Shown: positions 1 to 64,000, counted from the first letter of the stretch. The stretch is 64,000 nucleotides of DNA from a virus (IMGVR_UViG_3300032295_002257:1-64000); one strand, 5' to 3'. Made by a program: numbers and translations. The notes: generated by a model from the sequence alone, not told the origin.

Positions 1-212
1 CTTCCGATCTCTTTTGGGCAAAACCATTCATACATTTTTTCACAAAGAGTTGCATCAAATATGGATACGGTGTTATCTTCCCAAAAACGGGCTTTACTTT
101 CGGTATTTTCTCTACCTAACTCGGATTGAATATTATAGGTGTTAATCCACCATCTTTTACGTTCTTGCCATTCTTTAGAACGAGTATCTAAAATAGAGAA
201 AGGTTTAATCAT
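1..212 (-). CDS. DNA methyltransferase, N-terminal part (runs off the window start)
   Basis: Not in the ORF track. Manual translation from ATG at 212: MIKPFSILDTRSKEWQERKRWWINTYNIQSELGRE...SIFDATLCEKMYEWFCPKE. This resembles the N-terminus of phage N4/N6 methylases (PFSILD..W..RK..W...SELGR...SIFD..LCE..Y.WF.P). The SAM-binding motif would lie outside the window. Confidence 0.65.
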   Translation of the reverse strand, partial: MIKPFSILDTRSKEWQERKRWWINTYNIQSELGRENTESKARFWEDNTVSIFDATLCEKMYEWFCPKEIG

Positions 213-216
213 AACA

Positions 217-248
217 CAAATATACGAAAAAAGCTTGGAATTACCAAG
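217..248 (-). promoter_or_regulatory. Bacteroidota-type sigma70 (early) promoter
   Basis: CTTG-N20-TATATTTG; the -7 box ends 4 nt before the ATG at 212. Confidence 0.75.
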
Positions 249-253
249 CTTTT
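229..253 (-). terminator. Hairpin, probable intrinsic terminator of the head operon
   Basis: Perfect inverted repeat AAAAGCTTGG-aatta-CCAAGCTTTT just downstream of the stop at 276, with a T-run on the minus strand. Confidence 0.7.
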
Positions 254-275
254 AACCATATTTTTTTAAACTTTA

Positions 276-665
276 TTAATCTAATGCGGATACATCTAAT
301 TCAGCATCTGCACTCATTTGTTGGATATATTCTTCTTCCATATCTCTCAACTTAACCAAATTTGCTTCATATCCTTTAATTTGATTAGTTAGTTTGATAA
401 GAACTTGCTTTAGGATTTCTTTTTTCTTAGGGTCAGTTTCTTTATTATAAGGAACTACAGCTCTTTTTCTATCAGCCGTTAGTTCTTTGATTTTCTTTTC
501 AACTGCTGCCGTTTTTACAAATATCTTTGGAGTCTTACCACTAATTTCTTTAACCACATTTTCCGGCACACAATTAGGAACTTGCTTACCACCTTTATCT
601 TTCATCCCTATCTGCTTATATCCCGTCCAGCAAGCTTCTTCTAATATATTACTTAATTTTATCAT
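276..665 (-). CDS. Putative internal head protein with MIKL leader and CWxGYK...PNCVP module
   Basis: Starts MIKLSNILEE, followed by CWTGYKQIGMKDKGGKQVPNCVP and a helical domain; last gene of the head operon. Confidence 0.6.
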   Translation of the reverse strand: MIKLSNILEEACWTGYKQIGMKDKGGKQVPNCVPENVVKEISGKTPKIFVKTAAVEKKIKELTADRKRAVVPYNKETDPKKKEILKQVLIKLTNQIKGYEANLVKLRDMEEEYIQQMSADAELDVSALD

Positions 666-670
666 ATTAT

Positions 671-1624
671 TTATTTTTTTAATGATGTGGATTTTTCATC
701 TAATTTAAAATGGTCAACAACATCTAATATTTCATTATATCCCATATCTCCCAAATCATCAGCTATTTGATTTCTGCTTGCATTTGTTTTACCGGATACA
801 AATATAGATACTGCTTTTTTAGTGCTTGATGAACCTTTATCATAAAAACTCATTACTTGTTTGAAATGAACATCGTTTGGTCCCATTTCATTTAACTTAC
901 TTCCTTTTACTGATTCTATTGCGTATTTAGCTTCTCTCTCATCCCACTCTTTTTTAGTCATTATACCCACACTCTCAACATTAGAACCACTCAACAATTT
1001 ATCTACATTTTTGCTCAAGTATTGTTTTGCACCTCTAGCAGTATCAAAAGTTTTTAATAACTTCTTACCTCTTGTCATTGATAAATATGCTACCCATTGG
1101 CCCGGTGCAGAAAATGTATTTGCTTCATTTACTGATTCTAATTTTAAACTTCTTTGTGCATTAGTTAAACCACTAATGATAGATTTGATAGCTTTTTTAG
1201 TTGCATCTTCATCTCTCATCATAACTCTTATTTCTAAAGCTTTAGTGTTTGCTTTTAAGAACTTAACAAATACATTATAAATAGTTTTCCAATCGTTTTC
1301 TTTAATTGCTTCGTTTACTGATTCGTTTGTTCCGTATTCGTGATAGTTAGATGATGCTTGTGAAATGAAGTTTTCTGCATTAGTAATATGGTCTTGAATC
1401 CAAGCTGGAATATCCTTTTCGTTTTCTCCCATTTTAGCTTTCAATTCAGTTGCCATCTTAATGATAGTATCTAATGAATTGTTTGCCATTGATACTTCAT
1501 GGTCTTCAGCTTCTTTTATAGTAGGTTGTGGAGTAAATGCCTTAGCATACGGATTAGAATAAACTTTACCTTGCTCAAATTTTCCAAATGCTTTAGAATT
1601 AACTAAACTACCTAATTTTATCAT
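671..1624 (-). CDS. Putative modular internal head protein
   Basis: MIKL leader; four domains separated by TIKE, ESVNE, ESVNE and KLNE linkers. Confidence 0.6.
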   Translation of the reverse strand: MIKLGSLVNSKAFGKFEQGKVYSNPYAKAFTPQPTIKEAEDHEVSMANNSLDTIIKMATELKAKMGENEKDIPAWIQDHITNAENFISQASSNYHEYGTNESVNEAIKENDWKTIYNVFVKFLKANTKALEIRVMMRDEDATKKAIKSIISGLTNAQRSLKLESVNEANTFSAPGQWVAYLSMTRGKKLLKTFDTARGAKQYLSKNVDKLLSGSNVESVGIMTKKEWDEREAKYAIESVKGSKLNEMGPNDVHFKQVMSFYDKGSSSTKKAVSIFVSGKTNASRNQIADDLGDMGYNEILDVVDHFKLDEKSTSLKK

Positions 1625-1636
1625 TTCGTTTTTATT

Positions 1637-2419
1637 TTAGTATTTTGGTCCCATATTACCCTTTGCCATAGAATCTGCCCACAATTGGAACATCTTCTTT
1701 AAATCAGCAGGTAATTGTGTATCTCTGATAGATAACTTACCTTGTGGAGAAATATGTGCAATTATTTTATAATCATCATGCTCTTCTTCTGCTCTATTCC
1801 AAATGGTTAAACCATTTCCCATATATCCAGAACCAATATCGTATTTTTTAGCTTCCTTAATTGGTTTATTACCCAATCTCTCTTTCATAACATCCGTAGG
1901 GATATCAGCTATCTCATAATAACGATTTAGGATGTGACCCATATCTTCATATAAAGAATGTAATCTTTGATCCATTGCTTTTGCTTCTGTTGCAACTTTA
2001 TCGAATGAACTACCTAATTTTTCTAATTCATTCATATTTCTCTTTATAGTGAAAGCATCAAACCAATCACCACTTTCTCTCAATGTCATTTCCTTTGCAG
2101 CCTCAACAATACCACCTAATGTTTCAGCAATCTCAACAATATCAGATTGTCTATTCATTTGTTCCTGATATGTTTTATAAGTTGATATGATTTCTAAGAA
2201 GTGCTTTTTTACTTCCATAGCCAATCTTCTATCCGATTCTTCTTTTATTTGTGCTGCTTTTACTGATTCATTAATAGATTTTTCTAATGAAAATTTTCCA
2301 TTAACAATTTTTACTTCTTTTAATGGTTTTATAGATTTTGGTGCAGTTTTAGGCGCTTTACTTAAGTCCAATTTGAACTTATTCTTACTAATATATCCGT
2401 TTAAATCAAACTTTTCCAT
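1637..2419 (-). CDS. Head-operon protein: helical core plus appended C-terminal module
   Basis: Directly downstream of the prohead protease; PLKE, SINE, QIKE and PIKE linkers; C-terminal GYMGNGLTIWNR...YKIIAHISP module. Confidence 0.55.
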   Translation of the reverse strand: MEKFDLNGYISKNKFKLDLSKAPKTAPKSIKPLKEVKIVNGKFSLEKSINESVKAAQIKEESDRRLAMEVKKHFLEIISTYKTYQEQMNRQSDIVEIAETLGGIVEAAKEMTLRESGDWFDAFTIKRNMNELEKLGSSFDKVATEAKAMDQRLHSLYEDMGHILNRYYEIADIPTDVMKERLGNKPIKEAKKYDIGSGYMGNGLTIWNRAEEEHDDYKIIAHISPQGKLSIRDTQLPADLKKMFQLWADSMAKGNMGPKY

Positions 2420-2420
2420 A

Positions 2421-3014
2421 TTATGCAGTTTCTGTTATAATTTCTCTCATTAAATCTTGTGCTCTACAAAAATCACCACACACATCTGCTTGCTCATCCA
2501 ATTTTCTATTTACAGACTCATTCATAGGTCTCATAAACGCACCATGTGTAGATGGGTTAGATACGAAATCCCAACATAGTAATTCAAAATCTTCTTTTAC
2601 TTGAACTCTATTTCCCGATAAAGGTTCGGTTGAACCCATACCACGAGAAGATATACCTAAAAGGATTCCAGCTCTTAACAACTCTTTTAAAATGTTGCCT
2701 GATGGAGTTGGAAGTATTTCAACAGTACCAACAACATCATCACCTTCCCAATGAACCTCTTTTATATTGTGAGATACATTCTTCAAGTTGATTACAGTAG
2801 ATTCTGGGTGGTCTAATTCACCCAATGCTCTTCTCTCTTGTATTAATTGCTGATACTTTTTAACCTCTCTATCTAAGATGTTTTTTGGATACACTCTACC
2901 ATTTTGGTTTTCAGCTCCAGCTCTTTGAAGAACACCTTTAACTAATGTTCTACCACTAGCATCTTCTTGTATCTTACCTTCAAATAAATTGGTTTCTATT
3001 AAAAGTCCTTTCAT
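2421..3014 (-). CDS. Prohead core protease (T4 gp21-like)
   Basis: GVLQRAGAENQNGRVYP, ALGELDHP, LKNVSHNI, GISSRGMGS and WDFVSNPSTHGAF are gp21 hallmarks; N-terminal LLIE. Confidence 0.92.
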   Translation of the reverse strand: MKGLLIETNLFEGKIQEDASGRTLVKGVLQRAGAENQNGRVYPKNILDREVKKYQQLIQERRALGELDHPESTVINLKNVSHNIKEVHWEGDDVVGTVEILPTPSGNILKELLRAGILLGISSRGMGSTEPLSGNRVQVKEDFELLCWDFVSNPSTHGAFMRPMNESVNRKLDEQADVCGDFCRAQDLMREIITETA

Positions 3015-3020
3015 ATTATA

Positions 3021-4544
3021 TTAATCTTTTATAGTTACCGGATATTTTTTTCCGTTAAACTCAAATTCCGTTAATCCTTCCGTTTTTGCTTTTCTAGCTG
3101 CGTTGATAAATGCTCTACCTTCAGTTACCGATTTTACTGCTTTTCCTTCCATTACACCAACTGCAATATCACCATGAACAAAATCAGGTTTAGATGCGTA
3201 TTTTTTATTTACAATCGCTACCTTATTGTTTGGGGTAGGTTGGATAATATAAATTGGTAATGGTTCAGTAGCGAAAGTATATTTCATACCTAACTTCTTT
3301 AATTCTGCACCAACTCCCATAAATGAAGATGCTGCTTGAACTGCTGATTTAATCGCATCCATTTCCTTTGGAGAAACACCTTCTTTAACTACCGATTCTA
3401 AATATACAAACTTACCATCGGATGATGCTGCTATTTTTTTTGAATTTAAGAAATCAGCTGCTTTTTTAGCATTAGTTGGTGAATCATAAACCATTACACC
3501 ATCATCTTCTACTTTTTTAAATCCTTTATGAATACTACCCATATGTTTAGCAACTTCAGGAGATAAAGATTCTTTAATTGTAGATTTTAATTTAGATAAT
3601 TCTCCTTTTAATTTAGAATCCAATCCTCTTTCAATCCCCCAATTAAATGATGCTTTAACTAACATATCTAATGGTAAATTACCATTCTTTTTACCAAATG
3701 GCGAAGTTCTAATCCAATCAATATAATGTTGTGCCAATTCCTTTGACATCTTAGTTCCCTCTGCTCTCGAAGAATCTCCACTAACTATAGATTGAAGTAA
3801 TTTAGTAGCCATTCCATGTGAACCTTCGTTTACTGATTCTTTCATGCCTTTAAGTTGTTTCCATAATGGCATAAACTTATCTAAAAATTGATCACCAGTA
3901 ATTTTACCTGCATTAGATAGAACTCTTAATTTTTCTATTTTATCCAATATATCTTTTTCGTTGGATTCGTTTACCGATTCGATTGTTCCTTTTAGCTTAG
4001 AAGTCATCTTAGTAAATTCGGCTTTATCAATTCCTAAACTATCCATTACTTGTCCAACCACTTGAACCTTTTGATTATATGTTAAATCAGAATTTTTGAT
4101 TTTATCAATAGCCATATCAAGCTTTGATTTTACAGCCGATGGGATAGTTGCTTTTGGTAACTCCATAGCTTCATCTGCTTTCTTACCTGCTCTCAAATCT
4201 GCTAAATCAGAAGATTCTATTTCACCATCTCCATCAACATCTAATTTCTTTTGTCCACCTACTAATTCCTCTTCTACTTTGTATGTTTCACCACCAACTT
4301 CAAATTCATCTTCACCAGCCTTTTTAGCAGCGGTTACAGCGGCACCAAATGCGTTACCTTCATTCTTTTCACCCTTACCATCCCAAGCAGAATCAATCTT
4401 ATCAAAGAATGCTTTCTTTTCCTCATCACTCATAGATGGGATAGATTTACCAGCTTTTTCTAATGCTTTTTTGAAGAATGCCTGATATTCAGATTCTTCT
4501 GTCATAATGTTTTTTACCAATTCTTTCAACTGAGCTTTATTCAT
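3021..4544 (-). CDS. Modular prohead core/internal protein
   Basis: Adjacent to the protease; many (I/L/V)-x-E linkers (IMTE, ESVNE twice, TIKE, VVKE, SVTE); duplicated G.AF..A...AK..G..EFE..G..Y.V module; EF-hand-like LDVDGDGEIESSDL. Confidence 0.55.
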   Translation of the reverse strand: MNKAQLKELVKNIMTEESEYQAFFKKALEKAGKSIPSMSDEEKKAFFDKIDSAWDGKGEKNEGNAFGAAVTAAKKAGEDEFEVGGETYKVEEELVGGQKKLDVDGDGEIESSDLADLRAGKKADEAMELPKATIPSAVKSKLDMAIDKIKNSDLTYNQKVQVVGQVMDSLGIDKAEFTKMTSKLKGTIESVNESNEKDILDKIEKLRVLSNAGKITGDQFLDKFMPLWKQLKGMKESVNEGSHGMATKLLQSIVSGDSSRAEGTKMSKELAQHYIDWIRTSPFGKKNGNLPLDMLVKASFNWGIERGLDSKLKGELSKLKSTIKESLSPEVAKHMGSIHKGFKKVEDDGVMVYDSPTNAKKAADFLNSKKIAASSDGKFVYLESVVKEGVSPKEMDAIKSAVQAASSFMGVGAELKKLGMKYTFATEPLPIYIIQPTPNNKVAIVNKKYASKPDFVHGDIAVGVMEGKAVKSVTEGRAFINAARKAKTEGLTEFEFNGKKYPVTIKD

Positions 4545-4555
4545 CTTTCTATTAT

Positions 4556-5002
4556 TTATGCTGATAAATTTGTTATTTTTGCGGATATTTTATTTAATCT
4601 CTCTCTGATAACATTTAAATGCCTTTGGGTTCTTTTCCAATAATCAGAACTATTCAATCCGTTTTCGTTTTTTATCTTACTATACCATTCGATGAATTGT
4701 TCAATTTCTTGTAATTGGTTTCTCATATTACGAATACCAACACCTATCTTTTGATTTGGAGTTCCTTCTGTTTTTTTTAATTCATTCCAGCGATTCACAC
4801 CCTCACCAACAATGGTATGACCAGCACCACTAGCTTTAGCCATTTGTTTGTTCTTTTTCTTTTCAGAACCCGGCTTTGTAAATGCAGCAGGAGTATTATA
4901 TCCAACAATACCACCTGTGGTGGATGCTTCTTCTAATTCCTTTTCAGATTCGATTTCTCTAACCAATTCTCTAACTATCTGTCTTAATTTACTTTCCATC
5001 AA
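4556..5002 (-). CDS. Hypothetical head-operon protein
   Basis: 148-aa ORF with tight operon spacing; EASTTGGIVGYNTPAAF motif and a C-terminal coiled coil. Confidence 0.6.
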   Translation of the reverse strand: MMESKLRQIVRELVREIESEKELEEASTTGGIVGYNTPAAFTKPGSEKKKNKQMAKASGAGHTIVGEGVNRWNELKKTEGTPNQKIGVGIRNMRNQLQEIEQFIEWYSKIKNENGLNSSDYWKRTQRHLNVIRERLNKISAKITNLSA

Positions 5003-5870
5003 CTTTGCTTTTTAATTCTTTTAATAATTCTTGAGAAAGAAGTAAAACGGAAACTTGACCATCGGATACACTTCTACCCAATTTTTGTCCTTTTAATACA
5101 GATATAGTTTCGTTTAACTTAATGGTGGTAACTTTATCGGATATTTTTTTATTCAATAAATTTAATTCCGAAATTGTAGATTTAAGTTCTTGTGTAAAAT
5201 AATCTTTGAATTTAGAAGTATTAGTTATATTGTTAATATATTCTCTCAATACTTCTTTTTGTTTAGAATCTAAATTAGTATATTTCTTATTGAATGTTTC
5301 TACTAAAATCTTATAGGTTAATAAACGAATATCTTTATCTTGCTTTTTATACATCTCAACCAATTGTTGAGCTTCATCTTGCGGTTTAACCGATTTAGAT
5401 ACCGGTTTAGATGTTATATTTTCAATTAAGGTAATTTTTGAATCAAATATATCTTTAATATCAGTATCTGTTGTTTTTAATGATTCAAATACTTTATATA
5501 TAGACGCCAAAACTTTATAATTTGTTATAGGAGATGAAAGAAATTGCTCTGAATCAAAACTCTCTTTAATTTGCTTGATAAGATTATACTTTTCCTTATT
5601 TAATTTAGTTGTGTCCAATTTTGAATATGCTTCACAAACTGTTTCTACAAACTTTTCTGCTCTAGTTTCTGAACTATACTTCTCTTTATTTAATAATTCA
5701 TAGAGACGTAATTCTTTGTTTAGTTCCTTTCCTGGAGCAAAGAATTCCTTAACGATTCTTTTTGCGTTTTCGGTCTTGTCCCCATTAAGAACCTCTAATG
5801 TTATCTGTCTTACTAAAAGTTCAAATAACACCCCAGTATTCTTAACCTTCGAGTGCTTTATTTTTTTCAT
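4989..5870 (-). CDS. Hypothetical helical protein downstream of portal
   Basis: 293-aa ORF starting KHSKVKNTGVLFELLVRQIT; late-type motif upstream. Confidence 0.65.
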   Translation of the reverse strand: MKKIKHSKVKNTGVLFELLVRQITLEVLNGDKTENAKRIVKEFFAPGKELNKELRLYELLNKEKYSSETRAEKFVETVCEAYSKLDTTKLNKEKYNLIKQIKESFDSEQFLSSPITNYKVLASIYKVFESLKTTDTDIKDIFDSKITLIENITSKPVSKSVKPQDEAQQLVEMYKKQDKDIRLLTYKILVETFNKKYTNLDSKQKEVLREYINNITNTSKFKDYFTQELKSTISELNLLNKKISDKVTTIKLNETISVLKGQKLGRSVSDGQVSVLLLSQELLKELKSKVDGK

Positions 5871-5911
5871 TTATTTTACCCTATAATTGTTTTAGAATTC
5901 TATATAACACA

Positions 5912-5920
5912 TATAAATAT
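5912..5920 (-). promoter_or_regulatory. Putative late promoter motif ATATTTATA
   Basis: Intergenic, about 40 nt upstream of the start at 5870. Confidence 0.55.
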
Positions 5921-5937
5921 AAAAAATTTATTCTTTA

Positions 5938-7725
5938 TTAAAATTTAGTGTCATCTAATAAGTTTTTTTCATCCAAAAGGTCGGTTTTTTCGTTTTTTTC
6001 GTTCAAAACCTTCTTTTTTGATGATATACCATTTATATATTCTGTTGCTATTTTTTTTGTATTTGCTGAAACATAAACATCCCTTTTACGTTCCTTATGA
6101 TTTTCTTTATCCCCCAATGGGTCTCTACCATAGGGATGTTTATCCTTACCATAAGTATTACCCTCTCTTGGTCTACCACCTACATCAGGATTAGCTTCAC
6201 TTTGAATCTTTGTTTTTAATTCTGCTAAATCACCTTCAACATCTTTTGGTTCTTGTGGAGCAGCCGGGTCATTACCCTCATTTTCTATAGAATTGTAACG
6301 GAATGTATCTTTAATATCATTTACCACTTTACCTCTCTCATCTTTAGAATCATCGGTACTCATGCCAAATATATTAGAATAAATCCAATCTTTAGATAAC
6401 ATCTTTAATGCTGCCATATCAGTTGCCAATCTAACCTTCTCACTCCAAAGATTTACTTTTTCTTGTTCATATATTGTAGATGCGTTGGTTAGAGATAATT
6501 CAAAGTTTACCATTTCAGAATCCTCAATACCCTGAGATGCTAAGTGGACTATTGCCACTTTAGTCAATTCACTAACAATTGTTCTTTGGATTCTTTCGAT
6601 TGTTCTAGCAAAACGAACATCTTCTGCTGCTAAAGTTGCTTTACCATTTACATTCTCATCAAATGATAAGTAAGCCTTTGGAACTCTTAGGGCTGCGAAT
6701 AATTTAGCTTTTAGATATTCAATATCATCAATTGCTGCATAATCCAATCCTCCCAAATTATCAATTGATGTTCCACTATCACCACCCCTTACAGGTAAGA
6801 AGAAATCTTCCGTAAGGTTTTGCATATTGTATTTTAGATTATAATCTCCAGTATCTTTATTAACAAATGGAACTTTCTTCATTTTGTTAATAATCTTCTG
6901 CATATAGTTATCCACTTCAGTTGGTGGGATATTACCAATATCAATTTTGAACACTCTCTTTTCAGGTGCTCTCATAATACGATGGATTAACATCGCATCT
7001 TCCATAAGAGATAATTGTTTCCAAATTCTTCTTGCCGACTCAATCATCGATTTACCATATGGAAGGAAGTTGGTGTCTGAAAGTAATCGGAAGTGAGCCA
7101 TTTCATAATTTTCCCACTCACCCTTTCCTGTTCTATCCATTTCAACTTTGAACTTCACATAATTTGCATTTTTAGGATCTGCTCCTTCCAATCTCTCACT
7201 ATAATATATGGATTGTGGAATTACATTGATAATACCTTTACCTTCTGCTATTTCCAATCCTAAAAAGAAATCTCCGTATTTTACCAAGTTTCTTACCCAA
7301 GGCCATAAATTGAATTCTATGTTTATTACATCATAGAATAAATTATGTAGGATTTCTTTTACATTTTCATTTGAAGAACGAATTTGTAATACATCACCAA
7401 ATTCATTTTTTGTTGTAGATTCATCAGCGTATATATCCAATGCCGATGCTATAATCGGGTCATTATCCATAGCATCATAATCTCTAAAAAGTTCTCTACG
7501 AACTTGATGATATGCCATTGATTGAGCGCCTGCACTCGTTTCATAGAACGATTTTTGTAATTTAGTGTATCTATCTCTTAATTGTAATAGGTTCGTATTG
7601 GTTTGTCTTTCATCAACATCCACTACTTTTCTCCTACCTTTATCATCAATACGAACTACCGCAGTTGTTGAAAAAAGTTTTCTTAACCTACCAAAAAAAG
7701 ACCTATCATCGTTTTGCTCTGCCAT
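5938..7725 (-). CDS. Portal protein (T4 gp20-like)
   Basis: YDAMDNDPIIASALDIYADEST, LMEDAMLIHRIMRAPEKRVFKIDIGN, EDFFLPVRGG and DIEYLKAKLFAALRVPK. Confidence 0.92.
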   Translation of the reverse strand: MAEQNDDRSFFGRLRKLFSTTAVVRIDDKGRRKVVDVDERQTNTNLLQLRDRYTKLQKSFYETSAGAQSMAYHQVRRELFRDYDAMDNDPIIASALDIYADESTTKNEFGDVLQIRSSNENVKEILHNLFYDVINIEFNLWPWVRNLVKYGDFFLGLEIAEGKGIINVIPQSIYYSERLEGADPKNANYVKFKVEMDRTGKGEWENYEMAHFRLLSDTNFLPYGKSMIESARRIWKQLSLMEDAMLIHRIMRAPEKRVFKIDIGNIPPTEVDNYMQKIINKMKKVPFVNKDTGDYNLKYNMQNLTEDFFLPVRGGDSGTSIDNLGGLDYAAIDDIEYLKAKLFAALRVPKAYLSFDENVNGKATLAAEDVRFARTIERIQRTIVSELTKVAIVHLASQGIEDSEMVNFELSLTNASTIYEQEKVNLWSEKVRLATDMAALKMLSKDWIYSNIFGMSTDDSKDERGKVVNDIKDTFRYNSIENEGNDPAAPQEPKDVEGDLAELKTKIQSEANPDVGGRPREGNTYGKDKHPYGRDPLGDKENHKERKRDVYVSANTKKIATEYINGISSKKKVLNEKNEKTDLLDEKNLLDDTKF

Positions 7726-7764
7726 TTTCTATTCTTTTATAATTATAACCTTTATTTTATATAT

Positions 7765-8202
7765 TTACCACTTTCTACAACTCCAATATCTTGCTTTTGT
7801 TCTTGGTCCTGGTTCATCACAATTCATTCTTGCTCTAAAACTCTTCCTTCTTTCAGGATTATCTTTTTTAATTACCATCCCTTTCTGTCCAAAGTTCACT
7901 TTAACAACTTTATCCGTTTTAGGGTTTTTAACATACACCTTAAACTTCTTAACATCACCCTGCATTGGTTTACCCAATTTCACTTCTCTACCCTGATACT
8001 CTGCTTCAAATACACAATTACAATTAGCTTCTGATAATGAAGTTGAATATGCTTTTAAGAAGTTTATGAAATCATCCATATCTTCTTGCTCAACATCTAA
8101 TTCATCATAATCATCAATTGGATTATCAATAGGAGTATTACCCTTTGAATACGCAATATCTATGTATTCATCTTCTTTTATAAGGTTTATTAACTTAATC
8201 AT
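7765..8202 (-). CDS. MIKL-leader protein with basic ...RARMNC...RYWSCRKW module
   Basis: MIKLINLIKE leader; C-terminal AEYQGREVKL...KVNFG...RRKSFRAR...YWSC module recalled from T4-like phages (DUF6321-like, unverified). Confidence 0.6.
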   Translation of the reverse strand: MIKLINLIKEDEYIDIAYSKGNTPIDNPIDDYDELDVEQEDMDDFINFLKAYSTSLSEANCNCVFEAEYQGREVKLGKPMQGDVKKFKVYVKNPKTDKVVKVNFGQKGMVIKKDNPERRKSFRARMNCDEPGPRTKARYWSCRKW

Positions 8203-8235
8203 AATTTTATATTGATAGAATGGTTAAATATATTA

Positions 8236-8244
8236 TATAAATAT
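8236..8244 (-). promoter_or_regulatory. Putative late promoter motif ATATTTATA
   Basis: Intergenic, upstream of the start at 8202. Confidence 0.55.
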
Positions 8245-8261
8245 CAAAAAAAGTAATAAAA

Positions 8262-9848
8262 CTATATCCATTTTGATAAATCTTCCATTTCACCATTACC
8301 AAGCCTCATAGCCCATGGGTTACTATCCATATTAGACCCCCCATAGACACCATCAAATGTATTTGTTGCAATGCCACTCAACGCCTGTTTTGTTAAACTG
8401 ATACCTTGCTGTTTCAATCTAAGAGCCGTATCTCTAACCCACAATCCAATTGCAAATGCCATTACCAAGTCATCATTATAACCTCTCATAGCCTCTGCTC
8501 TACCATTATGAAATATGAAAGTAAACAACTCATCGATTAAACGAGTAGAACGAACTACAATTGATTTTTCTCTAAAATATTCATCTAATTTAGATATAAT
8601 CAAAGGACGTGTTTTAGAGGTGGTTGAAAACCCAGCTATCAATCCTTTCTCTTCTGCTCTATATCTATTTGACATTTGATGTTCAACATCTACATATTTT
8701 AAATCCTTACTCATATAGAATAAGTTTTTATATCCTCTATCAATTACTTGTTGAATACAAGCCCATCCAATGTTTGCATTCTCTATTACAAGCAATGCAT
8801 CATTATATTCGGTTGAAAGAGATACTAAAAAGTTACCAAAATCTTTAGTTTCAATTTTTCCTTTATATTCAGCAACTTGAGTTGAACTATCTATATCGAT
8901 AACGTGGGCAGTTGAAAAGTCAGCTCCATCACCTCTGGCAACGTCCGCTACAACCATATATGATTTGTTAAAATCAGGGTATTCCCATTTCCAAAGATTA
9001 CTATCAATATATCCTTTTTCTACCGGAGTTTGACAATATGTTTCTTTGTAGAACATTAAAGTTTCCGGGTCTATTACGGTATCACCTGAAGATATAAAGT
9101 CACAATCACACTCTTGTGCTGCAATTTTAATACCTAACAATTTAGTTTGTTCATCTCTCCAAGTTTGGTCTCTTTCAGGGTGAACTGTCCAATGTAAACT
9201 GATTGGATTGAATGGATTTTTACCTTCTTCAGAACCTACCCATGTTTTATGAAACCAATTACCCACACCATTTGGGGTAGAAAGGGCGATACAACTACCA
9301 CCCGTTGAAAGAGTAGATTGAGCAGATGCCCAAATATCATCGATATCATCAATGAAGGCGGCCTCATCAAATATAAGAAGTGATAAGGCTTCAGAACGTC
9401 CTGCATCAGGAGAACTAGCAATAGCCTTAATTTGAGAACCATTATGTAAACGAAGGGAAAGTTTGTTATCTTCTAAAGAACCACCCTTAAGCCAACTAGG
9501 AAGTAATTCATGCATTACTCTAACCTTAGTTACCAAGTTCTTTGCTACTTCTTGTTTGGTTGCAATAACCAACACATTAAAGTCTGAGTTGAACAACATC
9601 TTCCACAAAGAATATCCCGCCGATAGAGTTGATATACCAGTTTGACGAGATTTTAGAACTATATTAAAACGATTAGCTGCAAGTTGTGTTAGAGTTTTTT
9701 CCTGAAATGGGAAAAGGTGAAAAGGAATTTTACCTCTAGTTGGGTGCTGAATCATACAATACTTTCTCATAAAGTATATAGGGTCAGTTGCACACCTTTT
9801 ATACTCTTCAGCTATTATTTCCTTTAAACTCTTCTTTTGAACAGCCAT
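8262..9848 (-). CDS. terL: Terminase large subunit (T4 gp17-like)
   Basis: LFPFQEK Q-motif, Walker A VLKSRQTGIST, Walker B LLIFDEAAF, coupling motif STPNG, nuclease VADVARG and GYNDDLVMA. Confidence 0.95.
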   Translation of the reverse strand: MAVQKKSLKEIIAEEYKRCATDPIYFMRKYCMIQHPTRGKIPFHLFPFQEKTLTQLAANRFNIVLKSRQTGISTLSAGYSLWKMLFNSDFNVLVIATKQEVAKNLVTKVRVMHELLPSWLKGGSLEDNKLSLRLHNGSQIKAIASSPDAGRSEALSLLIFDEAAFIDDIDDIWASAQSTLSTGGSCIALSTPNGVGNWFHKTWVGSEEGKNPFNPISLHWTVHPERDQTWRDEQTKLLGIKIAAQECDCDFISSGDTVIDPETLMFYKETYCQTPVEKGYIDSNLWKWEYPDFNKSYMVVADVARGDGADFSTAHVIDIDSSTQVAEYKGKIETKDFGNFLVSLSTEYNDALLVIENANIGWACIQQVIDRGYKNLFYMSKDLKYVDVEHQMSNRYRAEEKGLIAGFSTTSKTRPLIISKLDEYFREKSIVVRSTRLIDELFTFIFHNGRAEAMRGYNDDLVMAFAIGLWVRDTALRLKQQGISLTKQALSGIATNTFDGVYGGSNMDSNPWAMRLGNGEMEDLSKWI

Positions 9849-9850
9849 AA

Positions 9851-10534
9851 TTAATTATTTGGTGCCGTAACTAAATCGTAGTTTTTATCTTTTAATAATT
9901 CCCAAGCACCATCTCTTAACTTAACGGCTTCTTGTATTTCTGATTCGTATCTTTCAATATCTGCCAAAATTTCAGCTTTTAATTCATCAATATCCTTTTC
10001 CATTCTCCACATTTCAATTTTACCATCTTCACCAACAACCTCATATTCTTGCTTAGCATCCGAATGGGCTTGCTTAAATTTTGCAACCACATCCATACCA
10101 TGAGCAATCATATTTGAAGTTATTTTATATGTTTCGTAAGCCTCCCATAATCCATCATCTTTTATTTCAAATTCTTTTTTAGCTAAACATCGTGTGCAAT
10201 AACCAGTTTTGGAAATAAGTTTTTTATCAACTCTACCATACTTTATTGTTTTACAATCCGATGATTTACAAGTATTTAGTTTATTTAAATACTGTCTAAC
10301 TTCTTGCATTGTATCTGATAAATCTGATACTTTCATTTTACCAAATTCTTTTTGTTCCCAAGTATCTCCCTTTGAATCAGTCCATCTATCACCAACTTTT
10401 CTACTTACATTAGCTTCTTCAGCACCTGCAAAAGATACAAACGTATCCTTTTCATATTCTTGTCCATGTAACACCATATCAACCAACTTTCTACGTGTTG
10501 GATGCATGAATTTTTTATTAAACTCTTTAGCCAT
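9851..10534 (-). CDS. Hypothetical protein with putative Zn-binding cysteines
   Basis: 227-aa ORF with CKSSDC and CTRC; RKVGDRWTDSKGDTWEQK motif; directly upstream of terL. Confidence 0.6.
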   Translation of the reverse strand: MAKEFNKKFMHPTRRKLVDMVLHGQEYEKDTFVSFAGAEEANVSRKVGDRWTDSKGDTWEQKEFGKMKVSDLSDTMQEVRQYLNKLNTCKSSDCKTIKYGRVDKKLISKTGYCTRCLAKKEFEIKDDGLWEAYETYKITSNMIAHGMDVVAKFKQAHSDAKQEYEVVGEDGKIEMWRMEKDIDELKAEILADIERYESEIQEAVKLRDGAWELLKDKNYDLVTAPNN

Positions 10535-10551
10535 AAATTATTGTTTATATA

Positions 10552-10560
10552 TATAAATAT
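10552..10560 (-). promoter_or_regulatory. Putative late promoter motif ATATTTATA
   Basis: Intergenic, 18 nt upstream of the start at 10534. Confidence 0.55.
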
Positions 10561-10589
10561 ATATAACTTTAGTTTTCAGAAATTTTTTA

Positions 10590-13500
10590 CTAATAGAACA
10601 ATCCCAGTATTTGGTTCAATGGGGCGAAAGCGCCAGTCAATTTATAAGTGTTCCCATTATATACAAATACAATACCTTCGTTTGGAACAATCTTATCAAA
10701 CCCACCCAATGCTTCTAATCTTTGTAATTCTAATTTAAGTTTTTCTACTTTTTTAGGGTCTCCAGCTTTTTTAACATCAGCGATAGTTTGGTTTAATCTA
10801 GTCAACATTTGTTTGGTTGCTTCCGCTGGATTTGCGGTTAATACCGATTGCATAAATGAAAGAACATCTGCACCTACACCTAAAAATATTTCTTCGAATT
10901 TCATTAGGTTTTCTTTTGCTATTTTAGCTTGGTCTTTTTTATCAACACCATCAGCCCAAGTTCTTATCTTCTCATCGGTTATAGTTGCAATTCGGAAACT
11001 TTTATCTCCAAAAGCCCATCTTTTAACTAATGCAATCTTTTGTTGAGCATCTAAATTTTTTGCATTCTTTTCCACAAAATCAGTCCACCAAGCCTGATGA
11101 TATTCCCCCACACCATCACTGTCTGATAATCCAAACTCACTTTGGAGTTTAGAAATCATACCCATATATTTGGGTTGTAATTTAGAAAGATCTTCATTCT
11201 TTGGTAATTTTTGCATTGGCGGTCCTTGTATCGTATATTTCGATTGAACATGCTGATTTACTTGCTTAATCATTCCCGCTAATGTCTTAGCTGCCTGCTG
11301 GTCTTCTCCGATTGCAACACCCTCTTCATTATACTCCATTGTTCCGTGGAATACTAACAAAGGTTGGTTGTATGGGATTACGTTTACCGAAGTTGGGTAT
11401 ATTACTTCCAAATTCATAAAACAAGCACCATCTTTAAATATCTTTTTCTTTTGTGGTTCTGATAGTGAACCAATTGCTTTTGATAAATCACTCATAGCAA
11501 AGTTGTAAGCATCGGTTAATCCACCTCTACCAGCAAACTTATCTGCTACCTGTCCTATTGTCATAGCACCCTCACCTTTGTTCTTTAAGTGTGATTTGTT
11601 ACGAGCTGCTACTAATCTACCATTTATCCAACTAATTGCCAATGCCTGCCCATCTGTCTTTTCTCTTGCTACATCTAAATCTCCAGTAAGTGCTTTTTTA
11701 ACTATATTTTTTAAATCTCCAAATGTAAGATTCATTTCAACATCAAACGGATGTGCCATATGTCCATAAGCCCCACCTTCAGTTAGTAGTGATTCATTTA
11801 CTTTACCCGTATCGGTTTTGAAGAAAGGGCCTCTTCTTACAGTTTTAAAATCTAAACTCATTTCGTTTCCAAAAATATCTTTTGGAGAAATAATCTTTAA
11901 TCTAATTGTTCCGTTTTTGTTATCAACACCTAAAGTTTCAAACTCAATTTGAGAATACTTTTTACCTTTATATCCTAAATTCTTACCAGTAATAAATTTA
12001 TGAACCTTCCCACCACTTATCGCTTGAGCTTCTTCTAAATCTTTTAAATCATCATCACTCATTCCTAATCCTCTGTGGTTAACAGCAGGATATGTATGTA
12101 GTGTATTAAATCTAACATATTCATTTATACCCTTATATGATACATTTGGATATTCTTTGGTTACCTTAAGTAAATCTTTTATACCCAAATCGACTTCAAT
12201 AGTTTTTAATTTAAAATTCTTATCGATATTATATAAAGCAACAACTCTATGATGTCCATCTAATATATAACCATCTTTAGATATAATAACAGGTTTTGCT
12301 AAATTAGATCTATCAGTTCCCAATAAACTCTTTACTTTATCTAAGTTTATTTCTTTTTGAGTCATTCCAACCTTAGATACATTTATAGTTTTAGCAGAAA
12401 CCTTAACGCCTACCTCTTTTAAAAATTCCAAATAATCTTTTATATCTTTTGAATTGATTTGAGGCATTTGAGCTCTGTTAACACCTAATGATTTTGATAT
12501 TGTTACCACATCTACATCATTACTTTCAAATTTATATATCTGATTTGATGTTTTATAATCATCATTTCTCATTATAGTTTTTGCAATAAGTTTATTAGCT
12601 TTTTGCATAAACGGGATATTGATATTAGTTCTTTTATCTTTTGCTACTAACTCACCATATTGTTTTAAAAAATCTACAAACTTATTTTTATTCTTTCCCA
12701 ATCTTTTAAAGAATCCAGTAAGTTCTGCTGCTGATATTTCTTTTCCGTTTCTAGGGTCAGTTAATCTATCGAAGAAATGCTTATCAGTAATAACAACATC
12801 CATTGGATTTAATTGCTTATCAGCATATTTGTCAATTTGCTGTAAATCATCCATAGGGATTTCATTAATTACTGATTCGTTATTAAAAATATTTACTCTT
12901 TTAATTATTCTAAAAGTTGCTACTTTCTTACCATTGATTGTTGGCATCCCATGCTCATCTTTACCAATTGATTTTACAACTGTTTTTTTGTTTTTGAATT
13001 TACCCATTAAAATAGTATCACCTATTTCAACATCTAATTTAATTTCTTCATTTACTTTTTCTATAGATGCTAACTTTGTGTAATACTTTGGATCTTCAAA
13101 TAAATGGTCTAATGCTATTTCTTTTGCAACATTTGTATCGGATGTATGTTCTCTCTCTACTTTATATCCTTTCTTAAATTCATCAGTCAATTCACCAATA
13201 GAAACATTATGTTTTTTTGCAATATCACTCAATGATAATTTATCAGCTAACCCACCTTCAATTTCCTCATCAATCTTTTCATAGTAATTGTCTTGAGCAT
13301 CCATCTTTTTTCTCAACACATCTCTTTCTTTTTGTTTTTGAGCTAATTGCTCTTTAGATGGGTATCCCATTGCTAATCCCAAAGCCTCTGACATTTCATT
13401 AGCTATTTCATTTATTTCTTGATTTGAAATAATTTGGTCTTGAGATTCAGTCATTTCCCAATATCTTTTTTCTTTTTTAATAATATTGTTTTTCTTAGGT

Positions 13501-14411
13501 TTTATGGATTTCCACTTATCAACACCTTCAGGTTTTTCAGCAGTTTTTAATGTGCTAGCTTCTACATTTTTAATTTTGTAGTAAACCTTTCTAAATTGAG
13601 AGTCGGTATCTTTACTTTTACCTTTACCTCTCATAAAATCACCTTTTGGTTTATCCAATTGTTTATAACCACCTTGCGTAAACCAAGGTTCAGGTTTACC
13701 ACCATTCAATACTCTCTTCTGTCCATCGGATACATATCCCGTTTCAGGCTCACCCTCACCTTCACCACCATTTGCATTTACTGATGTTTCTGTTATAAAT
13801 GATTCTTTTAAACTATCTAATTTTTTAGTTATTAAATCAAATATAGTTTTATCAAATTTAGGATAAACTTTAGTAAACAATTTCTTTCTTTCTTCAGTTT
13901 CACCATTACCCAACCAATTACGAACATCCGTTCCACTAATTGGATTTGGCTGAGCAGGAGATGCGTAAACGTATCCTTTATCCATATACCCAGCATCAAC
14001 ACTACCTTTGTATGGAGTAAAGTATTTACCACCTAATCTTTGCTCATCTTTTTCACCAACTACAGTAATCAGAGCCGTTGTATCTTCATCGTAGTTTTTT
14101 AGGATTTCCAATGGTGCATACGGATTTTTAACCTGAACTATTTTGTTTGGTGAAATTCCAAACATTTTAGTCATTATGGTTTTCTTTTCCTTAAAATTAA
14201 ATGGAGATTTTTGGTTATCAGTTTTATCCGAAGTTCCTATATAAACATTATCTTTTCCGAATTTTTTAACCAAATGTTCATAAGTTGCGTAGTGACCTTT
14301 GTGAAATGGTTGGAATCTACCTGAATATACTACAACATAATCGGTTACCTTTTCGGATTCCTTTAACAATTCCTCTACTAAATATTCTGAAAGTTGACTC
14401 ATTATTATCAA
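10590..14411 (-). CDS. Multidomain polyprotein: HIGH-family nucleotidyltransferase, DUF5661-like, SH3-like, ParB-like and KxDG ligase-like domains (start may be 14402)
   Basis: SGRFQPFHKGH; KGYKVEREHT...EIALDHLFEDPKYYTKL; EIGDTILMGKFKNKK; KPVIISKDGYILDGHHR; EGGAYGHMAHPF...REKTDGQ. Domains are joined by ITE, KVNE, ESVINE, GINE and ESLLTE linkers. Confidence 0.75.
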   Translation of the reverse strand: MIIMSQLSEYLVEELLKESEKVTDYVVVYSGRFQPFHKGHYATYEHLVKKFGKDNVYIGTSDKTDNQKSPFNFKEKKTIMTKMFGISPNKIVQVKNPYAPLEILKNYDEDTTALITVVGEKDEQRLGGKYFTPYKGSVDAGYMDKGYVYASPAQPNPISGTDVRNWLGNGETEERKKLFTKVYPKFDKTIFDLITKKLDSLKESFITETSVNANGGEGEGEPETGYVSDGQKRVLNGGKPEPWFTQGGYKQLDKPKGDFMRGKGKSKDTDSQFRKVYYKIKNVEASTLKTAEKPEGVDKWKSIKPKKNNIIKKEKRYWEMTESQDQIISNQEINEIANEMSEALGLAMGYPSKEQLAQKQKERDVLRKKMDAQDNYYEKIDEEIEGGLADKLSLSDIAKKHNVSIGELTDEFKKGYKVEREHTSDTNVAKEIALDHLFEDPKYYTKLASIEKVNEEIKLDVEIGDTILMGKFKNKKTVVKSIGKDEHGMPTINGKKVATFRIIKRVNIFNNESVINEIPMDDLQQIDKYADKQLNPMDVVITDKHFFDRLTDPRNGKEISAAELTGFFKRLGKNKNKFVDFLKQYGELVAKDKRTNINIPFMQKANKLIAKTIMRNDDYKTSNQIYKFESNDVDVVTISKSLGVNRAQMPQINSKDIKDYLEFLKEVGVKVSAKTINVSKVGMTQKEINLDKVKSLLGTDRSNLAKPVIISKDGYILDGHHRVVALYNIDKNFKLKTIEVDLGIKDLLKVTKEYPNVSYKGINEYVRFNTLHTYPAVNHRGLGMSDDDLKDLEEAQAISGGKVHKFITGKNLGYKGKKYSQIEFETLGVDNKNGTIRLKIISPKDIFGNEMSLDFKTVRRGPFFKTDTGKVNESLLTEGGAYGHMAHPFDVEMNLTFGDLKNIVKKALTGDLDVAREKTDGQALAISWINGRLVAARNKSHLKNKGEGAMTIGQVADKFAGRGGLTDAYNFAMSDLSKAIGSLSEPQKKKIFKDGACFMNLEVIYPTSVNVIPYNQPLLVFHGTMEYNEEGVAIGEDQQAAKTLAGMIKQVNQHVQSKYTIQGPPMQKLPKNEDLSKLQPKYMGMISKLQSEFGLSDSDGVGEYHQAWWTDFVEKNAKNLDAQQKIALVKRWAFGDKSFRIATITDEKIRTWADGVDKKDQAKIAKENLMKFEEIFLGVGADVLSFMQSVLTANPAEATKQMLTRLNQTIADVKKAGDPKKVEKLKLELQRLEALGGFDKIVPNEGIVFVYNGNTYKLTGAFAPLNQILGLFY

Positions 14412-14428
14412 TATAATTTCTTATACTG

Positions 14429-14437
14429 TATAAATAT
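14429..14437 (-). promoter_or_regulatory. Putative late promoter motif ATATTTATA
   Basis: Intergenic, upstream of the 1273-aa gene. Confidence 0.55.
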
Positions 14438-14442
14438 AACCT

Positions 14443-15192
14443 TTATTTTAAATCGGAATAAACCGTAACCCCTTTTTGGAGAACCACCTGCCCAGCAGCT
14501 TGATTTGCAAATGTAATTGCTTTTTCAACATCTTTGGTTGAAATATATTCTTTTGTGAATCCCGCAACAAATGTATCACCAGCTCCACATATATCGATAG
14601 GTTCATCAGTTGTAGCCGGATATACCTTTCCATTATGGGTTGCACCATCTTTATCCATAGTTGCTACGATTTTACCAACTAAATCATGTTCAGCTATTGA
14701 TATTAGATTATTATTACATTCCGTTCGGTTTACTTTTATAAATGTAATATCCCTACACCAACTACCCAACTTCTTTTTGGTATCCAAAATAACCAAATTA
14801 TGTAAAGAACCGATTTTAGCTATATCATCTTCCGTAAGAAATCCTTTACAATAATCAGAAATAACCACTGCTTTATACTTAGATAAATCAGGTAAATTAT
14901 CCATATTTATCCTATCTACATAATCGTGGTCATCTACTCTCAAATACAATTCATTTGTAGTTTCATCAATATAACGAGTTTTTGTTATATTTCCGGTATC
15001 AGTAAGTATATCTACATCAACTCCCATTGCTCCCAAATTATTAGCAGTATTTGCAACCATACCCGCACTATACTTTTCATATAGTGGTTTGAAAACAGGA
15101 GCGTTCCCTTCAGGTGATTTTCTTTCAGAAACCCCATACACTAATACATCAGTGCAATTTTCACCAATAACCAATACTTTAATATCTTCCAT
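14443..15192 (-). CDS. D-glycero-manno-heptose-7-phosphate kinase (HldE/RfaE domain I, PfkB family)
   Basis: VLVIGE, RKSPEGNAPV, TKTRY, SDYCKGFL, DICGAGDTF and FANQAAGQVV parallel RfaE1 (RISPEAPVPV, SDYAKG, DVTGAGDT, ANAAAGVVV). Confidence 0.85.
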   Translation of the reverse strand: MEDIKVLVIGENCTDVLVYGVSERKSPEGNAPVFKPLYEKYSAGMVANTANNLGAMGVDVDILTDTGNITKTRYIDETTNELYLRVDDHDYVDRINMDNLPDLSKYKAVVISDYCKGFLTEDDIAKIGSLHNLVILDTKKKLGSWCRDITFIKVNRTECNNNLISIAEHDLVGKIVATMDKDGATHNGKVYPATTDEPIDICGAGDTFVAGFTKEYISTKDVEKAITFANQAAGQVVLQKGVTVYSDLK

Positions 15193-16337
15193 TATAAAAA
15201 CTTCTTAAGTTCGTTTATAACCATTTCTGAGGTTATTGTTTTTGTACATTCAAATTGTCTTTGTGTTCCTTTGTGGTCCGGGCACCAATTCCAATCGCCA
15301 CCATCTAATTTTATTCTATTAAAACACCCCTCACATTTGCCTGTTGATGCACCTATTCTAACACAATCTCTCATTTCAGCCCACTTATATGAGAACCCAC
15401 TTATCAATACGGTCTTAACTCCCAATCCCCAACTTAACCAACTCAAACCACTACCTATACCAATAAATGCTTCAGATTTTAGCATCTCATCAATTACCCC
15501 ACTAATTGGTCCATTTGGTAATTGAGTTACTCCTTTAGGGTGAGAATTACCCATATAACCATCACCCTCTTTAGATACCAATTTAACTTCATATCCTTTA
15601 CCTTTTAACCAATCAACCACATCCTGCCACCCAGTTGGGTTGTTCCAATATTTTGTTTGTGCAGTTCCGTGAATCGCAATTGTAACTTGTTTGTTAGCCG
15701 GCTTTTGGACTTGTGAGTGCTTTATTTTTGGTCTTACCTCTCTATAAGTTAAACCCAATATATCCGTGCACATTTTTTGCATTGGTTGGGTTTTAGGGTC
15801 TGTTGGATTTTTGTATAAATCTATTTTACCATCTTCTTTATAGAACAATCCCAAAGAATACATAGCGTATAAATTATCAACGCCTGTTCCAGGTGATACA
15901 AATTCAATTTCTGGATATTGTTCTACAAACAAATCATTCATAAATGTAGAACATATAACTTGACATTTATGCTTTTTTCTGAACTCATTGATGTATGGAA
16001 TCCAAGACATTGTATCACCCAATGCTTTAGAATCAAATGCTATATACACTCTTTTATTTTCAGCATTGTAGGTATATGTTCTCCATAACTTACCATCCTC
16101 ATAAACTTCAATTCTCCATTCTATGAAATACTCCATAACACATTTAGTCCACATATTATTTTTAATAGTGGTTTCGTATGGAATTTCTCCAGTTCTATTA
16201 TTAATAAATTTAATATTATAACTAGCTTCTTTACCTCCTAATACTTCTACAGTAGCCCCTTTTATAAAATTAACTTTAAAAGTATTTTCAGGCTCTACTA
16301 TATTATTTTCATTTTTAACTATACCATCGTATATCAT
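15192..16337 (-). CDS. Autotransporter-type protein O-heptosyltransferase (TibC/Aah, BAHT family)
   Basis: ALGDTMSWIPY, KYWNNPTGW, FIGIGSGLSWLSW, LISGF, and the four-Cys iron finger CEGC...WCPDH...RQFEC. The start is set at the ATGA overlap at 16337; the ORF track gives 16346. Confidence 0.85.
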   Translation of the reverse strand: MIYDGIVKNENNIVEPENTFKVNFIKGATVEVLGGKEASYNIKFINNRTGEIPYETTIKNNMWTKCVMEYFIEWRIEVYEDGKLWRTYTYNAENKRVYIAFDSKALGDTMSWIPYINEFRKKHKCQVICSTFMNDLFVEQYPEIEFVSPGTGVDNLYAMYSLGLFYKEDGKIDLYKNPTDPKTQPMQKMCTDILGLTYREVRPKIKHSQVQKPANKQVTIAIHGTAQTKYWNNPTGWQDVVDWLKGKGYEVKLVSKEGDGYMGNSHPKGVTQLPNGPISGVIDEMLKSEAFIGIGSGLSWLSWGLGVKTVLISGFSYKWAEMRDCVRIGASTGKCEGCFNRIKLDGGDWNWCPDHKGTQRQFECTKTITSEMVINELKKFL

Positions 16338-17989
16338 ACTTGCCAAGTTTTTATTGTATTATCTAGCAAAGAATATCCTTCAGCTTGATTACTATATAAT
16401 TTATTTGTAGTGTATCGTAATTCCTTATGGTGGTAAAATATATGATTAAACCAAAGGTCACCAACATCCCATTCACAATCTTTTATTCTATCGTTCCACC
16501 ATTCTCTATCTTTATTTCTAACTAAATACGCATGTGCTAAATCTTGGTTATGACCCGTCTTACTGAAGTGTTCATCTACTTGCTCTTTATATTGGGATGG
16601 GTTATTAGCAAAACTAAGAAAATACACATTATTCGATTCAGCTATTTCGCATGCCTTATAAACAATATCAACAAAGTCATCTACATTTGTATAAATGTAT
16701 GCATCTGCTTCGAACACTAATGTATAATCATAATCTCTATTTAAATTCTCAACAGCTGTTTTATGTGCTAAATAACAACCATAATGTTTACCCGTTATCC
16801 AACCCAATCCAGCACCAGGCCATAATTCACCAGGTTCATTAGTTGGACTTAAATGGTCAGGTCTACGGCAGTGTTCTTTTGGTGCAAAATCTTTATATAC
16901 TTCATTTACAATCGGAACATAATCCATACCATAACTTTCTAATTGTCTGATTGATTTCATACTCAATCTTTCTCTAGTTCCGTATGGAGTTGTTAACAAA
17001 TGTTTGATTTGTATTTTTGGAGTTGGCTTAAATCCCAATTTTAATTCAGGTTGTAGAATATTTAAAATCAATTGCTTAGTATTGATTGTATCATCATTGA
17101 TATAAGTTACCAATTGATTCGTATCATATGTATCTAAGTAAGTGTGTAATTTTCTAAAGATAGAAGGTAATCTATATGAAAGGGCTTCTTTAACCGATAA
17201 AGGATTTAATTCTAATTTAGAACTAAAATAAAACATATCAGCTGCCGCATAGAATTTCTCAACATCGTTTCGTTCACCCCAAACAATACAATTATCAGGT
17301 TTGTCTTTCATCAACGGGCCCCAGTAACTTTCAAAGTTTCCTGCCTGATTTCCTATGAAATGAAATTTAATTTTGTATTTGGATAATTCCTTTGCTATTT
17401 GAAATATTTCAGCTTGATTTTTACCAGGCGAAAATAATCCAACATTTAATACATGCTTCCAATCCGATTCGAATCCTAAATCTTTTTTAAATTTATTTTT
17501 ATCAAATGTATGATTTTCAATAGGATATTCCCAAACTGAAGTTTCTACATTAGTAGATTCAAATACTCTCCTACTCCATTCCGATACTAAAACATATCTA
17601 TCCGGATGATGCGTTATTTCATTTGGATTTGTAAACGAACCATGCGTAGTTACTACAATTTTGTAGTTTCTTTTTGAATTATCAAAAATTTTATCTAATA
17701 CTTCTTTTGATAAATCAAATTGCGGTATTTCGTGAAAATGAATAATATCAGGGTTAAATTTGTTTATAACATCTAATATTTTAGATTTATCATTTCCCAA
17801 AATATGTAAAGGAACTGAATTTCTTATTTTGTTCTTTTGAACTGCAAATTCCTCACCACCTACATTATTGATTTCAACAACTTCTATTTCAAAATCATTT
17901 TTAAAGGATTCTATTTGTTTATAGAGATATTGCGGTTGTCCGCCCGTTGATAGGTGCGGAGCTATATAGAGTAACTTTCGTTTTAACAT
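16334..17989 (-). CDS. Bifunctional glycosyltransferase (GT4-like N-terminus, GT25/GT-A-like C-terminus)
   Basis: HLSTGGQPQY, VGLFSPGKNQ and FYAAADMFYFSSKLELNPLSVKEALS (GT-B); HYGCYLAH, LVFEADA and AHAYLV (GT25-like). Confidence 0.8.
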   Translation of the reverse strand: MLKRKLLYIAPHLSTGGQPQYLYKQIESFKNDFEIEVVEINNVGGEEFAVQKNKIRNSVPLHILGNDKSKILDVINKFNPDIIHFHEIPQFDLSKEVLDKIFDNSKRNYKIVVTTHGSFTNPNEITHHPDRYVLVSEWSRRVFESTNVETSVWEYPIENHTFDKNKFKKDLGFESDWKHVLNVGLFSPGKNQAEIFQIAKELSKYKIKFHFIGNQAGNFESYWGPLMKDKPDNCIVWGERNDVEKFYAAADMFYFSSKLELNPLSVKEALSYRLPSIFRKLHTYLDTYDTNQLVTYINDDTINTKQLILNILQPELKLGFKPTPKIQIKHLLTTPYGTRERLSMKSIRQLESYGMDYVPIVNEVYKDFAPKEHCRRPDHLSPTNEPGELWPGAGLGWITGKHYGCYLAHKTAVENLNRDYDYTLVFEADAYIYTNVDDFVDIVYKACEIAESNNVYFLSFANNPSQYKEQVDEHFSKTGHNQDLAHAYLVRNKDREWWNDRIKDCEWDVGDLWFNHIFYHHKELRYTTNKLYSNQAEGYSLLDNTIKTWQV

Positions 17990-18005
17990 GGATATAACAA
18001 TTTAT

Positions 18006-18037
18006 CAAAGATACGAAAAAAATTCGAATTTACCAAA
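18006..18037 (-). promoter_or_regulatory. Bacteroidota-type sigma70 promoter
   Basis: TTTG-N20-TATCTTTG upstream of the GT/heptosyltransferase/kinase operon. Confidence 0.8.
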
Positions 18038-18038
18038 T

Positions 18039-18320
18039 TTATTCCGCTACATCAAAAACCACAACACCTTCAACTAAATCAATTTCACCCTTTGGATATG
18101 TAGTTTCTAATGCTTTCAATTCTTCTTTGATACCCGCTAAAGCCGCATCATACATTTCTAAAACATCTTTTTTTGCTTGACTTGTAGTTTGTAGTTCAGT
18201 TGTAACCTCTCTCAAACGAAGTTCGATTTCCCCTAACCCCAATACACAATCATTTGCTTTTGTTTGTAGTTCTCTTAATTTGGTTAATACCAATTCATCT
18301 AATTTTTCTTTCTTTTGCAT
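18039..18320 (-). CDS. Small coiled-coil protein, possible fibre assembly chaperone
   Basis: 93 aa with heptad pattern and C-terminal YPKGEIDLVEG; directly downstream of the tail fibre. Confidence 0.5.
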   Translation of the reverse strand: MQKKEKLDELVLTKLRELQTKANDCVLGLGEIELRLREVTTELQTTSQAKKDVLEMYDAALAGIKEELKALETTYPKGEIDLVEGVVVFDVAE

Positions 18321-18344
18321 TGTAAACTAGTTTTTATGTTCGTA

Positions 18345-18353
18345 TATAAATAT
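18345..18353 (-). promoter_or_regulatory. Putative late promoter motif ATATTTATA
   Basis: Intergenic, upstream of the start at 18320. Confidence 0.55.
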
Positions 18354-18367
18354 ATATTTTTTAAATA

Positions 18368-21300
18368 TTAAGAATTATTAAGTTTCTCTTCTAATTTTTC
18401 TACCTTTTCATTTAATTCTTGAACTGCCTTCCATAAAGCAAATATTAAATTGGTTTTTGCAATACTCTGAGGGACAGTTTTCTTTTGTCCTGGATTATCC
18501 ACATCATCAATTTCTTCATAATCCACAAATTCTTCTAATCCAGCTGCTTCCAATTCTTCCGCAATTATACCTATTTGTTGTGAGGGATTTCCTTCATCCG
18601 TATCAACATTCCAATAGAATGTTCTAACAGGCGTATTTTTTATCGAATCCAATAAAGATGTATGATTCCAATCTAAAATAGTATTTTTAAATCGTCTAGA
18701 TGAATCAAATCTACAAACTTGCCAAATGTTTGCACCCGAATCGATTCTTATTTGCATCTCTCTTAATGTACCACCCACTGTACTTGCACCAACTATATTT
18801 TTTAATAACAGAGAGGGTCTTTGACTACCACCTACTGAAACTGTATTTAAAAATGCTTCATTTCCAGATGATGCTAAATTCCAAGTTAGTGTACCAACAT
18901 CTCTGATATCATTGGCGTTCATATCAATATCACCCGCGCCGGCTTCAATACTTATACTATCCGCCGTACCACTACCACTAATTTGTAAAGTTGTATTTAC
19001 CGCATCACTTTCTAATCGGTACCATCCCTTTGAAGTAACTGTTGGTAGGTCTGTACTTGAGTTTCGTTCTGCTTTAAAGTATTTACTCGTACCAGATGCA
19101 ACTTGAACACCATCACTTGTCAATTCAACAATATTAGTAAGTTTATTAAATTGAAATTGAGGAGGTATTTCAGTTACCGAAATATCAACTTGTCCTGTAG
19201 ATATATAACCCGTTAATTTATACCAGGTATATGCGTAATATGTAGTTCCACCTTCCAGATTAATTGTTTGATTTGTAGCTGCGGTTATATACGAAAGTGT
19301 ACTTGGTGAATACAATACCATACTTCCACCAAAAACAAAATCTGCTAAAGTGCCAGCTGGATCATCAGTAGTAAAAACATCAACACCTACTTCTATACCA
19401 ACATATCCATTCCAAGGCCCAAATTCAGCCGCTACATAACTACCACCCCCAAAATCAATATCATTATCAGCCCAAGTTCCAGTTCCACTAGTTAAATTTA
19501 TAGCAACTCCATTCCCCGCAGTGTTATGATATACTTTATCATTAGTTAAATATGTATAGAAGTTGATAGAAGTTGCTGAAATACCAGCGGAGATAGTGGA
19601 TGGGGTTACATTTATTGTAGAACCCCCTACACTTGATAATGCACCTCTTTTAAAAACTAAATCAGGATTTGATCCAGAATTTTCTTTTATATAAATACTG
19701 TTAGCCGATGCATCTAAAAATATTGTTCCCGCATTACTTCTAATTAAACCAGGCTGAATAATCCATCCATTTGAACCACCTAAAAATCCACTTGTTGCAG
19801 TAACATTACCATTTATTGTTAAGTTAACACCATCAAAAAATAATTTATCTGATAACGAAAATCTTCCTAAACTATCTAAATAAGCAGGTGTTGTTACGGA
19901 GTTAAATACACCACCCGCAGCAGGTCCTATATAAATTGAACGAGTTACTGAATTTCTTGCATCTAAATAAATCGCAGGTGTTGATAGAGATGCACTACCA
20001 ACCGTAAATAAAGTACTTATATAACCCGCGCCACCTGCTAAAATTGGAGATGTTACGGAAGTACTACTTATAAAAGTTCCACCACTATAACTACCATTTG
20101 CTATTGAATCTGCAATTGCTTTTGCTCCCTGATAAGCTGCACTAGCCGTTACGTTTGCGTATGCTACACCTTGATTATAAGATGCTGTTCCAACATTTTG
20201 TGCATATGTTTGAGTTGCAGCATCCCCACCCAATACCGTAATACTTCCAGCTACACTTAAAGTGCCGCCTGAAAAACTCATAAAATTTGTGCTATCACCA
20301 ACTTTGAATTGACCCGTATCATACCAATAGTTATTTGAATTGATATACAACCCATCATTAGTTGAATTTACATCAGGTCCCAATAGCATACCACCCGCGT
20401 TCAATATACCACTCAATTCTAATTGAGAACCATCCCATCGCATGTATCGTGTATTACCCGAATTAACCAATGACATCATTGGGGTTTTTGTTGATGCTAC
20501 TGTTTTCGTTCCCATAAAGATACCAGTATTACCATATCCAATCACACCCGAAGATGTTTGGTCATTATCAGCACCAACAACTCCCGTTTGTCCAATTGCT
20601 ATATAAGGGTCAACTCTACCACCTGCCAAAACTATATTAGCAAATTTCTCAGCTCCACCATTATTACCAACATTAATTGTATTCTTAACAAATGATTCTT
20701 CAAATATTGCTAACTTAGCTGCTACAAAGAATTCTTCTTTACCCAAATATTCCCAATACTGATTCTTAGTTCCCTTTGTAGGTTCGCCAACAACAGTTGG
20801 AGGAGCTTGTGCTCCAACAAGAATATATCCACTAGGTGGTGTATTTCCAATATAATAATCTAATGATGATGAATTATAATAAGTTCTTGCTCCTGATTTT
20901 TCAAGTGATGCCCAATAATATGTTTCATTTATTGCTCCTGGATAAATTACCGAATCTCTTCTTTTATTTGCTACATCAAATTCATAATCTAAACTGCCAG
21001 ACCAAACTCCTCTCATAATAAGACCAGGTCCTATTGCCCCTTCGTATTGAACACTTAAAGATTGAGTTTTATAATAAACCGCTTTACCATCCTCTACATC
21101 AATTTCATAAATTATTTGAGCAGATGCACTTAATGGTAATAATGATGAAGTATTTCTTAAATAATTCCACTGCGATATATCACCAATACTAAAAACACCA
21201 TTTGGATTTGGTAAAACCGAACCTAATGTTAAACCATTAGCTGGTGTTATGTGAGAAGATGTAGAATATAATGTTGCTCTATATTGACCATTTGGTATTA

Positions 21301-24300
21301 CAGTTCCTAATTGATCAAATTGTGATGCTGAATATGCATTTACAGCTATAAGTGGTGTTCCACCTTTTGTTGCTAATATTTCAGTTCCTGTTCCCGCAAC
21401 TGTAATTTCACCATATACATCCGCAAATATAGATGAATTTTCATTTGTTAATGATACATTGTATGGAGTTCCTCCCGATTGAACTCCACTTATTGTAACC
21501 TGATCTTCTGCAAAAATTTGTGCGTTTACATCACCACTTCCATCTCTCAAAGCAACTTTAAAAATTGCAGTTTCGCCAGGCGCAGCTGAATCACCAGATG
21601 ATAATGAAAGTGTATCACCACCAAAGTTTATTGATGTTGGTGGTGTTAATTCAACATCATTTTTAAAGAATTGAAAGTATGCTGAACCTGTTGTATTGTA
21701 TGCGGTGGCTGTTAATGTAATATCTCCAGCAGGCGATAAAACAACACCATCACCATCATAACTTACAACGTTTGCCGTTGCTGATATTGATATTGCTCTA
21801 GCTGCCGTTCCATTTGAAACTTTTGTAAACGATTGGGTAACAAATGAATTTAAAATGGATGAAGTGTAATATGGTTGATAAGTAAAATCATATTGTAAAC
21901 TTCCTAAATTTTCTGTGAAAGCGGTTGCTGCTTGAACTATTACTTCAGTTGAATCCAATGAATTTGAAGCATAACTACCAGGTGCAACAATACCATCGGT
22001 ATCTATGTTAATAAAATATGTTCCATTTTTTTGTTTAGAACCATTTGCCCCATTTTGATCATACACCAAATAGGTGTTTCCTTGCTTTACTCTTACCGAT
22101 GTTACCGATGGTGTGAAATCCAATGGGTCTCCGTTTTCATTTGCTTTAATTACAACTGTTGTTGGATTAACTTCAAATGAAATGGGTTCTTCACCAATCA
22201 AACCATCAGGAACTATAGTAAATAATTTATCTACATTTACTGATGCGGAAGTCCAAGGTTCAGTATAAGTAAAAGATGTTATCAATTGCCTATTTTGATT
22301 ATTAGGCATTCCTTCTAAATATGTTGCGGCATCTGGTCTCGAAGGTATTATGTTTCCTATCTCATCAAAAGCAACAATTGTTATATTTGGGTCACAACTA
22401 TGTGTTACATAATTTATCCAATATTCTGCAACAAAATCATTGTTTAAAGACATTGATGGATAAACCTCAATTGAACAACTTAGTGGATTTTCAAAAGTTC
22501 CTCTTTTATAGAAAGAAGCGGTTGCCGATGAAAATGTTGGAATAAATCGATTACCATCAGTTGGTAATTTTGGAGTTGGATTTACACCAAATGCATCTGC
22601 ATCATATAAAACTATACCGGCATCTAAACCATCTTGCAAATCAGTTAATGTTAATGATGTTAGAATTGAAGCAGAGTAGTTATTTGAAGATGATGGAATT
22701 AAATAAATTGTTCTTTGTCCATCTATTGAATCTCTATTAAATCGTGCGTTATAATCCAACTGACCAGAACCAGTAACACCAGCTGATAATCCTAAAACAA
22801 ATCCTTTAGAGGATGCTTCGGTTAGAGTAATATATGTAGAACCCGATTGAACAAATAATTTGTAATCGGATTTACCTAAAGGTAATCCACTTTGAATATT
22901 TAATTCATTAATACCATCTATTCTTACTGCCTGAATTTCTAATGAAGATGATGCATCTGAGTTTCGGATTACCGTTCCATTATAAGGTCTGATTTCATAA
23001 TTTACACCACCCTTACCATCACTAACTCTTGTGATAATAATTGTATCACTAACACCTTCAACGGCTGCAGTATATTCTATAAATTGAACAACAATATCAT
23101 CTTTAGAACCTGTAAAGTTTTGAACTGATAAACTATAATTGTTTGGATCGATAACCGTCAATAAACCAGGATATTGTTCGCCTGGTCCGTATGATGATGC
23201 TGAGATTTCGTTATTGAAAAAATCAAATGAGCGTGATGTGAATGTGATTGAGCCCGTTATGAAATTAGTTTCCGCTTCTATTAAAATTGTTGTTGGTGCA
23301 ACTGGGTTTCCTGTACCAGAACCCGAATCAAATTGAAAATATAATGAAGTTGGAACTAAATTTATACTCTTATTGATTACGTTTAAATTACCACCACTAA
23401 ATGTTTTTGTTGCTAATACTTCAACAGGTATATAATTGTTGTTAATATCATAAAACTCAAAACGAAAATCAAAAGTTTCAGTTTCTAAGTTCCTTTGAAC
23501 AGGTTGTATAAATGTTATCTCATCAGGTGAAAACGATGTTTCTTGTGATGCTCTTAAACTAACATCGGAAATATACCAATCATTTCCTTTAACTTCAAAA
23601 TAAAGTCTTGCAGTATCAAATGAATCAGCAATTATATTTTCATTTATATTTGTTTTTTGCAAATATGGATTTGATGATGTGATAGTTGTAATTTCTTGAG
23701 TAATGGTTTTAGAATCTTTAGTTCCCTGCAAATAAACTTTTATATAATTTGTAGATGAAATAGAGCCACTAATTCTAACATTCATATCTAATGTATATTC
23801 TACACCAGAACTTATATCTATAGATTTAGATGTATAAAATTGATTAGCACCATTACTATTTAACTTAACCGAATTATATAGAAAATCCTGATTGAATGTT
23901 TTGGTTAAATTTGCTGATGATGTTAACCAGTAGTTTGATATAGTGTATGGTGTAAATAAACCATAATTTTCTTGGTTTCGTTCGGATGATTCTAAATCAA
24001 CTAATATTTCATTAGATTCTAATGCAATTTCTTGCACAAACTGAAAATCCGATACTTCAGATTGTGATTTACGGAATACTTTAACTCTAGCAACATCACC
24101 TACAAATGTAGTTAAATCTGTGATGTTTATTTTTGCAAAAGAACCACTCAATGCAGTTCCAATTGCACTATCCTCTACTAAATAAGTAAAACTAGCAGTA
24201 TATGGTTGTACATCGAAAGATGCTACTAATCCATTTGAAGAATATGGATTACTTACTATTAATTCTTTATTTGTTACTACATTAGATGGATTGAATGTGA

Positions 24301-25000
24301 TACCTAAATTAGGCATAGTAACACTTCCATTTAATACTGAACCACTCCAATTTGTAGAATCCGTAATTGTTAGTAAATAAGATGATGGTAACGAAAAAGA
24401 TGATAATCTAACACCATCACCCGGAACTAAAGGAGTTCCACTAACAATACCACTTTGTTGTATAATAGTTGGAGTTGCTGTAAATATAGGTCTAGATATT
24501 TCTTCTATTGCTACTTTTGGCCTTCTATAAAATCTTACCTTATCTTCGTTTGCAAGTAATTTATTTACTTTAAATGATTTTTCCCATTTTACATTATATA
24601 TCCCCTTCCATTCATCGGGTATATCTCTTACAATATCATCTGCATCCAAATACTCTTTAAGTTCTCCCAATACAGTTATAGTAGCCTGCCCTATTGGAGT
24701 ATCATCATATATATAAACAGCAACTACTTTAGAAGTACCTTCATAATATTCAGGTATACCATTACCAGGCTCCCAATAAACAGGATTACCATCAACATCT
24801 ATTATTTCAATTTTAATTTCAGTAGATTCTAATAGATATTCAGAACCTTCTATTAAAAATCCGTTTTTACCACCACTAAAAGATTCTTTAAATTCGGTTA
24901 TTCTAAAATAATCGGAATTTGGATTTGTATCAATTATAAATGTATTAAACGAACTTAAATTTTGAAGTTGCGTATCTCCGTATTTTTTAATTCTTGCCAT
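18368..25000 (-). CDS. Giant tail fibre/spike with C-terminal peptidase S74 intramolecular chaperone
   Basis: 2210 aa, Ser/Thr/Gly-rich beta structure; C-terminal DSSRRFKNTI...IGIIAEEL...LWKAVQELNEKVEKLEEKL. Confidence 0.85.
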   Translation of the reverse strand: MARIKKYGDTQLQNLSSFNTFIIDTNPNSDYFRITEFKESFSGGKNGFLIEGSEYLLESTEIKIEIIDVDGNPVYWEPGNGIPEYYEGTSKVVAVYIYDDTPIGQATITVLGELKEYLDADDIVRDIPDEWKGIYNVKWEKSFKVNKLLANEDKVRFYRRPKVAIEEISRPIFTATPTIIQQSGIVSGTPLVPGDGVRLSSFSLPSSYLLTITDSTNWSGSVLNGSVTMPNLGITFNPSNVVTNKELIVSNPYSSNGLVASFDVQPYTASFTYLVEDSAIGTALSGSFAKINITDLTTFVGDVARVKVFRKSQSEVSDFQFVQEIALESNEILVDLESSERNQENYGLFTPYTISNYWLTSSANLTKTFNQDFLYNSVKLNSNGANQFYTSKSIDISSGVEYTLDMNVRISGSISSTNYIKVYLQGTKDSKTITQEITTITSSNPYLQKTNINENIIADSFDTARLYFEVKGNDWYISDVSLRASQETSFSPDEITFIQPVQRNLETETFDFRFEFYDINNNYIPVEVLATKTFSGGNLNVINKSINLVPTSLYFQFDSGSGTGNPVAPTTILIEAETNFITGSITFTSRSFDFFNNEISASSYGPGEQYPGLLTVIDPNNYSLSVQNFTGSKDDIVVQFIEYTAAVEGVSDTIIITRVSDGKGGVNYEIRPYNGTVIRNSDASSSLEIQAVRIDGINELNIQSGLPLGKSDYKLFVQSGSTYITLTEASSKGFVLGLSAGVTGSGQLDYNARFNRDSIDGQRTIYLIPSSSNNYSASILTSLTLTDLQDGLDAGIVLYDADAFGVNPTPKLPTDGNRFIPTFSSATASFYKRGTFENPLSCSIEVYPSMSLNNDFVAEYWINYVTHSCDPNITIVAFDEIGNIIPSRPDAATYLEGMPNNQNRQLITSFTYTEPWTSASVNVDKLFTIVPDGLIGEEPISFEVNPTTVVIKANENGDPLDFTPSVTSVRVKQGNTYLVYDQNGANGSKQKNGTYFINIDTDGIVAPGSYASNSLDSTEVIVQAATAFTENLGSLQYDFTYQPYYTSSILNSFVTQSFTKVSNGTAARAISISATANVVSYDGDGVVLSPAGDITLTATAYNTTGSAYFQFFKNDVELTPPTSINFGGDTLSLSSGDSAAPGETAIFKVALRDGSGDVNAQIFAEDQVTISGVQSGGTPYNVSLTNENSSIFADVYGEITVAGTGTEILATKGGTPLIAVNAYSASQFDQLGTVIPNGQYRATLYSTSSHITPANGLTLGSVLPNPNGVFSIGDISQWNYLRNTSSLLPLSASAQIIYEIDVEDGKAVYYKTQSLSVQYEGAIGPGLIMRGVWSGSLDYEFDVANKRRDSVIYPGAINETYYWASLEKSGARTYYNSSSLDYYIGNTPPSGYILVGAQAPPTVVGEPTKGTKNQYWEYLGKEEFFVAAKLAIFEESFVKNTINVGNNGGAEKFANIVLAGGRVDPYIAIGQTGVVGADNDQTSSGVIGYGNTGIFMGTKTVASTKTPMMSLVNSGNTRYMRWDGSQLELSGILNAGGMLLGPDVNSTNDGLYINSNNYWYDTGQFKVGDSTNFMSFSGGTLSVAGSITVLGGDAATQTYAQNVGTASYNQGVAYANVTASAAYQGAKAIADSIANGSYSGGTFISSTSVTSPILAGGAGYISTLFTVGSASLSTPAIYLDARNSVTRSIYIGPAAGGVFNSVTTPAYLDSLGRFSLSDKLFFDGVNLTINGNVTATSGFLGGSNGWIIQPGLIRSNAGTIFLDASANSIYIKENSGSNPDLVFKRGALSSVGGSTINVTPSTISAGISATSINFYTYLTNDKVYHNTAGNGVAINLTSGTGTWADNDIDFGGGSYVAAEFGPWNGYVGIEVGVDVFTTDDPAGTLADFVFGGSMVLYSPSTLSYITAATNQTINLEGGTTYYAYTWYKLTGYISTGQVDISVTEIPPQFQFNKLTNIVELTSDGVQVASGTSKYFKAERNSSTDLPTVTSKGWYRLESDAVNTTLQISGSGTADSISIEAGAGDIDMNANDIRDVGTLTWNLASSGNEAFLNTVSVGGSQRPSLLLKNIVGASTVGGTLREMQIRIDSGANIWQVCRFDSSRRFKNTILDWNHTSLLDSIKNTPVRTFYWNVDTDEGNPSQQIGIIAEELEAAGLEEFVDYEEIDDVDNPGQKKTVPQSIAKTNLIFALWKAVQELNEKVEKLEEKLNNS

Positions 25001-25024
25001 ATCTTATTGTATAGGAATATTTTT

Positions 25025-25033
25025 AATAAATAT
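25025..25033 (-). promoter_or_regulatory. Putative late promoter motif ATATTTATT
   Basis: Upstream of the tail fibre start at 25000. Confidence 0.5.
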
Positions 25034-25054
25034 AACCAAAAAACAAAAATCTTA

Positions 25055-25063
25055 ATACTTATT
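25055..25063 (+). promoter_or_regulatory. Variant late motif ATACTTATT in plus orientation
   Basis: One mismatch to the motif; lies upstream of the only plus-strand operon. Confidence 0.4.
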
Positions 25064-25090
25064 TTAGAAAACTAAAGAAATATAAAGAAT

Positions 25091-25768
25091 ATGAAGGTTG
25101 CGTTACTACTATCGGGCAAATTTAGAGGTAGTTATATACCATTTAACTATTTACAAAACAATTTACTCAACAAATATAATCCTGATATTTTTATAAATTA
25201 CAATTATAAGAACGATGATGATATCGAATGTGATGAAAGTGAGTTGATTTCCATATATAATCCAAAATTGATAAATTTTACAAAAACACCGGATATTGTA
25301 AAGGAAAAAATAGATATGGTAAATGGATATGAAGTAGCAGGTGAATCAAACCCTTCAAGCGTTTTTAATATGTGGTGGGGGATTTATCAGGCAAATGAAT
25401 TAAAGAAGAAATATGAGGAGGAGAATGGGTTTAAATACGATATTGTAATACGAACCAGATTCGATATAGAAATATTAGAGGAAGTTGAACTTAGAAATTG
25501 GAATAATAGTCTTTTTATACCAATGGGGTCTGATCATAGAGATGGATTCAATGATTTTCTAGCTTATGGCAAATCTCACATTATGGATTACTATTGTTCT
25601 AATTTTCATCATTTAGTTGATTATATTAAGGGAGGAGAACTAATACATCCAGAAAGATTACTAAGACGGCATTTGCAAGATTTCAAATGCACATTCATAC
25701 GAACATATATGCCAATGCGTTTAAGGGGAGTATTGGTTAACCAAATAGATTATTGTGTAAATCCCTAA
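25091..25768 (+). CDS. Putative glycosyltransferase (KVALLLSG...YDIVIRTRFD family)
   Basis: MKVALLLSGKFR, YDIVIRTRFDI, GFNDFLAYG and HPERLL are typical of a viral GT-A-like family (DUF7796-like, unverified). Confidence 0.6.
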   Translation: MKVALLLSGKFRGSYIPFNYLQNNLLNKYNPDIFINYNYKNDDDIECDESELISIYNPKLINFTKTPDIVKEKIDMVNGYEVAGESNPSSVFNMWWGIYQANELKKKYEEENGFKYDIVIRTRFDIEILEEVELRNWNNSLFIPMGSDHRDGFNDFLAYGKSHIMDYYCSNFHHLVDYIKGGELIHPERLLRRHLQDFKCTFIRTYMPMRLRGVLVNQIDYCVNP

Positions 25769-25778
25769 AATAAAGATT

Positions 25779-25949
25779 ATGAAAAAATATGCTATGATAC
25801 AAATTGATGCTGAACTACATGCAGCATTAAAAGATTTTTGTAAAGAGAAAGGTTATAAGATTGGTGGTTTGATAGAGAGCTTAATAAAGGATAGAATTGA
25901 ATCCTCTAAAAAGTCTCTACCAAAAAAAGTATTATCTACTAAAATTTAA
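25779..25949 (+). CDS. Small ribbon-helix-helix-like DNA-binding protein
   Basis: Not in the track; manual translation MKKYAMIQIDAELHAALKDFCKEKGYKIGGLIESLIKDRIESSKKSLPKKVLSTKI* (56 aa), a strand-helix-helix pattern. Confidence 0.6.
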   Translation: MKKYAMIQIDAELHAALKDFCKEKGYKIGGLIESLIKDRIESSKKSLPKKVLSTKI

Positions 25950-28900
25950 CCTGAGAGAATCCATTTACCTTTTTGATTTCCATTAAGGTATCCACCACAT
26001 CTCTCATAGAATCTATATGTGATATAATCATCACAAAATCAAATTGAGTTTTAAGGTAAGAGAACAACATATATAAAGATGTTAAATTCTCATTATCCAA
26101 TGTTCCAAATCCTTCATCGATTACTAAGAAGTTTGGACGAGGTAAGTTACATACATTGATAAGTGCTATACGAATTGCAAGACCCGATATAAATCTTTCC
26201 ATACCACTACACAATTCCAAGCTCCACTTAGAATCACCATATACTAAATTTGCGTTGATGTTCTTTCCTTCCAATTCCAATTCCATTCCGAAATCAACAA
26301 TCTGTCCTAAGATATTGTTAATCTCACCTTCAATAGCAGGAATAGCTTTTTCAATCAATTCTAAAGAAACACCATCTTTACTCAATGCGTTTAGATAGTA
26401 TTCGTATAATTTATTTTTGTGTTCTAATTCTTTTACTTCATTAATCCTTTCCTCATATACATCTCTTTGAGATTCTAATGTTGTTTGTCTTTTGAACACA
26501 CCCATCATCCCATCGTTGGTATTACCCATTTTAGATTTTAGACCAGTCATTTGAGTTTGTAACCCATCCAACTCTTCTTTAATCTTTTTATTAGCCACAA
26601 TCTGCTCTTCGTTTTTATAATACTCGTCAATGTTAGATGTATTCTTTTCAATATCACCTTCTATTTTATGAATTTGTAAATCACAAGCTGAGATTTGGGA
26701 ATTGATATTGAATATATCCTTATCAACTTTGTTGTGCTTTTCTTTTAAATCGTTTAGAGTTTTTAATTTATCTTCAAATGGTAATAGTTCATTTATTTCT
26801 AAATTTAATTGAGCAGATTCAGTTGTATGTTCTTCTATCGTATCTTTTATTTTTTCAATAGCTTCTATGGCTTCTTCTTTCGAAGTTAAAATACTTTTAG
26901 AGTTATCCATACAAATTTCACAATCCGGATTATATTTGTGTAAATCCAAATGTGCTTTTTTATCCACTAATGATTGATACTTTATTTCTAACTTCTCAAT
27001 TTCATTCTTAGCAGTTCTATGTTGCTCTTTAAATGTATTTAATTTACCAATACCTTCTTTGATATCAGTTTCATTTAATCCATCTAACAAACCCGATAAT
27101 TGGACTTCCAATGGAATTAATTTTTCTAATCTTTCGTTTAATTCCGATTTTGTAGATTCTTGCTTTTGTAAATTATTTTCTAATTTAGTTTTGTTAGATT
27201 CCAATTGGGTAATATCATAATCAAAACTGCCGGTATTAATTATTTGAGATTTTAACTCAATAATCGATTCGTTAAGATCTTCTTCTACTTTATTTAGAGA
27301 TTGTATCTCTTCATTGAATTGTTCATATTGAGTTTTACACCCATCCAATTCGGTTTCTATATCTGCAAGCTTTTGCGGAAAATCATCTGATTTAAATTTC
27401 TTAACTAATGTTGCGGTTTCTCTATTATCATCAGCTGCTATTTGATATAACTTATCAAATATATCAACTCCAATCAATTGAGAAAGAACTTCTTTTCTTT
27501 CTGATTGAGATTTATCAATGAATAGGGCGTTGTTACCTTGTAATGATAATGTTGTTAAAATGAAATCTTCAAAGTTACCTAAATACTTTTCAATGTTTTT
27601 ATTTGTATCTCTACGTTGCTCACCATTTAGGGATTCCTCTACACCATCAACAATTCTCCAAAAGTTAACATCAACCTTAACTGATGTTTGTGTTTTGTTT
27701 AACTTACCAATTCTTTCAATAAAATATGATATACCATCTATTTCAAATTCAAATTTGCAATGGAAGTTTTCCTTTTGGTTATTTAGAATATTTTTAGATG
27801 ATGAGGTTCTTGATGTTTTATCAAATATGCAAAAAGATAGAATATCAAATAGAGATGATTTACCACTAGCATTTGGGGCAAATATACCAACTATACCTTT
27901 AGCGTTATCAAACTTAACAACACTATCAGTTCCGTATGAAAACATATTTGAGAATTCCAATTTCTTTGGTATCCATAATATATTATCCATCTTATCGGTA
28001 TTATCTACTTTCTGATTTGTTAGTTTATTGATTTCAGTAATAGCATCTAAATGGTCTTGCTCTAACAAATACCTTCTATCTAAATAATCACCAATCAAAT
28101 GATTTTGGAATGTTTCATCTTTAACGTTACCAACTATGTTTCCATTAAGTCCATTATTAGACCTCAACCTAGCCATAGTATCAACTCTACTTACAGTTAC
28201 TTCAGTTGTTTTGAATATCCTACTCAATTCCGTAATACAAGCCTTTGTAGTGGTTGCATCGGTTTCATTAAAGCGCAATCTTAATCGTGGATTTTTTGGA
28301 AGCTTAGTATCTAATTCATCATATACCCATTGTGGTATATTACCTTTGTATATATCGATGGTTAAATAACCATAATCATTCTTAATATCAAACTCTTCAA
28401 ATGTTTTCTTTTCAACATCCCACAATAGATACCCATGCCCTTCTAACAATTCTCCGTGATTTTGTTGAACTAATGAACCTGCGTAAACTACAATAGGTTG
28501 ATTGTTAGATGGATTGTATGTTTGTAATACTTGTCTTTTGTGAATATCCCCCATCAATACCATATCAAATCCTTCAAACATATCTGTTGTGAATGAATTT
28601 GATGATACTACATATCCAACATCAGTTTGTGATTTGTTTACAGGTCCGTGGAAAAGACAGATTTTATTCTCACCTTCAATTTCTTTGCCTTTGGGCCAAT
28701 TCTCTTTTTTATCCAATATGGAATAAACGGCAAAAGTAAGATTATGTAAATTATAAACACCAGTGTCACGATAATAATGGATGCGAGGATTTTGAAGATT
28801 ATCAATAATAGGCGTGAGAACATCTAATCTATGGTTGTTGTTTAAGTTGCAATCGTGGTTACCAGTAATAAGTATAACCTCTTTTAACTTTGAACACTCA

Positions 28901-29112
28901 GTTAAGAACCAACTAATCTCTCTTACCAATTCCGGAGACATTTCCGTTTTAGCATGAGCAATATCGCCTGCTAAATAAATGATAGAATCTTCAATGTTAT
29001 CACTTTTTACTTTTTCCAAAAATTGATTAAATATCAATCTATACTCACTATGTCTTTTTAGATTACGAATGTGTAAATCTGCTAAGTGATAGATGTGTGT
29101 AATTTTTCTCAT
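25939..29112 (-). CDS. Fused Mre11/SbcD nuclease and Rad50/SbcC ATPase (gp47+gp46-like)
   Basis: ADLH, GDIAH, GNHD and GDIHK phosphoesterase motifs; Walker A APNASGKSS; Zn hook CEIC; signature SGMERF; Walker B LVIDEGFGTLD; H-loop IISH; one open frame. Confidence 0.92.
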   Translation of the reverse strand: MRKITHIYHLADLHIRNLKRHSEYRLIFNQFLEKVKSDNIEDSIIYLAGDIAHAKTEMSPELVREISWFLTECSKLKEVILITGNHDCNLNNNHRLDVLTPIIDNLQNPRIHYYRDTGVYNLHNLTFAVYSILDKKENWPKGKEIEGENKICLFHGPVNKSQTDVGYVVSSNSFTTDMFEGFDMVLMGDIHKRQVLQTYNPSNNQPIVVYAGSLVQQNHGELLEGHGYLLWDVEKKTFEEFDIKNDYGYLTIDIYKGNIPQWVYDELDTKLPKNPRLRLRFNETDATTTKACITELSRIFKTTEVTVSRVDTMARLRSNNGLNGNIVGNVKDETFQNHLIGDYLDRRYLLEQDHLDAITEINKLTNQKVDNTDKMDNILWIPKKLEFSNMFSYGTDSVVKFDNAKGIVGIFAPNASGKSSLFDILSFCIFDKTSRTSSSKNILNNQKENFHCKFEFEIDGISYFIERIGKLNKTQTSVKVDVNFWRIVDGVEESLNGEQRRDTNKNIEKYLGNFEDFILTTLSLQGNNALFIDKSQSERKEVLSQLIGVDIFDKLYQIAADDNRETATLVKKFKSDDFPQKLADIETELDGCKTQYEQFNEEIQSLNKVEEDLNESIIELKSQIINTGSFDYDITQLESNKTKLENNLQKQESTKSELNERLEKLIPLEVQLSGLLDGLNETDIKEGIGKLNTFKEQHRTAKNEIEKLEIKYQSLVDKKAHLDLHKYNPDCEICMDNSKSILTSKEEAIEAIEKIKDTIEEHTTESAQLNLEINELLPFEDKLKTLNDLKEKHNKVDKDIFNINSQISACDLQIHKIEGDIEKNTSNIDEYYKNEEQIVANKKIKEELDGLQTQMTGLKSKMGNTNDGMMGVFKRQTTLESQRDVYEERINEVKELEHKNKLYEYYLNALSKDGVSLELIEKAIPAIEGEINNILGQIVDFGMELELEGKNINANLVYGDSKWSLELCSGMERFISGLAIRIALINVCNLPRPNFLVIDEGFGTLDNENLTSLYMLFSYLKTQFDFVMIISHIDSMRDVVDTLMEIKKVNGFSQVKF

Positions 29113-30044
29113 AGATTATTAATCTTGGTTAGAATCAAATCATCCCAACCTGTTTGTGTTTGTGTTTTAATTAATTCGTTTACTTTTTGAAATCCCATTT
29201 CTCCTGCATCTTTATCCGATGGGATTATATTTTTTACTGTAATTCCATTCTTAATAAAATAATCAGCATGTTTAGTAGAATCATCAATAGCATCGGAATC
29301 CAATAAAATATTAATTTCCTTAACTCCTTTTTCTCTAATTTTGTTTTTTAGTTTATTAAGTAAGAATTTACCCAACATAGGAATTGCATTTCTTTTAACT
29401 GAAAATGAATCAAATACACCCTCTACTAATGTTATTGGTTCATTCCAATTAATCATATCTTCAAATACAATAACATCTCTATTAACGGGTGGATTCTTAT
29501 ACTTCATTTTCTCATCCTCATAAAAAGAACGAGCTACAAAGTAGTTAAGTTCACCACTCTCATCATAGGACGGTATAATAATTCTACCACCATATAATCC
29601 ATCTTCACAATATCCAATGTTGTATTTTACAATATCTTTTGCGGTTATATTTCTATTTCTAAGATATGCTATAGCATGATTATATAATGGATTAAATCCC
29701 TTTGGTTTTATATATAATTGCTTGAATTCTTTTGGTAAGAATAGTTTAGGTTCTTCTTCAGTAAATGTGGAATTGGTTTCAATATCACCATAGATGTCCT
29801 TCAATTTTGATATTGAACGAATATCTACATTAAGTTTACGAAGTAGAGAATTTATCGTTCTACCTTTAGCGTTACAAACCCAGCAATGCCAGTTTTGATT
29901 ATCTAAGTTAATTTGAAGTTTTTTCTTATGGTGATGGCAGAATGGACAGTGGTGTGCTTGCTCATTACCTTTAAGGGATGAACCTACGCCTAAAGCGTCA
30001 TCTAATATGTTGATTACCACTAACTTCTGCTTTCCACTTAGCAT
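29109..30044 (-). CDS. DNA primase (Zn finger plus TOPRIM)
   Basis: CPFC...WHCWVC zinc finger, GRIIIP, KYKNP, LVEGVFD and LDSDA. Confidence 0.88.
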   Translation of the reverse strand: MLSGKQKLVVINILDDALGVGSSLKGNEQAHHCPFCHHHKKKLQINLDNQNWHCWVCNAKGRTINSLLRKLNVDIRSISKLKDIYGDIETNSTFTEEEPKLFLPKEFKQLYIKPKGFNPLYNHAIAYLRNRNITAKDIVKYNIGYCEDGLYGGRIIIPSYDESGELNYFVARSFYEDEKMKYKNPPVNRDVIVFEDMINWNEPITLVEGVFDSFSVKRNAIPMLGKFLLNKLKNKIREKGVKEINILLDSDAIDDSTKHADYFIKNGITVKNIIPSDKDAGEMGFQKVNELIKTQTQTGWDDLILTKINNL

Positions 30045-30062
30045 GTATAGAATATTATACCA

Positions 30063-30094
30063 TAAAGATACGAAAAATATCCCAAAATACCAAA
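30063..30094 (-). promoter_or_regulatory. Bacteroidota-type sigma70 promoter (proximal)
   Basis: TTTG-N20-TATCTTTA upstream of primase. Confidence 0.7.
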
Positions 30095-30141
30095 TTATTT
30101 AGTAGTATTTATTGGGTATTAATCGCATATAAAATTATCCG

Positions 30142-30173
30142 TAAATATACGAAAAATATCTGATATATCCTAA
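30142..30173 (-). promoter_or_regulatory. Bacteroidota-type sigma70 promoter (distal, tandem)
   Basis: TTAG-N20-TATATTTA, preceded by the same ttttcg as the other copies. Confidence 0.55.
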
Positions 30174-30175
30174 TC

Positions 30176-30376
30176 TTAGTGGTTGGAGTTTTTTACATCT
30201 CTAAGAAATTGCTCTAATTTGGCAATATCCTTCTTCAATTCATCTTTTGGAATAGTGTAATCCAATTTAAATTGAAAATCTTTAAGTGAGTTAGCTGCTA
30301 CTGATAATGCATCTTCTTTGGAGTTTAAAAAAGAATGCGAAATCTTGTATTTACTTGCAATCTGGTCTAATGTCAT
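30176..30376 (-). CDS. Hypothetical protein
   Basis: 66-aa ORF with an ATGA overlap to the upstream gene. Confidence 0.55.
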   Translation of the reverse strand: MTLDQIASKYKISHSFLNSKEDALSVAANSLKDFQFKLDYTIPKDELKKDIAKLEQFLRDVKNSNH

Positions 30377-30795
30377 AACTTTGGTGTGTTTATTGTGTCC
30401 TTCCTAAAAAACTTACCCAATATGTTTTCGTTTATTGAGTTTTCATTTGAAAGAACATTATGTTTAAATTGATAATATACTTCTAAATAAGATAGGGCTT
30501 TTTTAGAATAGCAAAATTCAATAATTTCTCTTTTGAATTCTTCTTCCTTCCCTTCTTTAATTTGCTCCTTTATCCACTCATTCGATGAGTAGTATTTTTC
30601 CCAATCGGATGCTTTCCTAACCACTCTTTTTCTAACCTTTCCTTTAAGTGGTTTTAATCTCCTAACTGCAGTTAATGATTTTTTACCAATATAGAATCTA
30701 TTGGTTGGGATGTGAGTTATGACATATACAAATCCAATGGCACCCTCTGGCACCATTTCCTCCGTAACTTCTTTTCCATTATGTAACCAATTCAT
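30373..30795 (-). CDS. GIY-YIG endonuclease (T4 endonuclease II-like)
   Basis: GFVYVIT...FYIGKK, WEKYYSS and LEVYYQF...NENI. Confidence 0.8.
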   Translation of the reverse strand: MNWLHNGKEVTEEMVPEGAIGFVYVITHIPTNRFYIGKKSLTAVRRLKPLKGKVRKRVVRKASDWEKYYSSNEWIKEQIKEGKEEEFKREIIEFCYSKKALSYLEVYYQFKHNVLSNENSINENILGKFFRKDTINTPKL

Positions 30796-30798
30796 TAT

Positions 30799-30996
30799 TT
30801 ATTTTTTAGGAGTTGCGCTATAAAGCTTTCCACCAATCTCACCACCTCTAGCTCTTTTTAAAGCCTTTTGGTCTGTAGATAAATCTTTAGATGGTTTGTA
30901 TGTATTTTGTGCACCTATTGGTTCTGGGTCACCACCTCTTTCATTTACCTTAGCCGTAGTTGGTTTTTGGTTTTTGTATAAATCTAGTATTGCCAT
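30799..30996 (-). CDS. Small basic hypothetical protein
   Basis: 65-aa ORF with a late motif upstream. Confidence 0.55.
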   Translation of the reverse strand: MAILDLYKNQKPTTAKVNERGGDPEPIGAQNTYKPSKDLSTDQKALKRARGGEIGGKLYSATPKK

Positions 30997-31013
30997 AGTA
31001 ATTCTTATTTGTA

Positions 31014-31022
31014 TATAAATAT
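31014..31022 (-). promoter_or_regulatory. Putative late promoter motif ATATTTATA
   Basis: Intergenic, upstream of the start at 30996. Confidence 0.55.
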
Positions 31023-31038
31023 CTAATTAATTTATTTA

Positions 31039-31743
31039 TTAATCTTTTTTCCATCCACCACCCAATTCTTTATATTTCTTTGCAGCCCATCCGTTTGCGT
31101 ATGCTGATGGATATACATCGAATTTTTGTTTAGCTTGAGATTTTGCATAAGACCATTTTTCCGGGTCAGTTGGTGTATTTTTTTCTAAAAATAGATTTAG
31201 TTTTTGCTCTACAGTTAATTTCATACTTTCGTTTTTATTTTTACCTGCACAATGTGCTTTTTGTGAGAATCCTTTTGGGTTAGAACAATTAATTGAATCT
31301 TTGTATTTCTGAGACCAATCTTCATTTACTCCAGTCTTTACAAATGTAGGTTTCTGTCCTTTCTTTTGCTCACCACCTTTTTTAGCATCTCCTGCATCTT
31401 TTTGTGCGGCTCTTTTTCTTTTTACAAATGATGCTCTACCATCTTTACCCAACTTAGCAGCCTTTTCATTTGAAAGACATGCTGCATAAGCTGAACCCTC
31501 TTCACTATCCCCACACTTACCCGTTTTCTCTCCTTTACTATTATATCTATCCCATCCACCCGTCTTACCTTTACCAAACCATTTACGAAGGTCTTCACTA
31601 ATTGGTGTATTATCAGTTCCACACTTATGACAAGTATATGGATTATCACCACCATCGGATATATTCCAAGTCCAATGGCATTTATCGCAAATCACTTTGC
31701 CGCCATCTACCTTTTCGTTTAATATATCTTTTAACTTAATCAT
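31039..31743 (-). CDS. MIKL-leader polyprotein of four small basic modules
   Basis: MIKLKDILNE | CDKC..CHKC Zn ribbon | ISE-DLRKWF..GGW | VNE-DWSQKYKDSINCSNPKGFSQKAHC | FLE-KNTPTDPEKW..KFDVYPSAYANGW. Confidence 0.7.
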   Translation of the reverse strand: MIKLKDILNEKVDGGKVICDKCHWTWNISDGGDNPYTCHKCGTDNTPISEDLRKWFGKGKTGGWDRYNSKGEKTGKCGDSEEGSAYAACLSNEKAAKLGKDGRASFVKRKRAAQKDAGDAKKGGEQKKGQKPTFVKTGVNEDWSQKYKDSINCSNPKGFSQKAHCAGKNKNESMKLTVEQKLNLFLEKNTPTDPEKWSYAKSQAKQKFDVYPSAYANGWAAKKYKELGGGWKKD

Positions 31744-31750
31744 ATGTATC

Positions 31751-31759
31751 TATAAATAT
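31751..31759 (-). promoter_or_regulatory. Putative late promoter motif ATATTTATA
   Basis: 7 nt upstream of the start at 31743. Confidence 0.55.
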
Positions 31760-31762
31760 AAG

Positions 31763-32641
31763 TTATGTATCAAAACGAATTATAAAATTTAATGGATAAT
31801 CAGGCAAAGATTTTATTGGCTGTGGTAACTTTGCTACTGCTACCATATTCATTTCATTATCATACAATCCTATTGTGGTAATATAAGGTGTTAAATATGA
31901 ACCAGTTGGGTCATTAGATGCACTAAAATCATATTCCCAAAAAAGTGGATTTACTTTTGCTGATTTGATATTGAAAAAACTACCTGTGTATTTTTGTTTT
32001 GTAATTGGGTCATCCAATATAGCGGTTACCAATTCAGAATCTATATCAGTTAATGCAGTTGGATTGGTTGATGCGTTGAACTCACTTTCTAATACTGATA
32101 TGAATATTTCGTTTTCAAATATGGTTTTAGTAGAACGGAATTGTAATGAATAATCCGTAAACGATGAACCACTTTGGATATCTTTAGTTGCTATAACAAA
32201 TCCCCTATCATACAATATGTTACCTTTGATATTACTAGCAGAATCTATAAGATTTGAAAATCCATCATCCGTATAAGTTACACTACCAGTTGTTAATGTT
32301 AAACTACCTGGCTTAATACCTTCACCATAATATATTTGTGGTATTGAAAATAATGCGAATTGGGATTCTAAATTTCTTTCAGTTGTAGATGAATATGATT
32401 TCCTTCTACCAACTTCAGTCATAATAGATGCCGTTGCTGAGTTTCTATAAAATTGAGCTTCAATAGAACGATAGATTACTCCTCTAATATCATTAGCATC
32501 AGTAGCATCAAAATCTCCAAATGAACCAGATAATCCCCACTTTACATCCACTTCATCTTTATCCGTTTCAGTAAATGCCCATTCTTTATAAACCTTAAAG
32601 GGTCTTATAACAATATCCGATTTTGGTATTTCTTTTAACAT
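31763..32641 (-). CDS. Virion structural protein (baseplate/fibre-attachment type)
   Basis: C-terminal YITTIGLYD...VAVAKLPQPI is shared with the 32727 gene. Confidence 0.55.
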   Translation of the reverse strand: MLKEIPKSDIVIRPFKVYKEWAFTETDKDEVDVKWGLSGSFGDFDATDANDIRGVIYRSIEAQFYRNSATASIMTEVGRRKSYSSTTERNLESQFALFSIPQIYYGEGIKPGSLTLTTGSVTYTDDGFSNLIDSASNIKGNILYDRGFVIATKDIQSGSSFTDYSLQFRSTKTIFENEIFISVLESEFNASTNPTALTDIDSELVTAILDDPITKQKYTGSFFNIKSAKVNPLFWEYDFSASNDPTGSYLTPYITTIGLYDNEMNMVAVAKLPQPIKSLPDYPLNFIIRFDT

Positions 32642-32659
32642 TCCTTAGTGTATCTTTTC

Positions 32660-32668
32660 TATAAATAT
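32660..32668 (-). promoter_or_regulatory. Putative late promoter motif ATATTTATA
   Basis: Upstream of the start at 32641. Confidence 0.55.
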
Positions 32669-32681
32669 CATTTAAACAAAA

Positions 32682-32701
32682 AACCCCCATTTCTGGGGGT
32701 T
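32682..32701. terminator. Intrinsic terminator hairpin
   Basis: AACCCCCA-tttc-TGGGGGTT flanked by A and T runs; potentially bidirectional. Confidence 0.8.
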
Positions 32702-32726
32702 GTTTTTATCGTTTAACGTTTATCGT

Positions 32727-33959
32727 TTAGTAGCTTAATTTAACTTTTATCAATACTTCCTTATCAAATGATTTAACGATTGGTTGAGAAGTTTTTGCAA
32801 CTGCAATCAATTCATTAGAATCATTGTATAAACCAATAGTTGTGATATATGTTTGAGGGTCTATTTCGAACGATGGTTCTGAAAATGCTCCCGTTGTATC
32901 AACATAAGTTGGATTGTTTGAATAGTTATATTCTCTATTTGTTGCTCTTACAAAGAAATGTTGTGTAGATACATTTTCAGTTCTTCTTGCTTCAAAATCC
33001 AAACCACCACTTATTGAACCAAATAATCTAGAATGGTTATATGCATTAGCTGTAGTTGCTAAACTACCACTTAAGTTTCCTGTTTGTGTGTGACCTGATG
33101 CCGTGCTGAATGGAACTAATCCAACTACACTACCAATTGCTTCAGGGTTAAGGATGATAATTCCTCTATCAGGATAAAATGTTCCATATCCTTTACTATT
33201 TGCAGGTGCAATTCTATTTGTAATAGTTGCTTCGTTTTGTGTTCCGATGTTTAAAGAACCAGATACAACAGTAAACACTCTACCAGCTTTACCAAATGTA
33301 TCACCGAATTTCTTACCACTATCATCGATAAATGTAAAGAATCCGTTTGAACCTGATAAAGTCAATGACCAGTTACCTGCATCCATTTCTTCTCTATATC
33401 TAGCTCTATTTAATGTAATAGCGTAGATAGAATCAGAATCAGCCAATGTTCCAGCTGAACCTGTTTCGAATTGGAATTTAGCAGTTGGATCATTCAATAA
33501 CATTGAACGATATTGAGCGTATGTAGATTTTGTTGCTAATAATGCGTTATCATCAGAAGATAATTGTGTAGAACCACTTGCATTGATATTACCATATGCA
33601 ACTGCAAATTGAACTTCAGCCGTATCGGAATTCGTTACAGGATGCTTATCATATACATTGTAATAAAATTGTCCACTATTTTCAGTTCTAGCTTGAGTAG
33701 ATGATGTAAAAAATTGTGTAAGAGAACCCGAACCATTTGACCATATACCCGTAGTTACTATTTCAATTTTAGCATTTACTTTATCAAAGTCACCAAATCT
33801 TTTATAGATACCAGTTGATATACCAGCCCCTACACTTAGTTGAGAGCCCGCAGGTAATGCGGAGTTTAAAATCGATATTAATTGGTCGGTATCGATTTGT
33901 CCCGTATTTGCCAAATCTCTAATCTGGGCGGTTACATTAGGATCAATAATTTGTGCCAT
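32727..33959 (-). CDS. Virion structural protein, paralog of 31763-32641
   Basis: C-terminal YITTIGLYND...IAVAKTSQPI; Ser/Thr/Gly-rich. Confidence 0.55.
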   Translation of the reverse strand: MAQIIDPNVTAQIRDLANTGQIDTDQLISILNSALPAGSQLSVGAGISTGIYKRFGDFDKVNAKIEIVTTGIWSNGSGSLTQFFTSSTQARTENSGQFYYNVYDKHPVTNSDTAEVQFAVAYGNINASGSTQLSSDDNALLATKSTYAQYRSMLLNDPTAKFQFETGSAGTLADSDSIYAITLNRARYREEMDAGNWSLTLSGSNGFFTFIDDSGKKFGDTFGKAGRVFTVVSGSLNIGTQNEATITNRIAPANSKGYGTFYPDRGIIILNPEAIGSVVGLVPFSTASGHTQTGNLSGSLATTANAYNHSRLFGSISGGLDFEARRTENVSTQHFFVRATNREYNYSNNPTYVDTTGAFSEPSFEIDPQTYITTIGLYNDSNELIAVAKTSQPIVKSFDKEVLIKVKLSY

Positions 33960-33978
33960 TTTTTATATATTTTTTATT

Positions 33979-34608
33979 TTATACTGTTGCTTTATAAGTT
34001 ATTGTTACAGGGATAGTTTGTGAACCACCAGTCTCATTACCATAAACAGTGATTGTTGTAGAAACATCCAATGTTAATTGTGGGTTTGGTGTAAATCTAA
34101 ATTCTAAACCACTTACTACCTGTGCGGTTGAAGATATTTCATCTCCTAAGAATACCGGCGTAGTTGCTGCTGAAGTTGCTCCTCTAGTTACAGTAAGAGT
34201 TCCCGCAGATTGGTCAGCCAATATCATTGTATAACCTGCACCTGTGTTTCCAGCTGGAGATGTTGTTGGAGTTAATCCTACACCACCTTCACTTTGGTTA
34301 GCACTAATAGATGGAATACCCAATCTTACAGTTGGAATCTGAGTTGTTCCTTTTGGTAAGGTTACTAACTTATATCTTAATATCTGCGTTTCATCAGGAG
34401 ATGCTTCCGTAACCGGAATCGCTCTGATTGCTGAATCGTAAAATGCAGAACCTTTTGGATGAGCTGCTTCATAAAGTGTATAATCCACCTCATCATCACC
34501 TAATGCAAATTTTGTAATATTAAGTGCTTGACCAGATGCTAACTTTTGTCTACCTTTTTTGGTAAGAATAGCATCTACAATTACTTCTGTGTTGTTTAAA
34601 TATCCCAT
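33979..34608 (-). CDS. Virion structural protein resembling a tail-collar fibre N-terminal domain
   Basis: AILTKKGRQKLA...ITKFALGDDE motif. Confidence 0.5.
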   Translation of the reverse strand: MGYLNNTEVIVDAILTKKGRQKLASGQALNITKFALGDDEVDYTLYEAAHPKGSAFYDSAIRAIPVTEASPDETQILRYKLVTLPKGTTQIPTVRLGIPSISANQSEGGVGLTPTTSPAGNTGAGYTMILADQSAGTLTVTRGATSAATTPVFLGDEISSTAQVVSGLEFRFTPNPQLTLDVSTTITVYGNETGGSQTIPVTITYKATV

Positions 34609-34628
34609 ATTATGTGTCTTTTATATTC

Positions 34629-34637
34629 TATAAATAT
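34629..34637 (-). promoter_or_regulatory. Putative late promoter motif ATATTTATA
   Basis: Upstream of the start at 34608; a further ATAAATA copy lies near 34654. Confidence 0.55.
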
Positions 34638-34665
34638 ATAGTTTTTTTATTTTAATAAATAAGTA

Positions 34666-37600
34666 TTAATCAACCTCCAATATCGGTTCACCACTACCTC
34701 TACCAGTCTTAGCCACTCTAAGAATGTTAGGATTAGTTGTAAATGTTTCTACTGCAGGTAATCCGTCAGGGGTTGTTGTTGCGGTTTGTTGAGAACCTAT
34801 GAAGTAAGATCTTTCCAATCCCGTAGATAATCCATTTGTATAACGATAGTGTGTATGGAAATAACCTTTCAATTCAGTTACATTGGTAACCCCATTACCA
34901 ACAGATACACTTCCATTAAATGGAATAATAGATACCACATTTTTCTTAAATGTAGTAGGGGTATCTTCTAATAATAATGGTTCATTTGGATTGGTTTGAG
35001 TTAGAACATTTTTAGTTTCTGTCAATTCAACCAAAAATATGTTACTTCTAGATTGACTTACATTTCCTTCCAAATCGGTAAATCTTTTATATTGAGTAGT
35101 TCCGTTTGGTGCATATAATCCATATCCTAAATTGGCTACTGAATTTTTATCCATACCAACTGCTTCATATTTTCCAATACTTTCATATTCTGCTAAAAGC
35201 GTTTCTCCTATAGAAAATTCAATAGAGGCGTCATATGTAGGGTATTCACCATCCAATAATTCTTCAGTATTATAATCTATAGTTGTATCATATCCTGCGT
35301 TTTCACCAACTATTTCAGTTTCATCATTTTGATAAATAATACCATCATAATTTGCTATATCAAATCCCAAAGTTGCATCAATTCTCTCCACAACTTCTCC
35401 CTCAAATGTAGGGTAATCCGATACAAGGTTTACATTTTCATCAACATTTATTTCTGAATTATGGTCACCCCTTACCGCAGTTGGTTTATCCCAACGAGTT
35501 TTGTTTCTTTCTAAATAGTGTGGTTCTATTAATAATCCTTTAGATATTTTTGCTCTAGCAGGTGCCATATCAGCAAGAACATCAAAAAGAGATTTATTAA
35601 TATATCTAACTAATTGAATATATTCGTTTATATCTCTATCTAATCTTTCAAAATAGTATTCTCTTAAATCATCTAATTGTTTGTAGGAATCTTTATAATC
35701 ATCCGATGGGTCACCAATATAGTTATCAATATTAAAATCACCAAATGCTCTTAATATATCCATATTCAACTCTTTAATTGGAGAGAAGAATAATCCCAAA
35801 CGATTTGAATCTGTTGGGGATTTATCAAAAGATTTTTTAGTTACTCTTTGCTTATATGATAAAGATGCAGTATAATTAGAACCTGTTAATTCTTGTCCAG
35901 CTAAATTGAATTGAGATTCAAAACGAATTTTATTAGAAACATTAAAACCTAAAGAAGGAACTTTTGCAGTTACTGTTCTATCATATGGAACATAATGATA
36001 TGGATATATGGTAGTAGATGGATTACTTGGTAAATCAGTTCTAGTTGGGTAAAAATTACTTGCCGTAGCAAATGGTTCACCATATCCCTCATTTATTGCC
36101 ACATTTAAAATATTTGGGAAAGATACTCTATCTCTTGGATATTCAAAATCTAAACGGAAATATAAATCTGCCGTAGACGAACTATAGTTGTTACCATTTA
36201 TAGCATCAGGAAATAATGTATGATTATCAAACTTATCGATTTCTAATGGAACTCTCCATAAACGGAATTCATCTAAGTTTCCGTTAAAATTATTACCCAT
36301 TGATAATGTAGAATTGGTTACCCAATCACTACCAGATGGTGATACTAACAATGATAAACTTGAAGTAATAAGTATTCTATTACCATCACCTGTTTTTAAA
36401 TATACATCAAAAGTTTCATCACCACTATCAGTATTTCTATTTATAAGAACATTACTATAATAATCTGGTCTTAACTGAAATTCTGCACTTTGTGTATAAT
36501 CATTTCCAATACTAAACCCAATTACAGAAGAAGTAGCTGATGATGTTATTGCTAATGAAAAATTAGAAGATTGTAAAATTTTAAATGAACTTGTAGTATC
36601 AGGCTTAAACATAAACTCTATAGCCTGCGGATAATCTGCTGTTGGATAATTTGTGTTTGCAGGTATTTCTTTCCAAGGTATTAAAACTGATGCACTTCCT
36701 TGCATTCTAATAGCTGCCGTTCTATCATCAAATGTAAATTCACTAACTCCACCTTTTGTTGGATCTTGCGGTCCGCCAAATTCCATTATTGTTAACATAG
36801 ATTGTGGAACACCATAGCAAGCCATAATAGCTTTCATAGCCCTTCCAGTTCCTTTATGTTTTAATAGGTATGGTAAGTTGTTTAGGATTCTTCTCCAAAC
36901 TTGATTGTTTGCATCTTCCAATGAAGTTGAGTATTTTGGATAACCTTCTTTAGATTGTCCAAATGCATACTCCCATAGGAATTGAGAATCAAATGCTCTC
37001 TTTCCCTCCCAACCAAAAGATTTTAATATGTTCCAAACAAAATTCTTAGGAACTCCTTTCAAACCTGCTTCATCCAATTTTCTCATTTTGGTTAAAGCAT
37101 TTATGTAAACCCAAATAGTATCAAAGTGCTGTCCTATCATATCCAAGAACAACATAAAATCATTATTTTCCGAATTTACATATATAAACTCAGGTATATT
37201 GTTTACTATATAATTTGGATTGTATTTATCATATTCAGTTGCTGCAGCTAATAAAGATTCATACCAACCCACTACATCAATATAGTCCGTTGGGTATAAC
37301 AAATATGTTGGTTGTCCTAAATAGCCTGGAGTTGAATATTTTGGATATGCTAAAACATTTAAATCTTTATATAAAAATAATTCAAATCCATCGAAAGCTC
37401 TTAATATACCATTTAAAGAATCTAATGTTTTTTGAGCCTCTATTCCTTCTGTTGGATTACGAAATACAAATGTTTCTATTTCGAATTGTAAAAATCCACC
37501 ATCTTCGGAAGAATCATCCGTAAGTAATAATTCCATAGCTTCCGTTAACACAACACCATTTATTGTTGTTCCTGTTAAACTTGCTAATTTATTTTTATAT

Positions 37601-39720
37601 TTTTCAACTAATTGTATCTTATAAAAAAAGTTATTAACTCTTTCCGCAGCAGAACCAAAGTTTACAAAATTTTGAAATGCATAATGCCATTCCGTATCAT
37701 TAGAACCACTTACATATTCTATGTTTAACTTAGATGTATCTATATCTAAATTACTCAAATAACGATTTACTAAATCATTTGATGTTTCACTACCACTAGC
37801 TATTAAATCATCATAAATTTTATAACCAATATCATTACTTGGCGCTACACCAAAATTAGGTCCTTTTAATGGACTACAAACATCACCAATTAATCCACTA
37901 ACTGTTACTGTATCTAAAATTGGATTAGACTGTAATTTAGATAACCAAACTTGCTGATTTGTTTGTATTGATGTTGGTAATGGTTCATATAATTTTACAA
38001 TCAAAGAACCTTCACTACCTGTCCAAGTTGTTACAACTTTATTATCGGCATCACCAAAATTTAAAGTATGGGTTAAATATCTAGATGTTTCGGTATTTAA
38101 TATTTGTGAATCGAATTGCTTTAGGAATCCATCCACTAATCTATTAACCGCAACAGGTCTTGGTATATCTAATAATCCTTTTAAAAATTTTATTGTAATT
38201 AGTTCTTCCTTACCTATTAATGTTTCTTTACCACTTATATTAAATGGAACTAACTTTAAAGTAATTTCAATTTGATTATCAGTTTGAGTAAATGCAACAC
38301 CATCTAATCCAATAAGAGATTGAACATTTAATGTTGTTCTTCCTGTTGCTGGCGCTTGAATGTATGAATTTCCATTTAATTTATAAATTCTTACATAATC
38401 AGTATTAACACTTTCCCATTCTAATTGAAAATCTACATTAGTCCCAACATAATCAGCGCCTTCTATAATAGATGGATATGTTATGTTACGAATATCAGGT
38501 TCACCTACCCAAACTTCATCAACTACGTTCAATGATATATTTAATGGTTGTCCATCACCATCATTATTTCTAGGTATTATTTGAATATTATAAACACCAA
38601 TTCTACTAAATTTATTTGCAGGTATTAATATTACAAATTCAGAATCAACACCTAAATCAGCATAATCAACTACACTTTCACCAATAACAACTCTAAGAGT
38701 ATTAACTACATTATTTTTTGTTAAAGCTATTGGATATGGTGATTCACTATTTTTATTATATCTTCTTTCATTTTTTCCAAAAGTTTCTACAATAGATGGT
38801 AGTTGTAAATTTTTTATAAATACCGTTTCAGTTTGAGTTGAAATGGCAGTATCCGCATCTAACACAAATGAAACTTGCAAACTTTGTAGTGAATCCGATA
38901 CTTGTCTTTTATCAATTTGCCCACCAATAGTTATAACACTATTTGTAAGTCTAAACCCATCATTTGCAGATAATACTGTTATTTTAGTTCCAATTGGGTA
39001 TTCTAAAAGATTATTATTATCTAATATTATCTCACTCGTATCGTTAATTAATAATTTAACAGAACCAATAGCTCCACTATTAACGAAGTTTATATCAGCT
39101 GTAGCTATTGGTTCTACAACTTCAGTAGATTCTCTTACTAATTCAAATTCAGTTGTAAATTGATTTCCATTAGTATTTGTATTTGAAGTAAAGGTAGAAT
39201 CTTCTACTCCATTCACAAACTTTTTTATAGAAACTACAAATGGTGAAACATTTGTAAATACCGGTTGATTTAGATTAGCTAAACCAATTCTACTATTAAT
39301 GTCAAATAATCCATCTCTATTATATCCATTAATAGAAGTTGATGGATCAAATATACTTTCAGTTCTTTCAAATCTAAATTCAGGATTATTAGTTATATTT
39401 ACTCTATATTCCTCTTTGGATGAATAGTTTGTTTTATCTAATTTTATTGTAGCTGCTCCACCCTTTTCACGAAGTTCCGATAATGTAAATCTAAAATAAT
39501 TAGGCGTAGAACCTTTATCATCTCCTCCAAACAATATCTTTGCATCAGATATATTGGATTTAACTTCTACCAAATATTCACCATCCTGTAATTGAGATGG
39601 TGCTACATTAGGAGTATATGTGGATGATGCGCCTGTATTAATTGACGAACCACCACCACCGCCACTACCACCATAGTTATCGTTGGAAAGATTATTATAG
39701 AAATTAAAATTCTCTGCCAT
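34666..39720 (-). CDS. Large baseplate wedge-type protein (PEGA-like, P2 gpI/gp7-like and LamG-like segments)
   Basis: YLVEVKSNISDAKILFGG; NIPEFI...FLDMIGQHFD...LPYLLKHKGT; FNGNLDEFRLW. Confidence 0.6.
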   Translation of the reverse strand: MAENFNFYNNLSNDNYGGSGGGGGSSINTGASSTYTPNVAPSQLQDGEYLVEVKSNISDAKILFGGDDKGSTPNYFRFTLSELREKGGAATIKLDKTNYSSKEEYRVNITNNPEFRFERTESIFDPSTSINGYNRDGLFDINSRIGLANLNQPVFTNVSPFVVSIKKFVNGVEDSTFTSNTNTNGNQFTTEFELVRESTEVVEPIATADINFVNSGAIGSVKLLINDTSEIILDNNNLLEYPIGTKITVLSANDGFRLTNSVITIGGQIDKRQVSDSLQSLQVSFVLDADTAISTQTETVFIKNLQLPSIVETFGKNERRYNKNSESPYPIALTKNNVVNTLRVVIGESVVDYADLGVDSEFVILIPANKFSRIGVYNIQIIPRNNDGDGQPLNISLNVVDEVWVGEPDIRNITYPSIIEGADYVGTNVDFQLEWESVNTDYVRIYKLNGNSYIQAPATGRTTLNVQSLIGLDGVAFTQTDNQIEITLKLVPFNISGKETLIGKEELITIKFLKGLLDIPRPVAVNRLVDGFLKQFDSQILNTETSRYLTHTLNFGDADNKVVTTWTGSEGSLIVKLYEPLPTSIQTNQQVWLSKLQSNPILDTVTVSGLIGDVCSPLKGPNFGVAPSNDIGYKIYDDLIASGSETSNDLVNRYLSNLDIDTSKLNIEYVSGSNDTEWHYAFQNFVNFGSAAERVNNFFYKIQLVEKYKNKLASLTGTTINGVVLTEAMELLLTDDSSEDGGFLQFEIETFVFRNPTEGIEAQKTLDSLNGILRAFDGFELFLYKDLNVLAYPKYSTPGYLGQPTYLLYPTDYIDVVGWYESLLAAATEYDKYNPNYIVNNIPEFIYVNSENNDFMLFLDMIGQHFDTIWVYINALTKMRKLDEAGLKGVPKNFVWNILKSFGWEGKRAFDSQFLWEYAFGQSKEGYPKYSTSLEDANNQVWRRILNNLPYLLKHKGTGRAMKAIMACYGVPQSMLTIMEFGGPQDPTKGGVSEFTFDDRTAAIRMQGSASVLIPWKEIPANTNYPTADYPQAIEFMFKPDTTSSFKILQSSNFSLAITSSATSSVIGFSIGNDYTQSAEFQLRPDYYSNVLINRNTDSGDETFDVYLKTGDGNRILITSSLSLLVSPSGSDWVTNSTLSMGNNFNGNLDEFRLWRVPLEIDKFDNHTLFPDAINGNNYSSSTADLYFRLDFEYPRDRVSFPNILNVAINEGYGEPFATASNFYPTRTDLPSNPSTTIYPYHYVPYDRTVTAKVPSLGFNVSNKIRFESQFNLAGQELTGSNYTASLSYKQRVTKKSFDKSPTDSNRLGLFFSPIKELNMDILRAFGDFNIDNYIGDPSDDYKDSYKQLDDLREYYFERLDRDINEYIQLVRYINKSLFDVLADMAPARAKISKGLLIEPHYLERNKTRWDKPTAVRGDHNSEINVDENVNLVSDYPTFEGEVVERIDATLGFDIANYDGIIYQNDETEIVGENAGYDTTIDYNTEELLDGEYPTYDASIEFSIGETLLAEYESIGKYEAVGMDKNSVANLGYGLYAPNGTTQYKRFTDLEGNVSQSRSNIFLVELTETKNVLTQTNPNEPLLLEDTPTTFKKNVVSIIPFNGSVSVGNGVTNVTELKGYFHTHYRYTNGLSTGLERSYFIGSQQTATTTPDGLPAVETFTTNPNILRVAKTGRGSGEPILEVD

Positions 39721-40982
39721 TATTGTATATTTTGTCTATCAATTAAATTACCATCGACTACTCTTTCTCTACCGAACCCCGTTCCTAAATCTCTTTCAAT
39801 AAAAGATCCACCACCACCACCACGATTTCCACCACTGCCAGCAGTAATGATTGGTGAGGAATATATGATTTCTTCTGTTTTAATAGGAGCTATATATACC
39901 GGCTCTTCAATTGGTGTTATAATTGTTTTAATTGGTTTTTCAATTTCTTTTCTTATCAATCTTTCAACAGAAGCTGCTATACCTGTTATATCAGGTTTAG
40001 TTATTGTCTTTATTTGTAATTCAACTTCTTTAGGTGTAATTACGATATCAGTTTCAGATGATTGTAATATATCACGAACTTCATCTACACTTGCTTCAAA
40101 AGAACTAACAGTTGTAGTTCTTAATTTAACATCTTGTTGAGGTAAATAATAATTAACTATATATGTTAACAATTGCTTACAAGTATTAACAATAGATTCT
40201 TTAGATAATTCTATTTTAGGTTTAGTTCTTTTTGGTTTACCAAAATTAATATCATCGATTTTGGATATTCTATTTGTAAATTCGTATATACTAGCTTGTC
40301 TAAATTTAACATATATATTATTTACAAATACTTCAAAATCTTTTATTTTAAATTCTGATATTAATTCATCTACCCAAGTATTACCATATTTGTTTCTAAT
40401 AAAAGTTGTTAATTTTGTTGCATCAATAGTTTCAATAAATTCTAATGCGTATGCAATTGTATCCTCTCTGAAATCACCATCATTTATGAAAATATTAAAT
40501 CTTTCTTGCAATTCTGGATTTATAGAAACTCCTTCTTTTAATGGAAATAATCTAACTTCTGTTCGAGATGGTGATATCTCATTTATCCATAGTTTATCAT
40601 ATTGCTTCTCACTACCAGCTCGTTTATTAATTAAAGTTATTTGAGTTTTAAATATACCATTAGTATATCCAGCTTCAGCTAATAATCTTTCAGCATCAAT
40701 GAAATATTCGGATGGTAATTTATATTTTTGAAAAAGAGTTCCATCTTGTATTAAAAAATAGTCATTTATATTCTGACTATTCAACGGAATATATCTAACC
40801 AAATTGCCATCAACTTGTGGTAACTGATTATCGTTTATATCATATATAATAAATTCAATGGCATCACTTTCACTAAATCCAAAAAAAGATTGTAAATCTT
40901 GTTCTTCAAAGATTTTTCTATCCTCTGAATTTATAACATATCCTTTGTTATTAATTAACTCTTTTATATTCCTAATTGCCAT
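39720..40982 (-). CDS. Hypothetical virion structural protein
   Basis: 420-aa ORF in the baseplate operon; WINEISPSRTEVRL motif. Confidence 0.55.
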   Translation of the reverse strand: MAIRNIKELINNKGYVINSEDRKIFEEQDLQSFFGFSESDAIEFIIYDINDNQLPQVDGNLVRYIPLNSQNINDYFLIQDGTLFQKYKLPSEYFIDAERLLAEAGYTNGIFKTQITLINKRAGSEKQYDKLWINEISPSRTEVRLFPLKEGVSINPELQERFNIFINDGDFREDTIAYALEFIETIDATKLTTFIRNKYGNTWVDELISEFKIKDFEVFVNNIYVKFRQASIYEFTNRISKIDDINFGKPKRTKPKIELSKESIVNTCKQLLTYIVNYYLPQQDVKLRTTTVSSFEASVDEVRDILQSSETDIVITPKEVELQIKTITKPDITGIAASVERLIRKEIEKPIKTIITPIEEPVYIAPIKTEEIIYSSPIITAGSGGNRGGGGGSFIERDLGTGFGRERVVDGNLIDRQNIQ

Positions 40983-42037
40983 GCTGATTTTTTTCTTTTA
41001 TTTAAAGTTGTATCATAGAACCAATAAGAATATTGACTTCCAATTTTATGAATTAGTTTACCAACCCAATTATCCTTTTTCAATTCACCCATTTCATAGG
41101 CCATATGCTCAGTCCAAGGTTTAACTATAAAATATATATACTTTGTGTATTGCGGTTTTTGCTTCATAAACTTAACAACACCCTTAGCCCACATATTATA
41201 TCCTATAACTAATTTTCTATCCACACCCCACATCATCTCACCATAACGTTCATCCGCATCCCAAATATTTTGAGGTAAGAATCCTTGATTGTATAATTCG
41301 TTACAAATGATTTTCTTTTTCTTACTTCCTGCAATTGCTGCCTGTTGAGCTGCTGCTGCCTGAGATTGTGCGGTGTTTGTTTGAGAAACTAAGTTTGTAA
41401 GCTGACCGTTTAACCCATTAATAGTATTAGTTAAATTATTAATTTGAGTTTGAGCCGTTGCTAATTGTTCATTTAAAACTACAACTTGCCCTTCCAATAA
41501 TTCATTTCTAGCAGTAAGTGAAACTCTTTGAATTGCTTCAGATGTTGCTTTTTGAATTGAGTTTTGTAATTCAACGATACTAGATTGAACTTTGGCAACC
41601 GATTGTCTATTTTGATTTTCAACCGATGCTACTACTATTTCTCTACCATCTAACTCAACTCTAAGAGATTGGGTAACTATTTCTAATTCAGAAACTTTAG
41701 CAGTTAAGTCAGAAACATCAATAGTTAATAATCTAACTTGCTCACGTAAATCTTCTATTTGATCTAATGCTTCATTGTATATACTTCTTAATACAGTATC
41801 AGGAAGTTCTGGTGCCTGAACTGGTATTAGTTCGGTTATAATAGTATCAATGGATTTTACTAATTCCCCTTCGTTATACTTTGGTTTTGTTAATTTACCA
41901 AATAAAATACCATCATCACTAACAGAGCCGCTAAAAACATGCACACCAAATTCATTTTTGGTTTTAATAGCAAGAGAGCCACTTTGAATCAGCTCACTTA
42001 CCTTTATCTCATTTTTTAATCCTGTCTGCTGTTTCAT
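40964..42037 (-). CDS. Coiled-coil protein with C-terminal KIICNEL...IW.AD domain
   Basis: Long heptad region, Ala/Gln linker, then KKKIICNELYNQGFLPQNIWDADERYG...GYNMWA. Confidence 0.6.
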   Translation of the reverse strand: MKQQTGLKNEIKVSELIQSGSLAIKTKNEFGVHVFSGSVSDDGILFGKLTKPKYNEGELVKSIDTIITELIPVQAPELPDTVLRSIYNEALDQIEDLREQVRLLTIDVSDLTAKVSELEIVTQSLRVELDGREIVVASVENQNRQSVAKVQSSIVELQNSIQKATSEAIQRVSLTARNELLEGQVVVLNEQLATAQTQINNLTNTINGLNGQLTNLVSQTNTAQSQAAAAQQAAIAGSKKKKIICNELYNQGFLPQNIWDADERYGEMMWGVDRKLVIGYNMWAKGVVKFMKQKPQYTKYIYFIVKPWTEHMAYEMGELKKDNWVGKLIHKIGSQYSYWFYDTTLNKRKKSAWQLGI

Positions 42038-42041
42038 TGAA

Positions 42042-43118
42042 TTATTTTTCTATTATGCCAAATGTAATATCATCATCGTAGAATATTTCATCACCATCAG
42101 ATACCATTTTAAATTCCAATTTATATACTCGATTTACTTCCCAATTTGAAAAATTAAATTCTATAAAATTTCCAGAGGTATCACAACTAACTTTAGAATG
42201 TGAACTAAATGGAATTATAATATCATCTGATAATAAATCTTTTACCTGATAGTATGTTGTGATTGGTAGGTATTTTACATCGTTATATGCAAATGTGTTT
42301 GTAAATGTTTTAATAGGATATTTTTCTCTACCTGTTATTCTTAATTTTTTAACACTACCAACTTTATACTCTGTTTTAAGGTTTTTAACTCTAACCACAA
42401 CATCATTTGATATAACATCTAATGGTTGCAAAGAACCTGTAGTTATACTTTGGTCATCCCAACTTACAACTAATTTTGGTTGATGAATTGTATATGTTTC
42501 TTTACTAAAGAATTTTAGTTGTCCATAATCATTTGTATCATTTTCCAAAGATGATGAGTATTTTAAGATAAATCCTTCATTTGGTAAACTACCACTCAAC
42601 CATCTTTGAACGATACCTTTAACATCCATATTTAAATCAGCAGTTTCGTAATTAAACGATTGAGATGCCGATACTATTGTGTACCAAGTTCCACCCGTTC
42701 CATCGTTAGGATTACTATCACTACCACTTGCTAAATTTGTTGTTATCCAATCTATAGCAGATTCTCCATTTCTATATGTCCAAGTTACGCCGGTTGTTGA
42801 TACATCATCAAAACGAGTTCCATTGCCCATTTCCCAACTTTGTGAAATTGGATGTGCAAATATTGTATATTCTAATGGAATTTCATTACTTTCAGTTTCT
42901 CTCATCGACAATCTGATATTACTCAGAGTAACATCACCTGCGGCGATAGCTTGTGATAGAGCATTTAAATCAAATTTAATTAATGCTCTAGAAACATCTT
43001 TTATATTCCCATAATAAACTTTACTAACTTCCAATATTTGGTCTAACCCAGTATTTTGGTTTGGTTGTTGTAAGTAAACCGATGCATCTTTTGATGCTGT
43101 AATAAAATAGTATGCCAT
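42042..43118 (-). CDS. Structural protein with DNRLRE/CBM96-like domain
   Basis: KDASVY...PNQNTGLDQILEV...SRALIKFDL...NEGFILK...FFSKET...PKLVVSW. Confidence 0.6.
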   Translation of the reverse strand: MAYYFITASKDASVYLQQPNQNTGLDQILEVSKVYYGNIKDVSRALIKFDLNALSQAIAAGDVTLSNIRLSMRETESNEIPLEYTIFAHPISQSWEMGNGTRFDDVSTTGVTWTYRNGESAIDWITTNLASGSDSNPNDGTGGTWYTIVSASQSFNYETADLNMDVKGIVQRWLSGSLPNEGFILKYSSSLENDTNDYGQLKFFSKETYTIHQPKLVVSWDDQSITTGSLQPLDVISNDVVVRVKNLKTEYKVGSVKKLRITGREKYPIKTFTNTFAYNDVKYLPITTYYQVKDLLSDDIIIPFSSHSKVSCDTSGNFIEFNFSNWEVNRVYKLEFKMVSDGDEIFYDDDITFGIIEK

Positions 43119-45157
43119 TATCTTGCTCTTCCTTTTATATCTGAGTTAGGGAATTTCACTTCAAAAACACAAGGGTCTAAAGATGGATAAATTATCTTCT
43201 CTTTAGTTGCCGCAGTTATATTATATGAATTTGGTGAGTATTGTCCTTTACATTTATTTGTGATTTCTAATTTTGGAACAGACGAAACACCTTCTACATT
43301 AGCTATAGTTAATTCAATTTCACTAAGGTTTATTGTTTGATTAAAAGTCCACTTATCTATTAAGAAAAAGTTTTTTAATTCATTTATACATTGAGTAAGA
43401 ACTTCAGATTTATTATAATTGTCTAATACAGTTATTTCAAAATCAACACCTATGTTTACAATAAATCCATCTATTATATTAACACCATCAGTTAATATTT
43501 TATATTCATTTAGATATGTTTTAAGATTTTGTTTTATTGCTCTATTAATTTGTGTTAAATGTCCATTTCTATTATAACCTAATAAATAAAGGTTAATTGC
43601 AAATGGATTATTTATTTCATTTACATTATCAGTTTTACCTACTAAGAAATTTTTAATTTCTTCTTTTACTTCAGCTGATGATGGCTCTTCATTATCTGCC
43701 TTCTCAATAAATGTCATTACTAAATCAGTAAATTGTTGTAATGAATTTGGAGATGCTAATATGGATGATGGGGAGTTATTATCTAATTGACCATCTGCAC
43801 TAGCATACGCTTTTGCAATACCACCATATCTTGCTGGCATTGATAATACTCTAACTTGATAATCTTTAGCAGTTACTGCTCTATTTTGAGAACCAAAATT
43901 TGCTAATGAATTTTGTCTAATTTCCTCCAATGTTTCAGCACCTCTACCACCTACAGCAGGAACTTCATTATCTACTGCTAATGAATTTTTACTTTGTTGA
44001 TATATACCTCTTTGAACTGGTGTGAATCTTAATAAATCTTCATCATATTCAACCCCTGTTATTCGTGTTATATCTCCAACACTTGTATTGCTAGTAACGC
44101 CACCACCTGTCAAATATTTTATTGTAATTGTTGTATTTGATGGAGAAGTTCCGTATGTTTTTGTTTTTAAGAAGTTTGTTGGGTCAAATGATTCTTCCAG
44201 TCTACTAATAGAGTTTGGTAATCCCAATCCTACATTTTTAAGATTTGGAATTAATTGTTCATCGCTTGCCGATGGGTCTCCTGCTCCAAATTGTATTGTA
44301 GTTGTATTATCATCATTTACTTTAACTACAAATCTTCTAGGAGTTTTTAATGTTTTTAAAATATATGGGACAGTATCTCTAAATTGAAATAGTTCAGGAT
44401 CATTTGATAGTGTATTTTTTTCTTCAATAAAAACCATCTCTTGTCCTAAATAAGGAACTTCGTAATATTTGTTACCATCACCATCTCTTACATCAACAAT
44501 TTGTATTATATTCGTTTCAGAAAGTTCTATAGTTCTAAATGCTTCATACGAACCAAATGTTAATGTTTTTTCGTTAATTATGGATGATATAGCTTGCACC
44601 TGCTTTTTTACTAAATAAAACGATGGTTCGCCCGTATCAGAATCTCTTTGATAAACAGTTACTTCTCTATTATATTCATCTGCAAAATCTACCATTTCTG
44701 TGGTTCTGAATTGCGTTGAGTTACTTTGAGCTTCAACTACCATACCTTCCCTTATTCTTAAATAATATGTCTCATCCGGCTTATTATTAATACCCGTTCC
44801 TATAGAAGGAACTAAATGATATAATGATAATGTGGTTATAGAAGGAGATGTAACTTTTGGTTTGTAACCTAAATATTGAGATAATGCTAATACACTTTTA
44901 GAATCTTCTGCGTATGGCATCAATGATTCTTTAAATGTATCATCAACATAGTATGAAAGAGCATCACCTATATACGATGCCATTTCTATAAACATCATAC
45001 CTGGAGATGTTTCATTAAAATCATTGTAAGTTTTAGGAAAATATGTTTTAGTAAATTCAATTAAATTACTTCTAAATCCCGAAAAATCGGTGTTTAGATA
45101 TTTGATATCTTTACCTTTATTTTTAAAATTTTTACTTACTGTGTTATTAGTTGCCAT
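43118..45157 (-). CDS. Baseplate wedge protein (T4 gp6/baseplate J-like)
   Basis: DFNETSPGMMFIEMASYIGD, GGRGAETLEEIR and QNRAVTAKDY. Confidence 0.85.
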   Translation of the reverse strand: MATNNTVSKNFKNKGKDIKYLNTDFSGFRSNLIEFTKTYFPKTYNDFNETSPGMMFIEMASYIGDALSYYVDDTFKESLMPYAEDSKSVLALSQYLGYKPKVTSPSITTLSLYHLVPSIGTGINNKPDETYYLRIREGMVVEAQSNSTQFRTTEMVDFADEYNREVTVYQRDSDTGEPSFYLVKKQVQAISSIINEKTLTFGSYEAFRTIELSETNIIQIVDVRDGDGNKYYEVPYLGQEMVFIEEKNTLSNDPELFQFRDTVPYILKTLKTPRRFVVKVNDDNTTTIQFGAGDPSASDEQLIPNLKNVGLGLPNSISRLEESFDPTNFLKTKTYGTSPSNTTITIKYLTGGGVTSNTSVGDITRITGVEYDEDLLRFTPVQRGIYQQSKNSLAVDNEVPAVGGRGAETLEEIRQNSLANFGSQNRAVTAKDYQVRVLSMPARYGGIAKAYASADGQLDNNSPSSILASPNSLQQFTDLVMTFIEKADNEEPSSAEVKEEIKNFLVGKTDNVNEINNPFAINLYLLGYNRNGHLTQINRAIKQNLKTYLNEYKILTDGVNIIDGFIVNIGVDFEITVLDNYNKSEVLTQCINELKNFFLIDKWTFNQTINLSEIELTIANVEGVSSVPKLEITNKCKGQYSPNSYNITAATKEKIIYPSLDPCVFEVKFPNSDIKGRAR

Positions 45158-45161
45158 TTGC

Positions 45162-45584
45162 TTATATTGTAAAAGTTACCTGATTTAAACTCACCGAATC
45201 TCCAATTCTAAAATTTATAGATATGTTAACTTGATTTCTATCTTTTAGGAAATCCGTTTGTTCTATATCAATAGTATCAACACTAACATATGGTAACCAT
45301 TGTGCTAATGTAGATGTTATAACTTCTTCTATTTTAACCGAAAGTTCATCATCGTTAAAATCAAAAACCAATTCATTCAAACCACTTCCCAAAAAGGGTT
45401 GCATTACTCTTTCTTTTCTTTTGGTTAATAATAAAGATTTTATATTTGTTCTAACCTGGTCAAATGTTTTAAATGATTGATTAAAAGCAGTATTACCTAT
45501 TTGTAACGGCAAAGTGATACCTATTGGAATATCTTCAAATTGTTTTAAATCAGTTACAGGTTTACTACCTAATATTACAGCCAT
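45162..45584 (-). CDS. Baseplate protein (gp25/GPW-like)
   Basis: IKSLLLTKRKERVMQPFLGSGL...F; TLAQWLPYV. Confidence 0.85.
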   Translation of the reverse strand: MAVILGSKPVTDLKQFEDIPIGITLPLQIGNTAFNQSFKTFDQVRTNIKSLLLTKRKERVMQPFLGSGLNELVFDFNDDELSVKIEEVITSTLAQWLPYVSVDTIDIEQTDFLKDRNQVNISINFRIGDSVSLNQVTFTI

Positions 45585-46081
45585 TATTTTTTATTAAATC
45601 TTTTTACCAATTCAGAATAATCTCTGTTCAATGCTTTATCCAATGCATCATTTCCGGTTTGAACTCCCAATCCACTTGGTTGAGCTCCACCTCCACCTAA
45701 ATCACCATATCCCATTTTAGATGCCATTTCAGCTCTCAATCCAGCCAAACCAGCACCTGCTATATTTGGATTACTGAAATTCACAGTCTTATCCATAGTG
45801 CTTTGTCTAGTTTCATTTAAGATTTGGTTTAATACCGCATCTTTCACATATTGAACCTCTTCTACCTTTTGGGTAGTTTTTTTAGGAGTATCTTCACCTA
45901 AAATCGCTTTTGCCATAGACAACCCAGCACTCTCTTTTTTTGGTTGCTGAGTTTTAATTTGTTCGGATAAAATCCTTTTTACTTCAGACCTTACACTTTC
46001 TTTAATTAGAGTAGGTAATTGTTCCTTTAACTCTTCTTTTATAAGAATTTGTATGGCTTTTAATAATTTACTACTATCCAT
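45584..46081 (-). CDS. Hypothetical late protein
   Basis: 165 aa; LIKEELKE, VLNQILNET and KALNRDYSEL motifs; late motif upstream. Confidence 0.55.
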   Translation of the reverse strand: MDSSKLLKAIQILIKEELKEQLPTLIKESVRSEVKRILSEQIKTQQPKKESAGLSMAKAILGEDTPKKTTQKVEEVQYVKDAVLNQILNETRQSTMDKTVNFSNPNIAGAGLAGLRAEMASKMGYGDLGGGGAQPSGLGVQTGNDALDKALNRDYSELVKRFNKK

Positions 46082-46105
46082 TGTATTATGTTTCTTTGTT
46101 GTTAA

Positions 46106-46114
46106 TATAAATAT
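46106..46114 (-). promoter_or_regulatory. Putative late promoter motif ATATTTATA
   Basis: Upstream of the start at 46081. Confidence 0.55.
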
Positions 46115-46168
46115 CCGATTTGTTTATTTTTTGAGATTATATCCAAAAGTTTAGGATTTTACCATTTG

Positions 46169-47140
46169 TTATGCTTTTGTTTTTTGAGATTCAACTGCTT
46201 GTTTACCATTTTCATTTAATCTCCACAATGCAACTGTAGAAAAATCTACATTATTTTTTTGAATAGCTCTTTGAGTAAAATCACTTACCCATTTAAATCC
46301 TGTCCAAACTTGTATGTGTCCATATGGTTTATTATTTGTATAACCCATAACAACTATATCCCCAACTTGCCATTGTGATGCATTATCAAAATAAGATAAA
46401 GATATTTTAACTTTATCATTGTAATAAACTTTACCACCTATATTATTTGCAAATGAACTTCTACCCCCACCAGTACTTGGATTTTTAAAAGAAAACCAAT
46501 CAGCGTTTCCACTAATTCTCCCCAACCCAGAAACACCAGTTAGAGCGGCAACAACCGCTTGAGTACCTTGTGGACACAAACCATGTATTCCCTTAATATA
46601 TCCTGATTTTAAATTTTCATATCTAACTTTTGGATTTTTTCCAAGTTTTGGAGCCAATCCTCCTGCAATTTTTAAAAGTTCATCTAAATTCTTATAACCA
46701 CTTTTTAGAGTATTATCAGTTCCAGTAACTTCCACAACACCCTGTTCATATAATGCATTATCAATAATTTCTGCAACAACATTATTTAATTGAGTTGCGG
46801 CAGTTTTTCCTAAATCATCAGTTGCTCCACTTAATGAAATTTGTTGATCAATTTTATTAATATCGGGATTGATAATAGCTTGAACTTCTGGACTATTTTT
46901 ATCTAAAGGTATTTTACTCCAATCAAGTTTATCATAGACATTAACGTTTGGTTGCGATGGAGATGCAGGTGGAACTGTGTAACCCGTCCACAAAACAATA
47001 CCTGGTGCAGGAGTTGATAATGGTGGATATAATGATACAGTGCTAGCCATACCACTAACAGTAGTTAAATGAATTGTTGCATATCTTATAAATTCATCTA
47101 CAATTAATTCGGTATTATTGGTTGGTGGTATTGCTGCCAT
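46169..47140 (-). CDS. Tail-associated NlpC/P60-CHAP-like peptidoglycan amidase
   Basis: GLCPQGT (Cys), GDIVV, YGHIQVW (His) and WVSDFTQ. Confidence 0.7.
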   Translation of the reverse strand: MAAIPPTNNTELIVDEFIRYATIHLTTVSGMASTVSLYPPLSTPAPGIVLWTGYTVPPASPSQPNVNVYDKLDWSKIPLDKNSPEVQAIINPDINKIDQQISLSGATDDLGKTAATQLNNVVAEIIDNALYEQGVVEVTGTDNTLKSGYKNLDELLKIAGGLAPKLGKNPKVRYENLKSGYIKGIHGLCPQGTQAVVAALTGVSGLGRISGNADWFSFKNPSTGGGRSSFANNIGGKVYYNDKVKISLSYFDNASQWQVGDIVVMGYTNNKPYGHIQVWTGFKWVSDFTQRAIQKNNVDFSTVALWRLNENGKQAVESQKTKA

Positions 47141-48276
47141 TATGCGTAATATAATTTAATTCCAGATTCATATTTACTTTTATACATAGTAAGTAATTGT
47201 TTTCGTTGACTACCATTTCGTTTACAACTTAGATGAAACCAAATATTATTCCCATGTTCAAATATAAATTGGTCAAATGGTAAATTAGCTCTTACCCATC
47301 TAGAGGCTTCCAAATACTCCGATGGTGAAAATCCTGAAAACTGAATATCAACTGCTTCTCCTTTTTCATGTTGAGATACCCCACCAGGAACGGAAGGAGT
47401 TCCTCTAAACCCCGAATTTATTCTGGCATTTGGAAATTGTTTTTTGAGTGGTTCTAATATATTAATTGCTACATTTTGTAAATTACAAACAATATCATTT
47501 TCACTCAATCCTCTTTGTGCTTTTATTTTATGTGGAAATCCAGCTCCTATCGATAAATCTCGTAATCTATAATTTGGTGAAATTTTTGCATCGTAATCAA
47601 GACCAGAACCACATTTTATAGATTCTGCTTCTTTATTTGTAACGGGTTCATCATCTTTTTCATCTATCACAGGTTCTATTTCTTCATATGGAGTATTATC
47701 CGCAGGTAGCTCATCCATTACTCGTGATAATTGAGGGCCCGGATCATCTCCCGCATCTACCAATATTTCCTTTCCCGTTTGGGCAACAACTTCTTTAGCC
47801 CCCTCAACTGTATTATTATCTGCGGGTAATTCATCCAATAAAGTTGCAGTAGGTATTTCGGGTGGTGCAGCAGGTGTGGGAGGAATTGATATTGCAGGAG
47901 TCCATGTACCTGGATTTGTAACTATGTTAGATGTAACTCCAACATTACTAATTGCTCCAGGCGATGGAATTAACGGAAACGGAAATTCGTTTAGTATTGC
48001 ACCTTGCCAATATGCCAATACACCCTTTCCCATTTCACCAACTAAATCATATGGGTTGGTAGATGATAATCCCTTTTGAAGGGCTGCTTTAAACAGCTGC
48101 TCCATTATTTCTGTATTACCTTTTTTAAGAGCAACCCTATTAATCGTATCACCACCTCTTTTTATTGCAGCATCATATTCGGTTGCATACAATTTTGCTA
48201 CAGTATCTATATCTTTTATAGAATCCGGATTGTTAGCTTTTGCTAAAATATTTTGTTTAAAAATTTCCCAAGACAT
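47140..48276 (-). CDS. Tail-associated peptidase M15A (Zn peptidoglycan peptidase)
   Basis: ISPNYRL, INSGFR, SQHEKGEAVD and WFHLS; Pro/acidic linker. Confidence 0.8.
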   Translation of the reverse strand: MSWEIFKQNILAKANNPDSIKDIDTVAKLYATEYDAAIKRGGDTINRVALKKGNTEIMEQLFKAALQKGLSSTNPYDLVGEMGKGVLAYWQGAILNEFPFPLIPSPGAISNVGVTSNIVTNPGTWTPAISIPPTPAAPPEIPTATLLDELPADNNTVEGAKEVVAQTGKEILVDAGDDPGPQLSRVMDELPADNTPYEEIEPVIDEKDDEPVTNKEAESIKCGSGLDYDAKISPNYRLRDLSIGAGFPHKIKAQRGLSENDIVCNLQNVAINILEPLKKQFPNARINSGFRGTPSVPGGVSQHEKGEAVDIQFSGFSPSEYLEASRWVRANLPFDQFIFEHGNNIWFHLSCKRNGSQRKQLLTMYKSKYESGIKLYYA

Positions 48277-48282
48277 ATAATT

Positions 48283-48834
48283 TTATATTTTAGGAATGTT
48301 AGATGTAACATTTGAAATCTTATCAGTAGCAGATGATGCCATTGATGTTATTCCACCAACTGCTCCCTTTACGCCGGAAGTTATTCCACCAACTGCACCT
48401 GTTACTCCCGCAGCTGCTCCAGCTATAGCTCCAGCCACATTTGGAACTTTTGGTAATTCTATAGATGGCACCGATGGGATTGGTGGTACTTTAGGTATAT
48501 TTGGAAGTTTACTTTTCTTAAACTTTTTTATTCTATCTTCAGGTAACTTCTTTGGTTTGAATTTTGGAACTTTTGGAAGTTTTGGTAGTTTGAATCCCTT
48601 TATAGCTGCAATTGCTCCGGTAACCGCACCTACTGCACCCGCTGCCGCTGCTTTAGCTGCATCAGCTGCGGCTTTAGCTTTATCAGCTGCTTCCTTTGCT
48701 GCGGCTTTAGCTTTATCCGCTGCGGCTTGTGCTGCTGCTTTAGCTTTATCTGCCTGTTCTTTTGCTAATGCTTTAGCTTGGTCAGCTTGTGCTTTGGCTT
48801 GATTTGATACTTCTTTTGAACTTATTTCTGCCAT
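48283..48834 (-). CDS. Low-complexity protein with 11-residue amphipathic repeats
   Basis: Four ADxAKAxAxxx units, a Lys/Pro core and two GAVGGITSxxx units; abuts both neighbours. Confidence 0.65.
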   Translation of the reverse strand: MAEISSKEVSNQAKAQADQAKALAKEQADKAKAAAQAAADKAKAAAKEAADKAKAAADAAKAAAAGAVGAVTGAIAAIKGFKLPKLPKVPKFKPKKLPEDRIKKFKKSKLPNIPKVPPIPSVPSIELPKVPNVAGAIAGAAAGVTGAVGGITSGVKGAVGGITSMASSATDKISNVTSNIPKI

Positions 48835-50063
48835 TATGAAGTTTGATTTAATTTACTAAGTATATTATTCAACTTTGATTTTATACCACCAAAATCTGAT
48901 ATATTTTCAGGTCCTACTTTTGTTGGGCCTGATGGAGTTAGGAATACTTGATTTGTTATTGCATCTATTAATTCTGAAAGAATGTTAACCAATTGCTGTC
49001 CCTTAACTATTGGTTCTAATTCTGTGTTACCCAAAAATATAGAACCCTTTCCAGTATACATTAGAATATCTCTATCATTTGTAATCACATTTATATTATC
49101 ACCAACACTAACATCAATCCCTAACTTATTATCAATTGACATTGCCCCATCGGAAATAAATCCATAATTTTTTTTGGAGTAAAACATCATTTCTGCATTT
49201 TTTGCTGAAATTATTACTCTTCCCGAATTTATAAGTATTTGGTCTCCAATTAGTTTTGATGGGTAATCTCCAAATGATTGTGGCTTTGTTTCAAAATCAG
49301 ATTTACCATTATCATCAACTGTACCCGGTTGAAATCCTAATTGATATTGGTCTGAACCAAATACTATCACACTTCCATCTCTGTTAATATCTTCTTCTAC
49401 GACTTTATTTTGTCCTAATTTTCTATTTAATGGACTCTCACTATTTCGTATTATTAAAGTTGGTGAAAATTGATTTTTATCATTATTGAAACCTGAAAAT
49501 CTTATTGATTGACCAAATCGTGATTCTATTGTAGCATCACCTTCATATAGCTTTAATTTATGAATTCCCAATTGAGGTTGGTAGTATTTACCATATCCTA
49601 TATTTTCCGATGTATTGGTAGAACCTTTTGATATTCCAGTCGATGCTACTTCTTGATAATCCTTTGATGTATTTTTAGATTGGGGTTGTGGAGTTGTTGT
49701 ATCAGTTATACTTGTTTTTGCATTTGTAAACGATGGATTAAAATCTAATCCTATTCTCCTATATCCATAGAATCCCGGTGAAAATTCATATATTTCAACT
49801 AATTCATTTTTAATTGGTAGGTTTTTAAAACCTTTATCCATAGGATGTGCAACAGGTAAATCACCTTCTGGTGTTGTTAAATCATCAGTTGTTCTAAATT
49901 TTATAGAACCAATAAATGAAGCCTCAATTCCTTTATCTTTTACAAATGGATGCGTATCATCTAATATAATATCATAAACATATGCAGTTTTTTTATTCTG
50001 CGCTGATCCATTTCTACCTGATAATGAATTTGAATTACCAACTCTTCCTCCAAATAATCCCAT
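48834..50063 (-). CDS. Baseplate hub/central spike protein (gp5-like)
   Basis: LPIKNELV OB-fold-like N-terminus, EGDATIESRFGQSIRF, ILINSGRVIISAK and C-terminal TPSGPT. Confidence 0.65.
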   Translation of the reverse strand: MGLFGGRVGNSNSLSGRNGSAQNKKTAYVYDIILDDTHPFVKDKGIEASFIGSIKFRTTDDLTTPEGDLPVAHPMDKGFKNLPIKNELVEIYEFSPGFYGYRRIGLDFNPSFTNAKTSITDTTTPQPQSKNTSKDYQEVASTGISKGSTNTSENIGYGKYYQPQLGIHKLKLYEGDATIESRFGQSIRFSGFNNDKNQFSPTLIIRNSESPLNRKLGQNKVVEEDINRDGSVIVFGSDQYQLGFQPGTVDDNGKSDFETKPQSFGDYPSKLIGDQILINSGRVIISAKNAEMMFYSKKNYGFISDGAMSIDNKLGIDVSVGDNINVITNDRDILMYTGKGSIFLGNTELEPIVKGQQLVNILSELIDAITNQVFLTPSGPTKVGPENISDFGGIKSKLNNILSKLNQTS

Positions 50064-50064
50064 A

Positions 50065-50457
50065 TTATTTAAGTTTCTTTTTTATTTCTTCTAACTCAAT
50101 TCCAAGTTCATCTATCTTCTCAACTTCATTTTTGGTATCCTCCAAATCGTTAAGTAATTGAGCTTTTTCCTCTTCAGTAAGGAATCCATCCTGTCCTTCG
50201 GTTTTCTTATCTGCGGTTATAATTTTTTGTGCAATGCTTGCAAGTTTAACCAATTGGTCATCGTTTTTAATAGATGAATCGATAAGGTCTTTTATAATTG
50301 GGCCAAGCATACCCACATCACCTTTATGCTGAATCATTTTTTTGATTTCAGAAATCAGTCCTGATATTCTTTCTTTTTTACTTGTTTGATTATCGTAGAT
50401 ATCTTTAAATAACCCGCTTAGATTTTTACCAGGAAATATTTCAAATTCTGTACTCAT
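50065..50457 (-). CDS. Hypothetical helical protein
   Basis: 130-aa ORF with a late motif upstream. Confidence 0.6.
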   Translation of the reverse strand: MSTEFEIFPGKNLSGLFKDIYDNQTSKKERISGLISEIKKMIQHKGDVGMLGPIIKDLIDSSIKNDDQLVKLASIAQKIITADKKTEGQDGFLTEEEKAQLLNDLEDTKNEVEKIDELGIELEEIKKKLK

Positions 50458-50482
50458 AGCTTTTTTATATATTAGTTCAAAC

Positions 50483-50491
50483 TATAAATAT
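50483..50491 (-). promoter_or_regulatory. Putative late promoter motif ATATTTATA
   Basis: Upstream of the start at 50457. Confidence 0.55.
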
Positions 50492-50502
50492 ATAAAAAGA
50501 AA

Positions 50503-50525
50503 AAACCTCACTTTGGATGAGGTTT
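50503..50525 (-). terminator. Intrinsic terminator
   Basis: AAACCTCA-ctttgga-TGAGGTTT with a T-run on the minus strand. Confidence 0.75.
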
Positions 50526-50622
50526 ATGATTTTTTCTTGTAAATTCCCTTTTTTTGTTGTTCCTTTACAGTCTTTTTAGCCATTCTTTTACGATTCTTAG
50601 CTACTGATTCTCTCTTTGTCAT
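50524..50622 (-). CDS. 32-aa highly basic peptide
   Basis: Manual translation MTKRESVAKNRKRMAKKTVKEQQKKGIYKKKS*; ATG follows the upstream stop by 1 nt and the stop abuts a terminator. Confidence 0.5.
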   Translation of the reverse strand: MTKRESVAKNRKRMAKKTVKEQQKKGIYKKKS

Positions 50623-50623
50623 T

Positions 50624-51436
50624 TTAAACTGCGGTTATTTGAATTTTTATTTTTGGTTCATATCCATCAGGTAGGCTTCTTTTAATACCTTCGAATTTTT
50701 CTACTTTATCTTTTAAATAATGTAATGAAAATATCTTATCAGTTAAGTTCATAACAGTTTGTGATGATGTGAACATTTTATTTGTATCTCTTCTCATATT
50801 AAGTTGAGAATCGGATTTATAAAATTGTTTTCTCATCATAGGTGCGATTTGATGCCAATCGGTTACCTTATCTATTGTTTTTTCTGCTGATATTTTTCTT
50901 ATAGTAGAACTCTTATAGTCTATACCATTAGTATATCCCGCATCACTAAATATATGTCCGTGATTTGTTCTAACTACCGGATTTTCAATGTTTTGTAAAG
51001 TTAATTGAGGTTCGTGTTTGGAAGTTTGTTCAACTGAAATCATATACTTCGGAGATGATACAAAAGTATGCCCCTTTACACCACTATTAGTTCCACTCTT
51101 ACCTACTACAACTTTAACTGCATCCTTTAGAGTTTTTTTGGATAATACTTCTCTAATTCTAGCTCCATCTTTTGATGGTTTACCCTTCTTCTTAACAATT
51201 TTCTTTTCAGCCTCGTCATGCCCAACCATAAGTGCTGAGTTAACTAAACCTATTCCAAACTCATTCATACCTTCACTCCAATCAGTTGTTACATCATGTA
51301 AGTAAACTACCTCAACTCCATCTAAGATGGTATGCACCACCTCTAAAACGGGTTTATAAGCCCTGTCTCTATTTTTTGCGAGAATAAACTTATCGTTTAC
51401 TTCTTTAGATACAATGATACATTCTAATAAATTCAC
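50624..51436 (-). CDS. Ntn-hydrolase superfamily protein (C45/NRDE-like)
   Basis: GTG start, MNLLE-CIIVSK...LAKNRDR, WSEGMNEFGIGLVNSAL and VRTNHG. Confidence 0.7.
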   Translation of the reverse strand: MNLLECIIVSKEVNDKFILAKNRDRAYKPVLEVVHTILDGVEVVYLHDVTTDWSEGMNEFGIGLVNSALMVGHDEAEKKIVKKKGKPSKDGARIREVLSKKTLKDAVKVVVGKSGTNSGVKGHTFVSSPKYMISVEQTSKHEPQLTLQNIENPVVRTNHGHIFSDAGYTNGIDYKSSTIRKISAEKTIDKVTDWHQIAPMMRKQFYKSDSQLNMRRDTNKMFTSSQTVMNLTDKIFSLHYLKDKVEKFEGIKRSLPDGYEPKIKIQITAV

Positions 51437-51456
51437 TTTCTGATTGGGTTTGTGAC

Positions 51457-51465
51457 AATAAATAT
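51457..51465 (-). promoter_or_regulatory. Putative late promoter motif ATATTTATT
   Basis: Upstream of the start at 51436. Confidence 0.5.
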
Positions 51466-51502
51466 AAAAAAATGTATAATATCATTATTTTTAAATAAAA
51501 AA

Positions 51503-51525
51503 TGGGGAGAATTAAATCCTCCCCA
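51503..51525. terminator. Intrinsic terminator hairpin
   Basis: TGGGGAG-aattaaatc-CTCCCCA flanked by A-runs. Confidence 0.7.
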
Positions 51526-51569
51526 AAAAATACACTAATAATGCACTAAAAATAAAAAATTTGGTTATC

Positions 51570-51824
51570 TTATCCCTCTTCTTCAGTTGAATCAGCTTTT
51601 TTACTATTGATAAACTTATCAATTGAACCGATACCAAATGAGCCCAAGCAGATAACTAAAAATGAGTTATAAATAAACTCATTAATAACCAAGTCTTTAC
51701 CAAAATACCCAGTTACCAAATCAGCTACCATAGCTACTACCATTACAGCAAATGCTGCAAAACCAACGACTGATTTTTCGTTGATTTGATTATCATCGCT
51801 AAATAATTCTTTCCAAAATCCCAT
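51570..51824 (-). CDS. Two-TM membrane protein, holin-like
   Basis: 84 aa with two hydrophobic segments and a charged C-terminus. Confidence 0.45.
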   Translation of the reverse strand: MGFWKELFSDDNQINEKSVVGFAAFAVMVVAMVADLVTGYFGKDLVINEFIYNSFLVICLGSFGIGSIDKFINSKKADSTEEEG

Positions 51825-51891
51825 AGTTTTAAATTTAAAATTTTAATTAACTATGTAACCTTATATTGCTGAGAACTATTGCTGAAAACTA

Positions 51892-52263
51892 TTATTGTAA
51901 GTTTGTTAACTTATATTTTGTTGAATATAATAAAGTTGCTATCTGGTCCAAATCATTCTGAATCCAACTTGATTGTAATTTAGGTTCTTTTCTTTCCTTT
52001 GCTAAAAATTTAGAAAGGTTATCAAAGTATCTAACCATATTCTCTTTGGATGCATCGTTATCTACCCCATTTACTTCCTTATATTCGATTAAACCATATT
52101 GTCCCTGGTAAGTTTCAACCAAACCATCTATAAGTGGTATAATCCCTTCGTAATAGGTTTGTAGAGCGGTGTGTGCTGCTAATGAACCCGGCCCAGTTAC
52201 TCTTGTATGAAATATGTGGGCCTGAGTGCGGCTGTGAAAAAACATTGATGCTATGCGCTCCAT
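51892..52263 (-). CDS. Ferritin/Dps-like four-helix protein (DUF5856-like)
   Basis: HSRTQAHIFH...AHTALQTYYEGI..LIDGLVETYQG pattern. Confidence 0.6.
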   Translation of the reverse strand: MERIASMFFHSRTQAHIFHTRVTGPGSLAAHTALQTYYEGIIPLIDGLVETYQGQYGLIEYKEVNGVDNDASKENMVRYFDNLSKFLAKERKEPKLQSSWIQNDLDQIATLLYSTKYKLTNLQ

Positions 52264-52283
52264 AATATATTCTATTTTACTAT

Positions 52284-52292
52284 AATAAATAT
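52284..52292 (-). promoter_or_regulatory. Putative late promoter motif ATATTTATT
   Basis: Upstream of the start at 52263. Confidence 0.5.
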
Positions 52293-52310
52293 GAATATTT
52301 AGAAAAATAG

Positions 52311-53156
52311 TTATTTTAAGGATTTTAATCTGATGTAGTTGGTATATTCTTGAACCATAATCTGATTTAAACTTTGAAAAAAGTTGATTATATAAGATTG
52401 ATTTAAATGGCTATCTAACCAATTTTTATAGATGGCATTATTGGTGGTGTCCATTGATAATGAATGATACTCTTGCATATCGTATTTATCATCAATATCA
52501 ATTACCGAAAATCTACTATTAAACTTATTTGCAAAATAATAAAGAAATACATTCCAAGCTGAAGTATGTTCATCTTCTGTAATTCGATTGTATATGTTTT
52601 CTGAAAAATAGTTTAGGACTATATCGGAATCAATCCTATTAAATTTTTTGATTGTGAATTGAACATTATTGTTTTTTGATATATCCATATATTTGGATAC
52701 AATATCAACCACTTCATTATTATCAATTTCCGATACATCGGAAAGCATTGAATCTACTAATTCAACAAACCCACTAAGTAATCTAATTATCGGGTTTCTT
52801 GTAACAAAAACCCAATGCCAATTTTTAGAAATTTTATTTGTTGTAATATCTTCAATATTATCTATATTCAAAATATCCAAAAACTCATCAACTTTTATAT
52901 TTGAATTATCTTTAAAATACTCAAAGCTATAATCATAAAATTGAATATCGTTAACATTATCAATATGGTTATATAGATTTCTATTTTTTACCCTAAATTC
53001 AATAAATTTAGTTTCCGAATCTATATGTTCAAAATATCTACTAGCTATTTTTTTCGTAGTTACATATATTTTATCTTTGGCAATACTAAAACATATTATT
53101 GGTAATCCAATTGATGCATTTTTCTTTAAACAGCTTAATATATATTCTAAATCCAT
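52311..53156 (-). CDS. Sulfotransferase-2 family-like protein
   Basis: TKKIASRYF (5'-PSB-like), FVTRNPIIRLLSG (3'-PB-like) and DEHT. Confidence 0.6.
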   Translation of the reverse strand: MDLEYILSCLKKNASIGLPIICFSIAKDKIYVTTKKIASRYFEHIDSETKFIEFRVKNRNLYNHIDNVNDIQFYDYSFEYFKDNSNIKVDEFLDILNIDNIEDITTNKISKNWHWVFVTRNPIIRLLSGFVELVDSMLSDVSEIDNNEVVDIVSKYMDISKNNNVQFTIKKFNRIDSDIVLNYFSENIYNRITEDEHTSAWNVFLYYFANKFNSRFSVIDIDDKYDMQEYHSLSMDTTNNAIYKNWLDSHLNQSYIINFFQSLNQIMVQEYTNYIRLKSLK

Positions 53157-53162
53157 ATTTAA

Positions 53163-53906
53163 TTATTCATCATCATCGCCATCGTATGTATAACCTTCTG
53201 TCCAAAATTCATTAGAATTATCGGTAATCATACCATGCTCTAAATAATCATTAAGTAATTTAATTTGATGCTTTTTCATTTCGTTCACTACCTTTGTAAT
53301 GTAATGAGTCTTACAATCTGTCATTTCTCTGATAAGGAGATATAAGTGTTTCTTATTAAAGTTTTCTATGTATTGGCTTCTACGGAATAGTTCTAATACC
53401 GCATCTGCAATTTGTATATCTCTTTTTTTAGAAAATATTCTAGTAAGATTTTTATCCCAATATTTTAACATTAAATGTTTAAACTCAACATACTCATCAC
53501 CTAATTGGGTTTCGTTAAAATCATTTGGTGGATTCCAACTTTCAGGCATTTCTGAAAGCAATGCTGTCTTTTTGAATCTTTTATAGTTTCCGTTATTTTT
53601 AAGGATTAGATGATTCTTTGCAACAATAGAAAAATAAGAGAAAGCCTTTCCCCTTCCTTCTTTAAACATATGTATCTTTTCAATTAGAGTAGATACTACT
53701 TCCATTTGAACATCAATCTTTGGAACATCAAAGTAAGAAAACTTAAATGTATTAAGAATGTTCTCTGCTAATTTTTCAAAAGGATATTGGATTTCATCTT
53801 TATATATTTTATTCCTTACAACCGGGTCTTTTGTTAAGTTGTATTGTATAATAGCCTTTTCAGTATCTAATGTAAAATATACTTTATTCTTTCTTTTTCT
53901 AGGCAT
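53163..53906 (-). CDS. Sigma-70 region 2-like protein, candidate late sigma factor (gp55 analogue)
   Basis: DVQMEVVSTLIEKIHMFKEGRGKAFSYFSIVAKN resembles sigma regions 2.2-2.3; C-terminal helical segment. Confidence 0.55.
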   Translation of the reverse strand: MPRKRKNKVYFTLDTEKAIIQYNLTKDPVVRNKIYKDEIQYPFEKLAENILNTFKFSYFDVPKIDVQMEVVSTLIEKIHMFKEGRGKAFSYFSIVAKNHLILKNNGNYKRFKKTALLSEMPESWNPPNDFNETQLGDEYVEFKHLMLKYWDKNLTRIFSKKRDIQIADAVLELFRRSQYIENFNKKHLYLLIREMTDCKTHYITKVVNEMKKHQIKLLNDYLEHGMITDNSNEFWTEGYTYDGDDDE

Positions 53907-54180
53907 CTTGTTCTATATTATTGTATATTTCTATAATGGTTTTTAATTGTCTAAAAACAGAACCAACTTCATCATCCGATTCAAAAGATCCTCTCAAATC
54001 AATCTCTCTCATTTGTGCTAACATTGATTCCAAACCCTCTTTGGTTAATTCATCTTTTAATTGATATTCAATAATAGTATCTTCCAATTCTTCTATTCTA
54101 GTCAATAGGCGGAAGCCTCTGATAGTTAAGATAACAGAAATAATTAAAAGTCCTACGGATATTGATGTTAATATAATCAT
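53899..54180 (-). CDS. Membrane-anchored coiled-coil protein
   Basis: N-terminal TM helix; SFESDDEVGSVF motif. Confidence 0.55.
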   Translation of the reverse strand: MIILTSISVGLLIISVILTIRGFRLLTRIEELEDTIIEYQLKDELTKEGLESMLAQMREIDLRGSFESDDEVGSVFRQLKTIIEIYNNIEQDA

Positions 54181-54191
54181 ATTTTTAAATT

Positions 54192-54416
54192 TTAAGCTTC
54201 TCCAATTGTATTATTAAACCAACTATTCATTTGGTATTTTTGTTCTTCTTTTACCTGTAAACTTAATATCTCCAATTCTTTATTTAGTTTATCAACTCTT
54301 TCCTTTAATCTGATTTCGAATTCACTTCTATCAAATATACCCTGCTCATCCATAATATCAACAATCAATTCTTGTATTATTTGAATTGCTATTAATTGTT
54401 TATTTAGTTCTTCCAT
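54192..54416 (-). CDS. Hypothetical protein
   Basis: 74-aa ORF with operon spacing. Confidence 0.55.
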   Translation of the reverse strand: MEELNKQLIAIQIIQELIVDIMDEQGIFDRSEFEIRLKERVDKLNKELEILSLQVKEEQKYQMNSWFNNTIGEA

Positions 54417-54420
54417 TTTA

Positions 54421-54666
54421 TTATTTTGAGCCCGTTAAACAAGCACTTAGTATATTTATAATTTCTTCCCTTTCGGCTACTTTATCAACATCCCAATCAT
54501 TCCCAAAAGCCTTTTGTATTGTATTTGGATGATAACCCATAGCCGATGCTAATCTCCTACAAACTGTTTTAAATTCTGAAATGGTTAAATCTTCCGGTAT
54601 AGTAAATTCTATATTTTTAGCTTCTCTATGGGATTCGGTTTCGGATGTGTATTTTAATCTTGCCAT
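54421..54666 (-). CDS. Hypothetical protein
   Basis: 81-aa ORF; EFKTVCRRLASAMGY motif. Confidence 0.55.
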   Translation of the reverse strand: MARLKYTSETESHREAKNIEFTIPEDLTISEFKTVCRRLASAMGYHPNTIQKAFGNDWDVDKVAEREEIINILSACLTGSK

Positions 54667-54670
54667 ACTA

Positions 54671-55243
54671 CTAAATGCGATTCCAACCTTTTTGCAAATA
54701 TGAATCTATTTTTTTAGCTTTTACAAATTCCATTTCACCATTTGGTCCTTGCAACATAACTCTCTCATTTCTACCTGCTTCTTTTGTTTTTACGATAGTT
54801 TCAGAATACTGACGAGTAGGGTCTGTTATATCGATACCATTAATTGCATCTATTGCTCTTTGTGCCAATACAGCTTCCAATAAACCCGCATCCATAAAGA
54901 ATTCATCGGCATCTTTCCATTCTTCCTTATCTGCTTTGAATTCAACCTTTCCTAAATTATCGGTATTAACAATCACCCAAGGAACTCTGATAGTTTTTCT
55001 AACTTTATTCTTATTAGTATCCTTTTCAAAATAGACCAATGGCTTATCTGAGAATTGTGAAATTGTTGGATTTACTAATGTAAGTTCATCATCGATTTCT
55101 TTTAATCTAATGGTTACAATTCGTTTATCCATATCAACATCGGATGCGTTAAATACAACACCTGTTAGTTTTGATATTCTATTTTTATATTCGGCTATAT
55201 CGGTTGCCGTAATTTCAGATTGATTTATTTTTCTTACTATCAT
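54671..55243 (-). CDS. Peptide deformylase-like protein with degenerate active site
   Basis: GVVFNASDVDMDKRIV aligns to motif 1, LVNP is retained, FEKDT replaces EGCLS and QRAIDAINGI replaces QHEIDHLNGI. Confidence 0.7.
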   Translation of the reverse strand: MIVRKINQSEITATDIAEYKNRISKLTGVVFNASDVDMDKRIVTIRLKEIDDELTLVNPTISQFSDKPLVYFEKDTNKNKVRKTIRVPWVIVNTDNLGKVEFKADKEEWKDADEFFMDAGLLEAVLAQRAIDAINGIDITDPTRQYSETIVKTKEAGRNERVMLQGPNGEMEFVKAKKIDSYLQKGWNRI

Positions 55244-55265
55244 TTAAATTAAGTTTATAATAATA

Positions 55266-55297
55266 CAAATATACAACTATTTTTGTATAATTCCAAA
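55266..55297 (-). promoter_or_regulatory. Bacteroidota-type sigma70 promoter
   Basis: TTTG-N20-TATATTTG upstream of the start at 55243. Confidence 0.8.
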
Positions 55298-55477
55298 TTA
55301 TTCAGTGCTTTTTTTAGAATTTATATATTCTTCGATTTTATTTGTTAAATAATCAATAGAACCTTCCGGTCCTTCAAACCCCATATACTTCATATAAACT
55401 CTAATACTATCAGGGTTTTCTTCTAATCGTTTTTTTAATTCTTCTAAGGTTGGAAGATGTGCGGTTATATATGTCAT
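55298..55477 (-). CDS. Hypothetical 59-aa protein
   Basis: Manual translation MTYITAHLPTLEELKKRLEENPDSIRVYMKYMGFEGPEGSIDYLTNKIEEYINSKKSTE*; ATGA overlap with the cupin gene. Confidence 0.6.
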   Translation of the reverse strand: MTYITAHLPTLEELKKRLEENPDSIRVYMKYMGFEGPEGSIDYLTNKIEEYINSKKSTE

Positions 55478-55860
55478 TCTAAATCTTTTGGTTCGTTTTT
55501 ATAGATTCGGTAACTATCATCATCAAAGTGTTCTGTAGATACTTCCATTACAATTGAATTGGGCGATAGTGCCGTTAATTGATGCGGTAACCCTTTTTCA
55601 ATATAAACAACATCCCCTATTTGCAATTGAGTTATACAACGTTCCCCATTTTCAGTATCAATCCAATCAAATTGAAATGCTCCATTTTGAATATACCAAG
55701 TTTCATTTTTAATCATGTGGTAGTGCATAGAAAATTTATTTCCCACATTGGTAAACACCAATAACTTCCCACAATACTGATTATCATTATGAACCCATAA
55801 TTCATATCCCCATTTTTTTTCTACTCGCTTTGGTTGCTTTATTTTAACATCAAATTTCAT
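55474..55860 (-). CDS. Cupin-fold protein (sugar isomerase-like)
   Basis: KKWGYELW, SMHYHMIKNETW, PHQL and EVST. Confidence 0.75.
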   Translation of the reverse strand: MKFDVKIKQPKRVEKKWGYELWVHNDNQYCGKLLVFTNVGNKFSMHYHMIKNETWYIQNGAFQFDWIDTENGERCITQLQIGDVVYIEKGLPHQLTALSPNSIVMEVSTEHFDDDSYRIYKNEPKDLE

Positions 55861-55863
55861 ATA

Positions 55864-56829
55864 TTATAATTTAATAAAATATTTTGATTTTTTTAATTCA
55901 TTGTATTCTCGTATTTCACTATTTAAAAAATTATATATTCTTTCAGATATAGGATCGTTTGATTCTGTTAATAACAAATTCAAATGATTATAAAGTTTTT
56001 TGTTAGATATTACATTACCCTTTAAGTTACTTTTTGCATTTGTGTAATCTATTGTATCACTCCATGTATTGAAAAGTTTGAATGCTGAATCTTTTTTACA
56101 ATCATCCAAATCTATAATTTTTACTTTAGTTTTATTTTTTATATTATAAATAAATTCTTTAAATTTAGATAAGTAATTTTGAGTATGTGCATCATAATAA
56201 ATTTGATGAGAATTATAATCAATTATATACATAGTTATTTTCACAAATATATTAATATCGATTATACTTAAACTTTTATCAGAAAAAGTATCTTCTTCAT
56301 TAAAATATAAATCATAATTATTAATAATATTATCTATTTCAGCATCTGTGATATTAATAAGAGATTTTATTTTATTTCTTTCATTTTCGGTTCTTAACAA
56401 CTCACAAACATATTGACCTGTTATTTGAGGTAATCCTGATAAAAATCTTTTTATTGGATTTCTTATTACAAAAACCAAATCCTTTGGATTATTAAATAAA
56501 AATTCATTTATTGTTGATGTGTTACTATGTTGAAAAAACGAATCATAATCATAGCAACTATTTTTATGTTCATCTATAAATTGTATAGATGCGATTAAAT
56601 CTGAAAATTCTGTATTAACAATTAATCTATTATTAGAATTATCAGAATATGAAAAATTAATGTGATATTGGTTATATACTTCATCAATAGTTTTAGGCCA
56701 ATTAGATAAAAACAAAAAGAATCTAGTTCCAACTTTTTGATAGCAAAAAACAATTGCTTTATCAAAAATATTAATTGATGGAGCAAAATTATAATTTTGT
56801 GATTGGTTTTGTATTTGTTGAATATTCAT
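55864..56829 (-). CDS. Sulfotransferase-2 family-like protein (second copy)
   Basis: YQKVGTRFF, FVIRNPIKRFLSG and DAHT. Confidence 0.6.
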   Translation of the reverse strand: MNIQQIQNQSQNYNFAPSINIFDKAIVFCYQKVGTRFFLFLSNWPKTIDEVYNQYHINFSYSDNSNNRLIVNTEFSDLIASIQFIDEHKNSCYDYDSFFQHSNTSTINEFLFNNPKDLVFVIRNPIKRFLSGLPQITGQYVCELLRTENERNKIKSLINITDAEIDNIINNYDLYFNEEDTFSDKSLSIIDINIFVKITMYIIDYNSHQIYYDAHTQNYLSKFKEFIYNIKNKTKVKIIDLDDCKKDSAFKLFNTWSDTIDYTNAKSNLKGNVISNKKLYNHLNLLLTESNDPISERIYNFLNSEIREYNELKKSKYFIKL

Positions 56830-56830
56830 T

Positions 56831-57877
56831 TTAATTACTTAATGGTGCTTTAATTGTGGGATGTGCTTGATATCCTTCTAATACAAAATCTTCTACTTTA
56901 TACATTGGTAAACAATCACCCTCCGCTCTTTTAACATTCTCTGTTATTTTTAATTTTGGTAATTCAAACGGAGTTCTATGAATTTGTTCTTTTGCTTGTT
57001 CTATGTGATTCTTATATAAATGGGTATCACCTAAGTTACCAATTAATTCATAAGGTACCATATCCACTTCTTTTGCTATGATACATAAAAGTAATCCATA
57101 GGATGCAATGTTAAATGGTAATCCTAAAAATGTATCTACCGAACGTTGATTCCACATTAAAGAGATTGCTCGTTTTGGTGTTGATTCATAATATTTATCA
57201 TCAAAATCAGGTATTAACTCATCGTTGAATTCCATACCGGTTTCATAATTTCTATTAAACCAAATTCTATACCTTTCTTTATTACTTAATTCTCTCGTAT
57301 ACATTTGAAATCCGTAATGACATGGTGGTAAAACCATTTGGTCTAATTCACCTACATTCCAAGCAGATACCATCAATCTTCTACTATCGGGATTTGTTTT
57401 GAGTTCGTTGATTAGATTTTGGATTTGGTCTATTGGTTCATAACCATTCTTAATATCCCACTCTCGCCATTGCTTACCATAAATAGGTCCTAACTCACCC
57501 CACTTTTGAGCAAACTCATTATTAGTTTTTATCTTATCTATAAATTGTTCTTTGGTTAATTGACTTTCATTACCAAACCATTCTGTCATAGTTTTTTGAT
57601 AATTTTTATAAGCATCACCATCCCAAATGTGACAATCGTTATCAACTAAGTATTTGATATTCGTATCACCTCTCAAAAACCATAGAAGTTCTGTAACTAT
57701 AGTTTTCCATGCCATCTTCTTTGTGGTTAGTAACGGAAACCCATCTTTCATTTTGTGGCGAATCTGTCTACCAAATACGGAAACAGTTCCAGTCCCAGTT
57801 CTATCTTCTTTAAATGTTCCATTAAGTGCTCCTATATCGGTAAGCAGTTCTTGGTATTGTTTATCTAAATTATTCAT
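56831..57877 (-). CDS. thyA: Thymidylate synthase
   Basis: DRTGTGT, ELLWFLRG, LGPIYGKQWR, PDSRR, LPPCH and QRSVDTFLGLPFNIASY. Confidence 0.96.
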   Translation of the reverse strand: MNNLDKQYQELLTDIGALNGTFKEDRTGTGTVSVFGRQIRHKMKDGFPLLTTKKMAWKTIVTELLWFLRGDTNIKYLVDNDCHIWDGDAYKNYQKTMTEWFGNESQLTKEQFIDKIKTNNEFAQKWGELGPIYGKQWREWDIKNGYEPIDQIQNLINELKTNPDSRRLMVSAWNVGELDQMVLPPCHYGFQMYTRELSNKERYRIWFNRNYETGMEFNDELIPDFDDKYYESTPKRAISLMWNQRSVDTFLGLPFNIASYGLLLCIIAKEVDMVPYELIGNLGDTHLYKNHIEQAKEQIHRTPFELPKLKITENVKRAEGDCLPMYKVEDFVLEGYQAHPTIKAPLSN

Positions 57878-57881
57878 ATAG

Positions 57882-58241
57882 TTATTTTATAATCCCATGT
57901 GGATTTGGCTTTCCATTTTCATCTACTGATACAAATACAATTTTATCTATTCTAATTATAGTTTTCTTAGTATCTTTATTTCTAACCTCACAAGCTATTG
58001 TTACTGATGTTGTCCCAAATCCTACCAACTCACATCCTATTTCTATTATATCCCCTAACTTAGCAGATGATATGAAGTTCACCTCACTCATAGCTTTAGT
58101 TACTATACTTCTACTACTCAATTGACATATACAAAATATAGCCGCTTCTTCATCTATCCATTTCAATACTTGTCCGCCGAATAGAGTTCCTCTTGCATTT
58201 AAATCTTCGTATTTTATTAATTTCCTAGTTCTAAAATTCAT
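57882..58241 (-). CDS. Acyl-CoA thioesterase (hotdog fold, YciA-like)
   Basis: DLNARGTLFGGQVLKWIDE, GTTS and FVSVDENGKP. Confidence 0.85.
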   Translation of the reverse strand: MNFRTRKLIKYEDLNARGTLFGGQVLKWIDEEAAIFCICQLSSRSIVTKAMSEVNFISSAKLGDIIEIGCELVGFGTTSVTIACEVRNKDTKKTIIRIDKIVFVSVDENGKPNPHGIIK

Positions 58242-58247
58242 ATCAAT

Positions 58248-58562
58248 TTACTTCTTAATGTTATTTTTGGGTTGTGTTTTTGTTTTAAAAAAGATAAATA
58301 GTTTGGATTCTAAGTTATCCATTTGTGTCATTGCTATCCACTTTCCCAATACACTACCACCGATATAAAAAGGTAATACCCACATATCTCCTTTTAAAAG
58401 GCTATCTAATGAAAAATAAACTGAAGCAAGTGATACTAAGTTAATCCATACTGAATTAAGTAGTAACCTATTTAATTGATTCTCATAAGTAAATTTAATC
58501 TCCAATACTTTAAAGATATTGAACATTATTTGAAAGGTTAATATGGCTATATAATTCATCAT
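58248..58562 (-). CDS. Small multi-pass membrane protein
   Basis: About three hydrophobic segments. Confidence 0.55.
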   Translation of the reverse strand: MMNYIAILTFQIMFNIFKVLEIKFTYENQLNRLLLNSVWINLVSLASVYFSLDSLLKGDMWVLPFYIGGSVLGKWIAMTQMDNLESKLFIFFKTKTQPKNNIKK

Positions 58563-59449
58563 TTAATAAAAGGTAGTATTGCTAACTCCTTTCCTTTTGC
58601 TTCAACCATAATGTCCAAATCCAAGCCGTATGTATTGGGGAGGGCATTAATAAGATAGGAATGAGCTTGTGGTTTTTCTTTTTGGTTATTTTCATGCAAT
58701 GCTTTTGATTCGGAATAGTGAACCTCTTGTCTAATATCTTTTGGCCAAGTAGTTGCTGCTAATTTAAGTGCTTCTTCTTCACTCATACCACCTGTACAAA
58801 ATTGGTGGTGGTGATAATCGAACACAATTGGAATACCAGTCTTTTCGTGAATATACATCAAATCTTTTACAGAATACATTGAAGCCTTATCATCATTCTC
58901 CAGTGTGAATCGTTTGCGAACTGATGGTGAGAGTCTTTTAAAGTTTTGAATCAATCTATTCATTGCTGATTGTTTATCTCCATAGACACCATTACAATGA
59001 ATATTAATATTGTTGTATGTTGTTTTGGATAATCCCATCATATCAAAAACCTTACCATGTAATTCTAAATCTGCTATAGTTTTTAGAATAACTGATTCGT
59101 TGGGAGAAGGCAATACATTGAATGGACCAGGATGGGAATTAATACGCATGTTCCAAAACTTAGCGTAATCACCTGCTTTTTTTAATTCCGATTTAATCTC
59201 TTTGTAATCTTTCAATTGAGTAATATCTATATTGTCACCCCAAGGAATAAGAGCAGATGATAAACGAAAGAAATTAATTCCGTTTAATCTATTCCATTCT
59301 AAAATCTTAATGATATCTTTTGCATTAAGTAATGCAAGTTCGGAAACATAATCTAAACCTTTTTGTTCAAAGGTTTTTTTAACCATAGTTCGATTGGTAG
59401 TAACCTTCTTACCCATAGTCATATTAATACATGCGTATCCTAAATTCAT
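58559..59449 (-). CDS. uvsE: UV-damage endonuclease
   Basis: LGYACIN, FFRLSS, HPGPFNVL, LENDD, VFDYHHH, HYSES and MVEAKGKE. Start moved from 59476 to 59449 because the longer start overlaps a promoter. Confidence 0.92.
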   Translation of the reverse strand: MNLGYACINMTMGKKVTTNRTMVKKTFEQKGLDYVSELALLNAKDIIKILEWNRLNGINFFRLSSALIPWGDNIDITQLKDYKEIKSELKKAGDYAKFWNMRINSHPGPFNVLPSPNESVILKTIADLELHGKVFDMMGLSKTTYNNINIHCNGVYGDKQSAMNRLIQNFKRLSPSVRKRFTLENDDKASMYSVKDLMYIHEKTGIPIVFDYHHHQFCTGGMSEEEALKLAATTWPKDIRQEVHYSESKALHENNQKEKPQAHSYLINALPNTYGLDLDIMVEAKGKELAILPFIK

Positions 59450-59473
59450 TATTTGATATAATTTGTTGTTAAA

Positions 59474-59505
59474 CAAATATACGAAAAATAGCTGAATTTA
59501 CCAAA
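59474..59505 (-). promoter_or_regulatory. Bacteroidota-type sigma70 promoter
   Basis: TTTG-N20-TATATTTG upstream of uvsE. Confidence 0.8.
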
Positions 59506-59507
59506 TA

Positions 59508-59831
59508 TTATAGGGAGAAACTTTCCCCACACCCACAAGTTCTGCTGGCGTTTGGATTTATAAATTGGAATCCTTTACCATTTAATCCATCGGAAAATTC
59601 TAATTGAGTTCCAAATAAGTAAAGTAGTGATTTATTATCTACAAGAATTTTAACCCCCTTATCTTCTGCTAAAGTATCATTTGTTTGTTTATCAGTATCA
59701 AATGAAAGGTCATAGGATAATCCACTACATCCACCACCTTTAACCGCAACTCTAACATATGGAGTTTGAAATCCACTCTCTTCTATAAGCGATGATAATT
59801 TTTTAGCTGCTGTTTCTGTAACTGTAATCAT
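59508..59831 (-). CDS. iscA: A-type Fe-S cluster carrier (IscA/SufA/HesB)
   Basis: GGGCSGLSY, FSDGLNGKGF and NPNASRTCGCGESF. Confidence 0.93.
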   Translation of the reverse strand: MITVTETAAKKLSSLIEESGFQTPYVRVAVKGGGCSGLSYDLSFDTDKQTNDTLAEDKGVKILVDNKSLLYLFGTQLEFSDGLNGKGFQFINPNASRTCGCGESFSL

Positions 59832-61246
59832 TAGTAAGATTTTGATTCAAAGTTAGTTGGGTATTGTGATGGTTTTATATGTTGTATCCAATAGTTAACC
59901 GCATTTTGGTCATTTATCCAATTTTTACGGTCATTCCAATTAAAATCATTTTTGGCGTAATATGGTAACATCCCACTCATAACTTGAGCTCTATTTGGAT
60001 GTGCCGTTACTTTGTTTATCAAACCATCTCCATCGGTATCAATACCATCAATAGAACCATCTCCATCTAAATCAATTCCTCTTGGTGTATAATCAGTTTG
60101 CAATGCTAAAAGTATTTCATCTGTTATTTCTGGCTCCAATGCTTTCTTTTCTTCATCTGTCAACGTAACTTCTTCCACATTCGTTGTAGTGGAATCAATT
60201 TCGTTTTTTTTTTCGGCTTCGTATTTTTTGGCTGCTTCTACTAAAGCATCATTTGGTTCTGATGGATTTTCTATTTCGTTAAAGAATATTTCCGCATCTT
60301 TTTCGGATGCTAGTATTGGTTCATCATATAATCCTAACTCTTGATCATTCTTCATCATTTCAGTTAACATTTCATGTCTTTCTTCTCGAGTTGGAGATTT
60401 TTTTCCATTATCTCCGTATATTTCGTAATTTTTTTCCTCTAAATCATCTAACCCATCTGCTAATGTAACATCCCAATCTGAAAAATCATCTTCCTCTTTG
60501 CGTTTCATCAATAATCCGTTGAATGCAATAATCAATGCTACTGCTAATGGGTCGAATACCAATACAATTATAAGGATAAAGAATTTTACAACATCGTTAA
60601 GTGGAACATTGAATGCTTCCGCTACGAATCTGAATCCACCAACTTCTCTTTCCAATTCAATGTTGTTATTTTTAATTGAGTTGATTGAATCTAATGCTAC
60701 ATTATTTTGTATTGTCAACTCATCTATTCTTTTAGAAACTGATGCAATTTCTTTATCAGCATTTCTAATCATTTGAGATACTCTTGAAGTAGATCTATCC
60801 TTATCAATTTGTTTGGATAAATTACTCTCTTGTGAGTTACGAATGTTTTGCTGATTAGTTAATTGAGTTGTGTAACGAGCTATTTCAGCATCGTTCTTTT
60901 CAATTTGAGTTTGATATACTGCTATATCCCTTTCAATCTTTTGTAATCCTAAATTTTGTTGTTGGAAAGCATTTGATAAGTATCCAAAGATACCGGCGGA
61001 TGTGATTAACATTAAGGTAGCAACTGATATTGTTAAATACCATTTGTTAAATCCTTTAAGAGTATCCCACTCTTGCTTTAGGTAAGTTGCCGCTACCAAT
61101 TTGGCAAATTCTAATGCACCTGCCATTACCATTACCGATACAGTGGCTCCTGCGAAAAGAACACCCAATCCAGTTACGGAAAAATATGCAGCACATCCAG
61201 CAACAATAATTGCTGAAAATCCAACCAAATACTTTAACCAATTCAT
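59831..61246 (-). CDS. Membrane protein with periplasmic coiled coil and acidic tail with Ca-binding-like repeats
   Basis: N-terminal TMs (AAYFSVTGL...LEFAKL), coiled coil, TM FDPLAVAL, and DLDGDGSIDGIDTDGDG. Confidence 0.6.
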   Translation of the reverse strand: MNWLKYLVGFSAIIVAGCAAYFSVTGLGVLFAGATVSVMVMAGALEFAKLVAATYLKQEWDTLKGFNKWYLTISVATLMLITSAGIFGYLSNAFQQQNLGLQKIERDIAVYQTQIEKNDAEIARYTTQLTNQQNIRNSQESNLSKQIDKDRSTSRVSQMIRNADKEIASVSKRIDELTIQNNVALDSINSIKNNNIELEREVGGFRFVAEAFNVPLNDVVKFFILIIVLVFDPLAVALIIAFNGLLMKRKEEDDFSDWDVTLADGLDDLEEKNYEIYGDNGKKSPTREERHEMLTEMMKNDQELGLYDEPILASEKDAEIFFNEIENPSEPNDALVEAAKKYEAEKKNEIDSTTTNVEEVTLTDEEKKALEPEITDEILLALQTDYTPRGIDLDGDGSIDGIDTDGDGLINKVTAHPNRAQVMSGMLPYYAKNDFNWNDRKNWINDQNAVNYWIQHIKPSQYPTNFESKSY

Positions 61247-61258
61247 TATATCTATAGT

Positions 61259-61447
61259 TTAGTAAGAATTTCTAGATGTAACTATGTTTTTGATACGTTC
61301 GATGAATTCATCGATTTCTTTACAATATTTAGCTGCTTCAGCAGGGTTTGCTTGCTTCTTTCCTTCAATCATATCGGAAATAACTTTAGTTCTCATTGAT
61401 ATAAAATCTAAGTTATCAATGATTCTATCTTTGTATTCGTTTTTCAT
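61259..61447 (-). CDS. Hypothetical protein
   Basis: 62-aa ORF with a late motif upstream. Confidence 0.5.
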   Translation of the reverse strand: MKNEYKDRIIDNLDFISMRTKVISDMIEGKKQANPAEAAKYCKEIDEFIERIKNIVTSRNSY

Positions 61448-61469
61448 AAAATTTGTTTAATGTTCAAAT

Positions 61470-61478
61470 AATAAATAT
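61470..61478 (-). promoter_or_regulatory. Putative late promoter motif ATATTTATT
   Basis: Upstream of the start at 61447. Confidence 0.5.
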
Positions 61479-61490
61479 ATGTTTAATAAA

Positions 61491-61520
61491 AAAAGGGTGA
61501 ATTTTGACACCCACCCTTTT
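61491..61520 (-). terminator. Intrinsic terminator after hsp20
   Basis: AAAAGGGTG-N12-CACCCTTTT. Confidence 0.75.
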
Positions 61521-61533
61521 AAATTGTATAGGA

Positions 61534-62013
61534 TTACCCTATTGAAATTGTCCTTTTGGAAGGAATTTGTTTTTCTTTTCTTGGTATCGTAAGTTCCAAA
61601 ATACCATCATTAAATACGGCTTTAATACCATCCAAATTGAATACTTTAGAATCGGCTGTAAAGCTTCTAAAGAAAGATGAACGTTTTAATTCTCTACGAA
61701 CATACACTCCACCTTCTTTTTCTTCAACCTTAGCTCCCTTCTCTCCTTTCAAACTAATAACATCACCATCAATATCAATTGTGATTTGTTCTTTAGTTAA
61801 GCCTGGAATTTCTGCTACGATTTCGATTCTATCATCAAAGTTAATGATATCGCATTTTGGATATGCGCTTTTTTGAAATACATCTACACCTACTTCTTTT
61901 GATAACTCTGGAAATGCGTCTGAAAACACTTTATCGAATAAAGTATCTAATGGTGAGAAGAACTCGTCCCTAAATTGCGGGGTAGGGAATCCCCTTTGAA
62001 TTTGATTTTTCAT
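61534..62013 (-). CDS. Small heat-shock protein (Hsp20/alpha-crystallin)
   Basis: YPKCDI, EIPGLTKEQI, RRELKRSSFFRSF and AVFNDGILELTIP. Confidence 0.93.
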   Translation of the reverse strand: MKNQIQRGFPTPQFRDEFFSPLDTLFDKVFSDAFPELSKEVGVDVFQKSAYPKCDIINFDDRIEIVAEIPGLTKEQITIDIDGDVISLKGEKGAKVEEKEGGVYVRRELKRSSFFRSFTADSKVFNLDGIKAVFNDGILELTIPRKEKQIPSKRTISIG

Positions 62014-62090
62014 TTTTTACCTTGTTTAAGCGTTATAATTAACCATCCTCTTTTGAGCGATGGGTTCGTTCCGCTGGCCAGCCTGAACAT
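62014..62090 (-). promoter_or_regulatory. Structured 5' UTR, candidate ROSE-like RNA thermometer
   Basis: Two GC-rich hairpins, then ACGCUU-AAAC-AAGGU with a bulged G over the SD-like AAGG. Confidence 0.55.
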
Positions 62091-62091
62091 A

Positions 62092-62100
62092 TATAAATAT
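62092..62100 (-). promoter_or_regulatory. Putative late promoter motif ATATTTATA
   Basis: Immediately upstream of the structured hsp20 leader. Confidence 0.55.
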
Positions 62101-62108
62101 AATCGTTT

Positions 62109-62774
62109 TTATTTTTTTAACGATTGTTTATATTCTGAATTCTCCATTCGGCAACTCATATGGTCTGCCCAATGTAATAGATAAGGTAATTCCGTTTTTA
62201 ATTGGAACTTCTCATCATATGAAATAAAGTATTTTTTACTAGCCTCATTATACAATCCATCAGCTAACATAATACCAATCATTTCTTTTTCAGTATATTT
62301 GATTCCATACTGATTTAACATCCACAATGCTCTATGGGTTACATCCATATAATGAAGTGAACCATTTAAAGTAAATTCTTCATTTTTATTTTTACGAGCC
62401 CAATCATTATCTTGTGGAAGATAATAGGGTTGTTTACCATCACCCAATTTACCTAAGTCGTGATGTAGTGCTGCGAACAATAATTCTTCAACTTCAAAAT
62501 CTATAAATCCACCATTCTCTTTGAATTGCTTCATCATACCCATTGAGTTTTTACATACGTTCATAACGTGGTCAATATAACCACCCACATAAGCGGAGTG
62601 GAAATGAAGTTTACCGGATGCGGGTGCAATTGTTAATTCAACACCTAATTCATTTTCAGAATACATATGAAGTAATTGTTCCATACGTTCGGGTTGTTTA
62701 GCAAATGCTTTCCTAATAAAATTTAAGAACTTATCATAGTTCTCTTGTAGTTGGGTTTCAGTATAATTTCTCAT
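62109..62774 (-). CDS. HD-domain phosphohydrolase (YhaM-like)
   Basis: APAS...HSAYVGGYIDHV, ALHHDLGK, ADGLY and LHWAD. Confidence 0.8.
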   Translation of the reverse strand: MRNYTETQLQENYDKFLNFIRKAFAKQPERMEQLLHMYSENELGVELTIAPASGKLHFHSAYVGGYIDHVMNVCKNSMGMMKQFKENGGFIDFEVEELLFAALHHDLGKLGDGKQPYYLPQDNDWARKNKNEEFTLNGSLHYMDVTHRALWMLNQYGIKYTEKEMIGIMLADGLYNEASKKYFISYDEKFQLKTELPYLLHWADHMSCRMENSEYKQSLKK

Positions 62775-62778
62775 AACA

Positions 62779-62810
62779 CAAATATACGAATTTATTTTTT
62801 AATTTCCAAA
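62779..62810 (-). promoter_or_regulatory. Bacteroidota-type sigma70 promoter (leaderless geometry)
   Basis: TTTG-N20-TATATTTG-TGTT-ATG, with the same spacing to ATG as at 212. Confidence 0.8.
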
Positions 62811-62812
62811 TT

Positions 62813-63178
62813 CTATTCTAAATCTTCACCTGTTAATACTTTATAAAGAATTTCTAATTCTTCTTCGGATGCACAATATCCCAATCCTTCAGTTCCTAAT
62901 AGTTCTACAAAGAACGTTCCGGGTGCCAATCCCATATCTTTTAATATACCAATCTCATCCGTTGAATTTGATGTTAAGCGTGGTGCATATTCATCACCTC
63001 TACTTCGTGGAAGGGGTAGTGTATAATAGTAAACCTCTTCATCTGATTCACTACTATATTCACCTTCTTCATCATCTACACTCATCACATCACCAACTAC
63101 ATGCTTATACCACTTCTGTCTCTTAAATGTTTCATCGGTTAGTGGAGTTAATGGTAATTTTATTTCTTTACTTCTCAT
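62813..63178 (-). CDS. Hypothetical acidic protein
   Basis: 121-aa ORF overlapping the upstream stop by 1 nt. Confidence 0.55.
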   Translation of the reverse strand: MRSKEIKLPLTPLTDETFKRQKWYKHVVGDVMSVDDEEGEYSSESDEEVYYYTLPLPRSRGDEYAPRLTSNSTDEIGILKDMGLAPGTFFVELLGTEGLGYCASEEELEILYKVLTGEDLE

Positions 63179-63723
63179 TATTCTAATACGATTTTTGTAA
63201 AAATTGTTTTTTTAGAAATACTATGTTTTGCTTTCAATACCAATGTATCACCAACCATATCCATAATAGGAGCTATCATATTATTTATCACACCATCCTT
63301 TCCACTATATGATACTGAATTTGTGGTTGGAACTAATTCATCTTTAGATGCTATCATTGGTGGTAGTTTTACAATAGTAAATTGACCTGTAAAATAGTTT
63401 ATATAACTTTTAGTGATATAGGCTGTTGTATCTCCTTTTCGTAACCACCAATATAAATTACTTTCCCATTCTACTCTTTGTGGCGGATATGGTTCTTTTC
63501 CATTTACTAACAACCTACCTGTTACTCTATGTGATTGTGAACCACCTAATGTTATTAGTTTTAAATGGTAGTATCCGTTTTGGTCTAAAGGCAGTGATTG
63601 ATTACCACTTCTTGTTAATACAGAATCTATTGTTAATGAATAGTTTTGAATGGGTATATTATCATCTTCTTTTGAACACCCAATTACAAATAAAAATGTT
63701 AAGGGGATTAGAATGTATTTCAT
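63178..63723 (-). CDS. Lipoprotein
   Basis: MKYILIPLTFLFVIG-C-SKEDD lipobox; start at the TAATG overlap at 63723 (the track extends it to 63753). Confidence 0.7.
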   Translation of the reverse strand: MKYILIPLTFLFVIGCSKEDDNIPIQNYSLTIDSVLTRSGNQSLPLDQNGYYHLKLITLGGSQSHRVTGRLLVNGKEPYPPQRVEWESNLYWWLRKGDTTAYITKSYINYFTGQFTIVKLPPMIASKDELVPTTNSVSYSGKDGVINNMIAPIMDMVGDTLVLKAKHSISKKTIFTKIVLE

Positions 63724-64000
63724 TATAATAGTTTTTCCAAAATGCTTTCCCAATTAGGATATTCATTCCAAGTTTCAGTTTCATAAGCCCAACCGAATCG
63801 TAACAACTCTCCTCTAAATTCTTCTGCTCCGTTTTTCAATCTATCATCAATTAGATAATCACCCATTAGTAAATCCTTGCGGTGGGTAACGAACATTTTC
63901 TTGTGGAAAAGATTTCCAAAGTGAGTTTCAATCCAATATCTTTTGTCAGTAGCGGAATCAGGGTTTCCCCACGGAGCGGCGGTAGCGATGAACAACTCAT
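63723..64000 (-). CDS. 5'(3')-deoxyribonucleotidase (NT5C/HAD family), C-terminal part
   Basis: FIATAAPWGNP, DKRYWIE, THRKDLLMGDYLIDDR and NGAEEF; the frame continues past the window end. Confidence 0.8.
   Translation of the reverse strand, partial: ELFIATAAPWGNPDSATDKRYWIETHFGNLFHKKMFVTHRKDLLMGDYLIDDRLKNGAEEFRGELLRFGWAYETETWNEYPNWESILEKLL

What the first reader, a model, noticed from the sequence alone, without database searches (positions are those of the whole stretch)
14443..25768. Phage-encoded protein O-heptosylation module bracketing a giant tail fibre
Seen: one operon with its own host-type promoter at 18006-18037 encodes a GT4/GT25 fusion, a TibC/Aah-type heptosyltransferase and an HldE-type heptose-7-phosphate kinase. 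The heptosyltransferase retains LGD at the catalytic Asp position, KYWNN..GW, SGLSWL and all four iron-finger Cys. The operon lies just downstream of a 2210-aa Ser/Thr/Gly-rich fibre, and a further GT-like gene sits on the fibre's other side. Established: TibC/Aah are iron-containing dodecamers that transfer heptose from ADP-heptose to Ser of beta-helical autotransporter adhesins, and HldE makes the precursor. Inference: the phage heptosylates its own fibre or other virion proteins, or remodels host surface proteins for superinfection exclusion, and boosts ADP-heptose supply to do so. ADP-heptose is also an ALPK1 agonist in animals. GmhA, GmhB and the adenylyltransferase half of HldE are not recognisable in this window.
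Basis: partly seen in the sequence, partly recalled or inferred. Interest (0 to 1): 0.88.

Follow-up and report, generated by a model that had tools for sequence, protein, structure and literature searches.

The report
Phage TibC-type protein glycosylation cassette
A large lake phage, probably of Bacteroidota, carries a true relative of the E. coli enzyme that puts heptose on adhesins, plus sugar-extending enzymes and a heptose kinase, most likely to sugar-coat its own fibre proteins; the neighbouring giant fibre is not clearly the target, and nothing has been tested at the bench.

Summary
At 14443-17989 (minus strand) three coupled genes follow a Bacteroidota-type promoter:
- a GT4 plus GT25-like two-domain transferase;
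- a full-length BAHT/TibC-family enzyme: TIGR04414 278 bits (cut-off 200), model TM 0.82 to TibC, catalytic Asp and all four iron-finger Cys kept;
- a compact HldA-like kinase.
A 2210-aa fibre with an S74 chaperone end lies upstream. A GT-A-fold gene lies beyond it.

The cassette is syntenic in 80 IMG/VR relatives and under purifying selection. This window holds a reduced form: no methyltransferase domain, no HldC, kinase only.

Eleven of the 13 closest bacterial or MAG homologues, and two distant phages, sit next to proline-poor (Gly-Thr/Ser-Ser)n collagen-like genes. The window has no such run in any frame. Two long relatives carry giant genes of that kind 25-55 kb past the terminase, which is beyond this window's end.

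Best reading: a phage protein O-glycosylation module whose likeliest acceptors are such fibres, and possibly also the adjacent fibre.

This scan has found the same cassette before on other DNA. I found no paper on it. Verdict: a new variant of a known kind.

The parts
25091..25768 (+). p225: DUF7796 protein with a GT-A (GT6-like) glycosyltransferase fold. It is an accessory gene on the opposite strand.
   Evidence: Pfam DUF7796 is weak. The AF2 model has pLDDT 94.7. Foldseek top hits are BoGT6a and human GTA/GTB, prob 1.0, TM about 0.5. It is found only in the window and L001. It is absent where SbcC abuts the fibre (L021, L024, L046, L067).
18368..25000 (-). Giant fibre-like protein, 2210 aa. 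It has a conserved N-terminal domain (aa 1-338; 23987-25000), a variable distal part and a C-terminal intramolecular chaperone. It is a candidate acceptor but not a demonstrated one.
   Evidence: ORF, composition. The N-terminal domain is shared with Mel-JY01 and megaphage LR756508. It is 50-58% identical over aa 1-1100 in relatives and 29-41% in the distal part. It has no GXY run of 5 or more triplets. It has no PHROG family.
18524..18703 (-). Peptidase_S74 intramolecular chaperone domain of the fibre (aa 2100-2159).
   Evidence: PF13884, 26.6 bits against a cut-off of 22.
18039..18320 (-). p93: small predicted coiled-coil protein between the fibre and the GT gene, with its own TATTTATA-type upstream motif. 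Function unknown.
   Evidence: ORF, present in 69 of 80 relatives. A 120-136-aa paralogue lies after HldC/kinase in relatives but not in the window. dN/dS 0.17.
18006..18037 (-). Bacteroidota-type promoter (-33 TTTG, -7 TAnnTTTG) of the GT-BAHT-kinase operon.
   Evidence: Sequence. 14 matches against 5.5 expected, and four intergenic copies share an extended motif. Kept in 66 of 67 relatives, with invariant hexamer blocks and a variable spacer.
17030..17989 (-). GT4 (GT-B fold) domain of the 551-aa two-domain glycosyltransferase.
   Evidence: PF00534 42 bits, PF13692 32.7 bits, PF13477 23.9 bits. Fused to the BAHT domain in Mel-JY01, LR756501, L087 and L076.
16337..17017 (-). GT25-like C-terminal domain of the same protein. 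In most relatives a Methyltransf_24 domain sits between the two halves; it is missing here.
   Evidence: PF01755 only E 0.064. Atlas feature score 0.96 and structure TM 0.71 to GT25 clusters. The MTase domain is seen in L003 (PF13578, 69 bits), and the window protein aligns to aa 1-341 and 510-748 of the L003 protein.
15192..16346 (-). BAHT/TibC-family protein O-heptosyltransferase homologue, 384 aa. The catalytic Asp111 codon is at 16014-16016. The iron-finger Cys338/341/355/367 lie in 15246-15335.
   Evidence: TIGR04414 278 bits against 200. TibC E 2e-54 with the alignment shown. These residues are invariant in a 24-sequence alignment. The AF2 model has pLDDT 84.6 and an N-terminal beta-barrel. 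Foldseek gives TM 0.82 to 4RAP, against TM 0.36-0.52 for LPS GT9 enzymes. dN/dS 0.04.
14443..15192 (-). Compact (249 aa) HldA/HldE-domain-I-like sugar kinase. Its start overlaps the BAHT stop.
   Evidence: TIGR02198 92 bits (best family, under the cut-off) and PfkB 58 bits. HldA 4E84 is the best PDB hit. 1699 homologues, nearly all about 247 aa. phrog_8133. dN/dS 0.08.

Best explanation
This is a phage-encoded cytoplasmic protein O-glycosylation cassette.

Shown:
- The 384-aa gene is a full-length member of the TibC/Aah (BAHT) family, with the catalytic Asp, the nucleotide-sugar motifs, the N-terminal beta-barrel and the four iron-binding Cys.
- It is translationally coupled to a GT4 plus GT25-like two-domain transferase and to a compact HldA-like kinase.
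- All three are transcribed from a conserved Bacteroidota sigma-A-type promoter of the class that also precedes this phage's UV-endonuclease, deformylase-like and HD-domain genes.
- All three are under purifying selection.

Inferred:
- During infection the BAHT enzyme puts the first sugar, most likely heptose from ADP-heptose, on Ser/Thr of a fibrous phage protein.
- The GT4/GT25-like enzyme extends it. In other phages that enzyme is fused to the BAHT domain in one polypeptide.
- The kinase raises flux through the host's heptose pathway. GmhA, GmhB and HldC must come from the host in this lineage.
- The likeliest acceptors are proline-poor (Gly-Ser/Thr-Ser)n collagen-like giant fibre proteins. 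Two long relatives encode these 25-55 kb beyond the terminase, which is outside this window.
- The adjacent 2210-aa fibre is a second, weaker candidate.
For: Enzyme identity.

Operon and promoter.

Purifying selection (dN/dS 0.04-0.10).

One functional unit:
- Fibre-p93-GT-BAHT synteny holds in 80 relatives.
- GT4-BAHT fusions occur in Mel-JY01, megaphage LR756501, L087 and L076.
- 131 of the best 150 cluster representatives are fusions longer than 500 aa.

Heptose link:
- A 128-aa HldC-type gene (TIGR02199, 90-96 bits, best family) follows BAHT in 42 of 77 relatives, with the kinase in 28 of those.
- The kinase's best family and best PDB hit are heptose-7-P kinases.
- 110 of 151 genomes sampled from the class of the reference MAG G004 (titled an uncultured Bacteroides, so taken as Bacteroidia; the tool names no group) have an HldC-type gene over the cut-off.

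Acceptor:
- 11 of 13 bacterial or MAG loci with the closest homologues have a GTS-repeat ORF 38-2205 nt away. So do Mel-JY01 and LR756501.
- About 40% of relatives' adjacent fibres carry 5-11-triplet GTS runs.
- G002 and G003 carry giant ORFs with 444/348 and 220/137 triplets.
Against: - No glycan, activity or expression has been measured.
- The window's own genome is not held, so GTS-repeat genes are inferred from relatives with only 64-65% identical BAHT.
- The window has no such repeat in any frame.
- 33 of 77 relatives have neither HldC nor the kinase, so the heptose link is not obligatory.
- The kinase is about 70 residues shorter than HldA and scores far under the curated cut-off.
- GmhA and GmhB were not found in the ORFs scanned or in the relatives G002 and G003.
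- Known BAHT acceptors are single-chain beta-helices of autotransporters, not trimeric fibres or collagen-like repeats.
Confidence: 0.6

Rival explanations
1. One reading: the adjacent 2210-aa fibre is the main or only acceptor. The cassette is a fibre-maturation module, placed downstream of the fibre gene as fibre chaperones are.
For: - The order fibre-p93-GT-BAHT is invariant in all relatives where the contig reaches that far.
- Compared with LR756508, the cassette is inserted exactly between the fibre homologue and the next gene.
- The fibre is 20% Ser+Thr.
- About 40% of relatives' fibres carry short GTS runs.
Against: - The synteny reflects one ancestral insertion, so it counts as one observation.
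- The window's fibre has no GTS run.
- Its Ser/Thr content equals that of other structural ORFs.
- The operon has a different promoter class from its neighbours p93 and big1273.
- The independent pairings of this enzyme branch are with collagen-like repeats.
Confidence: 0.2
2. Host-directed. The enzymes glycosylate host envelope or secreted proteins, such as adhesins or the phage receptor, in the infected cell. The effect would be superinfection exclusion or host takeover.
For: - The promoter is of the host sigma-A class shared with non-structural genes.
- PHROGs files the GT4 relatives under 'moron, auxiliary metabolic gene and host takeover'.
- Known BAHT enzymes act on secreted bacterial adhesins (PMC4358343).
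Against: - The phage group looks lytic and T4-like, and no lysogeny genes were seen in the window.
- The cassette lies inside the structural and packaging region.
- The pairing with phage-encoded GTS-repeat fibres recurs.
- No host acceptor can be named.
Confidence: 0.08
3. The fold and family are right but the sugar donor is not ADP-heptose. Another nucleotide sugar would be used, and the kinase would act on a different sugar phosphate.
For: - 33 of 77 relatives carry neither HldC nor the kinase.
- Both the kinase and the relatives' HldC score well under their curated equivalog cut-offs.
- The kinase is a shortened form.
Against: - The KYWNN..GW and SGLSWL donor-site motifs are kept and invariant across the branch.
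- The accessory genes' best families are the two HldE halves, not other sugar-activating enzymes.
- HldC-type genes are common in the sampled host-class genomes.
Confidence: 0.12

Closest known systems
TibC (ETEC) and Aah (AIDA-I-associated): bacterial autotransporter heptosyltransferases (BAHT; TIGR04414; PDB 4RAP/4RB4; PMC4358343)
   Same: Same family and fold over the full length: 32% identity and TM 0.82. [quoted passage not shown]
   Different: - Encoded by a phage of a probable Bacteroidota host, with no autotransporter nearby.
- Coupled, and in relatives fused, to GT4/GT25-like and methyltransferase domains that imply a longer glycan.
- The branch pairs with (Gly-Thr/Ser-Ser)n collagen-like or fibre genes rather than beta-helical passenger domains.
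- Dodecamer formation and heptose use are untested.
[quoted passage not shown]
   Same: The kinase's best family and best structure hit are HldE domain I and HldA, and the PfkB GAGD motif is present. Relatives add a stand-alone HldC-type adenylyltransferase next to it.
   Different: - Compact at about 247 aa; roughly 70 residues of HldA have no counterpart.
- It scores 92 bits against a 345-bit cut-off.
- This lineage has the kinase without HldC.
- GmhA and GmhB were not found.
Virus-encoded virion glycosylation. Mycobacteriophage capsid and tail glycosylation by phage glycosyltransferases, and chlorovirus PBCV-1 capsid glycosylation with the three-domain A064R enzyme (two transferases plus a methyltransferase). 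Both are recalled from my own knowledge; the mycobacteriophage work is cited by papers found.
   Same: A virus carries its own transferases near structural genes to decorate its own particle. The relatives' GT4-methyltransferase-GT25-like enzyme has the same logic as A064R.
   Different: The initiating enzyme here is a BAHT-type, iron-finger, ADP-heptose-type enzyme not reported from any virus in the literature searched. The acceptor class differs too: fibres or collagen-like repeats.
Flavobacterium phage vB_FspM_immuto and Microcystis phage Mel-JY01, the closest cultured phages
   Same: TerL is 57% and 56% identical, with shared order primase - exonuclease ... NMNAT-like multi-domain protein ... 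TerL - portal. Mel-JY01 also has a BAHT domain (44% identical).
   Different: Immuto has no BAHT match. Neither the fibre nor the GT cassette was found in the 33.6-kb immuto stretch compared, and a tblastn of the fibre against the phage collection matched only Mel-JY01 and LR756508. In Mel-JY01 the BAHT domain is the C-terminus of a 1226-aa fusion annotated 'methyltransferase FkbM'.

Membership tests
BAHT (TibC/Aah) family, TIGR04414 | Full-length match to the family model above the curated cut-off | tested here: met
   278.4 bits against a cut-off of 200; profile positions 10-373 of 374.
BAHT (TibC/Aah) family, TIGR04414 | N-terminal flattened beta-barrel preceding the GT-B-like catalytic domain. 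This distinguishes BAHT enzymes from LPS GT9 heptosyltransferases. | tested here: met
   The model has eight strands at residues 22-104. The alignment to TibC starts at residue 21. TM is 0.82 to 4RAP against 0.36-0.52 for WaaC/WaaF.
BAHT (TibC/Aah) family, TIGR04414 | Catalytic Asp (TibC D110; the D110A mutant is inactive, PMC4358343) | tested here: met
   Asp111 in ALGDT aligns with TibC LGD. It is invariant in 24 sequences.
BAHT (TibC/Aah) family, TIGR04414 | Four-Cys 1Fe-0S iron finger (TibC Cys339/342/358/370) | tested here: met
   Cys338/341/355/367 align and are invariant. Iron binding itself was not tested.
BAHT (TibC/Aah) family, TIGR04414 | Ring dodecamer through the beta-hairpin thumb and back-to-back dimers | not testable with these tools
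   Only a monomer model was made. The iron-finger loop 345-354 has pLDDT under 50.
BAHT (TibC/Aah) family, TIGR04414 | Uses ADP-heptose as donor | not testable with these tools
   Indirect evidence only: the donor-site motifs are kept, and HldC- and HldA-type genes lie adjacent in relatives.
BAHT (TibC/Aah) family, TIGR04414 | Acceptor is the beta-helical passenger domain of an autotransporter adhesin encoded nearby | tested here: not met
   No autotransporter is in the operon, and none showed among the window ORFs scanned; not all ORFs were scanned. The neighbours are a phage fibre and, in other members of the branch, GTS collagen-like genes. So this is a family member by sequence and fold that does not fit the family's named acceptor.
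HldE domain I / HldA heptose-7-phosphate kinase, TIGR02198 | Score above the equivalog cut-off over the full 315-position model | tested here: not met
   92 bits against 345. The match covers profile positions 102-304 plus a short N-terminal stretch. It is still the best family by a wide margin, so this is 'HldA-like', not a proven equivalog.
Glycosyltransferase family 4 (GT-B) | Pfam Glycos_transf_1 / Glyco_trans_4 domains above the gathering score | tested here: met
   PF00534 42.1 bits against 26.4, and PF13477 23.9 against 23.4.
Glycosyltransferase family 25 | Pfam PF01755 above the gathering score | tested here: inconclusive
   13.6 bits against 24. Atlas features score 0.96 and structure TM 0.71 to GT25 clusters.
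Phage tail fibre or tailspike with an intramolecular chaperone | C-terminal Peptidase_S74 chaperone domain | tested here: met
   PF13884 26.6 bits against 22, at aa 2100-2159. Attachment to the tail was not tested, and there is no PHROG match.

The most novel reading that the evidence does not exclude
The TibC/Aah family is not mainly an autotransporter-specific virulence accessory. It has a large environmental branch of hundreds of 50%-identity clusters, mostly fused to further transferases, in phages and free-living bacteria. The native acceptors of that branch would be proline-poor (Gly-Thr/Ser-Ser)n collagen-like and fibre proteins. On this reading, abundant freshwater phages of Bacteroidota build heptose-initiated, extended and sometimes methylated glycans on their own giant fibres. 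They would tune host heptose metabolism with interchangeable HldC and HldA genes to do so.
Probability: 0.35. Interest if true: 0.78.

Novelty: new variant of a known kind. Interest (0 to 1): 0.64.

Why it matters
BAHT enzymes are known only as partners of proteobacterial autotransporter adhesins. A phage-borne, widely distributed branch would add a new acceptor class and a new biological setting for the family. Its size: 265 IMG/VR contigs, about 2300 proteins at 90% clustering, and 733 clusters at E up to 1e-30. It is coupled to extending transferases and heptose-activating genes. It would also add a second bacterial-virus lineage, after the mycobacteriophages, that glycosylates its own particle, here with an unusual sugar.

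It is directly testable in E. coli, which makes ADP-heptose. Co-expression with repeat or fibre fragments, read out by mass spectrometry, would settle the donor and the acceptor.

For phage ecology, a glycan coat on giant fibres could affect host range, protease resistance and particle stickiness in lakes.

Tried and rejected
1. The N-terminal cytidylyltransferase-like domain of the 1273-aa neighbour (10590-14411) as the missing HldC. Rejected:
   - its motif (GRFQPFHKGH) and its best family and PDB hits are NMN adenylyltransferases;
   - the domain is kept in relatives whether or not they carry a true HldC;
   - the gene has its own upstream motif.
2. GmhA and GmhB. None in G002 or G003. No SIS or HAD domain in the 20 window ORFs scanned. 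The scan was not exhaustive.
3. Collagen-like or GTS runs in the fibre or anywhere in the window. None in six frames.
4. Sigma-70 and terminator consensus scans gave no more sites than shuffled sequence and were uninformative.
5. Extending the window's own genome failed:
   - the assembly is not held;
   - the exact-protein look-up found nothing;
   - the nearest relatives' contigs end near the capsid genes;
6. DNA megablast of the cassette against cultured phages found no match.
7. Literature searches for a phage BAHT or ADP-heptose fibre glycosylation found nothing relevant.
8. A DNA-modification role was considered and set aside. The family match is to a protein O-transferase over its full length, and no base-modification genes are linked to the operon.

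Full report
WHAT IS THERE

The window is about 30% G+C phage DNA with nearly all genes on the minus strand. It encodes:
- a T4-type large terminase (8262-9848), portal (5938-7725), prohead protease and a baseplate wedge protein;
- primase and an SbcCD-like nuclease.

The closest cultured phages are Flavobacterium phage vB_FspM_immuto (TerL 57% identical) and Microcystis phage Mel-JY01 (56%). The window's own assembly is not held.

Reading the minus strand from high to low coordinates, the finding's region is:
- SbcCD;
- p225, on the plus strand;
- the 2210-aa fibre;
- p93;
- the promoter;
- the 551-aa glycosyltransferase;
- the 384-aa BAHT homologue;
- the 249-aa kinase;
- a 1273-aa multi-domain protein;
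- a 227-aa protein;
- TerL.

THE ENZYMES

BAHT homologue (384 aa):
- It matches TIGR04414 ('autotransporter strand-loop-strand O-heptosyltransferase') at 278 bits against a cut-off of 200, over the whole model. LPS heptosyltransferase models score under 18 bits.
- It aligns with TibC (PDB 4RAP) from residue 19 to 379 at E 2e-54. The alignment keeps ALGD (TibC D110), KYWNN-x2-GW, SGLSWL and all four Cys.
- PMC4358343 states that D110A is inactive and that Cys339/342/358/370 hold the ferric ion.
- These residues are invariant in an alignment of 24 phage and bacterial homologues.
- An AlphaFold model (pLDDT 84.6) shows the N-terminal beta-barrel. It superposes on TibC with TM 0.82, while WaaC and WaaF reach only 0.36-0.52.
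The gene is a family member by sequence and fold.

Glycosyltransferase (551 aa):
- It has a clear GT4 half.
- Its C-terminal half is GT25-like only by weak sequence evidence and by Atlas features and structure.

Kinase (249 aa):
- Its best family is HldE domain I (92 bits, well under the 345-bit cut-off) and its best structure is Burkholderia HldA.
- It is a compact form that is conserved in length across about 1700 homologues.

p225:
- It has a confident GT-A fold most like GT6 enzymes.

PROMOTER AND OPERON

The sequence at 18006-18037 reads TTTG-N20-TATCTTTG. This is the Bacteroidota -33/-7 pattern; the consensus is from my own knowledge.
- The pattern occurs 14 times against 5.5 expected.
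- Four intergenic minus-strand copies share an extended motif. They lie upstream of the GT gene, a deformylase-like gene, a UvdE endonuclease gene and an HD-domain gene.
- The motif is kept upstream of the GT gene in 66 of 67 relatives. The two hexamer blocks are invariant and the spacer drifts.
- The flanking genes p93 and the 1273-aa gene are instead preceded by TATTTATA, a motif found in about a dozen intergenic gaps.
- GT, BAHT and kinase overlap by 13 nt and 1 nt.

So this is one operon, in a promoter class shared with non-structural genes. It also points to a Bacteroidota host.

COMPARATIVE ANATOMY

265 IMG/VR contigs encode a homologue 64-92% identical. About 2330 proteins match at E up to 1e-10.

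In the 80 best loci the order fibre - p93 - GT - BAHT - [HldC] - [kinase] - [p93-like] - big protein - 227-aa - TerL is constant.
- The usual GT is 722-749 aa, with a Methyltransf_24/TylF-like domain between the two transferase halves. The window's version lacks it.
- The 128-aa ORF after BAHT in relatives is HldC-type (TIGR02199, 90-96 bits).

Of the 77 loci with enough downstream sequence:
- 33 have neither HldC nor the kinase;
- 28 have both;
- 14 have HldC only;
- 2 have the kinase only. These are the window's nearest kin, L001 and L002. A further relative, L110, also has the kinase only.

Within this kinase-only lineage, dN/dS is 0.10 for the GT, 0.04 for BAHT and 0.08 for the kinase. All three are therefore maintained.

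Megaphage LR756508 (TerL 46%) has the fibre N-terminal homologue directly followed by the big protein. The cassette is therefore an insertion.

GT4 and BAHT are fused in one polypeptide in Mel-JY01 (1226 aa), megaphage LR756501 (738 aa), L087 (957 aa) and L076 (762 aa). Among the best 150 cluster representatives, 131 are longer than 500 aa, mostly with the BAHT domain at the C-terminus. This fusion pattern argues that the transferases act on the same product.

THE ACCEPTOR

The adjacent fibre:
- It is Ser/Thr/Gly-rich, but no more so than other structural ORFs.
- Its link to the cassette is a single historical event.

The independent pairings of this enzyme branch:
- In Methylobacter luteus, the 51%-identical homologue lies just after a secreted 287-aa protein made of (Gly-Thr-Ala/Ser)n runs, among housekeeping genes.
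- Overall, 11 of 13 bacterial or MAG loci have such a repeat ORF 38-2205 nt from the BAHT gene. So do Mel-JY01 and LR756501.
- About 40% of the relatives' giant fibres contain short runs of this type.

The window has no run of three or more such triplets in any frame. That is not the end of the matter. The two long relatives G002 (136 kb) and G003 (71 kb) encode, 25-55 kb beyond TerL:
- giant ORFs of 4539 and 3735 aa, with 444 and 348 triplets in runs, Ser 24-25%, Gly 18-19% and Pro 2%;
- giant ORFs of 4717 and 3558 aa, with 220 and 137 triplets.

In the window only 8 kb lies beyond TerL, so the equivalent region is outside it. I therefore favour these collagen-like giant fibres as the main acceptors and keep the adjacent fibre as a weaker candidate. 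This step is inference. It rests on relatives with 64-65% identical BAHT.

THE DONOR

The HldC- and HldA-type neighbours and the kept donor-site motifs point to ADP-heptose.
- GmhA and GmhB were not found in the window ORFs scanned or in G002 and G003.
- The NMNAT-like domain of the 1273-aa neighbour is not a substitute for HldC.
- HldC-type genes exceed the curated cut-off in 110 of 151 genomes sampled from the class of the reference MAG G004. G004 is titled an uncultured Bacteroides, so I take that class to be Bacteroidia; the tool itself names no group. One genome in that sample, G094, is flagged unpublished; only the tally is used here.
- A host supply is therefore plausible. The phage genes look like optional boosters.
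- Why this lineage keeps the kinase alone is unexplained.

KNOWN OR NEW

- No paper on a phage BAHT was found.
- PHROGs has no family for it.
- Only four GenBank phage records contain a homologue. Three of those records carry no annotation, and in Mel-JY01 it lies under a gene labelled 'methyltransferase FkbM'.
- JGI's pipeline labels the metagenomic copies by the TIGRFAM name.
- Earlier notes of this scan describe the same cassette, and the collagen-like pairing, in many other genomes. I reproduced the pairing independently here.
- This window adds a reduced variant: no methyltransferase, no HldC, an extra GT-A gene, and a fibre without repeats.

Verdict: a real and well-supported enzyme assignment, with a probable but untested virion-glycosylation role. 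It is a new variant of a known kind.

Noticed in passing
window 10590-14411 (-): A 1273-aa multi-domain protein. It has an N-terminal NMN-adenylyltransferase-like domain (GRFQPFHKGH ... ISGTDVR), a DUF5661 domain, a ParB-like DGHHR motif and a conserved C-terminal domain with a KxDG ligase-like motif. Homologues lie just upstream of TerL in immuto (annotated NadR), Mel-JY01 and LR756508. The middle part varies in length (782-1521 aa in relatives).
   Followed up: partly
window intergenic gaps at 5912, 8236, 10552, 14429, 18345, 31751, 32660, 34629, 46106, 50483, 62092: TATTTATA on the coding (minus) strand lies about 18-45 nt upstream of many gene starts. This is a candidate phage-specific, perhaps late, promoter motif. 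The total count is not above chance, but the placement is almost entirely intergenic.
   Followed up: partly
window 55266-55297, 59474-59505, 62779-62810 (-): Three further copies of the extended Bacteroidota-type promoter (TTTGG..CGTATnTTTG). They lie upstream of a deformylase-like gene, a UvdE UV-endonuclease gene and an HD-domain gene.
   Followed up: partly
window 18039-18320 (-); L003:12313-12702; L080:11582-11986: p93 is a small coiled-coil protein. In most relatives a 120-136-aa paralogue (27-34% identical) lies at the other end of the glycosylation cassette, so the cassette is flanked by two copies. The window has only one copy. Function unknown.
   Followed up: no
window 55474-55860 (-): A 128-aa cupin-domain protein with weak matches to sugar isomerase families (D-lyxose isomerase, FdtA/WxcM, mannose-6-P isomerase C-terminus). 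It may be a sugar-modifying enzyme. It is not GmhA.
   Followed up: no
G002 contig 64109-104167 (loci L101-L103); G003 contig 26231-65526 (loci L107-L109): Relatives carry a block of three giant genes just before the tail-sheath-like gene: 3058-4800 aa, 3735-4539 aa and 3558-4717 aa. Two of them are built largely of (Gly-Ser/Thr-Ser)n triplets, with one run of about 810 triplets.
   Followed up: partly
L084:6941-9143 (Methylobacter luteus chromosome): A minimal bacterial pair: a secreted 287-aa protein with two (Gly-Thr-Ala/Ser)n runs, each followed by a repeated Cys-containing domain, then a stand-alone BAHT homologue. The pair lies between mfd and unrelated housekeeping genes. It would make a simple system for testing the acceptor hypothesis.
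   Followed up: partly
window 56831-57877, 57882-58241, 58559-59476, 61534-62013 (-): Auxiliary genes: thymidylate synthase, a 4HBT thioesterase, a UvdE endonuclease and an Hsp20 small heat-shock protein.
   Followed up: no
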